64,000 nucleotides of DNA from Takakia lepidozioides (taxonomy: Eukaryota; Plantae; Bryophyta): positions 22,940,001 to 23,004,000 of the forward strand of contig CM060734.1 in the NCBI GenBank assembly GCA_030704615.1. The letters are read 5' to 3'. Below, piece by piece: positions 1-64,000 of the stretch (position 1 is the stretch's first letter; every line of letters begins with the position of its first letter). Below the pieces are notes generated by a model. The model saw only the letters and a list, made by a program, of their open reading frames with translations. It was not told the origin of the DNA and did no database searches. A program made the translations under genes and the position numbers.

Positions 1-1627
1 TCCACGATCTACGTTCAAGAGAAGTTGAATCCGTGCAAGTGTTGAATCTGTGTTGTTCCTTTGTTAAGAGCACGTCCTTCCCTCTCACAGTAGTGGAGGA
101 TGTTTGTCTGAACGAGGTGTGCATGCATTCAGGCCATTGTCAGTGACTACAGTTAACAGCTTCTGTTGCCCGGGTTGAGTTTATGCTACACAACAGGGGC
201 TTCCAGGTGGTGGACGAATATTGAAAAATTAGGATTAGGAAAGCTGATGGCCTTCTTCCTAAAGCTGAAGGGCGCACAACTTTGGCTCACCATTTATCTT
301 GACACAAGCTTGGGGCTCCGAGACCAAAAACTCAGGAATCGAGACGTACAACTGCCTTCACAAAACTGAACATCTAACAAAGTCATCAAGCCGTTCCCTT
401 TGCAAGGGCCGTGAAAACAGCCGCAAGCTCAATCGACAAGCAATACTGTGATGGACTGACAAGGCTGCTCTCAAAGCCATTTTTGGTATTTTTTGGTAAT
501 GGATTCCTCATATGCCATTTGGCAAGCATGTAGAGAAAAGTTTTGCATCTTCGAGCACCCACCAGATCACCTACTGGTTAAACAAATGAAAAAGAGCAGA
601 CCCGCCAACAAACCCAGTACCAGAGCGGGAAACAATGCACCACTCATTCGCTCCACAAGCTGCAGCCACTCGAAGGAAGAGACAACGACTCAAGGGGACA
701 TCGAAACACCGCTACGGCAAGAGCTTCAGACATTGTGCTCACATGGAAAAGAAACAGATACACCAGCACAAAACTCCACGCATACAACTGCACAGCGCAA
801 TCAAACAAGGTAACTCCTTATGGACTCCCCTCCTCTCAATTGCCCTCCACTTCCTTTCTCTGAGCATCCACACCACAAGGAAAGAAGGAAAAGCAAGAAG
901 CTAGCTACTCATATTGCGTCAACAGGGTGCCGGTAGCTACGTCACCGGCCTGTCCCGTCCGCTGCCAAATTCCGTATTCGGTCAGTTCGTTAGCCGGGTT
1001 CGGACGGTAGTCGCCGAACGACGTGACCCCATTCCCGACCCCTGCACTTTTGGTCCCGGCCAGGGACCCGGCGCGGCCGGTGGTCAAGCCCGGGCGACCG
1101 GTCTGTCCGGTCGCCCGGGTGAAGCAGTTGCCGCCCGCTTCTCCGCCAATAATGGGCCATTATTGCAAAGTGTCGGCCCGTGAGTTTCGCCGGTTTTCGC
1201 CACCTCGCTGCTATGCACACCGTAAATGATATTTGCAGTATTGTGGCGAAACTCGGTACGCGGTATGTACATACCTACCTGCGGTAGTTGGTGATAGGTA
1301 CCTGTCTTCCGTGGTAGGTAGATGTATTTGTACTGCGATGGTATGGGTATAGAGTATGATACGGTGGAGAGAGGGGATTTTGAAGGAATATTCTGGAGCA
1401 TCCGACCGTTGTTCCTTTGAACTATCTCTCTTTGGCTGACTTTGGACACACACTCACGCAATTGACGTGACCTGCCCACACACCATCCGCGCGTCACATT
1501 GCCGCCTCATTTTCCGAACTTTACGCCGTCTGGTTTTCCCTTTTCCGGACGTCACATTTTCCAACCAGCACGCAAGAAAATAATGTGGATGACCGGTGGG
1601 GGCCATCTCTGTTGCTGGCCAACCACA

Positions 1628-3646
1628 TTTATTATTATTATTATTTTTGAACAGGGGAAGGCCCTGAATTAATTTTATTGAGTTTATTGTGGGGAAAAAA
1701 ATTAAAACCCCAGATTACACCATGAGGTACACACACTGTAGTCAGTGATGAACGAACTATCCTCCCGAAGGGAGAAGATGAAGACAACCTAGGGTTACAA
1801 GCCCAATGTAGAAGTCACACCCATAGGGGGTTGCTTTGAATGTAGGCAGTCGCTTCTGGACTGGTGAGATCTACAAGGAATCCATGAGGTGAATGGCTTA
1901 GCAGCCGCTTGGAACCTGTCCGAAGCTTATTTGTGTGCACGAATGGATCTCAGCGAAATTTCAGTCTAGCAGCCGATTTGATGTGGCGCCAATTGATATC
2001 CCTGTCAAACTCGGGGGACGCCGCCATGGAGGGGTGTGTTGAGTTCTCGCCATCGATCTGGCGGTTGAGCTGCCCAGGCATAGTGGGATGGTGACGAGCT
2101 AGTGCAGAGAAGACCGTTTCTTGCCCAAGTGCTGGCAAACTGACTGTGGATTGCTGCCGCTTGTTGGGGTCTTTTTGCGACATCTGCACAGAGTTTTGCC
2201 CAAGCCTTCCTCCCTTCAATCTGCAAGTCCTAGAATACTCTAGAAAGCAAGGTAGATAAAGTGCAGGTGGTACCCGAGAGGGTCCAGGCACATCTAACTT
2301 TCCATATGTTCCACAGTGTAGAGCTGCGAAGGCAATCGTAGACTGGGCAGTTTGAAGCCTTGGTTTTTGTATTTGAGTCGTAGTTGAGTAGCAGATGTAC
2401 AACTGAGAAGTCTTGGGTATCCCAATGTCTATAAAATTCCTTAACGATAGGCCAGACTTTCCTGGGGGTAAGGCAACAAATAAGGCAATGTTCCAGGGTG
2501 TCCAACTGCCCATAGGAGCAACAAGAGCAAAGCAAGGCTTCCTGGAATTGTAACCATTCTCCCACCTTAAGGACTCTGTTGGCTATTTGCCATAGAAAGG
2601 CGGACATCTTGGCTGGCCTTGTTTTTTCCCAGCTACATGTCCAGATTGATTTCCAGTTTTCCTCCACAAACCCGTAAGATTGCCATTTCGAGTTCCATTT
2701 GGCAAAGATGGGCTGGGAGATACCAGTCTGAAAGCCAAAGGAAGTCCTGGCTGATCCTGCAATGCTAGCAATAGATGTGGAGTCCATAAAGTCTTGGTTG
2801 TTCCATATGTGTCTAACCTGGATCAATACAATAAAAAAAAATACACTCGCGTATGAACGTTTCAAAGAAGTAGAATAGAAATGGAATTATTGTTTAGTCT
2901 GGAACATGTCATATGAAGATTGTGTCTAATTATATAACCGCCACTGTACAGTGGAGGTTGCATGAGATAATAATGAAAAAAGTCGGACGGATGAATACTA
3001 GTGGATGAACATGGTTACGTGGATGAATAATGGTAATGACGGATGAATGTGAGCATTGACGTGACTGTCCAGTGGAGGTGTCTTGCTGCAAGGGAATGCA
3101 CGAGAGTTGCATCAACCCAAGGGCAAGGGAAACACACAGAAACAAACATCTGACAACTTGAGGTATGACGAAATACAGAAATTGAAGAGTATTGGACTGT
3201 AACTTCTAAACATGCAGATGTGCCAGATCTGTCCCAGTAAGACCATCTTTTGGCTTGGGCCCTTTGTGGTTGGGTTGGCATGTTGGTATTTAAAGAATAG
3301 GTGCTGTCGGAGGGTCTCTTCATAAGTCTGAGGTTCCATTTTCCGTAGAAAGGGTCGGAGCCTTCCCCATGCGTGCCAGATGGTGGTCCACAGGGATGAA
3401 CCTAAGGCTTTATGTTTGAACCCTTGAGCTACCCAACGCAGAGATGGGATCCAGAGGGCTGTTTTGAGGGGAGAGGCATCCTAGATGTTCTGAACCTCTA
3501 GATATTTCCACCAGCCCCCTTCTGGGCCAAAGAAGCGAGGAATCCATTTACCGAGGAGAGTTGTTATTTGGGTTTCTGGATCAATAATTCCAAGCCCCCC
3601 CCTGTTTTTTGGGCAGACAGATCTGACAGTTCATTGCAAACAGCTC
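1628..3646 (-). mobile_element. 5'-truncated, decayed L1/Tx1-type LINE (ORF2 C-terminus with zf-RVT zinc-binding region)
   Basis: Minus-strand CLPKKQGG(L)GIIDP...LLGKW motif (~3550-3620), typical of LINE ORF2 after the RT. zf-RVT-like KMSAFLWQIANRVLKVG...CSCC...DTLEHCLICC in ORF 2230..2865. (TAA)n/A-rich tail at 1628-1648. Imperfect TSD gccaaccaca (1618-1627) / gcccaccaca (3647-3656). Frameshifted. Confidence 0.85.
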
Positions 3647-4417
3647 GCCCACCACACTAGCTTCGATGATGATGGTCGAGTCGGCTATGATATGTTTACA
3701 CATTCACAATGAATGTCGCCTCCGCTCCACCGAATTACCACGCTTCTTGTTTTTTTTTTCCAGAAGTTGCATTTCCAACAAGCCTAAAATGGCGATTGGC
3801 TCTCTTGCTTTGGCAAAACATAAGATGAAGGTGAGAGTAAGGGGCATGACTCAGCACAAACACACCAATCGGTGCCTTGACGCGGTGTAAGGTCTTTTGA
3901 CCACATTTTCTCCATTGACTTCAACATGATGCAAAGTCTCTCTCTACAAGAGAGCCAACAAGCACACAAGAAAATAATGTGGATGACCGGTGGGGGGCAT
4001 CTTTGTCGCCGGCCAACCACACTAGCTTAATGGGCGAGTCGGCTATGGACGATGGGCTATGGATGATAATGGGCGAGTCGGCTATGATGGGTACACATTC
4101 ACAATGAATGTATAGGGTAAGCAACCCCAGGAGAGGTGCTTCACAGGTGTGAGCCCCTTGCCACGAGGGCCCTAAAGAATTTTCAAAAAAAAATGTCTTG
4201 TCAGGCTGGCAAGGCGCGTTACGGACTAAGTAGCATTCGAGAGGAGCCCTGCTACCGGATATAGCAGGTCGCCATGACACCTCGCCATGACACCTCGGCA
4301 TAGCGCTATATAGGACTATGTAGCATGCTATATCCGGTAGCATGGGCTCCTCTCGAGCGCTACCGGACATAACCGATTTTTAAGGTAGTGAGCTAGTCAG
4401 TTTACCCTTGTACGTAC

Positions 4418-6026
4418 CAGTGTTGGGAGGGTATTGGGTACCCAGAGGGTATCAAAACAGGTATCAATGCGGGTATGTGGACCCGGACCCGCAGGGTACA
4501 TTGTTGGACAATACCAGGTTCATAACCTACCCACCGGTTAAGTGCTGAGCTCATATTGATGCTGACACCTGGACCCTTGGATGCTTTGGTGATGTTGATA
4601 TTGATATTTATGAGGGCTAAAAAAAACTAGATTTCCCACATATCAATAGGCAAGGACTACGCTTACCCGACGAGTTTTAAGGCAAGCGTGTGAGGTGGGG
4701 CCGCTGGCTTGAGCTCAGGGAGGCTTCGGCATACTACCTGTCAAATCTCTTCCCCCACTGTGAAGGTGGGGAGTGCTCCACACCTCCTGCTCCCTCCTCA
4801 CGCTCCCCATTTTTAGGACCATGTTCCCCAACATTTTCCAATTTTGCTCCCATGTTCCCGGTCCAAGATCCTTGCTCCCCATAGTGGGACAGGGAGCGGG
4901 GACCACAAACAAGGGAGCGAGCCACATTCCACAGGTCAAGTACGTGAGCGAGGACCGGGAACAGGGGAGCGAGCCATGGTCCATAGGACGAGGAGGGAAG
5001 CGAGGACCGGGACCAGGGGAGCGAGTTGCGTTCATATAGCGAGGAGGGGAGCGAAGACCAAGAACAGGGGAGCGAGGACAAGGGACAAGGATAGGGGAGC
5101 GGGACTGGGAACAATGAGGGGACAGGGGAGCGTAGCCACGATCTTGGACTTAGGATTATTTTGGAGATGAAAAACTACATTATTGCCAAGTATTGAAGCT
5201 CAGGCCTCAACTTCGTAACACACATCACCTAGCCACCACGCTACCATCAGCTTCTTGCCTCAACTCTGATTTCCTAATCCTTTATTCTACAAATACAGGC
5301 TCGCAAGTGAGAGGGGAGCAAGGTGGGGGGGGGGGTGTGGGGATTTGACAGCGCGCCCCGCCACAACGTCGCCGGAACGTTGCCGGTACGGCCATCCCCG
5401 GCGACCGTACCGGCAAGGCTCCCACGCTTGCATTCAACTCGTCGGGCAAGCGTAGTCTGCTCGATATCAATATCAAGTGGCTGGACATGTCACATTTTAG
5501 TTTTGATTCCCCATCTTCAAGGATTTAGCACCCCTTTAAAAACATGTTAAACCGAACTAATACTTAAACGTTGTCAAACATTGCCCAAATTTACACACCG
5601 TACCTTAAGAAATACAAACTACTTAAAGTACTTAGGAATACTAACTAACTTTATAATTCTAGCCACCTAAATAAGTACATTAGTATTAGTATTAGGTAAT
5701 AGATAACATTTTGATTTAATTAATTAGTATTCCTCATCACTTTGATAAGTTCGGATAAATTTTACATGGAGAGGGCGCTCTTAAAAAATGGTTGAAGAAC
5801 TTTTTTAAATCCCGGCCCCGGGTTGATAATAGTAGGTTATCATCCATGTTTGATTGTTATTGATATATTGTCTAATAATTCTGATAATGGGCTTGATTGA
5901 TAACCCCCGGTTCTGTAAAATCCTAAATAATTCTAGTATTGGTCTCTGGCGGGTATGTCCACAACCTCACCCAGCCAATACCCGGAACGAGCGGGTCTTA
6001 CAAAAGATAATAACCTCCCAACACTG
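4418..6026. mobile_element. Non-autonomous hAT-type DNA transposon
   Basis: TIRs CAGTGTTGGGAGG (4418) / CCTCCCAACACTG (to 6026). Perfect 8-bp TSD GTACGTAC (4410-4417, 6027-6034). No transposase ORF. Confidence 0.85.
4649..5463. mobile_element. Mutator-like MITE nested inside the hAT element
   Basis: ~36-bp imperfect TIRs gactacgcttacccgacgagttttaaggcaagcgtg / cacgcttgcattcaactcgtcgggcaagcgtagtc. 9-bp TSD ATATCAATA (4640-4648, 5464-5472). Internal ggggagcgagga repeats. Confidence 0.75.
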
Positions 6027-6544
6027 GTACGTACCTACCACCACCGGATATAGCAGGAGCCAGGACCGAGCCGTGTAGGTAGTTAGAATCTAGTAGGTAG
6101 AATACCACATATAACACCCCTCCTAAAATCCAGTAGAAACATGCCATGTCAGCAAGTATGCTCTAAAAATTGGTTATGGAGGCGTGAGGTGGTGACACTC
6201 CGTAAGCCACTCTAGCAATTTGGCACTATATTCCACGAAATAAGCCCACTGGAAATGCAAAGGATTTTTTTTGGAAATTCTTTACGTACCTTGGAATGGT
6301 CGAGCAACAGCGTCTAACGCTCTGTAGGACTCGGGGCGAGACACGTGGCGCGCATAGCGTTAGGCGCTGCTGCGAGGCTTTCCAGTATTATAATGTGTTT
6401 AGGAGCCACATGTCATACTATCATTGGAAAAGCAAAGCGAAACAGTGCATTATGACCGTAATCTGCACTTAGGGCGCATTACATCCGTTATGTGCAGGCT
6501 ATCGTGGACATGGGAATTTATTGAATATTATTAGTCTATTAAAT

Positions 6545-7158
6545 AGAAGATAATAGGAATAATGTAAGAACTTAATGCACACGTGCAACATCTGACAGGA
6601 TGGTATGCCGGTTTTCGGCATGTCAAATCTTCCCCACCCTCTCTTGAGAGTGACATGAACTGAAGGAGTGTCAACTCTAGTCAGGGTTACACTGGGTTAC
6701 ACGATGAGGTGTGTAACTCCACTCGATGTTACACAGAATGGAGTGTAACTCCAGTCGGTGTAACCCACAGTTGGTCTCGAAATTTGACTAAGTCCAAATG
6801 TGGCTAAGTATAAAGTGGACTGTCCAGAGTTACATGAGAAACCGGGGTTACACAGGGTTAGATAGGGTTACACCAATTGGAGGGTTACATCGACTGGGGT
6901 TACACTACAAGAGCCTCCCATCAAGAATTGATCCCCAACCCTTCGCCGCCTGCACCGCTATCACCTTACCATCACGCTACCCACCACAGCTTGCAACCCA
7001 CTTGGATTCTTAAATATTTAATAATGAAACCGAGGTAAGAGGGGGTGGGGAGGATTTGACAGGGCCCTTGAGGAGGAGCCCAGTCTGCCGGAATCCGGCG
7101 AAAGTACCGTCAGATCACACGGGTCCATTAAGTTCTTACATTATTCCGATTATCTTCC
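6545..7158. mobile_element. Mutator-like MITE upstream of SEC14
   Basis: ~100-bp imperfect TIRs (gaagataataggaataatgtaagaacttaatg...tgtcaaatcttccccacc mirrored at 7037-7158). Degenerate 9-bp TSD ctattaaat/ctgttgaat. Internal gttacac/gtgtaac repeats. Confidence 0.75.
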
Positions 7159-8106
7159 CTGTTGAATGGCGTAATACACACCCAAAATCCTTAACATTTG
7201 TGTAAGCACCCCCCCACAGAGTACGCTTACACAAATGTAAGGCGCCTGCTAGGGCCCGCGGGTGCCATTCACCTTAATAAGCGCCCTTGAAATACAAAGA
7301 GAATTTTCGACCGGTGCTTTACGCATATTCAATGCGACCAACAGCCAACTCATGGGAAGAAAACCACCCTCAACAAGACCGCCCCGGAGCGATAACAATT
7401 GACGACAGATCGGTTACATATATCTTTGCTGGTTATTTTCTCCCTTGCCCCTATAACGGGCCAGGCCGCCTCTGTCCCCTGTCTTTTTATATAGTTATAT
7501 TTATATTAATATATGTGTGTGTATATCTCGCGGAATATTCTAGAAGAAACGTTACGTTTAGGCGGGTGAGGTGGCGATAGGGTGGCGAAACAGGCAGGCG
7601 GGCAATAATGGAGGCAGGGAGAGCAGCGGTGCGCAGGCGGTACGAGGGGAGGCTGAGAGCGTGGGTTGTGCGTTGCTTGCCTGCCTGCGTTCGGGGCGAG
7701 CGAGACGAGACAAGAGACTGCTGCTGCGCACATGGGCGCTGCAGGCATCGACGAGCGAGAAGGTGGAGGGAGGGAGGGGGGGAGCGGGCATTGGTAGCGT
7801 GGGGATGGAGGCAGAGCGTGCGGGGTGTGGTGAGGGGGTGGTGTTGGAGAGGGAGCGGGGGTGGTGAGGGTGCGGCGGTGGTTTTGGGGTACATTATGCT
7901 GCACCAAGGTTGTGGAGATCGTAAGCATTGTTTGCCAGTCGTGTTCCCTGGCCTGCTGCGTCTAGGCGGCGTTCGTTTGTGACTTGTTTCTGCGGTTGGA
8001 ACGGTGGTTTGTGACGGGGAGGAGGGGCTTGATGCTTCATGATCTGTGCCATTGTGCCTCTCAGCATCAAGATTCGATGCCCTCGTCGAGTCGAGAGGCG
8101 GACGCT

Positions 8107-9585
8107 ATGAGCGGTCTTCCTGGAGATCTGACGCAGGGGCAGCAGGAGACGTTATGCAGATTTCGAGATATCCTCGCGGAGCAAAGGCTGCTGCGCAAGC
8201 GAGATGGCGACTATTCATTGCTCCGCTTTCTGCGCGCTCGTGGTTTTGACATTGCAAAGGCCAAGGCCATGTTTGAGGCTATGCTGGAATGGCGTCAAGA
8301 AGTCGGTGCGGACTCCATTAAAGAGGTCTCCTTCTGATCGTTTTTCTGTAATGCTCGTTTCATGTGTTACGTGCGTCTCCTCTTTGTAGTCTGGATAACC
8401 TAGCAACTGGTTTCTTGTAGTGTTATTGCATTTGGACAGAGAACCAGCAGATCTAGAGGCTGGCTCCTCTGGACATAAGATATGCATACGTTAAACAACT
8501 GGTATTACTTTCTCGTGCCTGTACAAGTGCAGGCCGTCTTCTAACGACCAATGTTCACCTGCATTCTATTGAGGCATTCAGATTGTCGTTTGGTGCCTAT
8601 GACAGACCTTCGAGTTTCCAGAAAGGAAAGCAACGAAGGAGCTGTATCCGCACTTTCACCACAAGACAGATAAGATGGGGCGGCCTGTGTACATTGAGAG
8701 GCTAGGCCAGTTGCAAGTGGATGAGCTCCTGAAAGTTACAACGATGGACCGTATGATGCTGTATCACGTGAAGGAATGGGAAGTATTGATCGATTGGAAG
8801 TTTCCAGCATGCTCCAAGAAAGCTGGACAAGTTATTTCCCAGTCACTTACAATTCTGGATTTGAAAGGAGTGGTAATATCCTTCATTCAATCGACCCTGT
8901 TGTTTATGTTGCATAGTCCTTTGGGTTCTGTTAACCCTATATGGCTTTTCTTTCTTCCTTTGTGTATCGCACCTGGTTCCCCCTAGGTTTACGCTACCCC
9001 CCCCCCCCCCTTTGGCTGTCGGTAAGCGGGGTCTGTGTAGCAGTCATTGTCCAGAGAAGGATCTTCCTTTCTTAATCCGCCCCATGTACGTTGAAGCAAT
9101 TTCCTTTTCCCTCCCTGCACTGGTCCCTTGTACTCTGATGGTGGGCAAGATTAGAGCTACTGGGCTGTTGCATGGTGTTCCTTATGTCTAGTTTGTATCC
9201 TCAGCAGTGTCTTGTGATCGTGTGATTGCAGACCATGAAGCATATGAGTAAACAAGTGCGACATTTTATTCAAAAAATTACGAAAACGGATCAAGATTTT
9301 TATCCAGAGTACTTAGGGAAGATGTACATTGTTAATGCCCCAACTGCTTTCAAGGCCATTTGGGCCATGGTAAAGCCGTGGCTTGATAAGAGGACTCAGA
9401 AGAAGATTGAAGTGCATGGCAGTAACTTTTCTTCAAAATTGCTGGAGTTGGTGGATAGCGAGAATCTTCCCGAGTTTCTAGGAGGCTCTTGTTCTTGCCT
9501 AGGCGGATGTGAGAACTCAGATGCCGGCCCTTGGAATGAGGCCTTATACCAGGCACTTGATGAACCTCCCAAGGCACCTGCTTAG
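8107..9585 (+). CDS. SEC14: SEC14-like (SFH) phosphatidylinositol/phosphatidylcholine transfer protein, CRAL-TRIO; exons 8107-8325, 8606-8872, 9232-9585 (~279 aa)
   Basis: Motifs LLRFLRARGFDIAKA, HKTDKMGRPVYIERLG, TILDLKGV, DQDFYPEYLGKMYIVNAP, VKPWLDKRTQKKI, NLPEFLGG. Two phase-0 GT-AG introns join the exons in frame. In-frame upstream ATGs (8032, 8077) make the start uncertain. Confidence 0.93.
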
Positions 9586-10799
9586 ATAGGTTGGCATCGT
9601 CGAGCATTGCCAACCTTTTATAGTCTGTTATATCGGTAACAGTCTTTCTGAAGAATCAGAGTGTAGTTGCTTTAGGGGGCTTTGTATGTACAAGGTTTTG
9701 GTCTCTGCAAAGTGGAGCCCACTGTTGTTTCATTGAACGTCTACTGCTGAAGATGGAAAGCTGACCCTGTAATCTTCAGGATTCTTTGTCAATTAGAAAA
9801 TCTGCTGTTGGCTTGGGACATGAGCTGTAGCACAGCAGGGCAGCATTCCCCTTGGAGCAGATGCCAAGTGCACTTCTAAGGTATTGCTGGAACGCATGTA
9901 TTCAGTCTCAGAAACATTTTTAGTGCGGTACTTAGCACTGTATGGAAGTGTAATGCTTGATGTTCAAGCACAAACTGCAGATTCTTACAAAGATTAAAAA
10001 AAAAACACTCTGGTGGCTGTTCTCCTTTTTTTTTTCTGATGAATGTCCCAACTATTAGCTGTGGGGTGAAAACCAGTCTGTTTGTTTGATGCTCAATGGC
10101 ATCCATTTGTGCGTGAGCTGCAGATGATATGAAGGACTCAAATGCATGGGAAAGATTGGGTGCGGAATAATTGTATTGTGCCCGGATAGCTGATTATGGA
10201 TCTACTTACATCATCAGATGTGGCAACAGATACTAGTTGGAAAGGGGATACCACAAGATTGGGGATGCAAAACCAGGGAGATTCTTCACTCTCAGATGCA
10301 TGCCCAGTCGGAGGTTTGTGTCTGTCTCCTGGCACCTGTCGTTTCTACACCATGTACTGCACCGGACCTAAATCGTAACACAAGGCCTGTAAGCCAGGCT
10401 CAGAACTACCAAAGTATGTTGCAACCAAGGATATTCATCTTCTCTATTTGCTACTAGTGCACTTGAACTTAACCTAACCCAAGAGCACTAGTCTTCCGGT
10501 CCCAATATTGATGTGGCTTGATTTTAATGCGCACGCTTGAGCTGAGAGGTATGGCCCGTGAGGTTGCCCGTGAACCCCCAGCCTTGCCGGCGTGCAGAGC
10601 GCCCCATGTCAAATCCCCCCCAACCCCCGCCTCCTCCGCCGGCCCGCCCCTCCCGCCTGCCCCCGCTCGTCCGCCCGTCCGCTACCGCTCCTCCGCCACA
10701 TGCCCACCGTCCCCTCTGTCGCCATGTGGCCTCATATCCGACTGAGTGGGTATGCAGATGATATACATACCCAGCCGACTACCGCCAGCCCGGGATGAT

Positions 10800-11780
10800 C
10801 CCCCTCCCAAGCTTCATCCCCGCCGTCCCTTCCTGATCCACGTGCCGACGATCCCCCGGTACACATAACCCCGTGTCCACCACTCCCGCTGATCCCCTTG
10901 TCTGACTGATCCCCCAGCTCCAGGGGATCTGCGCCGTCCCCCCGACACCCACGTGGCACCCATCGCAACGATCCCCCGCGACCCTGTGTCCCAGTGTCCC
11001 CCACTCCTGCTGATCCCCTAGTCTGATCCTCCAGCCCCGGGGGATCTGCGCCGTCCCCCTCATGCCCACGTGGCACCCATCGCGACGTTCCCCCGCGGAC
11101 CTGTGTCCCAGTGACCCCCACTCCCGCTGATCCCCTTGTGTGACTAATCCCCCATATCCGGGGGATCTGCGCCGTCCCCCTCATGCCCGTGCCACCCATC
11201 CCGACAATCCCCCGCAACCCTGTGTCCCCGTGTCCCCCACTCCTGCATATCCCCTTGTCTGACTGATCCTCCAGCCCCGGGGGATCTGCGCCGTCCCCCC
11301 ACACCCACGTGGCACCCATCGCGATGATCCCCCGCGACCCTCTGTCCCCGTGTCCCCCACTCCCGCTGATCCCCTTGTCTGACTGATCCCCCAGCCCCCG
11401 GGGATCTGCGCCATCCCCCTCAGGCCCACGTGGCACCCATCGCGACGTTCCCCTGCGACCCTGTGTCCCACTGATCCCTTGTGTGACCGAGCCCCTAGAT
11501 CCGGGGGATCTGTGCCATCCCCCTCATGCCCACGTGCCGCCCATCGCAACGATCCCCTGCAACCCTGTGTCCCCGTGTCCCTGATCCCCCGACGCTCACT
11601 GATCCCCCATAGCCGGCCAATCCTTGTTGTCCCCCTAGATCCGTGTCTGGACCCCTGGTGTCGGCCCCGTGTCCCCCGCTCATGCTAGATCCCCTCCTCT
11701 GATCGATCCCCCAGCCCCGGGGATCTCCGCCGTCCCCCTCGTACCCACGTGCCACCCCCTGCCAAGATCCCCCGACCATG
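10800..11780. repeat. GC-rich ~120-bp tandem repeat array (about 7 units)
   Basis: The core ggggatctgcgccgtccccc...cccacgtggcacccatcgc recurs at ~10923, 11040, 11161, 11280, 11400 and 11503, with a degenerate copy at 11718. Confidence 0.9.
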
Positions 11781-11949
11781 TCCTCGGCCCCCGCAGTCTG
11801 ACCGTTACCCCACAGCCTGTTGCTGATCCCCTGCCTGTCTGATCCCCTCTTCATCGGCCGTCCATTACAAGCATTCATCCAACGGTCATAGAACACTCCC
11901 GCCTGTTGGGTCTCCGAGATGGACGGAGGGGATTGATCCCGATGTGGGG

Positions 11950-12276
11950 TGTCAAGCTATTTTACCACTAGTGTGAAACTAGCTAGGAAATAGCTAGTTT
12001 TTACATATTGACATTTGGGATTGGCCCAAGTGTCAATCCAGGGGTCAAGGCAGATTTAGGCCCTGGAGTGGTTATCTTCACGGCAAGCGCGGGAGGCTCA
12101 TCTTTCTCGAGTTGAGCCTCACCGCGCCTAGCTATGGTGCCGTAGTGTGGATTCCCCATGGCGTGGGGTGCACTTGGCTTGACTTGTATTTGAGTGATGA
12201 GTTTATATATGCATGAGTTTAAGCTTCAACTTTGTGAGCTCGCATGAGCTTGTGCTTGTATTCTTCTTCTTTATCA
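11950..12276 (+). repeat. Repeat A1 (3' portion, R/U5, of the LTR), 327 bp
   Basis: Matches 22668-22994 with 6 substitutions counted by eye, all transitions. Ends ...ttatCA. Confidence 0.95.
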
Positions 12277-12292
12277 CTCGAGAAAGATGAGC
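12277..12292 (+). promoter_or_regulatory. Putative self-priming primer-binding site
   Basis: ctcgagaaagatgagc directly after the LTR end is the exact reverse complement of LTR bases 12096-12111. No TGG-type tRNA PBS is present. Confidence 0.75.
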
Positions 12293-13809
12293 TCGTATCT
12301 GTAAGTGCCAGATACGAGTTAGTTGTAGCACTTGTGGTTTTTGCTTGAGAATGAGAGAAACCAGGTTGTTATGCAAGGAGCACCGTGGAGCTCTTGGTTG
12401 TTAGAAGCGGAGGCGATGTGGGTTACGAGGTAGTAGACCTTGGCATTCGATCTTCAGCTTCAGAGATGAAAACATCATGCTGCAGGTAATTCCAGAGCAC
12501 CTTGATGGTTTCAGATTATGTACATGCATGAGCAAGCACGATTGGGAAGAGGACCAGTCAAGAGCAGGTTAGAGTGGCTTTGGTGGCAAAGCTGAGAACT
12601 GGACTTGGGAATGCGAGCTTTCATTGTGTGAAGGATTGCAAGACCAAGCGAAAGGGCTGATTTGGCTTGGGGCAAATCAGTGCACTTTGTGGAGTATGTT
12701 GAGATTGGGTTTCAATCTCGAGCTTCAGCATTGAGAGGGCTCTTGTCATGACAAGAGCAGGGCTGGAACATGAGCTAAGAGGTGCGGCAAGGCCATGGAA
12801 TGTGTTTCAGAGCTTGGAAGAAGAGCTCTTGCACCACAAGAGGAGTGTCTTGTGGCTGGAAATGTAAGCCTTAGGGTTTCAGGAGCTTGGCAAAGGCTGT
12901 GGAGTGCTTAGTCTTGTCTTAGAGAGCATCAAGGAGCCAAGGAGCCAAGATAGGGGGCTGATACCTCTTGTGTGAAGAGGTTGCATGTGTGGAGCATGTA
13001 TTCAGCTCATTGAAGCTTCCATCTTCAAGCTTAGAGGGCAAACAAGGAAGATGGAAGGGCTGACTTCCCTTATGTGAGGGCAATGCATGTGTGGAGCATG
13101 CTTTCAGCCTGTTGAAGGCTTGTACTTTCAGGTTTGGGAGTGCAAGAAAAGAAGGAAGGGGCTGGTTCCCCTATAGGGCATGTGTGGAGCATGCTTTCAG
13201 CCCGCTGAAGCTTGTATTTTCAGGTTTGTGGGTGCAAGAAATGAAGCAAATGAGCTGATTCTCTTATGGTGAGAGTGGGGCATGTGTGGAGCATGCCTTC
13301 AGCTCATTGAGGCTCTTGTTTTCAAGCTTTAGAGAGCTAGAACGGAAGGGCTAGGGCTGGTTTCCACTTGGGGTGAAATAAAAGCACTTGTAGGGCCTAT
13401 GTGAGTTGGGGTTTCAACTTCAAGCTTGAAGGGAGCACAACTCTTGAAGCAGCAGGTGCAGGGGCTGGATTAGGTGCAAAGGGCATGCTATGGTCAAGAA
13501 AAGCACGTAAATGAGTGCCTACAAGGGCTGGAAGTCAGCCATGTTTGGTTAGTTGCCATAGGGATCAATGACGTTGTTTTGTGAATTAAAAGGAAGCTTG
13601 TGCACTTAGTTTCGGTTGCAAACATCTTCTTTTGGAATTAGAGCTACTATTGGTGGTGTGTGGGGGCCATAAAGAGCAAGAATACCTTGTTGATTTCCTC
13701 ACAGCCGCCATAGCTCGGTGCAAAGAAGCCTAGAGTCCAAGAGACACAAACCCTAGCTTGGCGTGGCTAAACCCCTTGGAGAAATGACTAAATTGCCATG
13801 AGTGGCCAT

Positions 13810-14170
13810 GGATGGGGCTGTGACAGGCTGTGATGGGCTGTGAGGGGCTTTGACAGGCTGTGCCCTGTGGCCTGTGGGGCTGTGACGGGCTGTGATCTTG
13901 TGACCTGTGTAGGGCTGTGACAGGCTGTGACCTGTGGCCTGTGGGGCTGTGACGGACTGTGATGGGCTGTGAGGGGGCTGTGACGGGCTGTGACAGGCTG
14001 TGGCATGTGGGGCTGTGATCCTGTGACCTGTGTAGGGCTGTGACAGGCTATGACCTGTGGCATTTGGGGCTGTGATGGGCTGTGGGCCTGTGACGGCTGT
14101 GACCAGTGATCTGTGTGGGCCTGTGCTGGTCTGTGGTGGCCCGTGTTGACCTGTGGACGGCCTGTGCTGA
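13810..14170. repeat. GGCTGTGA/CACAGCC-rich degenerate minisatellite in the retrotransposon leader
   Basis: Dense ggctgtga and cctgtg units. Confidence 0.85.
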
Positions 14171-14776
14171 CTCGTGGAGGCACTGGTGGACTGCCTAAGG
14201 ATTGGCATGTGGTCTTGAAGGCCGAATTTTGACGCTTGTGGAGGGCGGTTTGAGGAGTATCTTCATGATATTCCCATGGCCATGCAAGTGAGGGAAGAGA
14301 GGAGAGGAAGAGTGTTGGGATGAGGGCATGCTGGGGTTAGGCATTGCTTTAGCTTCTCTTCCTCGTAGTTTCCACCCTCTCATTAGGCCAAGACCTTTCC
14401 GTAGGTGGAGGCAAGAGTCTGTTCGGGTTTGGGCTAGGGTGTCCTTGCAGGAGCAACGCCGTGGAGTTGTTTTTGGTGTGGGGGAGTTGTCGTTCTGATT
14501 TTTTGTGTTTGGATCCCCTCCATACCTGCATGCTTGACTGTGCGCCATGTTAGTTTTGTGTGGGCGCTTGTTTTTATAGGTGATTGGTCCGGATTTGATC
14601 ACCGGCCAGTCCTACCATAGGAGTGCTTGCGGTGGATGCAGGTGCAGGTGTAGGCTATGTTAGGAACCTAGTATTCCAAACCATAAGCCGCAACAGGTTC
14701 TCTACCCGGTTACCTTGTGGAGAGGGGGTTAGGGACATGTTCATGACCGGTTGAGTGACAGTTTGTCAACACGGAG

Positions 14777-16301
14777 GTGCCACTAGTTGCTGGGGACAGT
14801 GCAGGTTCGAGCACTAGCAATACTAGTGGGTACACGAGACGAGGTGTGCGGTTTAGGCCACCTTCACCTCTTGTGTCTTCTACGGAAGGTTCTGATTCGG
14901 ATTGTGAATCAGGAGGACTCACACCGGCGGTGCAAGTTGTTTCCTTGCCATTGTTGTGGGACACAATGGAGGAGATGTATGGAGCTACCAAGGGGCCACG
15001 AAGGTACTCTGGGGTGGTGGGCACCATCGAGTTGGATGATTTTATCCAAGAGTTTGATAGTTGGTGTGATTTGCAGCAAATGCACAATCCACAACTATTT
15101 ACGCCTTTCATGGCATGGAAGGGGCTGTTTCAGCACCTTGAGGGGCCGCCTATGGATGATTACCATGAGTTCAGGCGGGGGCATGAGGTTGAGATCGAGG
15201 AGTGGAGGATGTACTGGTCACCCGACTATGTCTCCATCACTAGGGGCACTAGAGCCACGAGGGCATTGGCTACACCTGCCGCTGCACCGGCAGCTTCAGC
15301 AAGCAGCAGTGGGACTGGTGGTACAGTAGCTACGACGTCCACCCAAGCCACTACCGCACGAGCACTAGTACCCGTGCCTGCCTTCAACCCTGTTATGGAG
15401 TTCTTCGAAGAGTTGAGAGGGAACTACCAAGGGGTGAGGACAGAGAAGTTGCAGAGCTTGCAAGAGTTCCAACGGAAGCCTACTGAGAGCTTGAGGGAGG
15501 CTTTCACTCACATGAGGCGCTTGATAAATGTAACCCAAGGGGTTACGGAAGCTCAGGCAGTCCAATTTTGGTATGGGAGATTGGACAAGGAGCTGAGGAG
15601 AAGGGTGCGGGATGCAACTCTCCTACAAGCGGCCCAACCCACTTTAGCAAATGTGTTTTTGCTGGCAGAGCGGATAGAGCTCAACATGGTGGAGGAACGA
15701 GTGGTCATGGTGGGATTTGCTAAGGAGACACCACGGGGTAGTGGTGCTCCTAGCCAACCACTACCTCAACGTGCTCAAGGCAACAAGGGGGTCCAGGTGA
15801 AGCCCAGGGAAGGACAAAGAGATGCAGGGGTCTCTCCCTTCATTTGCAGGCCAACAACAGGCGGAGGTGGTGTGTTGGACATGTGGAGGACCCCATGTCA
15901 AGAAGGATTGCCCAGAGGGAGGCAAAGGGCCAGCATATGCACAGCCTGCACAGTTGCAGTGTGGGCATTGTGGCAAGCACGGGCATGGAGAGGCCCAGTG
16001 TTATGGTTTGCATCCTGAGTTGCGCCCAGGCCAGTTCCAAGGGAACAATGGTGGCCGGGGGCGAGGTGGAGCAGCCCAGAGAGGACGAGGTGGCCAGGCA
16101 CGGGGTGCAGGCCAAGGGCAAACTCAACATGGCCAAGGACGCGGAGGTCAGGGTGTTGACCAAGGCATGGCCAACCGGCTTCAGCAGCTAGAGCAGAGGC
16201 TCGCTGCCATGACTACAGCTCATTTGGTACCGGCTCCAATGCCGGATGGTCCACCTCCTGCTCCTGAGGGAGGAGATATGGGAGGCATGAGATTCATGTG
16301 A
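14777..16301 (+). pseudogene. gag: gag of the DNMT-Gypsy element (frameshifted)
   Basis: Capsid-like FQRKPTESLREAF...QFWYGRL. Knuckles CWTCGGPHVKKDC and CGHCGKHGHGEAQC lie in the overlapping ORF 15822..16301. RGG-rich tail. Confidence 0.85.
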
Positions 16302-16824
16302 TTCATGTGCGGAGCAGCACTACCACTAGTGCAGGTGGAGTCTGCTGCAGCCGTGACTCGAGGAGCAGCACGAGTTCCTGAGCCACGAGGTGCAGAGGTG
16401 GAGTTGGATCCACAGCAAGGGGAGGCAAGCTGTCAGGCTAGGCTTCCTCAGTCATTCACATTGGCGGAGACAGTGTTGACGTCATCCATGGCACCTAGTT
16501 CTCGCCCGACTGTTACCGAGGCGGAGGTTACTATGCCATTGGGGAGAGCTACACGGGCAGCATCACTACCTAGTGTTGCCAAGGCTACGGCAGCTAGTGT
16601 GCTGCTAGGAACGGCCATATCTGTGTGCCAGGCTCCATTGTTCTTGGCTACCATGATTGCGACGCCGAGGGTAAGACCAGCTGAGGTGTTCAGGCTACAC
16701 TCTGTGAGAGTGGGGAGGTTACTTCATCTTCTGCAGAGATAGTGGGAGGTGTAGTGCCGGAGGGATCCTCGGATTTGAGGGTCAGACTGCCGCGGCGGCG
16801 CCATGGCAAACTGCAGCTGTCAGG

Positions 16825-17330
16825 TTGATGGAGCTGCCAGCTAGGCCAGCCATTGAGCGCACCATGGTGACACCTGGAGTTGTCATGTTAGACAACCAGG
16901 ATGGCAATTTCTGTTTGAGTGGACCGGCAGGCAAGAGGTACCGGCCACTGCGGGTCTTGTTGGACTCGGGAGCTCAGCCATTGATGCTGGGCAGAGCTGC
17001 TATTGCAGGCTTGGGCCTCACATAGGCGGATATGGAGCCTTATCTTTTCCAGATACAGACGTCTCTAGAACGATCGGAGCATGCTTGGGGCATGACACGG
17101 CATGAGTTGGCTATCAGACTACGGCCGGATCACCCTACAGATGGCTCACTGATGCAAGCCAAGGCCATTGTGACAAACGCGGTCTCGTACGATGTCCTGG
17201 TTGGTGGGGCAGTGTTGTACCCCATGGGCTTCACCCTGGATTTTTGGGAGGAGTCAGCTTCCTATAGGCCTGGATGGCAGTCAGGGGAGGGCTGGCGTGT
17301 GCAGCTCCCTGTGACGTTCATAGGAGGAGT
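16825..17330 (+). pseudogene. pol: Retroviral-type aspartic protease domain
   Basis: VLLDSGAQPLMLG active site and downstream YDVLVG motif. In-frame stop at 17023. Confidence 0.85.
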
Positions 17331-17658
17331 TGCGGTTGCCCAGCGGGGCAAGATGCCGACACTAGCAGCATTCACAGCTGCAGTGACTTGGCCTAGAGAG
17401 TTGTTGGATGGCAACACTCATTCAGAGGATGTGTCACCTCCGGGAGAGCAGGATGACATACATGGTATGGCAGAGTTGCCTTCCATGGTTGCTTATACTC
17501 CATTGTGGGGCTTGAGCAAGGATTTGCAGCGGGTTGCTGATCAACGGGTGCAACAAGCCTGGATAGAGGCTTTTGTACTGTCAGGAGAGGATGACAGTGC
17601 GGGGATTGCACCAGGACCACCTCAGTTGTCACCATTGGACACCACACCGATCGTGTGG

Positions 17659-17864
17659 CAGTATCCGGATGAAGGCATTTGTCTTCTGGACTTGTTTGGC
17701 GGGATCAGCACCGGATTGGCTGCTGTGTTACAGGTAGGTGTACGAGTTCGGCGTTACTTGTATGTGTAGAGGGATGAGACTGCACGACACGTTTCACTTC
17801 GCCATGTTGCTCAGTTGGTGCAGCAATACCCTGAGTTGTTGCCGGTGTCTGCAGTTCGTGGAGC
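17659..17864 (+). pseudogene. C5-cytosine methyltransferase, N-terminal part (SAM-binding motif I), in frame with the protease
   Basis: EGICLLDLFGGISTGLAAVLQVGVRVRRYLYV*RD (FxGxG-type motif I plus the motif II region). Confidence 0.85.
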
Positions 17865-19300
17865 TTCCCCGTAAGCTTGTCTGACTCCATCAACCACTTG
17901 AGTGGCTGGTGATCCGTGACAAGGGTGAAGAGATTGCCGTATAGATAGCACCTGAAGTGTGTCACGACCCACACTGCAGCTAAGCACTCTCCCTCATATG
18001 AGCTGTACTTAGCCTCTGCAGCGTTGTTCGAGCGGCTAGCATAAGCCACTACGAACTCTCTTCCCTCATCATCCACCTGTGTGAGCACCGCTCCAAGCCC
18101 CAGCATGCTCCAATCCGTATGCAGCTGAAAGGGACGCCCCTTGATAGGTCGTCTCAGGATAGGCGCCGAGATCAACCTCGCCTTGAGCTCTTGAAAAGCT
18201 TGTTCCTGCTCATCTTCCCACTGCCACTCCTGGTCCACCTTGGTCAGCTTGGTTAGAGCCTTTGCAATGACACTAAATCCCTTGACAAACCGTCTATAAT
18301 AGTTTGCCAACCCCATGAAAGCTCGAACTCGGCTCACATCCGTGGGGCGTGGAATTTGTGCAATGGCCTCTACCTTAGTCTGCTGTACCCCCAATCCTCC
18401 AGGATATATCATGTGACCCAGATACTCAATCTGGTTGTGGAAAAACTTGCACTTCCCCGGATGCAACTTCAATCCGCGCGCTCTCAAGCGCTCCAATACC
18501 ACCTGAAGGTATCTCTCATGCTCTTCCATCGTAGCATTAAAGATGATGATTTCATCTATGTAGCACCGAGCAAAGTCCACCCCTGCTAGAATCCTATCCA
18601 TGACTCTTTGAAACTCTGCAGGAGCATTCTTAAGCCCAAATGGTAAGAACCGCCACTGATATAGGCAATCCTTGCCGTGCTCATTGATCCCCCAGAATGC
18701 CGTCTTCTGCTTGTCCGCCTCCTTGATCGGCAACTGGTGATATCCGTGAACCACCGGAACTGAAATGCGGCCCCGCATTTCCGTCCGAGTCGTAGCTTCC
18801 GGCATTCCAGAACGGAAATGTGGCGCCGCATTTCCATTTTGTATCTGTGGCATGGAGCTATGGGACGGAAATGCGGCACCGCATTTCCATCCGGGGGAGA
18901 CCTTCATACTCTCGAGAACATCGTAAATCCAAAGTGCTAAAGACCTTAGCATGCCCGATGGCATCAAAGATCTCCTCTGGTGTTGGCATGGCATACTTAT
19001 CGGACTTGGTCTGACGATTTACAGGCCGGTAATCACCGCACATACGTCTCTCTGTCCAATTGCCATACACATCCTTCTTGGCTGGCATCACTGTGGCTGA
19101 AGCATACTCTCCACCTGAGAGCTCCACCAAACCAGCCTCCCAGAGATCTTGAGTCCTCATCTGAATCAAAGACCTCTCCATGTCACTGTATCTATAGGGT
19201 CTCCGAAAGATTGGTGTGTCAGTGGCCAACTCAATACGAATCTCTTGACCCTTCAGTGCTCCCAAGTCCTTCAAACTGAAAGCAAAGCAATTCCTGCAAG
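17865..19300 (-). pseudogene. pol: Reverse transcriptase and RNase H of the DNMT-Gypsy element (inside the inverted segment)
   Basis: RMCGDYRPVN, STLDLR/GYHQ, LPFGLKNAP, CYIDEII (YxDD decayed), LHTDWS, YSSYEGECLA, TDHQPL. Confidence 0.92.
18747..18919. other. ~170-bp insertion in RT with three ggaaatgcggcNccgcatttcc hairpins
   Basis: Interrupts LDLR|GYHQ and shifts the frame. Palindromes at ~18762, 18813 and 18866. Confidence 0.75.
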
Positions 19301-19719
19301 CCCTCAGGAATCGCCGTATACATCGTCTCTCTCCTCCGGTGACAATGGGTCCAATGTCAAGCTCCCAATTGTCCTCCGTAACTGCAACCTTAAGTCCAGT
19401 GGGCTTAGAGGTAGAGGACGCGTCCAGTGGTTGCTATGTTGCAACCTCTTGAGCAGTACTCCCTGCCTGCTCAGTCAATGACAAGGCCTCATCCTGCCCC
19501 ATCATCTCATCCTCGAGGACTTCCTCAACCCGAGAAAAATCCCCTGCAACCTCATCTATCACCGCCGCCCTGGCTGCCAACTCCCTCTGAACTTCAAGCA
19601 CCTCCCACGTGTGCCATGGATGTCTGCACCCCGTGGTCCTCTCATGCTCGCCCCCACGCACTGCCTGTACCGTCTCGGTAGGCAGAGAGACCATCGAGGG
19701 AAGTGTACTCCGCACTCTG

Positions 19720-20492
19720 CGTTGCTCAGCCATAGCCAAGCTGATAATCCAGGTCAAGCAATTGAGATCCATTGCTTGCCCCAACACCTGACGACGTGAT
19801 GCCTCAGAAAGAGATGGCACCGTCGTGGTACCAGTGGTAAAACCCATTGCCCGCTCACGCTCGTCAGCATTAGGCTCCACTAACTGTTGTAACTGAGCAT
19901 CCCACAGGAGGCCAGGTCCACTATCCCGGAAAGCATGCGATCTTGGGAAGCTGAGCAGTGTAGGTAATGCTGCTCATGGTTGACCCACCTTGTTGACCAC
20001 TGCCAAAGGCAAACGGTCATCGTGTCTCACACGCTGAGACTGCCTCCCTGTGTCCAAAATGCTATCCACTGTGAGGTGTGCTGGCCGCTACACCCCATCA
20101 AATGCACGCTTGAGTAGTGCGGGTGGCATCAAGTTAGTCCACCATAGCCGTGGACGATGAGCCCGTGACCCCACTGTAGCTGCATCTAGCAACACTGCTG
20201 ACCCAAGCCACGACCAAACTTGATGCACACTGGCCATCACCCTGGCCCGAGAATCGCCCATCAGTGGCACATTCTCCAAGATGTATGTTGGAGATACAGC
20301 TTGATGAAGCTACAAGTGGCGCAAAACCCGTACCATCTCCCAAAACAGACCCGACCTTGAGTCTCGCAATCCATTGCCATGCCCGGCTGATGAATGCCCT
20401 TGGCAGGGCCAACCTGCCACTACCAGATCAATGGAGCCAACCCGCTCCAAATCCTGCGCCCCCAGCAACGAAATGTCTGCTGGCAAGGCCTG
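19720..20492 (-). pseudogene. C5-cytosine methyltransferase catalytic part (motifs III-X), DNMT3-like
   Basis: ADI (III), IDLVVAGWPCQGHS (IV, catalytic PC), RSGLFWE (V), ENV (VI), DAATVGSRAHRPRLWWTN (VII/VIII), ERERAMGF (IX), RRQVLGQAM (X). A few stops and frameshifts. Confidence 0.9.
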
Positions 20493-22229
20493 CTTGCACG
20501 GTGGGCACTCATACTCCGGGAGTATGACTTTCAGGTTGTGCATCAACCGGGTTTGGTCAATCGGGATGCGGATGGATTGAGTCGCAATCCATGCACGAGC
20601 CAGCAGGATGACACTGGAGCTCGGTGGCATGGTGAGACGGACGAGGAGATGGTGTCGGGATGGCATGCATCTGCCTTTTTGTGTATCTTGGCATCGGGAG
20701 GTCAGGTTGGACCTACAACAAGGATGACTGTAGACGGAGTGTCTGAGGACCCTGAGGCTAGTGATGAGCCAGGTGGTATCTAAGATATACATGAGGATTC
20801 GGCTGTGTTGGACTACCTCCGTACTGGAGACACGACAGCCACTGTGACTGCTAAGGAGAGGGATCGGATCCTGCAATGAGCCAAGAGGTTCAAGTGGGAG
20901 GGGATACACCTGCTCCGAGTATGGGAGGATGGTCGGGTGAGGATTGTGCCTCATCCCACACAGCGTGCACGGTTAGTGCGGCATGCCCATGAGGAGTTGG
21001 GGCATTTTGGAGTGCGACGCACTCACAGTTTACTGCAGGGGCAGTATTGGTGGCGTGGTATGCATACAGAGGTGCAATAGTTCGTGGCTAGGTGCATGGT
21101 GTGTGACAGGGTGCGTGCTTTATTCAACGCCCCTACACCACAGTTGCATCCTTTACCAATCATGGGATTGGGCTACAGGTGGAGTCTTGACTTCGCAGGA
21201 CCGTTGCCACTGACTATGCGCCACCACAGATATGTGTTGGTGATGGTGGAGCACTTCTCCAAGTGGATTGAGTTGGTTCCATTGCCTGACAAGGCTAGTG
21301 AGGGGGCTGCGTATGCATTCTTGGATTGTGTGCTTAGCCGATTCGGTGCTCCAGCTGAGGTACTCACGAACCAAGGGAGAGAGTTCTTGGGGAAGTTTCA
21401 GGCTTTGTGTGATAAAGCCTTGATAGACCACCGCACCACTTCTCGGGATCATCTTGAGGCCGATGGCTTGGCAGAGCAAGTTGTTCAGACGGTGAAGAGG
21501 GGTTTGCGCAAGTATGGCTTGCAAAAGGGATACCTAGGAGATTGGGATCTTCAGGTGCCTTGGTTAGCCATGGGCTACAAGTTCAGCAATCAAGCATCAC
21601 TTGCCTCTTTCTCACCATATTTCCTTCTCTTTGGCCGAGAGCCGGATTTGCCTGCAGCCATTCGTAGGGACACTGCTCAAGTCCTTAACCTTGACAATCC
21701 GGACGTGTGGGTACGTGCATATGATCAGCGTGCAGAGTTGTTCAAGAAAGTCATGCCCATGGCTTTTGAGAACCTTGCCATTGCACAGCACCGTGATACG
21801 TTGAGGTATGCCACTATACGTGGTGGAGGATATCGTCCTGGGGTTCGGCAATTTAGCCTGGGTGACTATGTTTATTTGCAGCAGACTGCTCCTTCGACCC
21901 TGGATGTCACTGCAGGGCGTGTTATTCTGAGGGTTCGAGAGGTGTTGCCCTCAGGAATCCTGATCTTGGAGGGTCGGGATGGCATGACTTGGAAAGACCA
22001 TGTGCGTAATTGTGCGCCATGTCACCTTCCCAATGTCGATGGCAGAGTTGACCCAAACTTGGCAGTGGTACCTGCAGGTTTGAGGTGCATGCTCTGTGGG
22101 TCAACCAAAGGGGCAGCCACCATGCTGGTGTGTGATCGATGCTCAAGAGGTTGGCATATGGGATGCTTGACACCACCTCTTGAGAGGGTTCCTGATGGAG
22201 ATTGGTTATGTCCACACTGCTTGGGATAG
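20493..22229 (+). pseudogene. pol: RNase H end, DDE integrase and C-terminal PHD finger
   Basis: LARWALIL, NRDADGLSR, HEELGHFG...CMVC (HHCC), WSLDFAGP, TNQGREF, DGLAEQ. PHD CMLC...CDRC...WHMGC...WLCPHC at 22086-22220. Confidence 0.92.
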
Positions 22230-22478
22230 TGGCAGTGGACATGACTAGAGGCAACTAACAAGACATAGGAGGCCGAGCTCATAGGAGTCAATACACGAGA
22301 TCCTAGGCTCAAGTTCACAGGTTGCAAGACGGTGACTAACGATGGGGCAACTCTTGCACCCGACCTCTTGATCTATCGAGTTTGAGTGTAGTAGGGACAG
22401 TGGTGGAGGACTTAGTGAGGCTATGGTCACTATCACATCTTGTGGCTACCTAGACTTAGAGGGACCTAAGCACCAGCT

Positions 22479-22488
22479 AGGGGGGCGA
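22479..22488 (+). promoter_or_regulatory. Polypurine tract
   Basis: aggggggcga immediately before the TG at 22490. Confidence 0.75.
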
Positions 22489-22489
22489 T

Positions 22490-22994
22490 TGTGTGGACTA
22501 GTGACTGCCATAGTGGGCAGCATAGTGGCAGCCTAGTGACTGACTAGTTGTAGCCTAGTGGTTGGACTAGTGGTGGACTAGTGGTATACTAGTGTGTGGC
22601 GTGCACATGTGTTGTGTGGTTTTGGACAACGATGTAGTTATGTAGCGATATGTATGCGCACGACAGCTGTCAAGTTATTTTACCACTAGTGTGAAACTAG
22701 CTAGGAAATAGCTAGCTTTTACATATTGACATTTGGGATTGGCCCAAGTGTCAATCCAGGGGTCAAGGCAGATTTAGGCCCTGGAGTGGTTATCTTCACG
22801 GCAAACGCGGGAGGCTCATCTTTCTCGAGTTGAGCCTCACTGCGCCTAGCTATGGCGCCGTAGTGTGGATTCCCCATGGCGTGGGGTGCACTTGGCTTGA
22901 CTTGTATTTGAGTGATGAGTTTATATATGCATGAGTTTAAGCTTCAGCTTTGTGAGCTCGCATGAGCTTGTGCTTGTATTCTTCTTCTTTATCA
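22490..22994 (+). repeat. Complete 3' LTR (B1 + gc + A2), TG...CA, 505 bp
   Basis: Preceded by the PPT. Its A half equals 11950-12276 and its B half equals 22996-23183. Confidence 0.85.
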
Positions 22995-22995
22995 T

Positions 22996-23183
22996 TGTGT
23001 GGACTAGTGACTGTCATAGTGGGCAGCATAGTGGCAGCCTAGTGATTGACTAGTTGTAGCCTAGTGGTTGGACTAGTGGTTGGACTAGTGGTGGACTAGT
23101 GGTATACTAATGTGTGGCGTGCACATGTGTTGTGTGGTTTTGGATAACGATGTAGTTGTGTAGCGATATGTATGCGCACGACA
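22996..23183 (+). repeat. Repeat B2 (second copy of the LTR 5'/U3 part, placed after the 3' LTR)
   Basis: Near-identical to 22490-22665 plus a 12-bp internal duplication. Ends cgcacGACA. Confidence 0.93.
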
Positions 23184-23298
23184 CGGGTTTTGCTAATGTT
23201 ATCAAGTTTCCGCGTGTTTCCTACTGTTCTCAAGTCTACGCGTCTTTGCTACTCTTGCGTGTGTGTTCTGATGCTGTTCTTGCAGGTCGCCGTGCATC

Positions 23299-23609
23299 AT
23301 GAGCGGATCTTCAGAGTTGCGCACGTCATTCCTATTGTCACAACTTCGGAACAGCGTGCAAACCCCCCCAGATGGTCTCTCCAACCACAGGAACCTTGTA
23401 TGGACTCCTGCCATTTCAAGTGGAGGTGGACATCGCGTGAATACAGATGTAACGGTCATTCCTTGGACAAGGATCCAGGATTTTGTCGCAGGGGAGGAAG
23501 AAAGGCCAGAGGCACCCACTCATTTCAACAAAACGGTGCCTAAAAAGCGAAAACATGAGGATGGCGACCTGTTGGCTCCAAGGGCCAATAGTTGCTCCCT
23601 TCTCATAAA
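23299..23609 (+). pseudogene. N-terminal exon of a plant SWIM-zinc-finger/MULE-transposase-related protein
   Basis: VQTPP...NLVWT...DVTVIPWTRIQDFVAGEEERPEAPTHF resembles (from memory) the VQ.PP...DL.W...VALIP..RV..F..GE......PT.F N-terminus of Arabidopsis At4g13970/At1g60560-type SWIM proteins. Acceptor ttgcag at 23286. The rest of the protein was not found. Confidence 0.6.
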
Positions 23610-23700
23610 GTCCGTGTTCTCCTTTGCGGTTTCTTTGCATTCTTTGCTATTCTGTTTTGTGAAAATGCTATGCTCTGTTGGGGGGCTAAAAATCCATGAA

Positions 23701-24197
23701 CAGTGAGCAGTGAGCAGTGAGCAGGTTTTGCCGAACTTCACCGAACCGCCCGGACCTGTTTGCCAAACCACTTCCAGGTTCGGGATAGTTTCAAGGTTCG
23801 GGATAGGTTCGGTTTATAGAATATTCCCATTTTGGATTCCAAATGAGATTTTTACTAAATTTATATTGCATATAACCCCTCAAATATTGAAGGTTTGGCA
23901 CCGAACACCATTTCATACACTAAAAATATATATTTAAGGAAAAAAACTAAAAAATTAAAAAATCAAATAAAAAATTAAATAAAACTGTTTTTAGAAAACG
24001 TAGGTGCCGTGCCATAGGTTCGAAAGTGGTCCGAACTGGTTCGGCATAGTCTCGGCACAGGTTCGGAAGAATATTCCTCGACAAAAATATCCCTCCACAT
24101 AGGCTCGGCACTGGTTCGAAGAATATTCTTTGAATATTTGATAAATTCCATGAATATTCCCTTAAGTTCGGCACTGTTCGGCAAAACCTGCTCACTA
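23701..24197. mobile_element. hAT-like MITE
   Basis: 22-bp TIRs cagtgagcaggttttgccgaac (23715) / gttcggcaaaacctgctcacta (to 24197). Subterminal ccgaac/gttcgg repeats. Left cagtgag is triplicated. TSD degenerate (tccatgaa/ctaatgaa). Confidence 0.75.
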
Positions 24198-25009
24198 CTA
24201 ATGAAGCCGTCACAAAAAAGACACATGTCAAATTTATGTTTGCACACGCCAAGAACCCAAAACAACCGCGCAAAGGAACAGCTGTCCCAAATAGGTTACG
24301 CTATTTTCACTGTCACGTACGTTCAAGTATTGGACACGCAAGAAGGAATCAAACGGTTCCAGGGACACTTCCAAAACGAAGGGACCCCGGAAGAAAGCGA
24401 GTCTGTTCATCATTCTTGTTTCTTAGAGGAAGAGAGGAAGTCAAGCTGAAGAGGGTTCCTTGTTCGGTTCGGAAGAGGAGGAAATCATTGTATTTTACAT
24501 CGGTTAGAGAGAGGCTGAGATCAAGAGAGCAAATGACGAGGCGTCGCATGCAAGATAGTGCAACGCTTAGGCAGCATGTGAACTTGGAGACAGATCAAGC
24601 AGAAGAGCATGTAGGAAGTGAGAGTGAGGTCGTCGCAGTTGCAGCAACGGCTGGAGCAGTGAGCGTAGGTAACCAAACAATGCCAGCCGAGTTCATGCAC
24701 GAAGACAACACAACAGAAGGAGAGCAGTGGATGCCATACCGGGATGAAGTCAGCAAACCCTACATCAGACAAAAATGGTGATCATTCAATATCCGCATAA
24801 TATTGTTATCATTAGTCTTGATGTTTTCCATTCCATGTGGGATCAATACATTGTTTTTTCTTATGTTCAGACCGATGAAAAAGGGAAGAGGAAAGCTGCA
24901 GAGGGCGATCCGAGCGATGCAGCCACGAAGCCGAAGAAGGCGAAGGGATCCATAAGTTCTCTCAAACGCACTTCTCCCTCTTTACTGATAGTCCCCCGAT
25001 GTGAGAAAA

Positions 25010-26515
25010 GCGATGATCAGTGGCGATCGTCGCTTTACAGAAGACTGTAGTTGGTGTCTTATTTCAGCAGATTCAGGAAGTTCGGCAGGCAGGAAAGAAT
25101 ATATATCAAGGCGAAAGTGATGATCGGTGCCGACCATCACCTTCGCCATTGCTTTATATAAGCAAAGAATGCGATGTTCATTGTGATTCAAGAGTGACAG
25201 GGAACTAAAGACGCATCTTGCAATGACGTCGAAGCGATGATCGGTAACGATCATCGCTTTGAGGTCCATTCCCTTCTTGTTCAGAACAGTTTAGAAATGG
25301 CGTGGTCGTTCAGGAAAGTGATGATCGGTACCGACCATCACATTCAGCTCCCATTGTTTGTGCATCCCTTGGCACTTAAATAGTGATGGTCGGTACCGAT
25401 CGTCACTTTCGGCAATGACTGCATGTTAACCCAAAATCCTTTCTCGCATTGGAAGCCTTTGTACAATGAAATTCTTTAGGTGGAGAAATGTCCATTCAAC
25501 TTCATATTTGGAATTGGAGAAACAGCAAAGTGATGGTCGGTGTCGACCATCGCCTACAAGTCCATTTCTATGCTCTATATCTCATACAATGAAAATGCAG
25601 AATTCTGTTGTGAAGTGATGATCGGTGTCGACCATCACATCCAGACCTCATGGGTTGTGCTTCCCAAGGCAGTCTGATTGTGATGATCGGTACCGACCAT
25701 AAGTGTTTGAACGGTTTGGCAATACACCAGAATCCATAAAAGGAGACCAAGTTCAGTGGGTGAAAGAAAGGATTCTGACTAAGAGTGATGATCGGTGCCG
25801 ACCATCACACTCAGACGTCATGGGGTTCGCTTCCTAATGCAATCTGATTGTGACGATCGGTACCGATCATCACTTTTTGAACAGATTGGCAATGCACCAG
25901 AATCCAAGAGAGGACATCAAGTTCAATGTGTGATAGAGGGGATTCTGACTTACAGTGATGATCGGTGCCGACCATCACATTTAGACCTCATGGGTTGTGC
26001 TTCCCAAGGCAGTCTGATTGTGATGATCGGTACCGACCATCACTTTTTGAACAGATTGGCAATGCACCAGAATCCAAAAGAGGACATCAAGTTCAATGAG
26101 TGATAGAATGGGTTCTGACTTCTAGTGATGATCGGTGCCGACCATCTCATTTAGACCTCATGGGTTGTGCTTCCCAAGGCAGTCTGATTGTGATGATCGG
26201 TACCGACCATCACTTTTTGAACAGATTGGCAATGCACTAGAATCCAAAAGAGGACATCAAGTTCAATGAGTGATAGAATGGGTTCTGACTTCTAGTGATG
26301 ATCGGTGCCGACCATCACATTTAGACCACGTGGGTGTTTGCATCCCAATGCTGTCTTGTGGTGATGTGCGGTACCGACCATCGCTTGCATCATCCTGATG
26401 GTCGGCACCGATCATCGCAGTCTAGTGAGAAAGAAGTCAAGGTGCATTGGGAAACCAAGTAGGATTTCAATTCATTTGTTAGAAGACAAAGTGATGGTCG
26501 GTACCGATCGTCACT
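25010..26515. repeat. Array of 24-bp palindromes GTGATGRTCGGTRCCGAYCATCAC, partly organised as 170-bp tandem units
   Basis: About 18 copies between 25010 and 26515. Four ~170-bp units (two palindromes each) at ~25615-26320. Further copies at 28442, 28578, 28673 and 29944. Confidence 0.92.
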
Positions 26516-26583
26516 GTGTTAAAATGTCTGTTTTCCTGAACACCAGTTGAATGTTGCTGTTGTGGCGGTTTTGGGTATGCAGA

Positions 26584-29500
26584 AGAATGTAAAGTCCAAG
26601 CAGGCAAAAACAGATGCAAAGGGCTGTGGAGAAGGGGACGACTCCACAAAGAGTTCTGAGAACAGCGGAGACACTGACGAGCCTGAATTGCACTACCTTG
26701 ACAAGGTGAAACAACTTATGTCATATCAAACGGTAAATTCCCAGGAGGTTATTAGGGACATGATCGTCTTTGGAGGACGTCTTGAAATCCCTCTCTGCCG
26801 GATGATCTCCATGCCTGTTGTTCGTCCTCCACTTTCGCATGACATTACCAAGTTGGAAACAGATTTCGTGCACGGGTATAGAATGGGTGCACAAGTTTTT
26901 TACGTCTCACTGAAGGATACTAATGGTCACAGCACAAAAGTGAGCCCAGAGATTACGGACAACTGGGATGATTGCTGGAAGGATGTGAATGACGAGTTCG
27001 AAGACTCTCTGCTGCTTGGACATAACACCCAGCAGTTCTGCAACCACATGTTCTATGTCTGGGACGGGAACCATCGCTTGCTAGCTTGGATGGGGTACAT
27101 TGCGAAACACCATTCAAAAGACAAGGACAAGCATTGTGCTGTGGAGGCAATGGTTCTGGATCCTGGGAATGACATCGCCAGACTTTTGACAGCTATGCAT
27201 GACGTGAACAAGTAGGACTTCCTCAGAAACCCATAGCCTTTCAAATTGCATGTTGTGCGCATTTCAAGTCCAAACGTTAAATATTTCTTACGTATGCAAT
27301 GTGTATTCCCTGTTTGCAGATCGACAGAGAAATCACATGTTACTACGAGCCTGGTCCACACACTATTCCGCATTCAGAGAATTGGTTTGATGAAGCTTGA
27401 TGAGTTCCGCACAGTGCTACATCCTGATGTCATCAAGAAGTGCGAAACAGGAAGATCTGCAGGGACCTGGTACTCGTTGACCCGAGATGCATTTTTGGAG
27501 TACATGTATGCGGTATGGCCCAAACCACTTCTTCCTATGTTATTACATACAAATTTGCAATTGTATGTCTGCTAATCCAATCGTTGATACTTGCAGCAAG
27601 AACTGGCAGAGGCCGCCGAGAGGGGGAAATCTGAGTACTACCGCACTACAGTAGAAGAGTTGAGGACTGCTAAAGGAGTTGGAGCAGCCATAAAGAAGGA
27701 GTACGAGATAAGGAGAACGAAGCTGATGTCGGCCTTCCTGAAGCAATTGAGAATAGTGGATCCCGGACTTGGGGAGGAGTTCCTTCTCCAAATCAAATCC
27801 CACTACGACAAGCATGTACATCCAGAGATGCAACAGGAGAAATTGCACAGGCTGGCTCTCTCTATGGTTGACAACCAGACAAAAGTGAGATGGCTTGAGA
27901 TTTGGAACTCGAATCAGACGGTGAAGGATCTGAATCAGTTCCCAAAAAGCACAATCCAGCCTGGCACCAAGGTCGAGGGAATAAGTGATATTGTTTTTTA
28001 TCAGTGGCTTCACAAGGCCACATTTTGGAGTCAGGTATTTGTGGATTCAAGTACCTGTTGTATATGAAATATCCTATAGCTTTGTCATGCGCAATTCTGA
28101 TACATGTTCCCATTGCAGCTGGAGAAACGCGCCATTCTTGTCCTGGAGCAGAATTTGAAGGACTTGAATATTTCGATGGTCTCACCACCACAGATGACCT
28201 TGGAGGCGTACATTAGAAAGTGGAAAGGTCTCACGTGGCGGTACTGTTTCTTGCAAGAGTTCTCCAAGGATGGCAACATATTGAGGTCGAACGATTTTGA
28301 CAGTCAAGTTGGAGGGGAGTGGGCGATGATGCGTGTTGTTTACAGGTGCAGTGCCATATGCCTATCCAGCACATTCTTTAAACTTTTGTCATGCCTCATT
28401 GAGAGAAGCTTTGTATTTCTTTTCTGCTACACAGCAGTTTGGTGATGGTCGGTACCGATCATCACATCCACTGCTATGATATTCTCCAGTCAAACAGTTG
28501 TCACTGCTGATCATGTCTTTGTTTCCATCCTTAATCCTGCCTCTGTTATCATAGGCAGTCTGTTTCTGATGAATGAAGTGATGGTCGGTTCCGACCATCA
28601 CATTTCCCATTTGTGCAGTCTACATAATCATAAGGATTTTCCAACCCATGTTGCATTCTCTCTCATGTGAAAGTGATGATCGCCACCGATCATCACTTTC
28701 TTCTGCTTTCTGATATCTTGTTTTGGGGGATGGTGTTATTTTGAGCCTCCGCAGGTACACTAAATATGTGTTGATGGAAGGAAAACACCTGAGTGGAATC
28801 CCAGATTACCTGGACATGTGGTCCGATCCTGCCAACGATCCCACCATGTACACAGCTGGTATCTTGAGGGACTGGAGTCCTGCCCACTTCAGGGACTGTG
28901 GATGGTACCTCGACTGCCCTCCAGAGCACACGACATTTCAAGAGCAGCAAATGAACAACCATGCGGAGATGCTGGCACCTTTGAACGACGAAGAGTACCA
29001 GAGGAACATTGCTTCATTGGCCGCCAAGGAGCCAGACGCGCAGGCAACTCCACAGAAAGGCAGGAAGGCGGGTCGAAAGGGGAAAGATCCAAAGGCTCCG
29101 GAGGTAGTAGCCAAGTCACCTGGGAAGCCTAAGGACAAAGAGAAGGAGAAGGCTAAGGGGAAGGAGAAGGCGAAGGAGAAAGAGACGGAAAAGGAGAAAG
29201 GTGAGGACAAGGAGAAAGATGAGACCGCTGGGAGGTACACCCTCACTGTTCAATGTCCATTCGATGCCAAGCCACACCCTTCCCGTGCGGACTTGGCAGG
29301 GCAGATCAAGATTGTGAATGAGGGATGGCTGGCGATGATGGAGACTCGGAGAAAGAGTTACTCGGGGGTGCCATCACCAACTTGGGATAACATGATTTCA
29401 TTTCTTAATCTGGTAAGAATCTTTCTCTTCACATGGGACTTTCGAATTTTGTGTATGCCAATGTAGATGATGGTTTCTGTTGGGACCCTCATTTCTGTTT

Positions 29501-30850
29501 GACTTGAAATTATACCGGTATGCTGCAGGTGAGCAATGGTCCCTCATTCGTATGCGGTGTTCAAAAACCCTTTGCCGCTGACATGGTCATCCTTGACATC
29601 CCAGACGGCCTGCCTGTCCCCGACGTTCCTCCAAAGGGAAAGACTCCATCCTGGAACAGATTCGATGAGAACTACTGGAGTTGGGTATTCGGCTTCTGCA
29701 ATAATTTCCTTTCAGATGTAGGAACGCTTTTGCTCTTCCAGTCATGTGATAAGGATAGTCGTAAGGGTCTGGCATCATACCTGAAGTCGTCTGGGTTCGA
29801 AATTCTGAGGACATGGAATTGTGTGAACATCCTGTACCTTCTGAAAGGTGGTTGCCCTGGACAGCTGGTATGGCACCGCCCTACTCTGAACTGTTTCCCA
29901 ATGTCTTTTCAGTTGTTTCTGCTGGCTTGCTCTACCACCATATGTGATGATCGGCACCGATCATCACAAAAACATTCCATTGTAGTTTACATTTGCAGTC
30001 CATGTTCTGTTCTTTCCTGCGCCAGAATTTCTTTCGAATTTCTATGTCTCACTCCTACCTTGCATCTTTGCCAGACAAGGATGTTTGAGGCAATTTGCCT
30101 AAGGCGGATTTGCACTTCCAAAACACCTTCATCCGTTCGCAGCTTTGAAATTTCCGACCAAGGGTGTTTTGTCAACCCCCCATATGAACTGCATGTGGAT
30201 GACATGCTGTACAATTTCATGCACTCCAGTCAGACAGCCAAAAGACCAGACTCTTCCAGTTTGCATCCGATTTTGCATCCTCTACAACCTTCTTGAGGCT
30301 TTCTGTCTTGGCAGGTGCAACTTACCGTGCTTGCAAGGTTGGTGGGAGAAGCCTTTTTGGCATGGAGGGCGACACCGAACTATTCAAGAGTGTCCTCCTC
30401 CCTCTTGTGTTTGGCTCTACGTCTGGCACACAGACCAAACAAATTCAAATCAGAAATGATGAGGATACCGAGGATAAGCAGATCGACAACGACTTCTCAT
30501 GTGAGTAAGTCAGCCATGGAAATGTCATTCCAATTTGGGTGCTTGTTCAATTTTGCATACATCAAAATTGCAGTAATAACTTTTATCATGCTTTGACTTG
30601 TAGGAACGACAGCGATGGATCTTCAGGAGAAACCCCCATTTGTGCTGAGACTGTTTTCGACAGTCCCCTTTCCACTTTTGTGCTTCTTGTCTATGCCGAA
30701 GCAATGGCACTTGAAATGGCCGAGGCTCTATCCCCTGACTTCTTATTGCCCGATCGCAGGAGTAGCCATCGTAGATCCGGAGTTCTGAAATTCTTGGACT
30801 TGGATGCAGTGGACGCGGGGATACATTGTACTGACTCTAGATCAGACTGA
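26584..30850 (+). CDS. Spliced gene: ParB/Sulfiredoxin-like domain + helical region + K/E-rich linker + degenerate beta-class N6A/N4C DNA methyltransferase-like domain
   Basis: Exons 26584-27211, 27320-27512, 27597-28034, 28119-28345, 28755-29412, 29529-29867, 30075-~30258, 30315-30504, 30604-30850, joined in frame by GT-AG introns. Motifs VRPP and FYVWDGNHRLLAW (ParB/Srx), ADMVILDIPDG (DPPY position), FLSDVGTLLLF, GATYRACKVGGRSLFGMEGD. Probable upstream exons at ~24533-24748 and 24871-24955 could not be phased. Confidence 0.72.
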
Positions 30851-31429
30851 ACTTCGCATTTATTTTGTTCAATTTATATCCTATTCGGAACTCATTGAAT
30901 TCCCTTGCCTCATTGCATTTGTTCTAGCAGAAAAAAAGGTGATTCAAACAATCTACTCGGATTCAAATGTCAATCTCATGAATCCATCCCCTCAACCCCT
31001 CACACTCATGTCATATCCATTGTGCATTCATCTATTGTGTATTCATGCATCCTCCATTCAAGAATGTTTTCCATCATTCAACATCCATCCCACATTCATC
31101 CATTGTACTCTCATCCATCCCACATTCCTCCATTCGCTTGCATTATTCCCACATATCCATATATTTCTCATCCACTCTACATTCATCCATCCTGCATTCA
31201 ATTGTTGCTTTCAGGTGGGGATGACCACGTCCTTTTATTATTTCGTCGAACTTGTTTCCGCGGTTGAGGGTGCTCTTCCGCGGAAATACAGTCTGCTTCT
31301 TAATTGGCGCGCGTTGACGTGGCTTTTAAGCTCGATGACGTGGAGTGAGCCCGGTGATGTGGCGTTCGTTTAAGGTGACGTGGCGTGAGCGCAACCATCC
31401 CTGTATATAGAACAATGAACATATCGCCA

Positions 31430-31837
31430 TTAGACAGAACCGGAGTCAATGGTCAACGCCGGAGTCAATGGTCAACAAGTTTTTGAAATTCAAATTCCAA
31501 ATTCAAATTTTCCCGCCTAAATTCAAATGTACCCCCTTAAATTGTGACGTCCGGGCGTCGCACTTTGCGACCCCCAGACGGTGCTAATTCTGCATTGCAG
31601 AATAGGGTTTTCTTATTCTTATTCTTTTTCTTTTTTCTTTTTTCTTTTTTCCGACGCCCGGGCGTCGCAAATCGCGGTTTCGCATATTTGCGACCCCCAT
31701 TGGTCGTAAATTTGCGACGTTTTTTTGGCGACGCCCGGACGTCGCAAATTTGGTTTTTTTTTCCGCCCGAAAAGGTCTATTTTACGACGCCGCAGGGTGG
31801 CCGCGGCGTGGAAACCCCCCCCCCTTTTCCTGTAGTG
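31430..31837. mobile_element. Orphan terminus of a CACTA (En/Spm) transposon
   Basis: Ends ...ccccttttcctgTAGTG (reverse complement CACTAcaggaaaag). Direct and inverted subterminal repeats cgacgcccgggcgtcgc / tttgcgac. The partner end was not found in the window. Confidence 0.75.
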
Positions 31838-32263
31838 CTAGTGGTCGATTTGCCAAATGAACCAAAGCCTGATGATCAACAATAAACTTAAAGCGATTGC
31901 CTAGTAAATAATGCCGAAACTTTTGAACAGCATAAATCATTGTCAATGCCTCTCTTTCCGTGGTGCTATAGTTCTTCTCAGCCGTTGTCAGCAGTCTGCT
32001 TGCATAATAGATTGATGAGTCTATTGTGCCTGTCACATTCTAAGCCAGAACTGCTCCCAAGGTGATGCCTGATGCATCACTGTGTACATGGAATGGTAAA
32101 TCCCATCTTGGATTGATCAGGATTGGTGCTGATGTGAGTGCCCTTTTTAGTGAATCAAATGATTCCTGGCAATCTGGAGACCATTGGTATTTGCCTTCTT
32201 CAGCAGTCTATAGACTGGTGCTGCTCTGTGAGCATACTTGGCCATGTACCTTCTGTAATAGCT
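31838..32263 (-). pseudogene. pol: Gypsy RT-connection/RNase H fragment, inverted relative to the adjacent copy
   Basis: FHVHSDASG, YYASRLL, NYSTTEREAL, FIVDHQAL. Confidence 0.85.
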
Positions 32264-34336
32264 TGTTACAAACCATTAACAAAGAGATGCTGGGAAGAGT
32301 CAATGCCAATAAGTTAAAGGGATATATTGGTATCCATGACAAACCATTGCAGCACGATTTGCATGTTGAAACGCAAAAATAGTCACGGGCTGCGCCAGTG
32401 ATACCAACGGAGTATGGAGCACTTGTCGCTAAGCCGAGCGTATATGACCAGGGCGGGAAGTACAAGTATTCGCATAGCTATCACAACCCAACACTGCGTG
32501 ACACAGCCTATCACAGCCCAACACAGCGTGACACAGCCTATCACAGCTCATCACAGTGTCACACAGCCTATCACAGCCCACCACAGTGCTACACAGCCTG
32601 TCACAGCCCAACACAGCCCAAGCAGGTTACACAGTCCATAGGGTCAGTGACAGGTGAACGCGGGTTAACGTCAAAAAAGTGGCCATCAAGTGAAGAAGAA
32701 GTTTGGAAGTCAAACTTGGAGAATATGCCACGCGGAGAGGGGAAGTCGGGGGCATGCTTAGAAACGGACACGTGGCCACTAAGGCGAAGCACACCGCACT
32801 GCATCAATTGCAAAAGAGGGTTTCATCATGCAAGTGGACAAATTGGGCCGTCAAAGTACCTACCCGGTACAGCCGCTAAGACTATTTGTGGGCCCATTAA
32901 TGCATTCAAAGTAAGGGTAACGGAACACTTTTCGAGTACAGAAAAGAGGAACCTATGCCACATGTGCTGTCCTACTGGACATTCCAGGTGGGAATGTCCA
33001 CGGAGAGGAGTGGAATTAAGAAGTTACCTAAATAGGCAACGGCCAATCAGGAGTGCGAATTACGTGCAGGTGGTTTCCTCCAAGAAACAAGAACAAGAAA
33101 TAGGAAGTATTATGAGCGGAAGAGTCGGGGTGGCTCCGAATAGCCAGTGTCTCGACGGAAGGGGCAATCAAAGCACTAGCTTTGTAGCTATGGTGGATGT
33201 AACGGATTACACATTCGCTTTACTTCTTACGCAGTGGCGCAAGGACGGACGAATTGAGAGTACATTTTCTCTCACTCGATACTTGCAAGCCCAACAGGCT
33301 TACTGTCGAGCGGCTTTTACTCACCCATCCCTTCGCTATCCAAGGTGGGAACTCTAAGATAGAAGAGTTGGAAATCTCTAAGCACTCAGACCGCTCAGAA
33401 CAATCAGTCATGACCTACAGCTAGTGTATCATGGGGGTGTTTCCTATTTTTACTCCTTCCCGCATTCATGTTAGCGAGTTACCTTACTGTCTGCAATTAA
33501 GTATCAGTTTGCTTCAGAAATCTATCAAGTTCCATCCATTCATTCCACAGCTTCACTCAGGTCTCTCTACACAGTGTGAGTATGAAGTATGTATCAGATT
33601 AATATTTATCAAGTATCAGGCTGAAGCCATGGTGTCTTTAATCTACTCTACATTACAATTCTACAGCTTGCATTCATTAAGTAACAACAAATCGTCACTT
33701 CTCCTACTCCGTGCTCTTCATCTTTCCACTCAGAGATGTGCTCTCCCCTCTATTTTCCAAGCCGTGATGCCAGAAGTCCCCCCCCAAGAAGTGATCCCCA
33801 GACGTCCCCGCTCTTTGCTTTATCTCCCTACAAGCTGTTCTAACTGCTTTCCTAACTAACCGTCATCCCTGTAGTACACGTTCTTTTTTCAGATGTCGTT
33901 CCCCACAGTCGTTCCCTGCCAATGATAACTGTCCCCCAGCTGTGCCGAGCTGTGACTGGCTGTATCAGGCTGTGGCGGGCTGTGATTGGCTGTGTCGGGC
34001 TGTGAGTGCAAAGCTGTGGCGGCTGTGTCGGGCTGTGATTAGCTGTGTCGGGCTATGTCGGCTGTGCAAAGCTGTGATGGCTGTGTCGGGCTGTGACTGG
34101 CTGTGTTGGACTGTGACGGGCTGTGTTGGCTATGACTGGCTGTGTTGGACTGTGACGGGTTGTGACGGTTGTGTATCTCCCCCCCTAAAGCCTGTTGCTG
34201 TCACCCCTAAGGCTCCTGTTGGTCTCAGTCTGTGTAAAAATTAAGGGTACCCCATAGATCCTGTAAAAGCGTCTAAGTCCCAAGCAGCCCTCTAACATTT
34301 ACCCCTCCCCCTCTCAAAAAGCCGTGTCCTCACGGT

Positions 34337-35825
34337 TTACTGTTTGGGATTAGCAAACCTTTGTGAGCGAGCACCCTTCTGACGTCGAGAGTCTCGTGAA
34401 GGACTCCGTGTGCGAGCCCGTGTCCTGTCACTGGTTGAGGGAGATGATTGAGCACTACCTGGAAATGTCAGTCCCTCCTTTGGCTGATATCGAGGTAATC
34501 GCTCAGGCATAGGAGACCCCCGTCGCTTCTTCTCTGCCATCTGAATTGCATAGTCCTCTGCCATGTCAAAAGTGTCCGCTGAAGAACCAGTAGTATCAGA
34601 ATCGTCTTCCCCCCTGAGGTGTTTTAACGGTCGAACTCTAACTGGAATCCTCTGGGGCATACAATGTGGTCCCACCATGTCTGGAAGTTTAATCTGTAAA
34701 ACTTGTTGTAAGCGCTGAATTGCAAAATTGGTGAAGACCCTGAACTCCTTGTCTATACATGTGAGTGGTGTGCCAATGACTTGTGAATTGTGCAAGTATT
34801 TCCATGCCTCATGTCCCTTAAAGAAAATATCGTCAGGGCCGAATTTCTGTGTTGACAAAATTGTTCCAGGCCGCATGAAACCATGAACGAATTTGAGAAT
34901 CATTTTGCATCATAACTTTTGCCTCATATAGGTAGATATGAGGTGGCATTGCAGGTAAGATCCAATGATCCCCACTAGAATAACTCAGAAAGCGCGATTG
35001 CATCTTCTGCTGCTCAATGTGATAACGTGCCAGAAAACAAGCAGCGTAGTATAACCCGCAGCCCATGACAATACTCCACCTCTATCTCTTAGACTGGGGT
35101 TGCACTGCTAATCCACCCTCACTGTGTGAAGAGCCTTGCTCTTCAATTGCAGTGATTTCTGTTTCAAACACTCCCATCTCCTTTCTCTCCCGAGTATCAA
35201 GTATGCAAGAATCAAGAATTATTTGAGCAATGATTGGACCAGACACAATGATCGGAGACTTTGCAATAGTGCCCTGTAACCTCTTCATCTCGTCCACCAA
35301 TCCGTTGTACATTAACTCCGCCCAAGCGACATCCTCTCCCCTCAAAGCTTTCAGGATCTCCTCTGTGAAGGACCTGCTCAAATACTATTGGTTCTCTTTC
35401 ATGGCAAACAGAACGTTCAAGATTTGGCCAACCTCCCTAAGCCCTGGGTACTCGGCTTTGGTACAAGCAAAACCTTGAGTTTTAAAGAAACTCCCTTCTT
35501 GGAACAAATTCCCTATCTGCAATCTTGCCCTGTGCTCATCCACCTCCACATGTCCTGATGGCAAATCAAACAATTGCTACAGGTACTGGGGAGTAATTTC
35601 TATATCTACTCCCCTCAACTGAGTAACTCCTGTCCGAGGCTCAAAGTTTTGAAGAAATTGTATCATGAACTGCCGATGATGCAAGGACCAGTCCTTGCGT
35701 AGCAATCCCTCCAATCGCAACTCCTTCAGTAGCTGCACCGCCTGTGGTGCAGCGATCGTTTGCTTCTGTAAGATTGTGGTGCTTTTCATCCTGATATCTT
35801 CCATTCCTCTCACTCTCTTCATTCT
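34337..35825 (-). pseudogene. Extra post-integrase ORF, copy with a ~2-kb internal deletion
   Basis: Homologous to 43856-47366. It jumps from QPQSKR to IVMGCGLYY at ~35080. Confidence 0.75.
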
Positions 35826-38800
35826 GGACAAACAGACCGGTTTTGGTTGCAACAACTGAAGAAACGCCTGCAGGGCACAAAGCATAAAAGTATGGTTGGC
35901 GCAGAATGAAATGGGTAAGTGCTTGTAAGCCTGCGGGGCTTGCAAGTAGCGATTTAGAGAAAATGTACTCTCCGTTCGTTTGTCCTTGTGCCACTGCGTA
36001 AGTAATAAGGCGAGCGTGTAGTCTGTTATTTCCGCCATAGCTTCAAAGCTATAGCTTTGATTGTCTCTCCTGACGAGACGCCCATTACTTGGAACGACGC
36101 CGACTCTTGCGCTCAGAATCCTTTCAATTTCTTGATTTCGCTTCTTGGAAAATACCTTCTGCAAATAATTCTGGCTCATGATTGGCTGTTGGCTGTGTGA
36201 TTTGTTTTGTAATTTAATTTCCTTCCATGGATTTTCCACTCTGGACTGTCCACTAGGATAGCACATGTGACATGGATTTCGCTTTTTGGTACTTTTAAAG
36301 GGTTCCGTTACCCTTTCCATGTATGCATTAATGGGCCCATTATAAGTTAATGTGCCGGGTAGGTACTTTGACGGCCAATTTTGTCTTCTTCCTTCATGAC
36401 AGTCGCTCTTGCAATCCATGTCCGGCTGTGTGTCTCGCCCTGGCGTCCACGTGTCCATTTCTAAACGTGCCTCCGTCCACTTTTCCGCCGGCCACTCTCC
36501 GGATGTTAACCCACGTCCACCTGTCACTGATCCTATGGATTGTGTAACCCCAGTAGGCTGTGTTGAGCTGTGACAAGCTGTGTCATACTGTGGTACGCTC
36601 TGATAGGCTGTGTGGCACTGTGGTAAGCTGTGATAGGCTGTGACACGCTGTGGTAGGTTGTGATAGGCTGTGTCACGCTGTGATGGGTTGTGATAGGCTG
36701 TGTTGCGCCGTGATGGGCTGTGATAGGCTGTGTCGCGCTTGTACTGCCCGCCCTGGTCATATACGCTCAGCCTAGCGACAAGTGCTCCATACTCCGTTGG
36801 TATCACTGGCGCAACCCGTGACTGCTTCTGCGTTTCAACATGCAAATCATGCTGCAATGGTTTGTCATGGATACCACTGTACCCCTTCAACTTATTGGCA
36901 TTGACTCTTCCCAGCATCTCTTTGTTAATGGTTTGTAACATGGCGGTGTTGTTATTATACATCTTCTGTATGACATAAGGTCCTTTCCATGGTGATTTAA
37001 GCTTAGAAGCTTTAATCTTTCCCTTCTTCTGCAACCAGAGAACCAAATCTCCCGTCTTAAAAGTCTTTAACTTGCCTTCATCAAACTATTCATTTCTCTT
37101 CATTTGAATTCTGGTCATGTTATCAGCTGCATCAGCACGTACTTCTTCCACATGGTATAATTCATGTTTCCTGACCTTAATTGAATCTTGCAATTCCATT
37201 CTCTTTCCCCATTCCGTTCTCATGGTAGTTAACAGGAATTCCACTGGAAGTAAAGCTTCCATACCATAAACTAATTGGAATGGTGTATACTTAGTGGTGA
37301 CTTTATATGAAGTCCTGTATGACCACAAAGCTGTCAGCAGCTTTGTATCCCAATCCGTTCTGTTTGCATTGACTATCTTAGCCAAGATAGTACATAATAT
37401 TTTGTTGGTAGCCTCTGCCTGCCCATTACCCTGTGGGTAATACGTTGTACTCTTCCTATGCACAATCATGAACTCTTTAGTCAATAGTTCAATGGTCTCA
37501 TTAATGAAGTGACTTCCCTGATCACTGATAAATTCCAAGGGACAGCCAAATCGTGTAAGTATGTTCTCATACAGGAACCTTGCTGTGGACTTGGTTGTGT
37601 TGTCCCTCAAAGCTTTAGCTTCCACCCACTTCGTAGTATAATCAATGGCTGTAATTATGTACCTGTTCTGTGTATTCTTGGCTGGTGGGTTAATTGGTCC
37701 AACAAAGTCTAGTCCCCATTTCTGAAATGGTTCAATAGGCATTGTAGGATGCAAAGCCATCTTCCCAGATCTCTGCAAAGGTCCTAGCCTCTGACATTCA
37801 TCACAACTCTGACAATACTTGTGTACATCTTTGAACAAAGTAGGCCACCAGTAACCTGCAAGAAGTATCTTCCTACTGGTAGTCTCTTCTCCAAAATGAC
37901 CTCCTGCCACTCCTTTATGAACTTCCTCCAAAACTTTATTTACTTCATGGTGGTACAAGCATCGTTTAAGTACTCCATCAGGTCCTAGCTTATACATTCT
38001 GCTTCCTACCATAGTATAAGGTAAAGCCTTGATAGCGATTCTCTTCCTCTGCTCCTTACCATAACTAGGTGGGCACTGACCATGAGTAAGGTAGTATATG
38101 ATTGGCCACTACCAATCTAACCATTCATTTGCACTCCTTTGCACCTCCATTACAAATAAACTCGCACAAGGTAACTGACTGGTGGTGGTGAGGCTTTAAT
38201 GGCCTCTGTCTTCCTGGGATCCACAAAAAGTCCCCTCTTACACACAATGTGTCCCAAAAGCACCCCTGAGTTTACACAGAAAGTACACTTCTCTGGATTC
38301 AGGCCCAGACCTCTCATTCTGCATCTGGCCAGACATAACTCCAATTTATGCAAGTGCTCATTCTTAGAGCTGTACACACTGAAATCATTCAAGAACACCT
38401 ACATGAAATCATCCAGATACTCATGAAAAGATTCACTTATCACTCTCTGAAAGGTTGCTGGTGCATTACAAAGTCCAAAGGGCATGACTTTGTATGCATA
38501 AGCAAAGCTGTCTTTCCCTAGTCTTCTTCTGCCACTTGCACTTGATTATAACCACTGAAGCCATCCATGAAAGAGTACATCTCATGGCCTGCCACAGTGT
38601 CCAATACTACTTCTGTGAATGGCAAGGGGAATGGATCCTTCTTCATGCAAGCATTCAACTTCTTATAGTTCACACAAACTCTCAGTTTACCATTCTTCTT
38701 GGGATCTATCACAATGGGTGACAACCAAGTTGTATACTCTATTGGGTATATAAACTTAGCCTCAGCCAACTTCTTGATCTCTTCTCCAACCTTCTGTGCA

Positions 38801-40240
38801 TAGTTGGGATTCATTCTGTACCTTGCCTGCTTGATTGGTACTGACCCTGGTTCCAGTTCAATCTTATGCTGACAGATCTCAGGTGGTATCCCTTTTAGAT
38901 CCTCGTAGCTCCAAGCAAATACATCTCTGTATTTGATGAACAAACTCTTAGCTTCTTCAAAGAATTTTGGCTCCAAATCAGCTCCTACCTTCACCATCCT
39001 CGGTTCCTCTTCAGTTCCCACATTCACTTCCCTCACCTGCTCATCAGCTGTGATTGTCCAACCAGTCACCACTTCATCCTGTAAACTCACAGTGGCTGGT
39101 TCCTCTAGGATTTCCATTTCTCCTTCTCTTTCTTCATAGAAATGTGATGGGTAACTGCTGGTTTCCTCTTCAATTGGTGTTGCTGACACTACACCACAGC
39201 AGATACCTCTTAAACAACTTAGGCCTTCCAGCCGCATCTCTGCAACCTGCTCCCACTCTAGGTGTGCAGCAAACAGGGTAGCTTCCTGCTCCTCATCCAG
39301 TCCTCCCCTCCAGTCATACTCTCTGACCCCTCGAGGTCTTCTCGTAGCAGGTAATCTACTAGATTTCTTAGTGGTAATTTGTATCTCGTGCATCCCATTA
39401 TGCACAGTTAATAACTGAGAATTCCAGTCATGGAATACCCTGGCCTGTTTCAACCACGGACGCCAATAATAAGGAGTAAGCCTCCATGACTTCATCCATC
39501 TTCAACACAATTACTGTGATCATAAAGATCATCATCTGTATTTGTATCAATGGTTGTACACTTCTTTGATCTGCCATTGTTACTGTAAATGGGGTTGGTT
39601 TCATGTTACTTAGACCAAGCTTCTTCCTTAATTGGTCTGTCATGATATTTACTCCAGAGCCTCCATCTATCAGTACATCAGTTAGTTCTGTGCTTCCAAT
39701 TCTCAATTGGATTACTGGCATAGAATCATCAAAGTCCATGACTGTTTCTCGCCCTTCTGGCTTCACATTATAACTGGTCACCTTGCTGTTCAGGTCTGTG
39801 CTTCCTGTCTCCTGGGCAATTCGATTGATTGCTTGATACAGCCTATGTCTACAATAAGGTGCCACAGCCAATAGCTGTCCAATGGTAATCTCCGCTTTGG
39901 TCTGGCATATTACTTCAGCCAAAGTCCCTTCATTACTTTGCATGTCTGCAGCTTCTTTCTTCCTTTCATCCTCACTCACTTCTTCTTCTCCATCAAAATC
40001 AGAGGAATCTGCCACAGGAATATCAGTACTCTTCTGCATTTCCCTTATGGTATCTGCCACTTCCTTGTGCAGTTCCTTCTCATCTCTCCAAGCCTCATCA
40101 TCTTCAGGCATATCATTGCCATCTTCATTATCATCATCTTCCTCAACTACTGGAGGTATTAGTTTGGCTTTGCTTCTTGTTACTATCATTGTACTTACTT
40201 CTGGTACAACACATGGCCTAACCATGTGAGCTGCCACCAC
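35826..40240 (-). pseudogene. pol: pol: protease, RT, integrase with GPY/F motif; RNase H deleted
   Basis: VLIDGGSGVN, LRVCVNYKKLN, FMDGFSGYNQ, VFLNDFSV, HKGVAGGHF...CQSCDEC, WGLDFVGP, SDQGSHF, PQGNGQAE, WKGPY. RT is fused to the pre-integrase region at ~38165. Confidence 0.9.
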
Positions 40241-41939
40241 TGGCCCTCATTCACATGAGCTCTCATCTCATTCTGGTGTCTAATCCAAAATGAACAGGCT
40301 GCCTTGCGATGTCCTGGCTGATTACAATAGTAACACAGTTCTTCACCATTGGGTCCTCGCCCTTGGTCTGCTCTTGGATTATTTCTGTAATCCTGATTCC
40401 CTAGCTGGTAATTCCCCCTCTGATTACCCTGATAGTTGCCTCTGGAATTTCCTTGGTAATTCCCTCTTGAATTACCTCTCCCTTCCATGCCATTGTTATA
40501 ACCACCAAGCCTACCATAGTGGTCCTGATCACTGTCTCTTCTTGGCTAGGGCTGCACTTGATGCACCCTTACTTGCCTAGGTTCTCTTGCAGCTGTCCTT
40601 CTGTTGTAGTAACAATTCTCAGTAGAATGGTTATCCATCTTACAGATAGTACAGTGTTTCTCCTTCATGTGGCATTCAGTGGTGGTATGGCCTTCATTCT
40701 GGCACTTTGCACACCATACACCCTTCCTCCAATGTGTTGCAGCCTCTGTGGCATACTTCTTCAAGATTTCTTCTAATATTTTCTCATAGTTATCCCTCTT
40801 CAACTTCTCCTTCCTCTTACTCCTCCTTTTCAGCTCTTGCTCTTCTTCCTCATCTGACTCATCCTCAGAGTCCTCATCGTCCCTTTTCTCTCTCCTGAGC
40901 ATTCCCAATTGCTCAATTCTGTTTGCTGTTTCAAATGCCTCCTCCACTGTATTATGGGGTAACATATCCTTTTTCTTTTGCAACTCTGGTCTTAGTCCAC
41001 TCACAAACCAAGTCTTCTGTAAACCTGGTGCTGGTACAGCAGCCAGCCATTTCATCATCAATTCCATCTTTCCCATATACTCCTCAACAGTTTCATGCTT
41101 CTTTTGCTTTAACTGTTGTAAACTTCCATACACTTCATCCTCAGTTTTACTTGTCCTGAACCTATTTCGGAATGTTGTATTCAAGCCATTCCAGGTTAGG
41201 AAATGATTATCGGGGAATCTTGCATACCATTCACTTGCTTTCTTGATAAGTGAACAAGGAAACAATCTCATCTTGGCATCATCGCCATTCTCATTGTTCA
41301 CTATACACATGTGCTCAAATTGGCTAATGTGTACATCGGATCCCCTTTTCCTGAATATATTGGAAAAGGTGGTTTTGCCCGTGTTGGTTGTAACGCCATC
41401 TGTGGCCCTACCTTCTGCCCACTGACAGGTGCTGGCACCCTTGCTGGTGCTGGTCCTTGAGGACCTGTTGTAGTTGTGGTGGATCTTCCACCAAGTGGTG
41501 GCCCCTGAGCACTCCCTGCTACTGGCCCCACGATATTCACAGTATTCCCAGCTCCAGTTGCACTACTTCCCACACTCCCTGTCCCCCCAGAGCCAGATCC
41601 AGGCAGCCCGCCTGATCCCCCTGAGCCGACACCTTCATTGGCCTGTGATCCAAGTGCTCCACTTGATCCAGGTCCAACGGGTTGGGATGTCCTGGTTGTA
41701 GTCTCAACCTCAGCTGTTGGGTCTACTTCTTCATACTCTTCCTCTTCCAATTTCTTCTCTCTATTTTCATCCTCCAAGTTCTGCCCTTGGGTTTCTTCTT
41801 CACTCATGTAACTCAACTGTAATGGTGTTGGAGAGTCTGAACTCTCCGTTGGCTCTGCCACATCCTCTCCTCCTTTCTTCACCTTCCGTTTCAGAAACTG
41901 GAGTTCCTGCTTTTGGTGTTCCATGCCAACTCTTATCAA
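40195..41939 (-). pseudogene. gag: gag (frameshifted)
   Basis: KMRLFPCSLIKKASEWY, LKQKKHETVEEY, FVSGLRPE. Knuckles CAKCQNEGHTTTEC, CTICKMDNHSTENC and CYYCNQPGHRKAAC. Confidence 0.9.
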
Positions 41940-42810
41940 AGATTTCTGTCAAATCTTTTATCCAGGGATGTACCTCAGATCTTCACCTCGTGATTGATCT
42001 TCTCCCGTACCAATTCCCTTAATCTTTTCTTGCAAAGAAAAAGAAGGAGTGGCATCCAACTCTAGTTCTTCCGGTATGGGTGATGTACTCTCTGATCTTA
42101 ATGGTGTGAGAGGTCCAGATGATTCCCCTATGTCTATTCCTCTCTCCCAAAGATATGGATAATTAGCTTTCAGATAGCTTTCTCTTTTTGCTGAATATCT
42201 CTGGAGTCTAGCTTCTCTTTCATCACTCATGTCCCATTGTCTTTCAATTGTGGCAATAACCAAAACTCTCTTCTGTAATATCTCTCGTATATGCCTGGGT
42301 TTCTTTCAAGCTTCAATGCACCCTTGGCTATACTAGAAGTCTCCGTTACCATATAACAATATGGCAAACAAGTCTGGAAAGTTGTTCTTGGTGTGAGTTT
42401 GATCCACAAAATATCCTTTGGAATCCAATTCTTTACCAGTACAAGCTCTTCATGCATATGAGTATAAACATTCACCTTTCTTTTCCTCCCAGCCTTCAAC
42501 TCTACTCGCTTAATGGATAGCAATGCTATCACATAAACCAGTGTTGGTAACCAACGTGCTCTTCCTCTACAGGCCACCTGATAAATCTTTATCACTCCTT
42601 TCTCCAGACCCCATTCAGGGTCAGCATCATGCACTCTTAAGAATGTTTTCTTTACAACCGTCTGGCAATTCCAAGAACCTCTGAAAGAATCGTTTGGACA
42701 ATCTTTCCTTCTCAGTTTCACAGGGAATTTGATTCACATCAAATTCTTTATTCTCCAACCACCATGATCCCACCAGATGCCTGTCACATCTGGTTGTTCA
42801 TGACCCAGTT

Positions 42811-42827
42811 CCCCAGTATGGTCGCCA
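42811..42827 (-). promoter_or_regulatory. Primer-binding site, probably tRNA-Arg
   Basis: TGGCGACCATACTGGGG 2 nt from the LTR. Same sequence at 63579-63595. Resembles Arg-type PBSs of Athila/Tat/Ogre elements. Confidence 0.7.
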
Positions 42828-43855
42828 AATGTCGAGCGGCTTTTACTCACCCATCCCTTCGCTATCCGAGGTGGAAACTCCAAGATAGAAGAGTTGGAAA
42901 TCTCTAAGCACTCAGCCCGCTCAGAACAATCAGTCATGACCTACAGCTAGTGTATCATGGGGGTGTTTCCTATTTGTATCCTTCCCGCATTCATGTTAGC
43001 GAGTTACCTTACTGTCTGCAATATAAGTATCAGTTGCTTCAGAAATCTATCAAGTTCCTCCATTCATTCCACAGCTTCACTCAGGTCTCTCTACACAGTG
43101 TGAGTATGAAGTATGTATCAGATTAATATCTATCAAGTATCAGGCTGAAGCCATGGTGTCTCTAATCTACTCTACATTACAATTCTACAGCTTGCATTCA
43201 TCAAGTAACAACAAATCGTCACTTCTCCTACTCCCGTGCTCTTCTCTTTCCACTCAGAGATGTGCTCTCCCCTCTATTTCCAAGCCGTGATGCCAGAAGT
43301 CCCCCCCCCCAAGAAGTGATCCCCAGACGTCCCCGCTCTTCGCTTTATCTCCCTACAAGCTGTTCTAACTGCTTTCCTAACTAACCGTCATCCCTGTAGT
43401 ACACGTCCTTTTTCAGATGTCGTTCCCCACAGTCGTTCCCTGCCAATGATAACTGTCCCCCAGCTGTGCCGAGCTGTGACTGGCTGTATCAGGCTGTGGC
43501 GGGCTGTGACTGGCTGTGTCGGGCTGTGTAGGGCTGTGGCGGCTGTGTCGGCTGTGCGAAGCTGTGACGGATGTGTCGGGCTGTGACTGGCTGTGTTGGA
43601 CTGTGACGGGCTGTGACGGCTGTGTATCTCCCCCCCTAAAGCCTGTTGATGTCACCCCTAAGGCTCCTGTTGGTCTCAGTCTGTGTAAAAATTAAGGGTA
43701 CCCCACAGATCCCGTAAAAGCGTCTAAGTCCCAAGCAGCCCTCTAACACTTACACGCACTTACCTGTTCCATTCTGTGCCAACCATACCTTAATGCTCTG
43801 TGCCCTGCAAGCTTTCCTTCAGCTGTTTCAAACAAAGCCTTTTTGTTTGTCTAGA

Positions 43856-46800
43856 ATGAAGAGAGTGAGGGGAATGGAGGATATCAGGGTGAAAAGCACC
43901 ACGATTCTGCAGAAGCAAACAATTGCTACACCGAAGGCAGTGCAGCTGCTAAGGGAGTTGCGATTGGAGGGGCTGCTACGCAAGGATTGGTCCTTACATC
44001 ATCGGCAGTATAAGATTCAATTTCTTTAGAACTTTGAGCCTCGGACGGGAGTTACCCAGGTGAGGGGAGTAGATATAGAAATTACTCCCCAATACTTGCA
44101 GCAATTGTTTGATTTGCCATCAGGTCATGTGGATGTGGATGAGCACAGGGCAAGATTGCAGATAGGGAATTTGTTCCAAGAAGGGAGTTTCTTTAAGACT
44201 CAAGGTTATGCTTGTACCAAAGCCGAGTACCCGGGGCTCAGAGAAGTTGGCCAAATATTGAACATTCTGTTTGCCATGAAACAAAACCAACAGTATTTGA
44301 GCAAGACATTCGCAGAGGAGATCCTAAAAGCTTTGAGGGGAGAGGATGTAGCTTGGGCGGAGTTAATGTACAATGGTCTGGTGGACGAGATGAAGAGGTT
44401 ACAGGGCACTTCTGCTAAGTCTCCGATCATTGTGTCTGGTCCAGTCATTGCCCAAATCATTCTTGATTCTTGCATACTTGATACTTGGGAACGTAAGGAG
44501 ATGGGAGTGTTTGAGGCAGAAACCACTGCAATTGAGGAGCAGGGCTATTCACATAGTGAGGGTGGACTGGCAGGGCAACACCAGTCTAAAAGACAGAAGC
44601 GGGGTTTGACTGTAGTAGCGGATCCACTTGCTTCACGGAAACCGCAAGATGATGTTTCCCAAGCTCTTGTGCAGGATAGGGCACAGCAGCACAAAAGACT
44701 GTTATTATTGGAAGCACGGCCTTCGGAGAGGGAAGAGGAAGTCAATTTGATACCACAGCCACCACAGGCAGTTGACTCAGCTGTCTTAGAGGTTCCACAA
44801 TTAGAGTATGTTGTGACAAAACCCCCAATTGCTCTGGACGGAGAAAGGTTGGACATTCCCACTACAGAGCAGATCGTGGCTGAAATTGAGAAGGGTGACC
44901 TTCTCTATGAAAACTCTGGCTTGGTAAGGGAATCAGCGGTTCCAGAGGTGCAGCATTTGTCTAGGGAAAACCCTGCTGTGCATGTAATACCCACACCTGT
45001 GACGGAAGTACCAGGGGTAGAATATAAGGACACTACAGCACCTGTGGAGGATGAGGTGGTTCAGGAAGAGAATCTGGTGGGGCAATGGCATGAATGGTTG
45101 GTGAGGCATCACACTGTGGAGGATCAGGGAGAACAACAGCAAGTTCACCATGATGACCCTTTGCTTATGAGTTCCATAAGCAAAACACTTAATTTGTTGG
45201 GCATTTATGTGAAATCCCATGTTCCATCTACCCAATTGGCAGCTTTGAGGGAGGAACTCAAGAAGGAGTTTGAGGCTCAAATTGCCACTGAGTGTGCTAA
45301 CAAGGTAGATGAGCAGGTCAATCTCAAGTTACAGCAAGAGTCGGAGGACACAAAGGCTGCCTTGCAGTTGGCCAAGGGACATTTGATTGAAGCAGGCCTC
45401 GAGCAGGATCAGTTGCATGAAGCACATAAGCAACAGTTATAGCATGAGGGCAAGTTGCAAGAAGTGAATGTACTACATACAAAGTTGGAGGCAGTACATG
45501 AGAAGATGACCATACAATGTGCTACACTCACAACTACACTTGAGCAAACTGCATTATAAGTTAACAGACAAGGGGAGAGATGTATGAAGGCAGAAGCTGA
45601 GATAATAGAGCAAGCAAAACTCATTGTTGATATGAAGAATACAATCTGTCGCAATGAGAATACTTTCAAACAATACAGATAGGTTGAGGCTGACCAGGAG
45701 AGGTACATCCTGGAGTTGCAACAAACAGTCATGGTAAATAGAAATGAACTCTTTGTGGCTAACAAGGCTTGGAAGGAAGCCAATAATATGGCTGCTGCCT
45801 ATGCGGGTCTGGTTGAACCTCATGCGAAGCACATGGAGGCTTTACAGCAGTAGTTAGATGTGTACAGACTCACGGAGGAGCAGACTCTCAGGGGTGCCAC
45901 ACGCGACTTGGTGGATAACCACCTTATGCAGGTCTGGTTAGCACAAGGGCCGATAGAAGGCAAAGCACCACGGAACCTCACCCAGGGCGAGATGAATGAG
46001 CTCAGATTGCAAGTGCAAAACATTGCCACAATTACTATAGACAACGTCTATAGTAGGATAGCGGAGCTACAGGAAGACGTGGAAGGCCTGCAGACTCAAG
46101 TGGATGACCTGAGTTCAAATATTGACAAGAGAGTCTTTGTTCATGAGGAGCAGCTGATGGCTACTTATTTACATGCCAGGACTCTATTTTTTCAATCTTC
46201 TTCGCAGGGGGTGTAGGAGATGCCAGTGGTACCAATACCACAACAGGCGGCTGTGCAGGTAGCTGAACCTGTTGTTACTATAGCCACACCACAGCCTGAG
46301 GTATGGGGGGATGCTGCTTTTAACCCACCTAAGACTCCTGCTGCACGGGAGTACAGTCAGGCTATGATTATGCCCTTCAACCAAATTCCCATTGTGTTGG
46401 ATTTGGCTTGGAAGGAATTTAGTCCTCCACAGTCGTTGGCACATTACTACTAGATCATGCGCATTTGGTTGCCGGTGGCAACTCGGACTAAGGTTCTTCC
46501 GAACAATCGACCCATTGAGGATCATCACTTTGCCAGGTACTGGTCTGAGGCAGGTACCATGCTGAAGGAATTAATTGCCTTCCAGGTTGTACATGGGTAC
46601 ATCTATACCAAGACCAAGGAGGTATCTAGAATTGTCATGGGCTGTGGATTATACTATGCTGCTTGTTTTCTGGCACGCTATCACATTGAGCAGCAGAAGA
46701 TGCAATCACAATTTCTGAGTTATTCCAGTGGGGATCATTGGGTCTTACCTTCAGTGCCACCTCATATGTACCTATATGATGCAAAAGTTATGATGCAGAA

Positions 46801-47366
46801 GGATTCCCAACTTCGTTCATGGTTTCATTTGGCTTGGAACAATTTGACAACACATAAATTCGGCCCTGAGGATATTTTCTTTAAGGGACATGAAGCCTGG
46901 ACATACTTACACTATTCCAAAGTCGTTGGCACACCTCTCACCTATACGGATAAAGGAGTTCAGGGTGTTCACTAATTTTGCTTGCAAGCGCTTACAGCAA
47001 GTTGTACAGTTTAAACTTCCAGACATGGTGGGACCACATTGTATGCCACACATGATTCCACTTAAAGTTCGGCCGTTAAAACACTTAAGGGGGGACGAGG
47101 ATTCTAATACTATTGTTTCTTCCGAGGACTCTTTTGACATGGCAGAGGACTATGCACTTCAGATGGCAGAGAAGAAACGACGGGGATCTCCTATGCCTGA
47201 GAGGTTACCTCGTTATCAGCCAAAGGAGGGTCAGACATTTCCAGATAGTGCTCAATCATCTCCATCAGCCAGTGACAGGACTCGGGCTTGCACACGGAGT
47301 CCTTCACGAGACTCTCACCGTCAGAAGGGTGCTCGCTCACAAAGGTTTGCTAATCCCAAACAGTAA
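43856..47366 (+). pseudogene. Long extra 3' ORF (~1150 codons, env-position ORF) with a coiled-coil region
   Basis: Same-frame ORFs 43793..44029, 44060..45442, 45860..46216, 46220..46453 and 46457..46975 are separated by stops. QFL.NF...VRGVDIEITP...LFDLP recalls the Athila/Transposase_32-type motif. E/Q/K-rich heptads at ~45240-46150. Confidence 0.7.
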
Positions 47367-48529
47367 ACCGTGAGGACACGGCTTTTTGAGAGGGGGAGGG
47401 GTAATGTTAGAGGGCTGCTTGGGACTTAGACGCTTTTACGGGTTCTGTGGGGTACCCTTAATTTTTGCGCAGACTGAGACCAACAGGAGCCTTAGGGGTG
47501 GCAGCAGCAGGCTTTAGGGGGATTACACAGCCCGACACATCCAGTCACAACCTGACACAGCCCGCCACAACTTTACACAGCCCGTCACAGCTTCGCACAG
47601 CCAGTCACAGCCCGCCACAGCTTTGCACAGCCAGTCACAGCCCAACACAGCTTCACACAGCCCGCAACAGCTTTACACAGCCCGTCACAGCTTCGCACAG
47701 CCAGTCACAGCCCGGCACAGCTTACACAGCCCGGCACAGCTTCGCATAGCCAGTCACAGCCCGACATAGCTTCACACAGCCTGTCGCAGTACATAGGGAA
47801 CGGTTATCATTGACAGGGAACGACTGTGAGGGAACGACATCTGCAGAGGGAACGTGTTACTTCAGGGATGACGGTTAGTTAGTTAGGTGGTTAGAACAAC
47901 TTGTGGGTAGAAAAGGAGAGCGGCAACGGGAAGGGGATCACTTCTAGAGGAGGGCGACTTGTTCAGGAGTGGAAGAAACGTAACGGAGAGCAGGAAACAG
48001 TGTAGAGGAGATGATGACTTGAATGAGGCTTAGTTCATGCAAGCTGTAGAATTATATTGTAGGGCAGATTAGAGTCACCATGGCATTGGCCTGATACCTG
48101 ATGAATCATAATTTGATACTTATACGATACAAACACACTGTGTAGAGAGACATGAGTGAAGCTGTGGAATGAATGCATGATTAACCGGAACTTAGTAGAT
48201 ACTGAAGCAATCTGATGCTTCAGTATACACGGTAAGGTAGATTGATAACATGAAGGCAAGAAAGAATACAAATAGGAAGCACAACCATGATACACTAGCT
48301 GCAGGTCATGACTGATTGTTCTGAGCGGGCTGAGTGCTTAGAGATATCCAACTCCTCTATCTTGGAGTTTCCACCTCGGATAACGAAGGGATGGGTGAGT
48401 AAAAGCCGCTCGACAGATCCCCCTAGTGAGGTTTGCACACTGACCCCCCCACAAAACTTTGACAACACCAATCCCCTAAATGAATTTTGTAGACATTGTT
48501 CCCCCCAGTAAAACTTTCAAAACACTGAT

Positions 48530-51500
48530 TGTCGCGCACCTCACTTTGGTAAGCGCCCCTTCAAGTCATAGTTACTCGCTTTGATGTGCGCGCCTAACTC
48601 CCAAACTGGCCGCCGGACCAACTCGGAGCTTCGGCTGCTCACCGGGACATAACGGTCCCCCTTTGCTCCTCCACAAGACCCTCGCTCTCTTTGGGCCTAG
48701 TGGAAATTCCCTTTGGTTGTTGGCAGTCCGGAACAACTCCCCACACCTTGGTTGCTTTCCGGCTCCTGTGACTATCCGCGGGGGTTTCACAAACAACCCA
48801 GTCATTATATGGCGAACCACCACGAAGACCCTCGATTCCCAGTGATGAGTCGCGGTGAGTCAAGGTCCACCCACCACGGCCCCATTGGACCGTGATGAGT
48901 CCCAAGACTCCCCACGACTCCCACTACAAGGTCTCCGCCCCATGGTGAGTCCTATGTCACCTCCACTAAGACCCACTAAGCTACCACCACCCCTCGTGGA
49001 CCCACCCCCACCGCAACCCAGTGTGCGGGGCTCCACCTAGTGAGTGTCTCCGCCTCCTTGAGTGCCTTGGGCACTCAAGGGTGCTTCAGCCCCCGTACCT
49101 ATTGTTGCCACTGCCCCCACCACAGGGGCAGCCCCTCTTGTGTCCCGACCCCCTGCCCTCAAGGCAAGGGGCCGCGACACACACCCCTACCAACAGGAAG
49201 TCGTCGACTCGTCCGTTTTGTAGAAACTACCATCCAAGTTGTGGCGTCCCACATCAAGGAGTTTGTTTCCGTACCATGGCGTCCCATTGCAAAGAACCAA
49301 ACCCCCACTTGACTCTACTCTCCACTAGCTAGTTTAGCCGACTTCCTCCAAGTCCCGGCCAAGGGTGGAGCCTTTCAAGCTCCACCCAGTGCACTCTTCT
49401 TGGCCCACTTCAAGGCCAAGGAACGATCCTCCCCGAGGATCGAATCGCCTTACTGCAACAACATTGCTTGCGACCGCTCATGATGCCGCTTTTGGCATCA
49501 CCTTGAGCAAGGGTTCACCTTGAAACCCTTTTTGACTAGGAAGATAACCTTGAACCAACCGCGTGCCCCAATCACTACAATTGGGTCCGCCTTGGAATGC
49601 TGGCCTGAGGTACGAGAACACGCCGAAGCCGCACTACGACTTTGTCCCGAGGTTACACGATTAATTATAGTACGTGAACGGAAGCACGTAGCTTCCGTGT
49701 TAATCCGCACTACAAGACAACCCCCTCGGTAGCGCAGTTATAGTACGTGCACGCGCCAGGTGCGTACTAGCACGTGAACTCCCAAAGAAGGCGCAAGTTT
49801 CCTTGCCCCTTGGATGGGAGTCACCCGATTTCGGCACTGCGCAAACACACGATTAATCCAATTTACCTCTCCCACTTTTGTAAGCTAGCATGCATTCTAC
49901 ACACTAGCCAACCATACCATGCATCACCATTCCAAAGAAAATAAGAAGCACAACATTTGGAAACCATTTCATTTATAAACAAAATTTGTGCAACACAAGT
50001 TTTTGCAGTCGGATTCCTGAGCTAGCTAAGCCGGACTAAGCATGCATTTCCTCCCCCACGATCCAAAGTTGATGTCCCCATCAACGCTTCTTCCGCTTCT
50101 GAGGTCGCCTTTCGAAAGCTGCGACCACCTCGGATGCGTTTCCCATTTATGAGGCACGCACCCAAGTTGCCTCCACTTGATGATAGCCCTTCCATTTCAC
50201 GAGATACTCCGTTTCTCGATTCTTGAACCTCCTCGACTTAAGCACTGCCTCCACCTCGTACTCAGGTTCATTTTCATGATCCAACAACACAAGTGGCGGA
50301 CGCAATATTTGATGCCGATTCGGACGCGCTTCATCTTTGAAGTAAGGCTTCAAAAGGGAGACGTGGAATACCGGATGCACCTTGCTGTTTGCCGGCAGCT
50401 CCAACTCATACACATCCTCATTCATAACTTCCGGATGTTGATCTATAATATATTATTCCACATCGATGAAAAGTCTTAGAGGCAAATGAAAGCTAGCTTT
50501 TCATCCATCCATACGGAGGTACGAACTTCGGACTCACTTCCGGAGGTAGTCGAAAATTATTGATGTTCAACCAGACCTCCGTGTCTGCCTCAAACTTAAC
50601 TTCCCTCCGCTTCCGATTTGCCTGCTGTTCATACCGTTTCCTAGCTTTGGCAATGTTGTACTTTGCGAGCTCCAACAAACGCTCGCGTTCTTCCAGCACC
50701 GCTGCTGCTGCCGGTTCCTCAACGTCCTGGGCGGCCCAACTTGTCGGCACCAGAGGTGCTTTTCCATAGACCAATACGAAAGGGGAAACTCCCATTGCGG
50801 AGTATTTTGTGTTATTATAACAGAACTCTACCGCATCCAAGTGCTCCACCCAGTCTGATTGGTCTGCCGACACATAATTTCGTAAGATCTGCTTCACCAC
50901 GGAATTCACTCTTTCCGTTTGGCCGTCCGTCGTAGGTCGGAAGGCGGTGCTCATCTTGAGCCTCGTCCCCATTTTCTTCCAAAGTGCCCTCAAAAATTTA
51001 CTTGTAAACTTTGGATCGCGGTCCGAGACAATATCCCTCGGAAGTCCATGATGCTTGAAGACGTGGGCGAAGTAAAGTCGCCCCGTCTCCTGCGTCGTTG
51101 CCGTCTCCTTGGTGGGAAATGAAATGGCCCATTTTACTAAACCTATCCACCACCACCATGATTACATGGAATCCTTTTGACAGCGGCATAGCAGTCATGA
51201 AATCCATCGAGACACTTTCCCAAGACCCCTCTGGAAGCGGCAAGGGTTGTAACAGGCCCGCTTGCTTTTTGTACTCGCTCCGGTTTTGTTGGCATGTGGT
51301 GCATGTCTTGACATACTCCTCGGCCTCCTCCCTCAGTTTGGGCCAGAATATTCTTTCTTCAAGAGTGCCACGGTGCGCTTGGCTCCGCCGTGGCCCGCAA
51401 GCGGGCCATCGTGACATTCTCTCAAGAGACTACTCTGATCCCTCCCTTCGGCACGTAGAGACGTTTTTGCTTGTACCGGAGCAGTCTATTGTGCAAGTGG

Positions 51501-54500
51501 AACTGCGATTTAACCCCCAACCTCAAGTCCTGCATTACGGCCTTCGCCATCTCATCCTTTCGGTAAGCCTTCCGGATCTTCCTTTGGAGCGCCGTCTCGC
51601 CCCTGTACACGCAAACTTCGAAGTATCAGTAATAATTCAAGAGATCTGTCAGAGTGCTAATGCAACTTATGGGCTCGGGCCAATGTTTTCAAGTACACCA
51701 AGATGTCGTCGATGTACACGATCACAAAGTCATCCAACCACTCCTGGAAAAGGCTGTTCATTAGCGTGCTAAAGGTCGCGGGTGCATTGGTGAGCCCAAA
51801 AGGCATCACCAAGAACTCATATGAACCATGTCTTGTCCTGCATGCGGTCCTCTCCTCATCTCCTTCCGCCACTCGGATTTGATGGTAACCTGCACGCAAA
51901 TCGATCCGACTGAAATACTTTGCTCCTGCCAACCGATCGAAGAGGTCGTCGATCCTTGGCAAAGGGTACCGGTTTTTGATAGTCACCTTATTCAGAGCCT
52001 TGTAATCGACACACATCCGCAGCGTCCTATCCTTCTTGTCTGCGAATAGCACCGGGCCTCCATAAGGTAACTTACTCGCCCGGATGTACCCCTTTGACAT
52101 TAGATCCTTGAGCTGGGCCTTCAGCTCGACCAACTCTCTATGGCTCAACCGGTAGGGTGCCTTGGCAGGCGGCTCCGATCCTGGTATCACCTCTATCTTG
52201 TGGTCAACTCCTCTTCGCGGTGGAAAGCAGCTTGGTAAATCCTCCGGCATCACATCCTGGTATTTCTCCAGGATCCTCTTGATCCAATCTGGGCTTGGCT
52301 CCCTATCGACTTCTCCTTCCACTTGTCTTACGTAAAGCAAAAACTGGGGTTCGTGTGGTTCCTCCACGGCCCACTCCTTTGCTGTCAGCAGGTTTATTCA
52401 CCCTCCCACTCGGTTGGGCGTTTCCGACACTTCGTAAAACTTCGCCACCATCCCCACACGGTAGCGTGACTACTCTCTTGCGGCCATCTACGACGGCTCC
52501 GGATTTGCTCAAAAAGGTCATTCCCAAAATGAGATCCACTCCATCGATCTCACAAACGGTGAAGTTCTCACGTCCCTCCCAACTCCCCAGCTGAAGAGGA
52601 ATATCGAACGTCAACCTCGTCGCCAGTTGTAGTTCTTTTTTGGCAGAACGCACTTCAATAGAGGCCCCCACATCACTTGTCGGGAGCCCCAGCTTCCGTG
52701 CCGTTGCCGGTGTATGAAGGAGTGCGACGCTCCTGTGTCCAACAACAACGACACGTTAGTTCCGGAAATTATCCCACTCACGAACATTAACTGACTCCCT
52801 TTACGAAAGGGGCCAATCTCCAGATACAACTCACAAGAGTAGTTGCCTACCTTGCAAGTCTTGGCGACCACCGCTTCCACCAAGCGGCTGATGGAATCTT
52901 CGGACAGCTTCGTGGTCGCCCGAGTCATGTTCAATTGTCGGGGTTTTGCGCACTTCTTGGCCATGTGCCCGGGCTCCCCGCAATTAAAGCACAATCCATC
53001 GAAGGTCACCTTCTGTCCGCCATAAGCCGCCGCACCTGATTTTCTTTTCGGAGCACCGGGTGCCACCAAGACATGTGAAGGCCCTCCCTTTGATTTCCAT
53101 GTGCCATTGTTGCCGCGTGGCCTATCCCATTTCTTTTGCGGTCGGAAAGAGTCACCCTCCCGCTGGGTCTTCTTGTGGTTCAGCTCCGTACGGCCTTGTC
53201 TTTTGCCCCTAGGGACATCCGAGAAACATTCAGCCCTTTCAATTGCCTCGTTCAAAGTCTTAGGTGGCTTCTCTTCCAACTTCCGCCTAGCCCATGGGAC
53301 CAGTCCCGCCACAAAGTTGAAGACCATTTCTGGTTCTGCCATATCCGCGACTTCGAGCAACAACACATTGAAAGCCTAAACATATCCCCAAATGTCATCC
53401 GATTGCTTCAGATTCCTCATCTCGTCCCGGACAAGCCATGACGCGTTGAGGGGCACAAACTGTCTTTTCATAGGTTCCTTGAACCCACTCCAGCTCAAGG
53501 TTTCTGGGTTTGGACCTTGGTCATGAAGGCGTTTCTGCCACCATTGTTGAGCATAGCCCCTCAAATAAGTGGGAGCCACTTCCACCCGATCCTTGTTACT
53601 CAATTTGGCCGCCCATAAGTACTACTCTAGCTCCAAGAGCCAGGTGTTGAGTGCTTTCTGATTTCGGACGCCCTCGAAGGTGCCGGGTTCCTTAGGCTTC
53701 ACCTTAAACTTTGCCTTAGTGGAAGTGGCATTAGCCGCCCTCAACACGTCTTTCAACGTCGCGCCAAACTCCGCCAACAACCCTTCCCAAAAGGCTGCTG
53801 GCATGGGAGGCATCTGTTGGTCAGGCGGAGCTACTGGGAAGTCCTCGGGCTCCGACTCCCAAAATTCCTCCCGTTCTTGAGTGGCCTCACTTTCAGAAGC
53901 ATGAATCGCCTCTTCCGATTGCCGCTTCGGTGACACGTCGCCCCCACCGGGCTCACCATAATCATCATCTTTCGGGCCGTTCCGCTTTCGCTTTGTCTTG
54001 CCCGACCCCATGATGAGGCCGATCTCAAGGACGATTGCGTACTGAACTCTAAGCTCTGATACCAAGTGTCGCGCACCTCACTTCGGTAAGCTCCCCTTCA
54101 AGTCATAGTTACTCACTTTGATGCACGCGCCTAACTCCCAAACTGGCCGCCGGGCCAACTCGGAGCTTCGGCTGCTCACCGGGACATAACGGTCCCCCTT
54201 TGCTCCTCCACAAGACCCTCGCTCACTTTGGGCCTAGTGGAAATTCCCTTTGGTTGTTGGCAGTCCGGAACAGCTCCCCACACCTTGGTCGCTTTCCGGC
54301 TTGCACACTTACTCACTAGTTTCTGGTCACCAACGGGCTTGCACCGTTCTCGGGGTTACTATATACTTCTGTGACTGTCCGCGAGGGTTTCACAAATAAG
54401 CCAGTCATTTTATGGCGAACCACCACGAAGACCCTCGATTCCCAGTGATGAGTCACGGTGAGTCTTGGCCCACCCACCACGGCCCCATTGGACCGTGATG

Positions 54501-54662
54501 AGTCCCAAGACTCCCCACGACTCCCACTACAAGGTCTCCGCCCCATGGTGGGTCTTATGCCACCCCCACTAAGACCCACTAAGCTACCACCACCCCTCGT
54601 GGACCCACCCCCACCGCAACCCGGTGTGCGGGGCTCCACCTAGTGAGCGCCTCCGCCTCCTT
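48530..54662 (-). mobile_element. Chromovirus (Ty3/Gypsy) copy A: gag-PR-RT(deleted end)-INT-chromodomain
   Basis: 3' LTR 48530-49179 and truncated 5' LTR 54067-54662. iMet PBS TGGTATCAGAGC at 54053-54064. gag ATG at 54011. Motifs [31 protein letters not shown]. Chromodomain EYEVEAVL...YLVKWKGY...ATW at ~50130-50265. RNase H missing at ~51610-51690. Confidence 0.92.
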
Positions 54663-56616
54663 GTAACTGACTACCTTGCAAGTCTTGGCGACCACCGCTT
54701 CCACCAAGCGGCTGATGGAATCTTCGGACAGCTTCGTGGTCGCCCGAGTCATTTTCAATTGTTGGGGTTTCGCGCACTTCTTGGCCATGTGCCCTGGCTC
54801 CCCGCAATTAAAGCACACTCCATCGAAGGTCGCCTTCTATCCGCCATAAGCCGCCGCACGTGATTTTCCTTTCGGAGCACCGAGTGCCGCCTTGACGTGT
54901 GAAGGCCCTCCCTTCGATTTCCATGTGCCATTGTCGCCGCGTGGCCTATCCCACTTCTTTTCCGGTCGGAAGGAGTCACCCTCCCGCCGGGCCTTCTTGT
55001 GGTTCAGCTCCGTACGGCCTTGTCTTTCGCCCCTAGGGACATCCGAGAAACATTCAGCCCTTTCAATTGCCTCGTTCAAAGTCTTAGGTGGCTTCTCTTC
55101 CAACTTCCGCCTGGCCCATGGGGCCAGTCCCGCCACAAAGTTGAAGACCATTTCTGGTTCCGCCATATCCGCGACTTTGAGCAGTAGCACATTGAAAGCC
55201 TGAACATATCCACGAATGTCATCCGTTTGCTTCAAATTTCTCTTCTTGTCTCGGGCGAGCCAGGACGCGTTGAGGGGCACAAACTGTTTCTTCATTAGTT
55301 CCTTGAACCCACTCCAGCTCAAGGTCTCTCGCTCTAGCCCTTGGTCGTGAAGACGTTTCTACCACCATTGTTGAGCATAACCCCTCAAATAGGTGGGTGC
55401 CACTTCCACCCGATCCTCGTCAGTCAACTTGGCCGCTCGGAAGTACTGCTCTAGCTTCAAGAGCTAGGTGTTGAGTGCCTTCCGATTTTGGACGCCCTCG
55501 AAGGTGTCGGGTTCCTTAGGCTTCACCTTAAACTTTGCCTTAGTAGAAGTGGTGTTGGCAGCTTTCATTACGTCCTTCAGTGTCCCGCCAAACTGTGCAA
55601 GTAGCCCTTCCCAAAAGGCTGCCGGCATGGGAGGCATTTGTTGGTCTGACGGAACCATTGGGGAGTCCTCGGGCTCCGTCCCCTCAAATTCCTCCCGCTC
55701 TCGAGCGGCCTTGCTATCAGAAGCATAAATTGCCTCTTCCAGTTGCCGCTTCGGTGACACGTCACCCCCACCGGGCTCACCGGGATCATCATCTTTCGGG
55801 CCGTTCCGCTTTCGCTTTGTCTTGCCCGACCCCATGATGAGGTCGATCTCAAAGACGATCGCGTACTGAACTCTAAGCTCTGATACCAAGTGTCGTGCCC
55901 CTCCCTTCGGTAAACTCCCCCTCAAGTCATAGTTACTCGCTTTGATGCGCGTGCCTAACTCCCAAACTGGCCACCGGGCCAACTCGGAGCTTCGGCTGCT
56001 CACCGGGACATAACGGTCCCCCTTTGCTCCTCCACGAGACCCTGGCACACTTTGGGTCTAGTGGAAATTCCCTTTGGTTGTTGGCAGTTCGGAACAGCTC
56101 CCCACACCTTGGTCGCTTTCCGGCTCGCACGCTTACTCACTAGTTTTTGGTCACCAACGGGCTTGCACCGTTCTTGGGGCTACTACTCCCTATATACATT
56201 TCTGTTACTATCCACGGGGGTTTCACAAACACCACAGTCCTTTTATGGCGAACCACCATTGAGATCCTTGATTCCCGGTGATGAGTCGCGGTGAGTCTCG
56301 GCCCACCCACCACGGCCCCAATGGACCGTGATGAGTCCCAAGACTCCCCACGACTCCCACCACAAGGTCTCAACCCCATGGTGAGTCCTATGCCACCCCC
56401 ACTAGGACCCACTAAAGCTACCACCACCCCTTGTGGAACCACCCCCACCGCAACTCGGTGTGTGGGGCTCCACTTAGTGAGCGCCTCCACCTCCTTGAGT
56501 GCCTTGGGCACTCAAGGGTGCTTCAGCCCCTATACCTATTGTTGCCACTGCCCCCACCACAGGGGCAGCCCCTCTTGTGTCCCAACCCCCTGCCCTCAAG
56601 GCAAAGGGCCGCGATA
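54663..56616 (-). mobile_element. Chromovirus copy B: 5' LTR + PBS + gag only
   Basis: LTR 55891-56616, PBS 55877-55888. gag 55835->54671 with CFNCGEPGHMAKKC, fused to the truncated LTR of copy A. Confidence 0.9.
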
Positions 56617-59600
56617 GTGGGGCTCCACCTAGTGAGCGCCACCGCCTCCTTGAGTGCCTTGGGCACTCAAGGGTGCTTCACCCCCTTTCCGATTTGCTGC
56701 CGCTGCCCCCACCACAGGGGCAGCCCCTCTTGTGTCCCCACCCCCTGCCGCAACACACACCCCTACCAATGAGGCGTCAATGTCATCGACTTGTCCTTTT
56801 TTTGTGGAAACTAACATCCAAGTTGTGGCGTCCCACCTCAAGGAGTTTGTTTCCGTACCATGGCGTCCCATGGCAAAGAACCAAACCCCCACTTGACTAT
56901 ACTCTCCACTAGCTAGTTTGGCCGACTTCCTCCAAGTCCCGGCCAAGGGTGGAGCCTCTCAAGCTCCACCCAGTGCACTCTTCTTGGCCCACTTCAAGGC
57001 CAAGGAACGATCCTCCCCGAGGATCAAATTGCCTTACTACAACAACATTGTTTGCGACCACTCATGATGCCGCTTTTTGGCATCACCTTGAGCAAGGGTT
57101 CACCTTGAACCCTTTTTTAGTAGGAAGATAACCTTGAACTAGCCGTGCGCCCCAATCACTACAATTGGGTCCGCATTGGATTGCTGGCCTGAAGTACGGG
57201 AACATGCCGAAGCCGCACTACGACTTCGTCCCGAGGCTACACGATTATAGTACGTGAACGGAAGCACGTAGCTTCCGCGTTAGCCCGCACTACAAGGCAA
57301 CCCCCTTGGTAGCAAAGTTATAGTACGTAAACACGCCAGGTGCGCACTAGCACGTGAACTCCCAAAGAAGGCACAAGTTTCCTTACCCCTTGGATGGGAG
57401 TCACCCGATTTCAGCACTGCGCAAACACATGATTAATCCACTTTACCTCTCCCAATTTTGTAAGCTAGCATGCATTCTACACACTAGCCAACCATACCAT
57501 GCATCACCATTCCAAACGAAATAGACAGCACAATATTTGAAAATCATTTCATTTATAAACAAAAATTTTACAACATAAGTTTTTGCAATCGGATTCCTGA
57601 GCTAGCTAAGCCGGACTAACCATGCATTTCCTCCCCCACAATCCAAGGTTGATGTCCCCATCAACGCTTCTTCCGCTTTTGAGGTCGCCCTTCGAAAGCT
57701 GCAACCGCCTCGGATGCATTTCCCATTTCTGAGGCACGCACCCAAGTTGCCTCCACTTGATGATAGTCGTTCCATTTCATGAGATACTCCGTTTCTTGAT
57801 TCTTGAACCTCCTCAATCTAAGCACTGCCTCCACCTCATACTCAGGTTCATTTTCATGATCCAACAACACAGGTGGCGGACGCAACACTTGATGCCAATT
57901 CGGACGCGCTTCATCTTTGAAGTAAGGCTTCAAAAGGGAAACGTGGAATACCGGATGCACCTTGCTATTTGCCGACTGAATTCATACACATCCTCATTCA
58001 TAATCTTCCGGATGCGGAAGGGCCCCGCATACGGAGGTACAAACTTCGGACTCACTTCCGGAGGTAGTAAAAAATTCTTGATGTTCAACCAGACCTCTGT
58101 GCCTGCCTCAAACTTAACTTCCCTCCGCTTCCGATTTACCTGCCGTTCATACTGTTTCCTAGCTTTGGCAATGTTGTACTTTGCGAGTTCCAACAAACGC
58201 TCGCGTTCTTCCAGCACTGCTGCTGCTGTCGGCTCCTCACCATCCTGGGCGGCCCAACTTGTCGGCACCAAAGGTGCGTTTCCATAGACCAATACGAAAG
58301 GGGAAACTCCCGTTGCGGAGTGTTGTGTGTTATTATAACAGAACTCTACCGCATCCAAGTGCTCCACCAAGTCCGACTGGTCTGCCGACACATAATTCTG
58401 CAAGATCTGCTTCACCACGAAGTTCACTATTTCCGTTTGGCGGTCCGTTGTAGGTCGGAAGGCCGTGCTCATCTTGAGCCTCGTCCCCATCTTCTTCCAA
58501 AGTCCCTTCGGCACGTAGAGACGCTTTTGCTTGTACCGGAGCAGTCCATTGTGCAAGTGGAACTACGATTAAACCCCCAATCTCAAGTCCTGCATCACGG
58601 ACTGTGCCATCTCATCCTTCCGGTAAGCCTTCCAGATCTTCCTTTGGAGCTCCATCTCGCCCTTGTACACCAACATGAGCTGTTGCTTTCTACTTAAAGC
58701 ATCAGCCACCACATTGTCTCGTCCCAGTTTGTACTGGATATGCACGTCAAACACTGCCAAAGTGTCTTGCCACCTAAGTTGTTTTGGGCACAACTTAGGC
58801 AATGTGGCAAAATACTTCACCGTGACATTGTCCGTGAACACCTTCACCGGGTTGGAACCAACATAGTGGCGCCAAAGCTCAAGGCAATGCACCACCACCT
58901 TCATTTCATTTTCGTGCGTAGGCCACCGTCGCTCCACTTCATTCAGTTTCTTACTTTCGTAAGCCACTGGACGTCCATCCTGCATGAGCACACCCCCGAT
59001 TGCGAAGTCCGACGCATCTGTATGAATTTCAAATGGACAGTCGAACTCCGGGATTTTCAAGACTAGAGCTTCTGCCATCTGCTGCTTTAACTCGGCAAAA
59101 GCTTGGCCACAAAAGGTGTTCCATACCCATACCTTGGACTTACACAAAAGGTCTGACAGCGGCCCCGCGATCTTGGCAAAATTTCTCACATACTTTCGGT
59201 AATAGGAGGCGAGTCCTAGGAAAGATCGCACTCCCGGGACCGAAGTCGGAGGTTCCCAGTCCAAGATCGCCCTCAACTTTCTGTCATCCATTTTGATTCC
59301 ATCCTGTGTAATCACATGCCCTAGGAACTCCACTTTTGTGACCCCGAATTCGCACTTTGAACCTTTGGCATACAGCTTTCCTTCCCGCAATTTCTGGAAC
59401 ACCCTTTTGAGGTGCTCTTCCTTTGATTTCGAGTACACCAAGATGTCGTCGATGTACACGATCACAAAGTCATCCAACCACTCCTGAAAGAGACAGTTCA
59501 TCAGGGTGCTAAAGGTTGCTGGCGTGTTGGTGAGCCCAAAAGGCATCACCAAAAATTTGTATGAACCATATCTTGTCCTACATGCCGTCTTTTCCTCATC

Positions 59601-62527
59601 TCCTTCCGCTATCCGGATCTGGTGGTAACCCGAATGTAAATCGATCCGGCTGAAATACTTTGCTTCTGCCAACCGATTGAAGAGGTCGTCGATCCTTGGC
59701 AAAGGGTACCGGTTTTTGATAGTCACCTTATTCAGAGCCCAATAATCGACACACATCCGCAGCGTCCCATCCTTCTTATCTGTGAATAGTACCGGGGCTC
59801 CATAAGGTGACTTACTCGGCCGGATGTACCCCTTTGCCATTAGATCCTTGAGCTGGGCCTTCGGCTCGACCAACTCTCTGTGGCTCAACCGGTAGGGTGC
59901 CTTGGCAGGCGGCTCTGATCCCGGTATCACCTCTATCTTGTGGTCAACTCCTCTTCGTGGTGGCAAGCCGTTTGGTAAATTCTCTGGCATCACATCCTGG
60001 TATTTCTCCAGGATCCCCTTGATCCAATCTGGGCTCGGCTCCCTATCGACTTCTCATTCCACTTGTCTCACGTAAAGCAAAAACTGAGGCCTGTGTGGCT
60101 CCTCCACGGCCCACTCCTTTGCTGTCAGCAGGTTTATTCGCCTTCCCACTTAGTTGGGTGTTTTCAACACCCGTAAAACTTTGCCACCATTCCCACTCGG
60201 TAGCGTGACTATTCTCTTGCGGCCGTCTATGACCGCTCCGGATTTGCTCAAAAAGGTCATCCCCAAAATGAGATCCATTCCATCGATCTCGCAAATGGTG
60301 AAGTTCTCACGTCCCTCCCAACTCCCCAGCTGAAGAGGAACATCGAACGCCACCCTCGTCGCCCGTTGCGGTTCTTCCTTGGCAGAACGCACTTCAATAG
60401 AAGCCCCCACATCACTTGTCGGGAGGCCCAGCTTCCGTGCCATTGTCGGTGTCATGAAGGAGTGCAACGCTCTTGTGTCCACCAACAACGACGCGTTAGT
60501 TCCGGAAATTATCCCGCACACAAACATTAGTTGACTCCCTTTACGCAAAGCTCCCGTCTCCTGATACAACTCACAAGAGTAGTTTCCTACCTTGCAAGTC
60601 TTGGCGACCACTGCCTCCACCAAGCGGCTGATGGATTCTTCGCACAGCTCCGTGGTCGCTCGAGTCCTATTCAACTGTCGGGGTTTCAGGCACTTCTTGG
60701 CCATGCGCCCGGGCTCCCCGCAATTAAAGCACACCCCATCAAAGGTCGACTTCTGTCCGCCATGAGCCGATGCACATGATTTTCCTTTCGGAACACCGGG
60801 TGCCGCCTTGATGTGCGAAGGACCTCCCTTTGATTTCCATGCGCCATTGTTGCCGCGTGGCCTATCCCACTTATTTTCCGGTCGGAAGGAGTCACCCTCT
60901 CACCGGACCTTCTTGTGGTTCAGCTCCGTACGGCCCTGTCTTTCGTCCCTAGGGACATCCGAGAAGCATTCAGCCCTTTCAATTGCCTCGTTCAAAGTCT
61001 TAGGTGGCTTCTCCTCCAACTTCCGCCTGGCCCACGGGGCCAGTCCCGCCACAAAGTTGAAGACCATTTCTGGTTCCGCCATATCCGTGATTTCGAGCAA
61101 CAACACATTAAAAGTCTGAACATATCCCCGAATGTCATCCGTTTGCTTCAAATTCCTCATCTTGTCACGGGTGAGCCAAGACGCGTTGAGGGGCACAAAT
61201 TGTCTTTTCATTCCGTGAACCCACTCCAGCTCAAGGTTTCTGGGTTTGGCCCTTGGTCATGAAGGCGCTTCTGCCACCATTGTTGAGCATAGCCCCTCAA
61301 ATAGGTGGGAGCCACTTCCACCCGATCCTCGTCACTCAACTTGGCCACCCGGAAGTAATGCTCCAGCTCCAAGAGCCAGGTGTTGAGTGCCTTCCGATTT
61401 CGGACGCCCTCGAAGGTGCCGGGTTCCATGGGCTTCACCTTAAACTTCGCCTTAGTGGAAGTGGCATCAGCCGCCCTCATCATGTCTTTCAACGTCCCGT
61501 CAAACTGCGCCAACAACCCTCCCAAAAGGCTGCTGGCATGGGAGGCATCTGTTGGTCTGGCGGAGCCTCTGGGAAGTCCTCGGGCTCCGACTCTCCAGAT
61601 TCCTCCCGTTCTTGAGCGGCCTCATTTTCTGAAGCATAGATCGTCTCTTCCATTTGCCGCTTTGGTGACACGTCGCCCCCACCGGGCTCACCAGGATCAT
61701 CGTCTTTCGGGCCATTCCGCTTTTGCTTTGTCTTGCCCGACCCCATGGTGAGGCCGATCTCAAGGACAATCGCGTACTGAACTCTAAGCTCTGATACCAA
61801 GTGTCGCGCACCTCACTTCGGTAAGCTCCCCTTCAAGTCATAGTTACTCGCTTTGATGCGCGCGCCTAACTCCCAAACTGGCCGTCGGGCCAACTCGGAG
61901 CCTTGGCTGCTCACCGGGGCATAACGGTCCCCCTCGTACTCCCACTCGACCCTCAACCTGTTGGGCTCAGTGGAAATTCCCTTTGGTAGATGGCAGTTTG
62001 GAACAGCTCCCCACACCTTGGTCGCTTTCCGGCTCGCACGCTTACTCACTAGTTTTTGGTCACCAACGGGCTTGCACCGTTCTCGGGGTTACTACTCCCT
62101 ATATATACTTCTGTATGTGTCTGCGGGGGTTCCACAAGTAGCCAAGTCCAAATCTGGTGCACCACCACTTAGACCCTCGATCGTCCCTATGGTGAGCCGT
62201 GGTGAGTCTTGGCCCACCCACCATGGCCCCAATGGACCATGGTGAGTCCCAAGACTCCCCACGACTCTCACCACAAGGCCTCAGCCTCATGGTGAGTCCT
62301 ATGCCACCCCCGCTACGACTCCCTACGCTACCACCACCCCTCGTGGAGTCCCCACCACCGCCACCCAAATTGCGGGGCTCCACCTAGTAAGCGCCATCGC
62401 CTCCTTGAGTGCCTTGGGCACTCAAGGGTGCTTCAGCCCCCTTTCCGATTTGTTGCCGCTGCCCCCACCACAGGGACAACCCCTCTTGTGTCCCGACCCC
62501 CCGCCCTCAAGGCAAAGGGCCACGACA
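56617..62527 (-). mobile_element. Chromovirus copy C: gag-PR-RT-RNaseH-(integrase N-terminus/core deleted)-chromodomain
   Basis: 5' LTR 61802-62527, PBS ~61788-61799. RT/RH ORF 58569..59993 (YIDD, TDASD, ENE, TDN). Deletion at ~58500 (LYVPKG|LWKKMG). Chromodomain 57661-57845. Partial 3' LTR 56617-56755. Confidence 0.92.
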
Positions 62528-62612
62528 AAGTAATAACCATCGAGCAACCCTGCCATTAGCTACACTACAGCAAATGGGGGGGTTTGCGACAGCAGCCACG
62601 CCCCCACGCCCC

Positions 62613-64000
62613 TGTTAGAGGACTGTCTGGGACTTAGACACTTATACGGGATCTGTAGGGTACCCTTAATTTTTGCACAGACTGAGATCAACAGGAGCCT
62701 TAGGGGTGACAGCAGCGCACTGTAGAAGGGGGTTACACAGTCCATCACAGCCAACACAGCCCGTCACAGTCGTCACAACCGACACAGCCAACACAGCCCG
62801 TCACAGTCGTCACAGCCGACACAGCCATCACAGCCAACACAGCCAAACACAGTCGCACGGCCAGTCACAGCCCGTCACAGTTTCACACAGCCAGTCACAT
62901 CTTGACACAGCTGTCACGACCATAGGGAACGGAGAGCAGGACAGGGAACGACTGTGGGGAACAACACCTGCAAATGGAAAATGTTAGTTCACGGACGACG
63001 GTTAGTGAGGGAAACGGTTAGAGCCACGGGTAGGAAGATAAAGGGAGAAGCAAGGACTGAGAAGGGGATTATTATTCTTGGAAGCACGTCAGGGGGAGGA
63101 CTTCTTGGTCATGGATGAGAGGGGATCGGGCGGAGAGCAAGAATGGAAGCAAGCATGGAGAGCACGGTAAGGAGGAGAGATGATTAGTAGATGCTTGTTA
63201 TATACAAAGCTGTAGTGATATTGTAAAGCAGATTAGAGACACAATGGCTTCGGCCTGATACCTGATAAATCATAATCTGATACTTATACGATACAATCAC
63301 ACTGTGTAGAGAGATCTGAGTGAAGCTGTGGAATGAATGGATGAGTTGAAGGAATCCGATAGATTGATGAAGCAAACTGATACTTAATTATCAATGGTAA
63401 GGTAGCTAACATGAATGTGGAAAGGGAAACAAATAGGAAACACCCCCATGATACACTAGCTGTAGGTCATGACTGATTGTTCTGAGCGGGCTGAGTACTT
63501 AGAGATTTCCAACTCTTCTATCTTGGAGTTTCCGCCTCGGATAGCGAAGGGATGGGTGAGTAAAAGCCGCGCGACATTTGGCGACCATACTGGGGAACTG
63601 AGTCATGAACAACCAGATGTGACAGACATCTGGTGGGATCATGGTGGTTGGACCATTAAAGAATTTGAAGTGAATCAAATTCCCTGTGGAACGAAGGAAG
63701 AAAGATTGTCCAAACAATTCTTTCAAAGGTTCTTGGAATTGCCAGACGGTTGTAAAGAAAATATTCTTAAGCGAGTGCATGATGCTGATCCGGAATGGGG
63801 TCTGGAGAAAGGAGTGATAAAGATTTATCAGGTAGCCTGTAGAGGAAGAGCACGTTGGTTACCAACGTTGGTTTATGTGATAGCATTGCTATCCATTAAG
63901 CGAGTAGAGTTTGAAGGCTGGGAAGAAAGAAAAGTGAATGTTTATACTCATATGCATGAAGAGCTTGTACTGGTAAAGAATTGGATTCCAAAGGATATTT
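62613..64000 (+). mobile_element. 5' end of a third Athila/Tat-like copy (LTR, PBS, start of 5' ORF); runs off the window
   Basis: LTR 62613-63576 (TGTTAG...CGACA) is homologous to 47405-48415. PBS at 63579. Downstream sequence matches the reverse complement of 42410-42810. Confidence 0.92.

Follow-up and report, generated by a model that had tools for sequence, protein, structure and literature searches.

The window analysed here, a 64,000-nucleotide stretch of the Takakia lepidozioides genome, carries at 11950-23183 a decayed Gypsy element with gag, protease, a DNMT3-like C5-methyltransferase (MTase), reverse transcriptase (RT), RNase H, integrase and a PHD finger. An earlier note on this DNA had placed such an element at 16825-22229; the element is real, but it extends well past both of those edges. 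Downstream of its left-end repeat lies a long 5' leader (12293-14965, + strand; covered by family reads) with internal tandem repeats at 12955-13365 and a 10-bp array at 13813-14166, followed by gag (14966-16700, +), which starts ORF1, includes a zinc-knuckle-like region and small indels, and was recognised by a Retrotrans_gag match (E 0.008) and homology to Marchantia Mp4g09160. The aspartic protease (16888-17280, +; one premature stop) gave a Pfam match of only E 0.094 and was assigned by its DSG motif at 16963-16971 and by homology to relatives, which match at ~40-70%. The MTase is divided between an N-terminal part (17677-17862, +; motifs I-II, assigned by motifs and relatives) and a part with motifs IV-X and the ORF1 tail (19437-20495, -; GWPCQ at 20400-20414; three premature stops). 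ORF2 comprises RT and RNase H (17865-19433, -), the RNase H C-terminus with a DDE integrase (20492-22076, +) and a C-terminal C4HC3 PHD finger with the ORF2 stop (22077-22229, +). A Pfam scan of 11 pieces matched RVT_1 (E 2e-24), RT_RNaseH (7e-26), rve (3e-11) and PHD (1e-10), and the top PDB matches of the PHD finger were CHD4, KDM5B, PHF12, ATXR5 and KDM5A. The order gag-PR-RT-RH-INT with a DDE integrase is that of Ty3/Gypsy, and the primer-binding site (PBS), polypurine tract (PPT) and target-site duplication expected of a Ty3/Gypsy LTR retrotransposon are all present. Summed contig depth was ~500,000-1,200,000 over the element against 689 for the left flank; this points to a high copy number without being a count of copies.

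Part of pol is inverted in the assembled window sequence (17863-20494, edges +/- 2 nt). This inversion is copy-specific, and other copies are colinear: contigs of 3 of the 4 runs connect 17862 to 20492-20495 with a strand change, a 5009-bp contig of the X13 run, from another organism, has MTase-RT-RNaseH-INT-PHD in a colinear arrangement, and loci elsewhere are colinear too. At the left inversion junction ~5 nt are missing. These joints, the X13 contig and the colinear loci bear out the un-inverted order PR-MTase-RT-RNaseH-INT-PHD that had been proposed earlier. The description of the copy as decayed also holds, with 8 premature stops between 16708 and 22229 in addition to the gag indels. RT is disrupted by a 173-bp internally palindromic insertion (18747-18919) that is missing from other copies, as judged from family contigs, and reads YIDE instead of YIDD; the integrase reads TNQG instead of TDQG, its second catalytic D having become N. 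The TAG at 19436-19434 (-) was ruled out as decay, being conserved across the family.

All six MTase motifs named in the earlier note (I, IV, VI, VIII, IX and X) were found, motif I on the + strand in the protease frame and motifs IV-X on the - strand within the inverted block, and the claim that the domain is intron-less and in frame with the protease was supported. The C5-MTase assignment was confirmed by profile search (DNA_methylase, E 3e-11 at 20313-20495, -); the C-terminal piece scanned alone with Pfam gave no match. As for the proposed DNMT3 type, the best PDB sequence match was DNMT3A (6e-12), ahead of DNMT3B, DRM2 and M.HaeIII, and the predicted fold, a complete DNMT3 domain (pLDDT 88), matches DNMT3A at E 6e-19. 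Membership in the DNMT3 family thus has DNMT3 as the closest match in both sequence and structure, with a motif order that is not permuted. Across 27 aligned relatives, the catalytic C of motif IV is nearly invariant, and the E of motif VI and an R of motif VIII are invariant. A CpG/CHG footprint of self-methylation gave no signal beyond that of other elements: CpG o/e of the element (0.41-0.53) falls within the 0.30-0.80 of the window's non-MTase Gypsy elements, and depletion as such a footprint was rejected since those elements span the same range.

Marchantia, Riccia, Calypogeia and Sphagnum harbour relatives, with more distant ones in Closterium, Klebsormidium and chlorophytes, and those in mosses and liverworts establish the presence of the MTase-Gypsy in land plants. 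MTase and then RT follow in order in 64 of 80 loci, and the PHD finger is reached in 24 of the 80; the loci were retrieved via the MTase, so that members lacking it are invisible to this sample. Neutral evolution of the MTase, raised earlier as a check, is contradicted by dN/dS of ~0.1 between intact copies (0.12 for L061/L065, 0.11 for L061/L066 and 0.10 for L065/L066), although many pairs have saturated dS and give an upper bound only; between the window and the moss group, pN is 0.18 and pS is saturated. The substitution ratios show purifying selection acting on the MTase. A single branch sets the type I set (window, L011, L038, L061, L066, L069 and P0045) apart in the tree of the MTase (97/96) and likewise in that of the RT (97). 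The RT tree was made by a quick method with one long-branch outgroup, a second, shorter outgroup piece being left out, and its support concerns the type I set, not monophyly of the whole DNMT-PHD group. A one-off capture of a host DNMT3 that evolves neutrally, or an assembly chimera, would suit the decayed state of the window copy and the MTase dN/dS of 0.38-0.47 among near-identical moss copies, as for dead copies, but it is refuted by the conserved position across mosses, liverworts and algae, the low dN/dS between intact copies and the congruent trees, and we give it next to no credence.

ORF1 ends at the in-frame stop TAG CAA CCA (19428-19436, -), which is conserved in loci and is a predicted type I readthrough signal by the motif described in passages of PMC3542737. 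An in-frame stop followed by CAR-YY lies between MTase and RT in 56 of 64 loci, as read from the window copy and loci of other hosts, and 48 of these 56 strict matches belong to one moss group of near-copies; the remaining 8 comprise 4 looser matches, 2 with TAC and 2 with none. The context recurs in six divergent groups: CAACCA in the window, CAACCA in L038 with CAACTA in L070/L071, CAACCC in the main moss group, CAGTTA in L061/L065, CAATCA in L066, and a looser match in L069. Intact locus L061 has a 1369-codon frame, a single TAG CAG TTA and then a 1047-codon frame, and many database ORF1 proteins end ~97-152 aa past motif X. In the largest moss group, the stop is followed by CAA CCC ATG, which departs from the consensus at one base and offers an AUG two codons further on, and reinitiation or splicing instead of readthrough is possible there. 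DNMT and RT/RNase H share a frame, and the conserved stop intervenes in the window's subgroup but not in other relatives (P0072, P0243, P0356 and P0313 have no stop between MTase and RT). The idea of a writer and a reader in one polyprotein therefore stands for the chlorophyte subgroup, which has one ORF, but not for the window's, where the conserved stop splits the MTase, in the gag-protease ORF, from RT-integrase-PHD; judging from the reading frames, only a minor product of readthrough would contain both. Since the MTase sits at the end of the gag ORF before a conserved stop, it is predicted to be made at Gag level.

We lean slightly toward reading the window element as a dead member of an old Gypsy lineage of green plants in which the DNMT, in Gag-like numbers, methylates new cDNA and RT-integrase-PHD comes from readthrough. 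The DNMT would be packed into particles in Gag-like numbers, with RT-integrase-PHD made by occasional readthrough of the stop codon; the protease would free the DNMT, which would methylate cDNA cytosines before or at integration, and the PHD finger may bind histone H3 tails and so bias integration. That such elements methylate their own cDNA was hypothesised by de Mendoza 2018, and passages of that paper report that the Klebsormidium enzyme gave no DNA methylation in yeast, a result its authors call inconclusive (PMC5890265). Abundant DNMT could instead act in trans on chromatin, whether at the target site, on copies already resident or on elements that compete with it, or be tolerated by the host as a brake, a benefit to the host being raised in passages of the same paper (PMC5890265). 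Purifying selection names no substrate, and high expression with Gag would give much free enzyme; against this, fusion to Gag-protease would, from what LTR-element biology suggests, carry the enzyme into the particle in which cDNA synthesis takes place, and the main product is separate from the PHD finger, so it has no evident chromatin-targeting module. We consider action in trans unlikely. Less probable still is that the DNMT has been retained for a role that is non-catalytic or does not involve DNA, for instance to bind nucleic acid inside the particle, to shield the cDNA joint or to methylate RNA: the inactivity of the Klebsormidium enzyme in yeast and the missing element-specific methylation footprint would fit such a role, but the conservation of the motif IV C, motif VI E and motif VIII R in the 27 relatives and the complete predicted DNMT3 fold speak against it.

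At its ends, the element is not a canonical LTR element, with repeats split as A...B-A-B or A...B in place of two complete LTRs at the termini. Repeat A1 (327 bp, TGTC...CA, 11950-12276, +), at the left end, shows 6 differences from A2 (22668-22994, +), all transitions, and is immediately followed by the PBS (12277-12292, +); the conserved PPT (22479-22488, +) immediately precedes B1 (22489-22665, +), and B2 (22995-23183, +), ending in GACA, forms the right end. Target duplications of 4 bp flank A1 and B2 externally (GGGG at 11946-11949, +, paired with CGGG at 23184-23187, +) and 7 further independent insertions have theirs at the same positions. Of the independent insertions for which both flanks are present, 8 of 8 thus show 4-bp duplications, 4 of them perfect and 4 with one mismatch, the chance of at least 3 of 4 matching bases being 0.05 per insertion. 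The 327-bp pair was ruled out as ordinary LTRs, since A2 is not preceded by a PPT and the pair lacks a matching duplication, and two nested elements were ruled out because independent loci show the same layout. Within A1, a sequence complementary to the PBS (12096-12112, +; 17/17 reverse complement) marks the predicted RNA 5' end by Tf1-type self-priming. The match covaries in moss-family loci. Of 14 moss loci, only 7 have their best match at A position 167-169, and a second, similar site deeper in A competes with this one. The B/A joint forms a palindrome, GACA-GC-TGTC (22662-22671), whose GACA-NN-TGTC pattern is conserved and retained also in the distant L061 and L066, and which is likely the integrase cut site.

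The RNA would begin in A and self-prime, and the plus strand would begin at the PPT to yield a cDNA whose true LTR is B+A; the cDNA ends would then be joined, forming the A2/B2 joint, and integrase would cleave each strand of the internal palindrome after the CA and insert with a 4-bp stagger. Such a cut in end-joined cDNA would make the integrated copy a circular permutation, and HIV-1 integrase is reported to cut a palindromic 2-LTR junction internally (PMC1905944). The A-B-A...B copies expected from a symmetric circle cut were found neither in the window nor in any of the 19 loci whose 5' end is whole (which include 2 duplicate pairs), so the route to A...B-A-B is not explained by a symmetric circle cut. 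Their absence would be accounted for if, for the integration step only, the split ends arose with no joined intermediate, the B/A joint templating both ends in DIRS/Ngaro style to give a linear A...B-A-B processed by integrase in the ordinary way; DIRS-order elements share this repeat layout (PMC5890265, Fig. 4 legend). This alternative, possible but the less probable, sits poorly with the conserved PPT before B1 and PBS after A1, which predict B+A LTR ends, with an A2/B2 joint in which the A end is joined to the base immediately downstream of the PPT, and with copy L068, whose filler at that joint is end-joining-like.

The fullest version of the proposal, in which a green-plant-wide lineage packs a de novo DNMT at coat-protein stoichiometry, pre-methylates its cDNA, is steered by the PHD finger and integrates by a DDE-integrase cut at a palindrome in end-joined cDNA, is one we advance tentatively and doubt as a whole. 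Its integration route resembles IS3-type circle junctions and, if true, would be the first natural case of an LTR-type element that relies on an internal-palindrome cut in its regular life cycle. Until now the sole Gypsy case of a retrotransposon-borne DNMT was algal, with an enzyme inactive in yeast, and passages of an opinion paper regard transposon-encoded methylases as absent from 'land plants, such as tracheophytes' (PMC6338049). Marchantia gag-PR-DNMT ORFs are annotated as hypothetical genes (e.g., Mp4g09160 and Mp8g17980), and since the family occurs in mosses and liverworts including this model, the function of retrotransposon-borne DNMTs can be approached by genetics. Given the conserved stop, each particle is predicted to contain many copies of the enzyme. 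The combination of split ends and true target duplications suggests that a retroviral-type integrase here acts on an unusual substrate, and standard LTR finders would likely miss or mis-bound split-repeat elements.

Judged by homology and the shared gag-PR-DNMT order of a K. nitens protein, the element is kin of the published KnitGypsy-Dnmt3 of Klebsormidium nitens, so that its novelty is less than had been implied. That protein, GAQ93235.1, which we infer to be a KnitGypsy-Dnmt3 copy, aligns with a Marchantia relative over 569 aa (29%, E 1e-54); its MTase is 36% identical and falls on the window's side of a 97-support branch, away from the chlorophyte type, in a quick-method, midpoint-rooted tree. 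Passages of PMC5890265 describe shared Gypsy domains, an intron-less, non-permuted Dnmt3-type domain, purifying selection and a DIRS-like repeat layout (A1..B A2 B in the peer-review file), but present it as acquired within the K. nitens lineage and place its DNMT in the RT's ORF, whereas the window's family spans land plants and its DNMT is cut off by a conserved stop. The main text of that paper has no occurrence of 'PHD' or 'protease', and its sole 'stop' concerns LINE decay. SymbioDIRS-Dnmt3 of dinoflagellates is also a retroelement with a cytosine methyltransferase, one with de novo CG methylation in yeast, but is DIRS-class, not Gypsy. Chromoviruses of the Tf1/sushi and Tcn1 types have ordinary LTR ends, a chromodomain in place of the PHD finger, and no DNMT. 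Their likeness, at feature level only, lies in a self-priming PBS and a reader at the integrase C-terminus (passages of PMC6317226), and the main text of that REXdb survey of plant Gypsy lineages has no occurrence of 'PHD' or 'methyltransferase'. EpiLTRs likewise pair a DNMT with a chromatin reader, but theirs is DNMT4-related with DAM and a chromodomain; the same preprint mentions 'streptophytes (Gypsy-DNMT3)' (bioRxiv 10.64898/2026.05.21.726589). A literature search covering few subscription journals, and not Repbase, returned no paper on the family in land plants, the readthrough stop or the integration route. PAT, Ngaro and TOC1 share the A...B-A-B layout. They use a tyrosine recombinase and generally make no target duplication, whereas the window element has a DDE integrase (rve), 4-bp duplications, PBS and PPT, and no tyrosine recombinase match in the Pfam scans, and thus falls outside the DIRS order. 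Lastly, the tobamovirus UAG CAR YYA signal and the gag-stop-pol retroelements Tca2 and VdLTRE5 also have an in-frame stop in a CAR YYA context (passages of PMC3542737 and PMC3441728), but the stop in the window follows gag-protease-DNMT, which would place the enzyme, too, at a high level.

The Gypsy element at 11950-23183 had been described in the earlier note, which placed it at 16825-22229, as a decayed retrotransposon encoding a DNMT3-like C5-methyltransferase (MTase) and an integrase-fused PHD finger. Pfam searches of 11 window pieces returned the claimed domains (DNA_methylase, E 3e-11; RVT_1, RT_RNaseH, rve and PHD), and re-orienting 17865-20492 recovered the proposed order of protease, MTase motifs I to X, reverse transcriptase (RT), RNase H (RH), integrase (INT) and PHD. 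In 3 of 4 public runs, contigs connect 17862 with 20492-20495 and switch strand at the joint, and the region is colinear in a contig of 5009 bp from a second organism, which shows that other copies lack the inversion. Inversions recur in the family, since another copy (L079:7287-11512) is also internally inverted across its RT/MTase region. These other, uninverted copies also lack a 173-bp insertion at 18747-18919. Lying inside RT, this insertion is internally palindromic and high-copy in the host runs (112 contigs at one site); it showed neither a clear terminal inverted repeat nor a target duplication, and is probably a small non-autonomous element. Given 8 premature stops, indels in gag, YIDE in RT and TNQG in integrase, the window copy is dead, in keeping with the decay already noticed.

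Elsewhere in the window, more decayed Gypsy elements lie on the minus strand at 35580-41560 and 50496-62500, the latter with tandem partial copies; neither gave an MTase match. Arrays of a 10-bp CTGTGA-type unit (13813-14166, 32431-32684, 33937-34172, 36547-36766, 47495-47789 and 62736-62930) are dispersed over several repeat elements, including the leader of the MTase element. A tandem array of about 118 bp units (10845-11847) sits immediately left of the insertion site, and a 170-bp array with a short palindromic core (25006-26518) adjoins the ORF region 26523-30293.

A profile search returned 622 clusters at E 1e-30 or better. Named relatives come from bryophytes (Marchantia polymorpha, M. 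paleacea, Riccia, Calypogeia and four Sphagnum species), streptophyte algae (Closterium, Klebsormidium nitens) and chlorophytes (Hariotina, Scenedesmus, Haematococcus, Monoraphidium); vascular plants were not among them, though names attach to a minority of matches. Among the best 150 of the 622 clusters, 32 have RT-RH-MT-INT-PHD within one ORF, and in about a dozen the MTase follows the protease or precedes RT, so that by domain order the family falls into two layouts: in the chlorophyte-type the MTase sits between RNase H and integrase, in the streptophyte-type it comes after the protease. In the MTase tree as in the RT tree, each layout occupies one side of a branch, an agreement consistent with long co-inheritance of the two domains. 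In the chlorophyte-associated proteins (P0073, P0094, P0232 and about 30 more; Hariotina, Scenedesmus, Haematococcus), which have RT-RH-DNMT-INT-PHD as a single ORF, the enzyme is the same but its slot differs, and DNMT and PHD reader truly share one chain. The K. nitens protein GAQ93235.1 reads gag-PR-DNMT, with homology from protease through MTase, and we infer that it is the KnitGypsy-Dnmt3 of de Mendoza 2018. Three Marchantia genes annotated as hypothetical host genes (Mp4g09160, Mp6g11220, Mp8g17980) are element ORFs, and the filing of another relative, HEY9806811.1, as a bacterial methyltransferase (Obscuribacterales MAG) probably reflects a binning contaminant.

The DNMT3-type assignment of the MTase was borne out with P0016, a stop-free relative protein. 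Its top match among 36 PDB sequences was DNMT3A (6e-12), followed by DNMT3B/3C, DRM2 and, weakly, M.HaeIII; its AlphaFold model (pLDDT 88, pTM 0.89) matched DNMT3A at E 6e-19, and all matches listed were DNMT3 structures. Across 27 aligned relatives, neither the motif VI E nor one motif VIII R varies, and the catalytic C is almost invariant. The proposed check across copies gave MTase dN/dS of 0.10-0.12 between stop-free copies and 0.38-0.47 between decayed near-copies; the window MTase differs from the moss group at pN 0.18, with synonymous sites saturated. The closest named MTase is that of the liverwort Calypogeia (75% identity), which points to a bryophyte as the probable host.

The idea of a writer and a reader in one polyprotein had to be corrected, since an in-frame stop (TAG at 19436-19434, minus strand) separates gag-PR-MTase (ORF1) from RT-RH-INT-PHD (ORF2). 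Motif X and the beginning of RT are both covered by 64 of 80 loci. An in-frame stop with CAR-YY directly after it is present in 56 of these; in 4 the match is looser, 2 have TAC and the remaining 2 have none. Of the 56, 48 are near-copies within one moss-associated group (CAA CCC, then ATG). The full UAG CAR YYA motif, in the window (TAG CAA CCA), L038, L070/L071, L061/L065 and L066, is the context described for tobamovirus readthrough (PMC3542737). L061 is naturally intact, with 1369 codons, a single TAG CAG TTA and 1047 codons. ORF1 proteins in the databases often terminate about 97-152 residues past motif X. In some algal relatives no stop separates MTase from RT. The simplest reading of this arrangement is that Gag-PR-DNMT would be the major product, with RT-RH-INT-PHD a minor extension via predicted readthrough.

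The terminal repeats are split. A 327-bp repeat, A, occurs at 11950-12276 (A1) and 22668-22994 (A2), with 6 differing sites, and a second repeat, B, flanks A2 at 22489-22665 (B1) and 22995-23183 (B2), giving A...B-A-B. This layout recurs in L033, L057/L058 (a single insertion) and L068, while L001, L009 and L023 show the 3' part of it. The form A...B was found in L016, L041, L050 and L074, and 3' ends with B only in L026, L030, L031, L040, L042, L047 and L060. The A...B copies, which have no second A-B, are about as common as the full form and retain the 4-bp duplication; they may have arisen directly by integration or through B-B recombination. In each of the 8 independent insertions for which both flanks are available, the window copy among them, a 4-bp duplication lies immediately beyond the A start and the last B end; it is perfect in 4 and has a single mismatch in the other 4. 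The element begins with TGTC and finishes with GACA, and at the internal B|A joint these two ends face each other across 2 bases (GC in 6 of the 10 joints that were read). The core ACGACA-NN-TGTCA persists even in loci as distant as L061 and L066 (MTase identity to the window copy only about 51%). A 17-nt PBS is complementary to the middle of A, which suggests self-priming of the Tf1 type (PMC6317226); of 14 moss loci, 7 show a covarying PBS/A match. B1 is preceded by a conserved purine tract.

Standard reverse transcription from the PBS and purine-tract primers would yield B-A...B-A, and the A2|B2 joint is exactly the two ends of this predicted molecule fused (L068 has filler there). On both strands, integrase would cleave the internal palindrome behind CA, giving a 2-nt overhang arranged as in processed retroviral ends, and would insert with a 4-bp stagger. 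HIV-1 integrase is able to cut such palindromic junctions (PMC1905944), a parallel for the cut proposed at the B|A joint. A template switch could also have produced the split ends, and this route is kept alive because none of the 19 loci whose 5' end is complete shows A-B-A...B, an asymmetry that a simple symmetric circle does not explain and that counts against it.

The PHD resembles those of CHD4, KDM5B/5A, ATXR5 and PHF21A and has Gly at the position of the cage Trp in H3K4me3 readers. Since this group reads unmodified H3 tails, the PHD would be predicted to bias insertion away from active promoters. Through its predicted delivery into the particle with Gag, the DNMT would be best placed for methylating cDNA, which it would do according to a hypothesis of de Mendoza 2018 (PMC5890265); the Klebsormidium enzyme was inactive in yeast in that study. 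Base composition gave no element-specific methylation footprint.

The element is a real, conserved feature. Our literature search found no description of the land-plant family, its stop, or the target duplications with the palindrome; PHD-retrotransposon fusions are known in general. The additions are the land-plant range, the Gag-level placement of the DNMT predicted from the stop, and a probable insertion of the split repeats in the manner of an integrase, all testable in Marchantia. A DNMT within a Gypsy element is already published for an alga: Gypsy elements with DNMT3 and DIRS-like repeats are known from K. nitens (PMC5890265), where KnitGypsy-Dnmt3 combines the two as the window element does.
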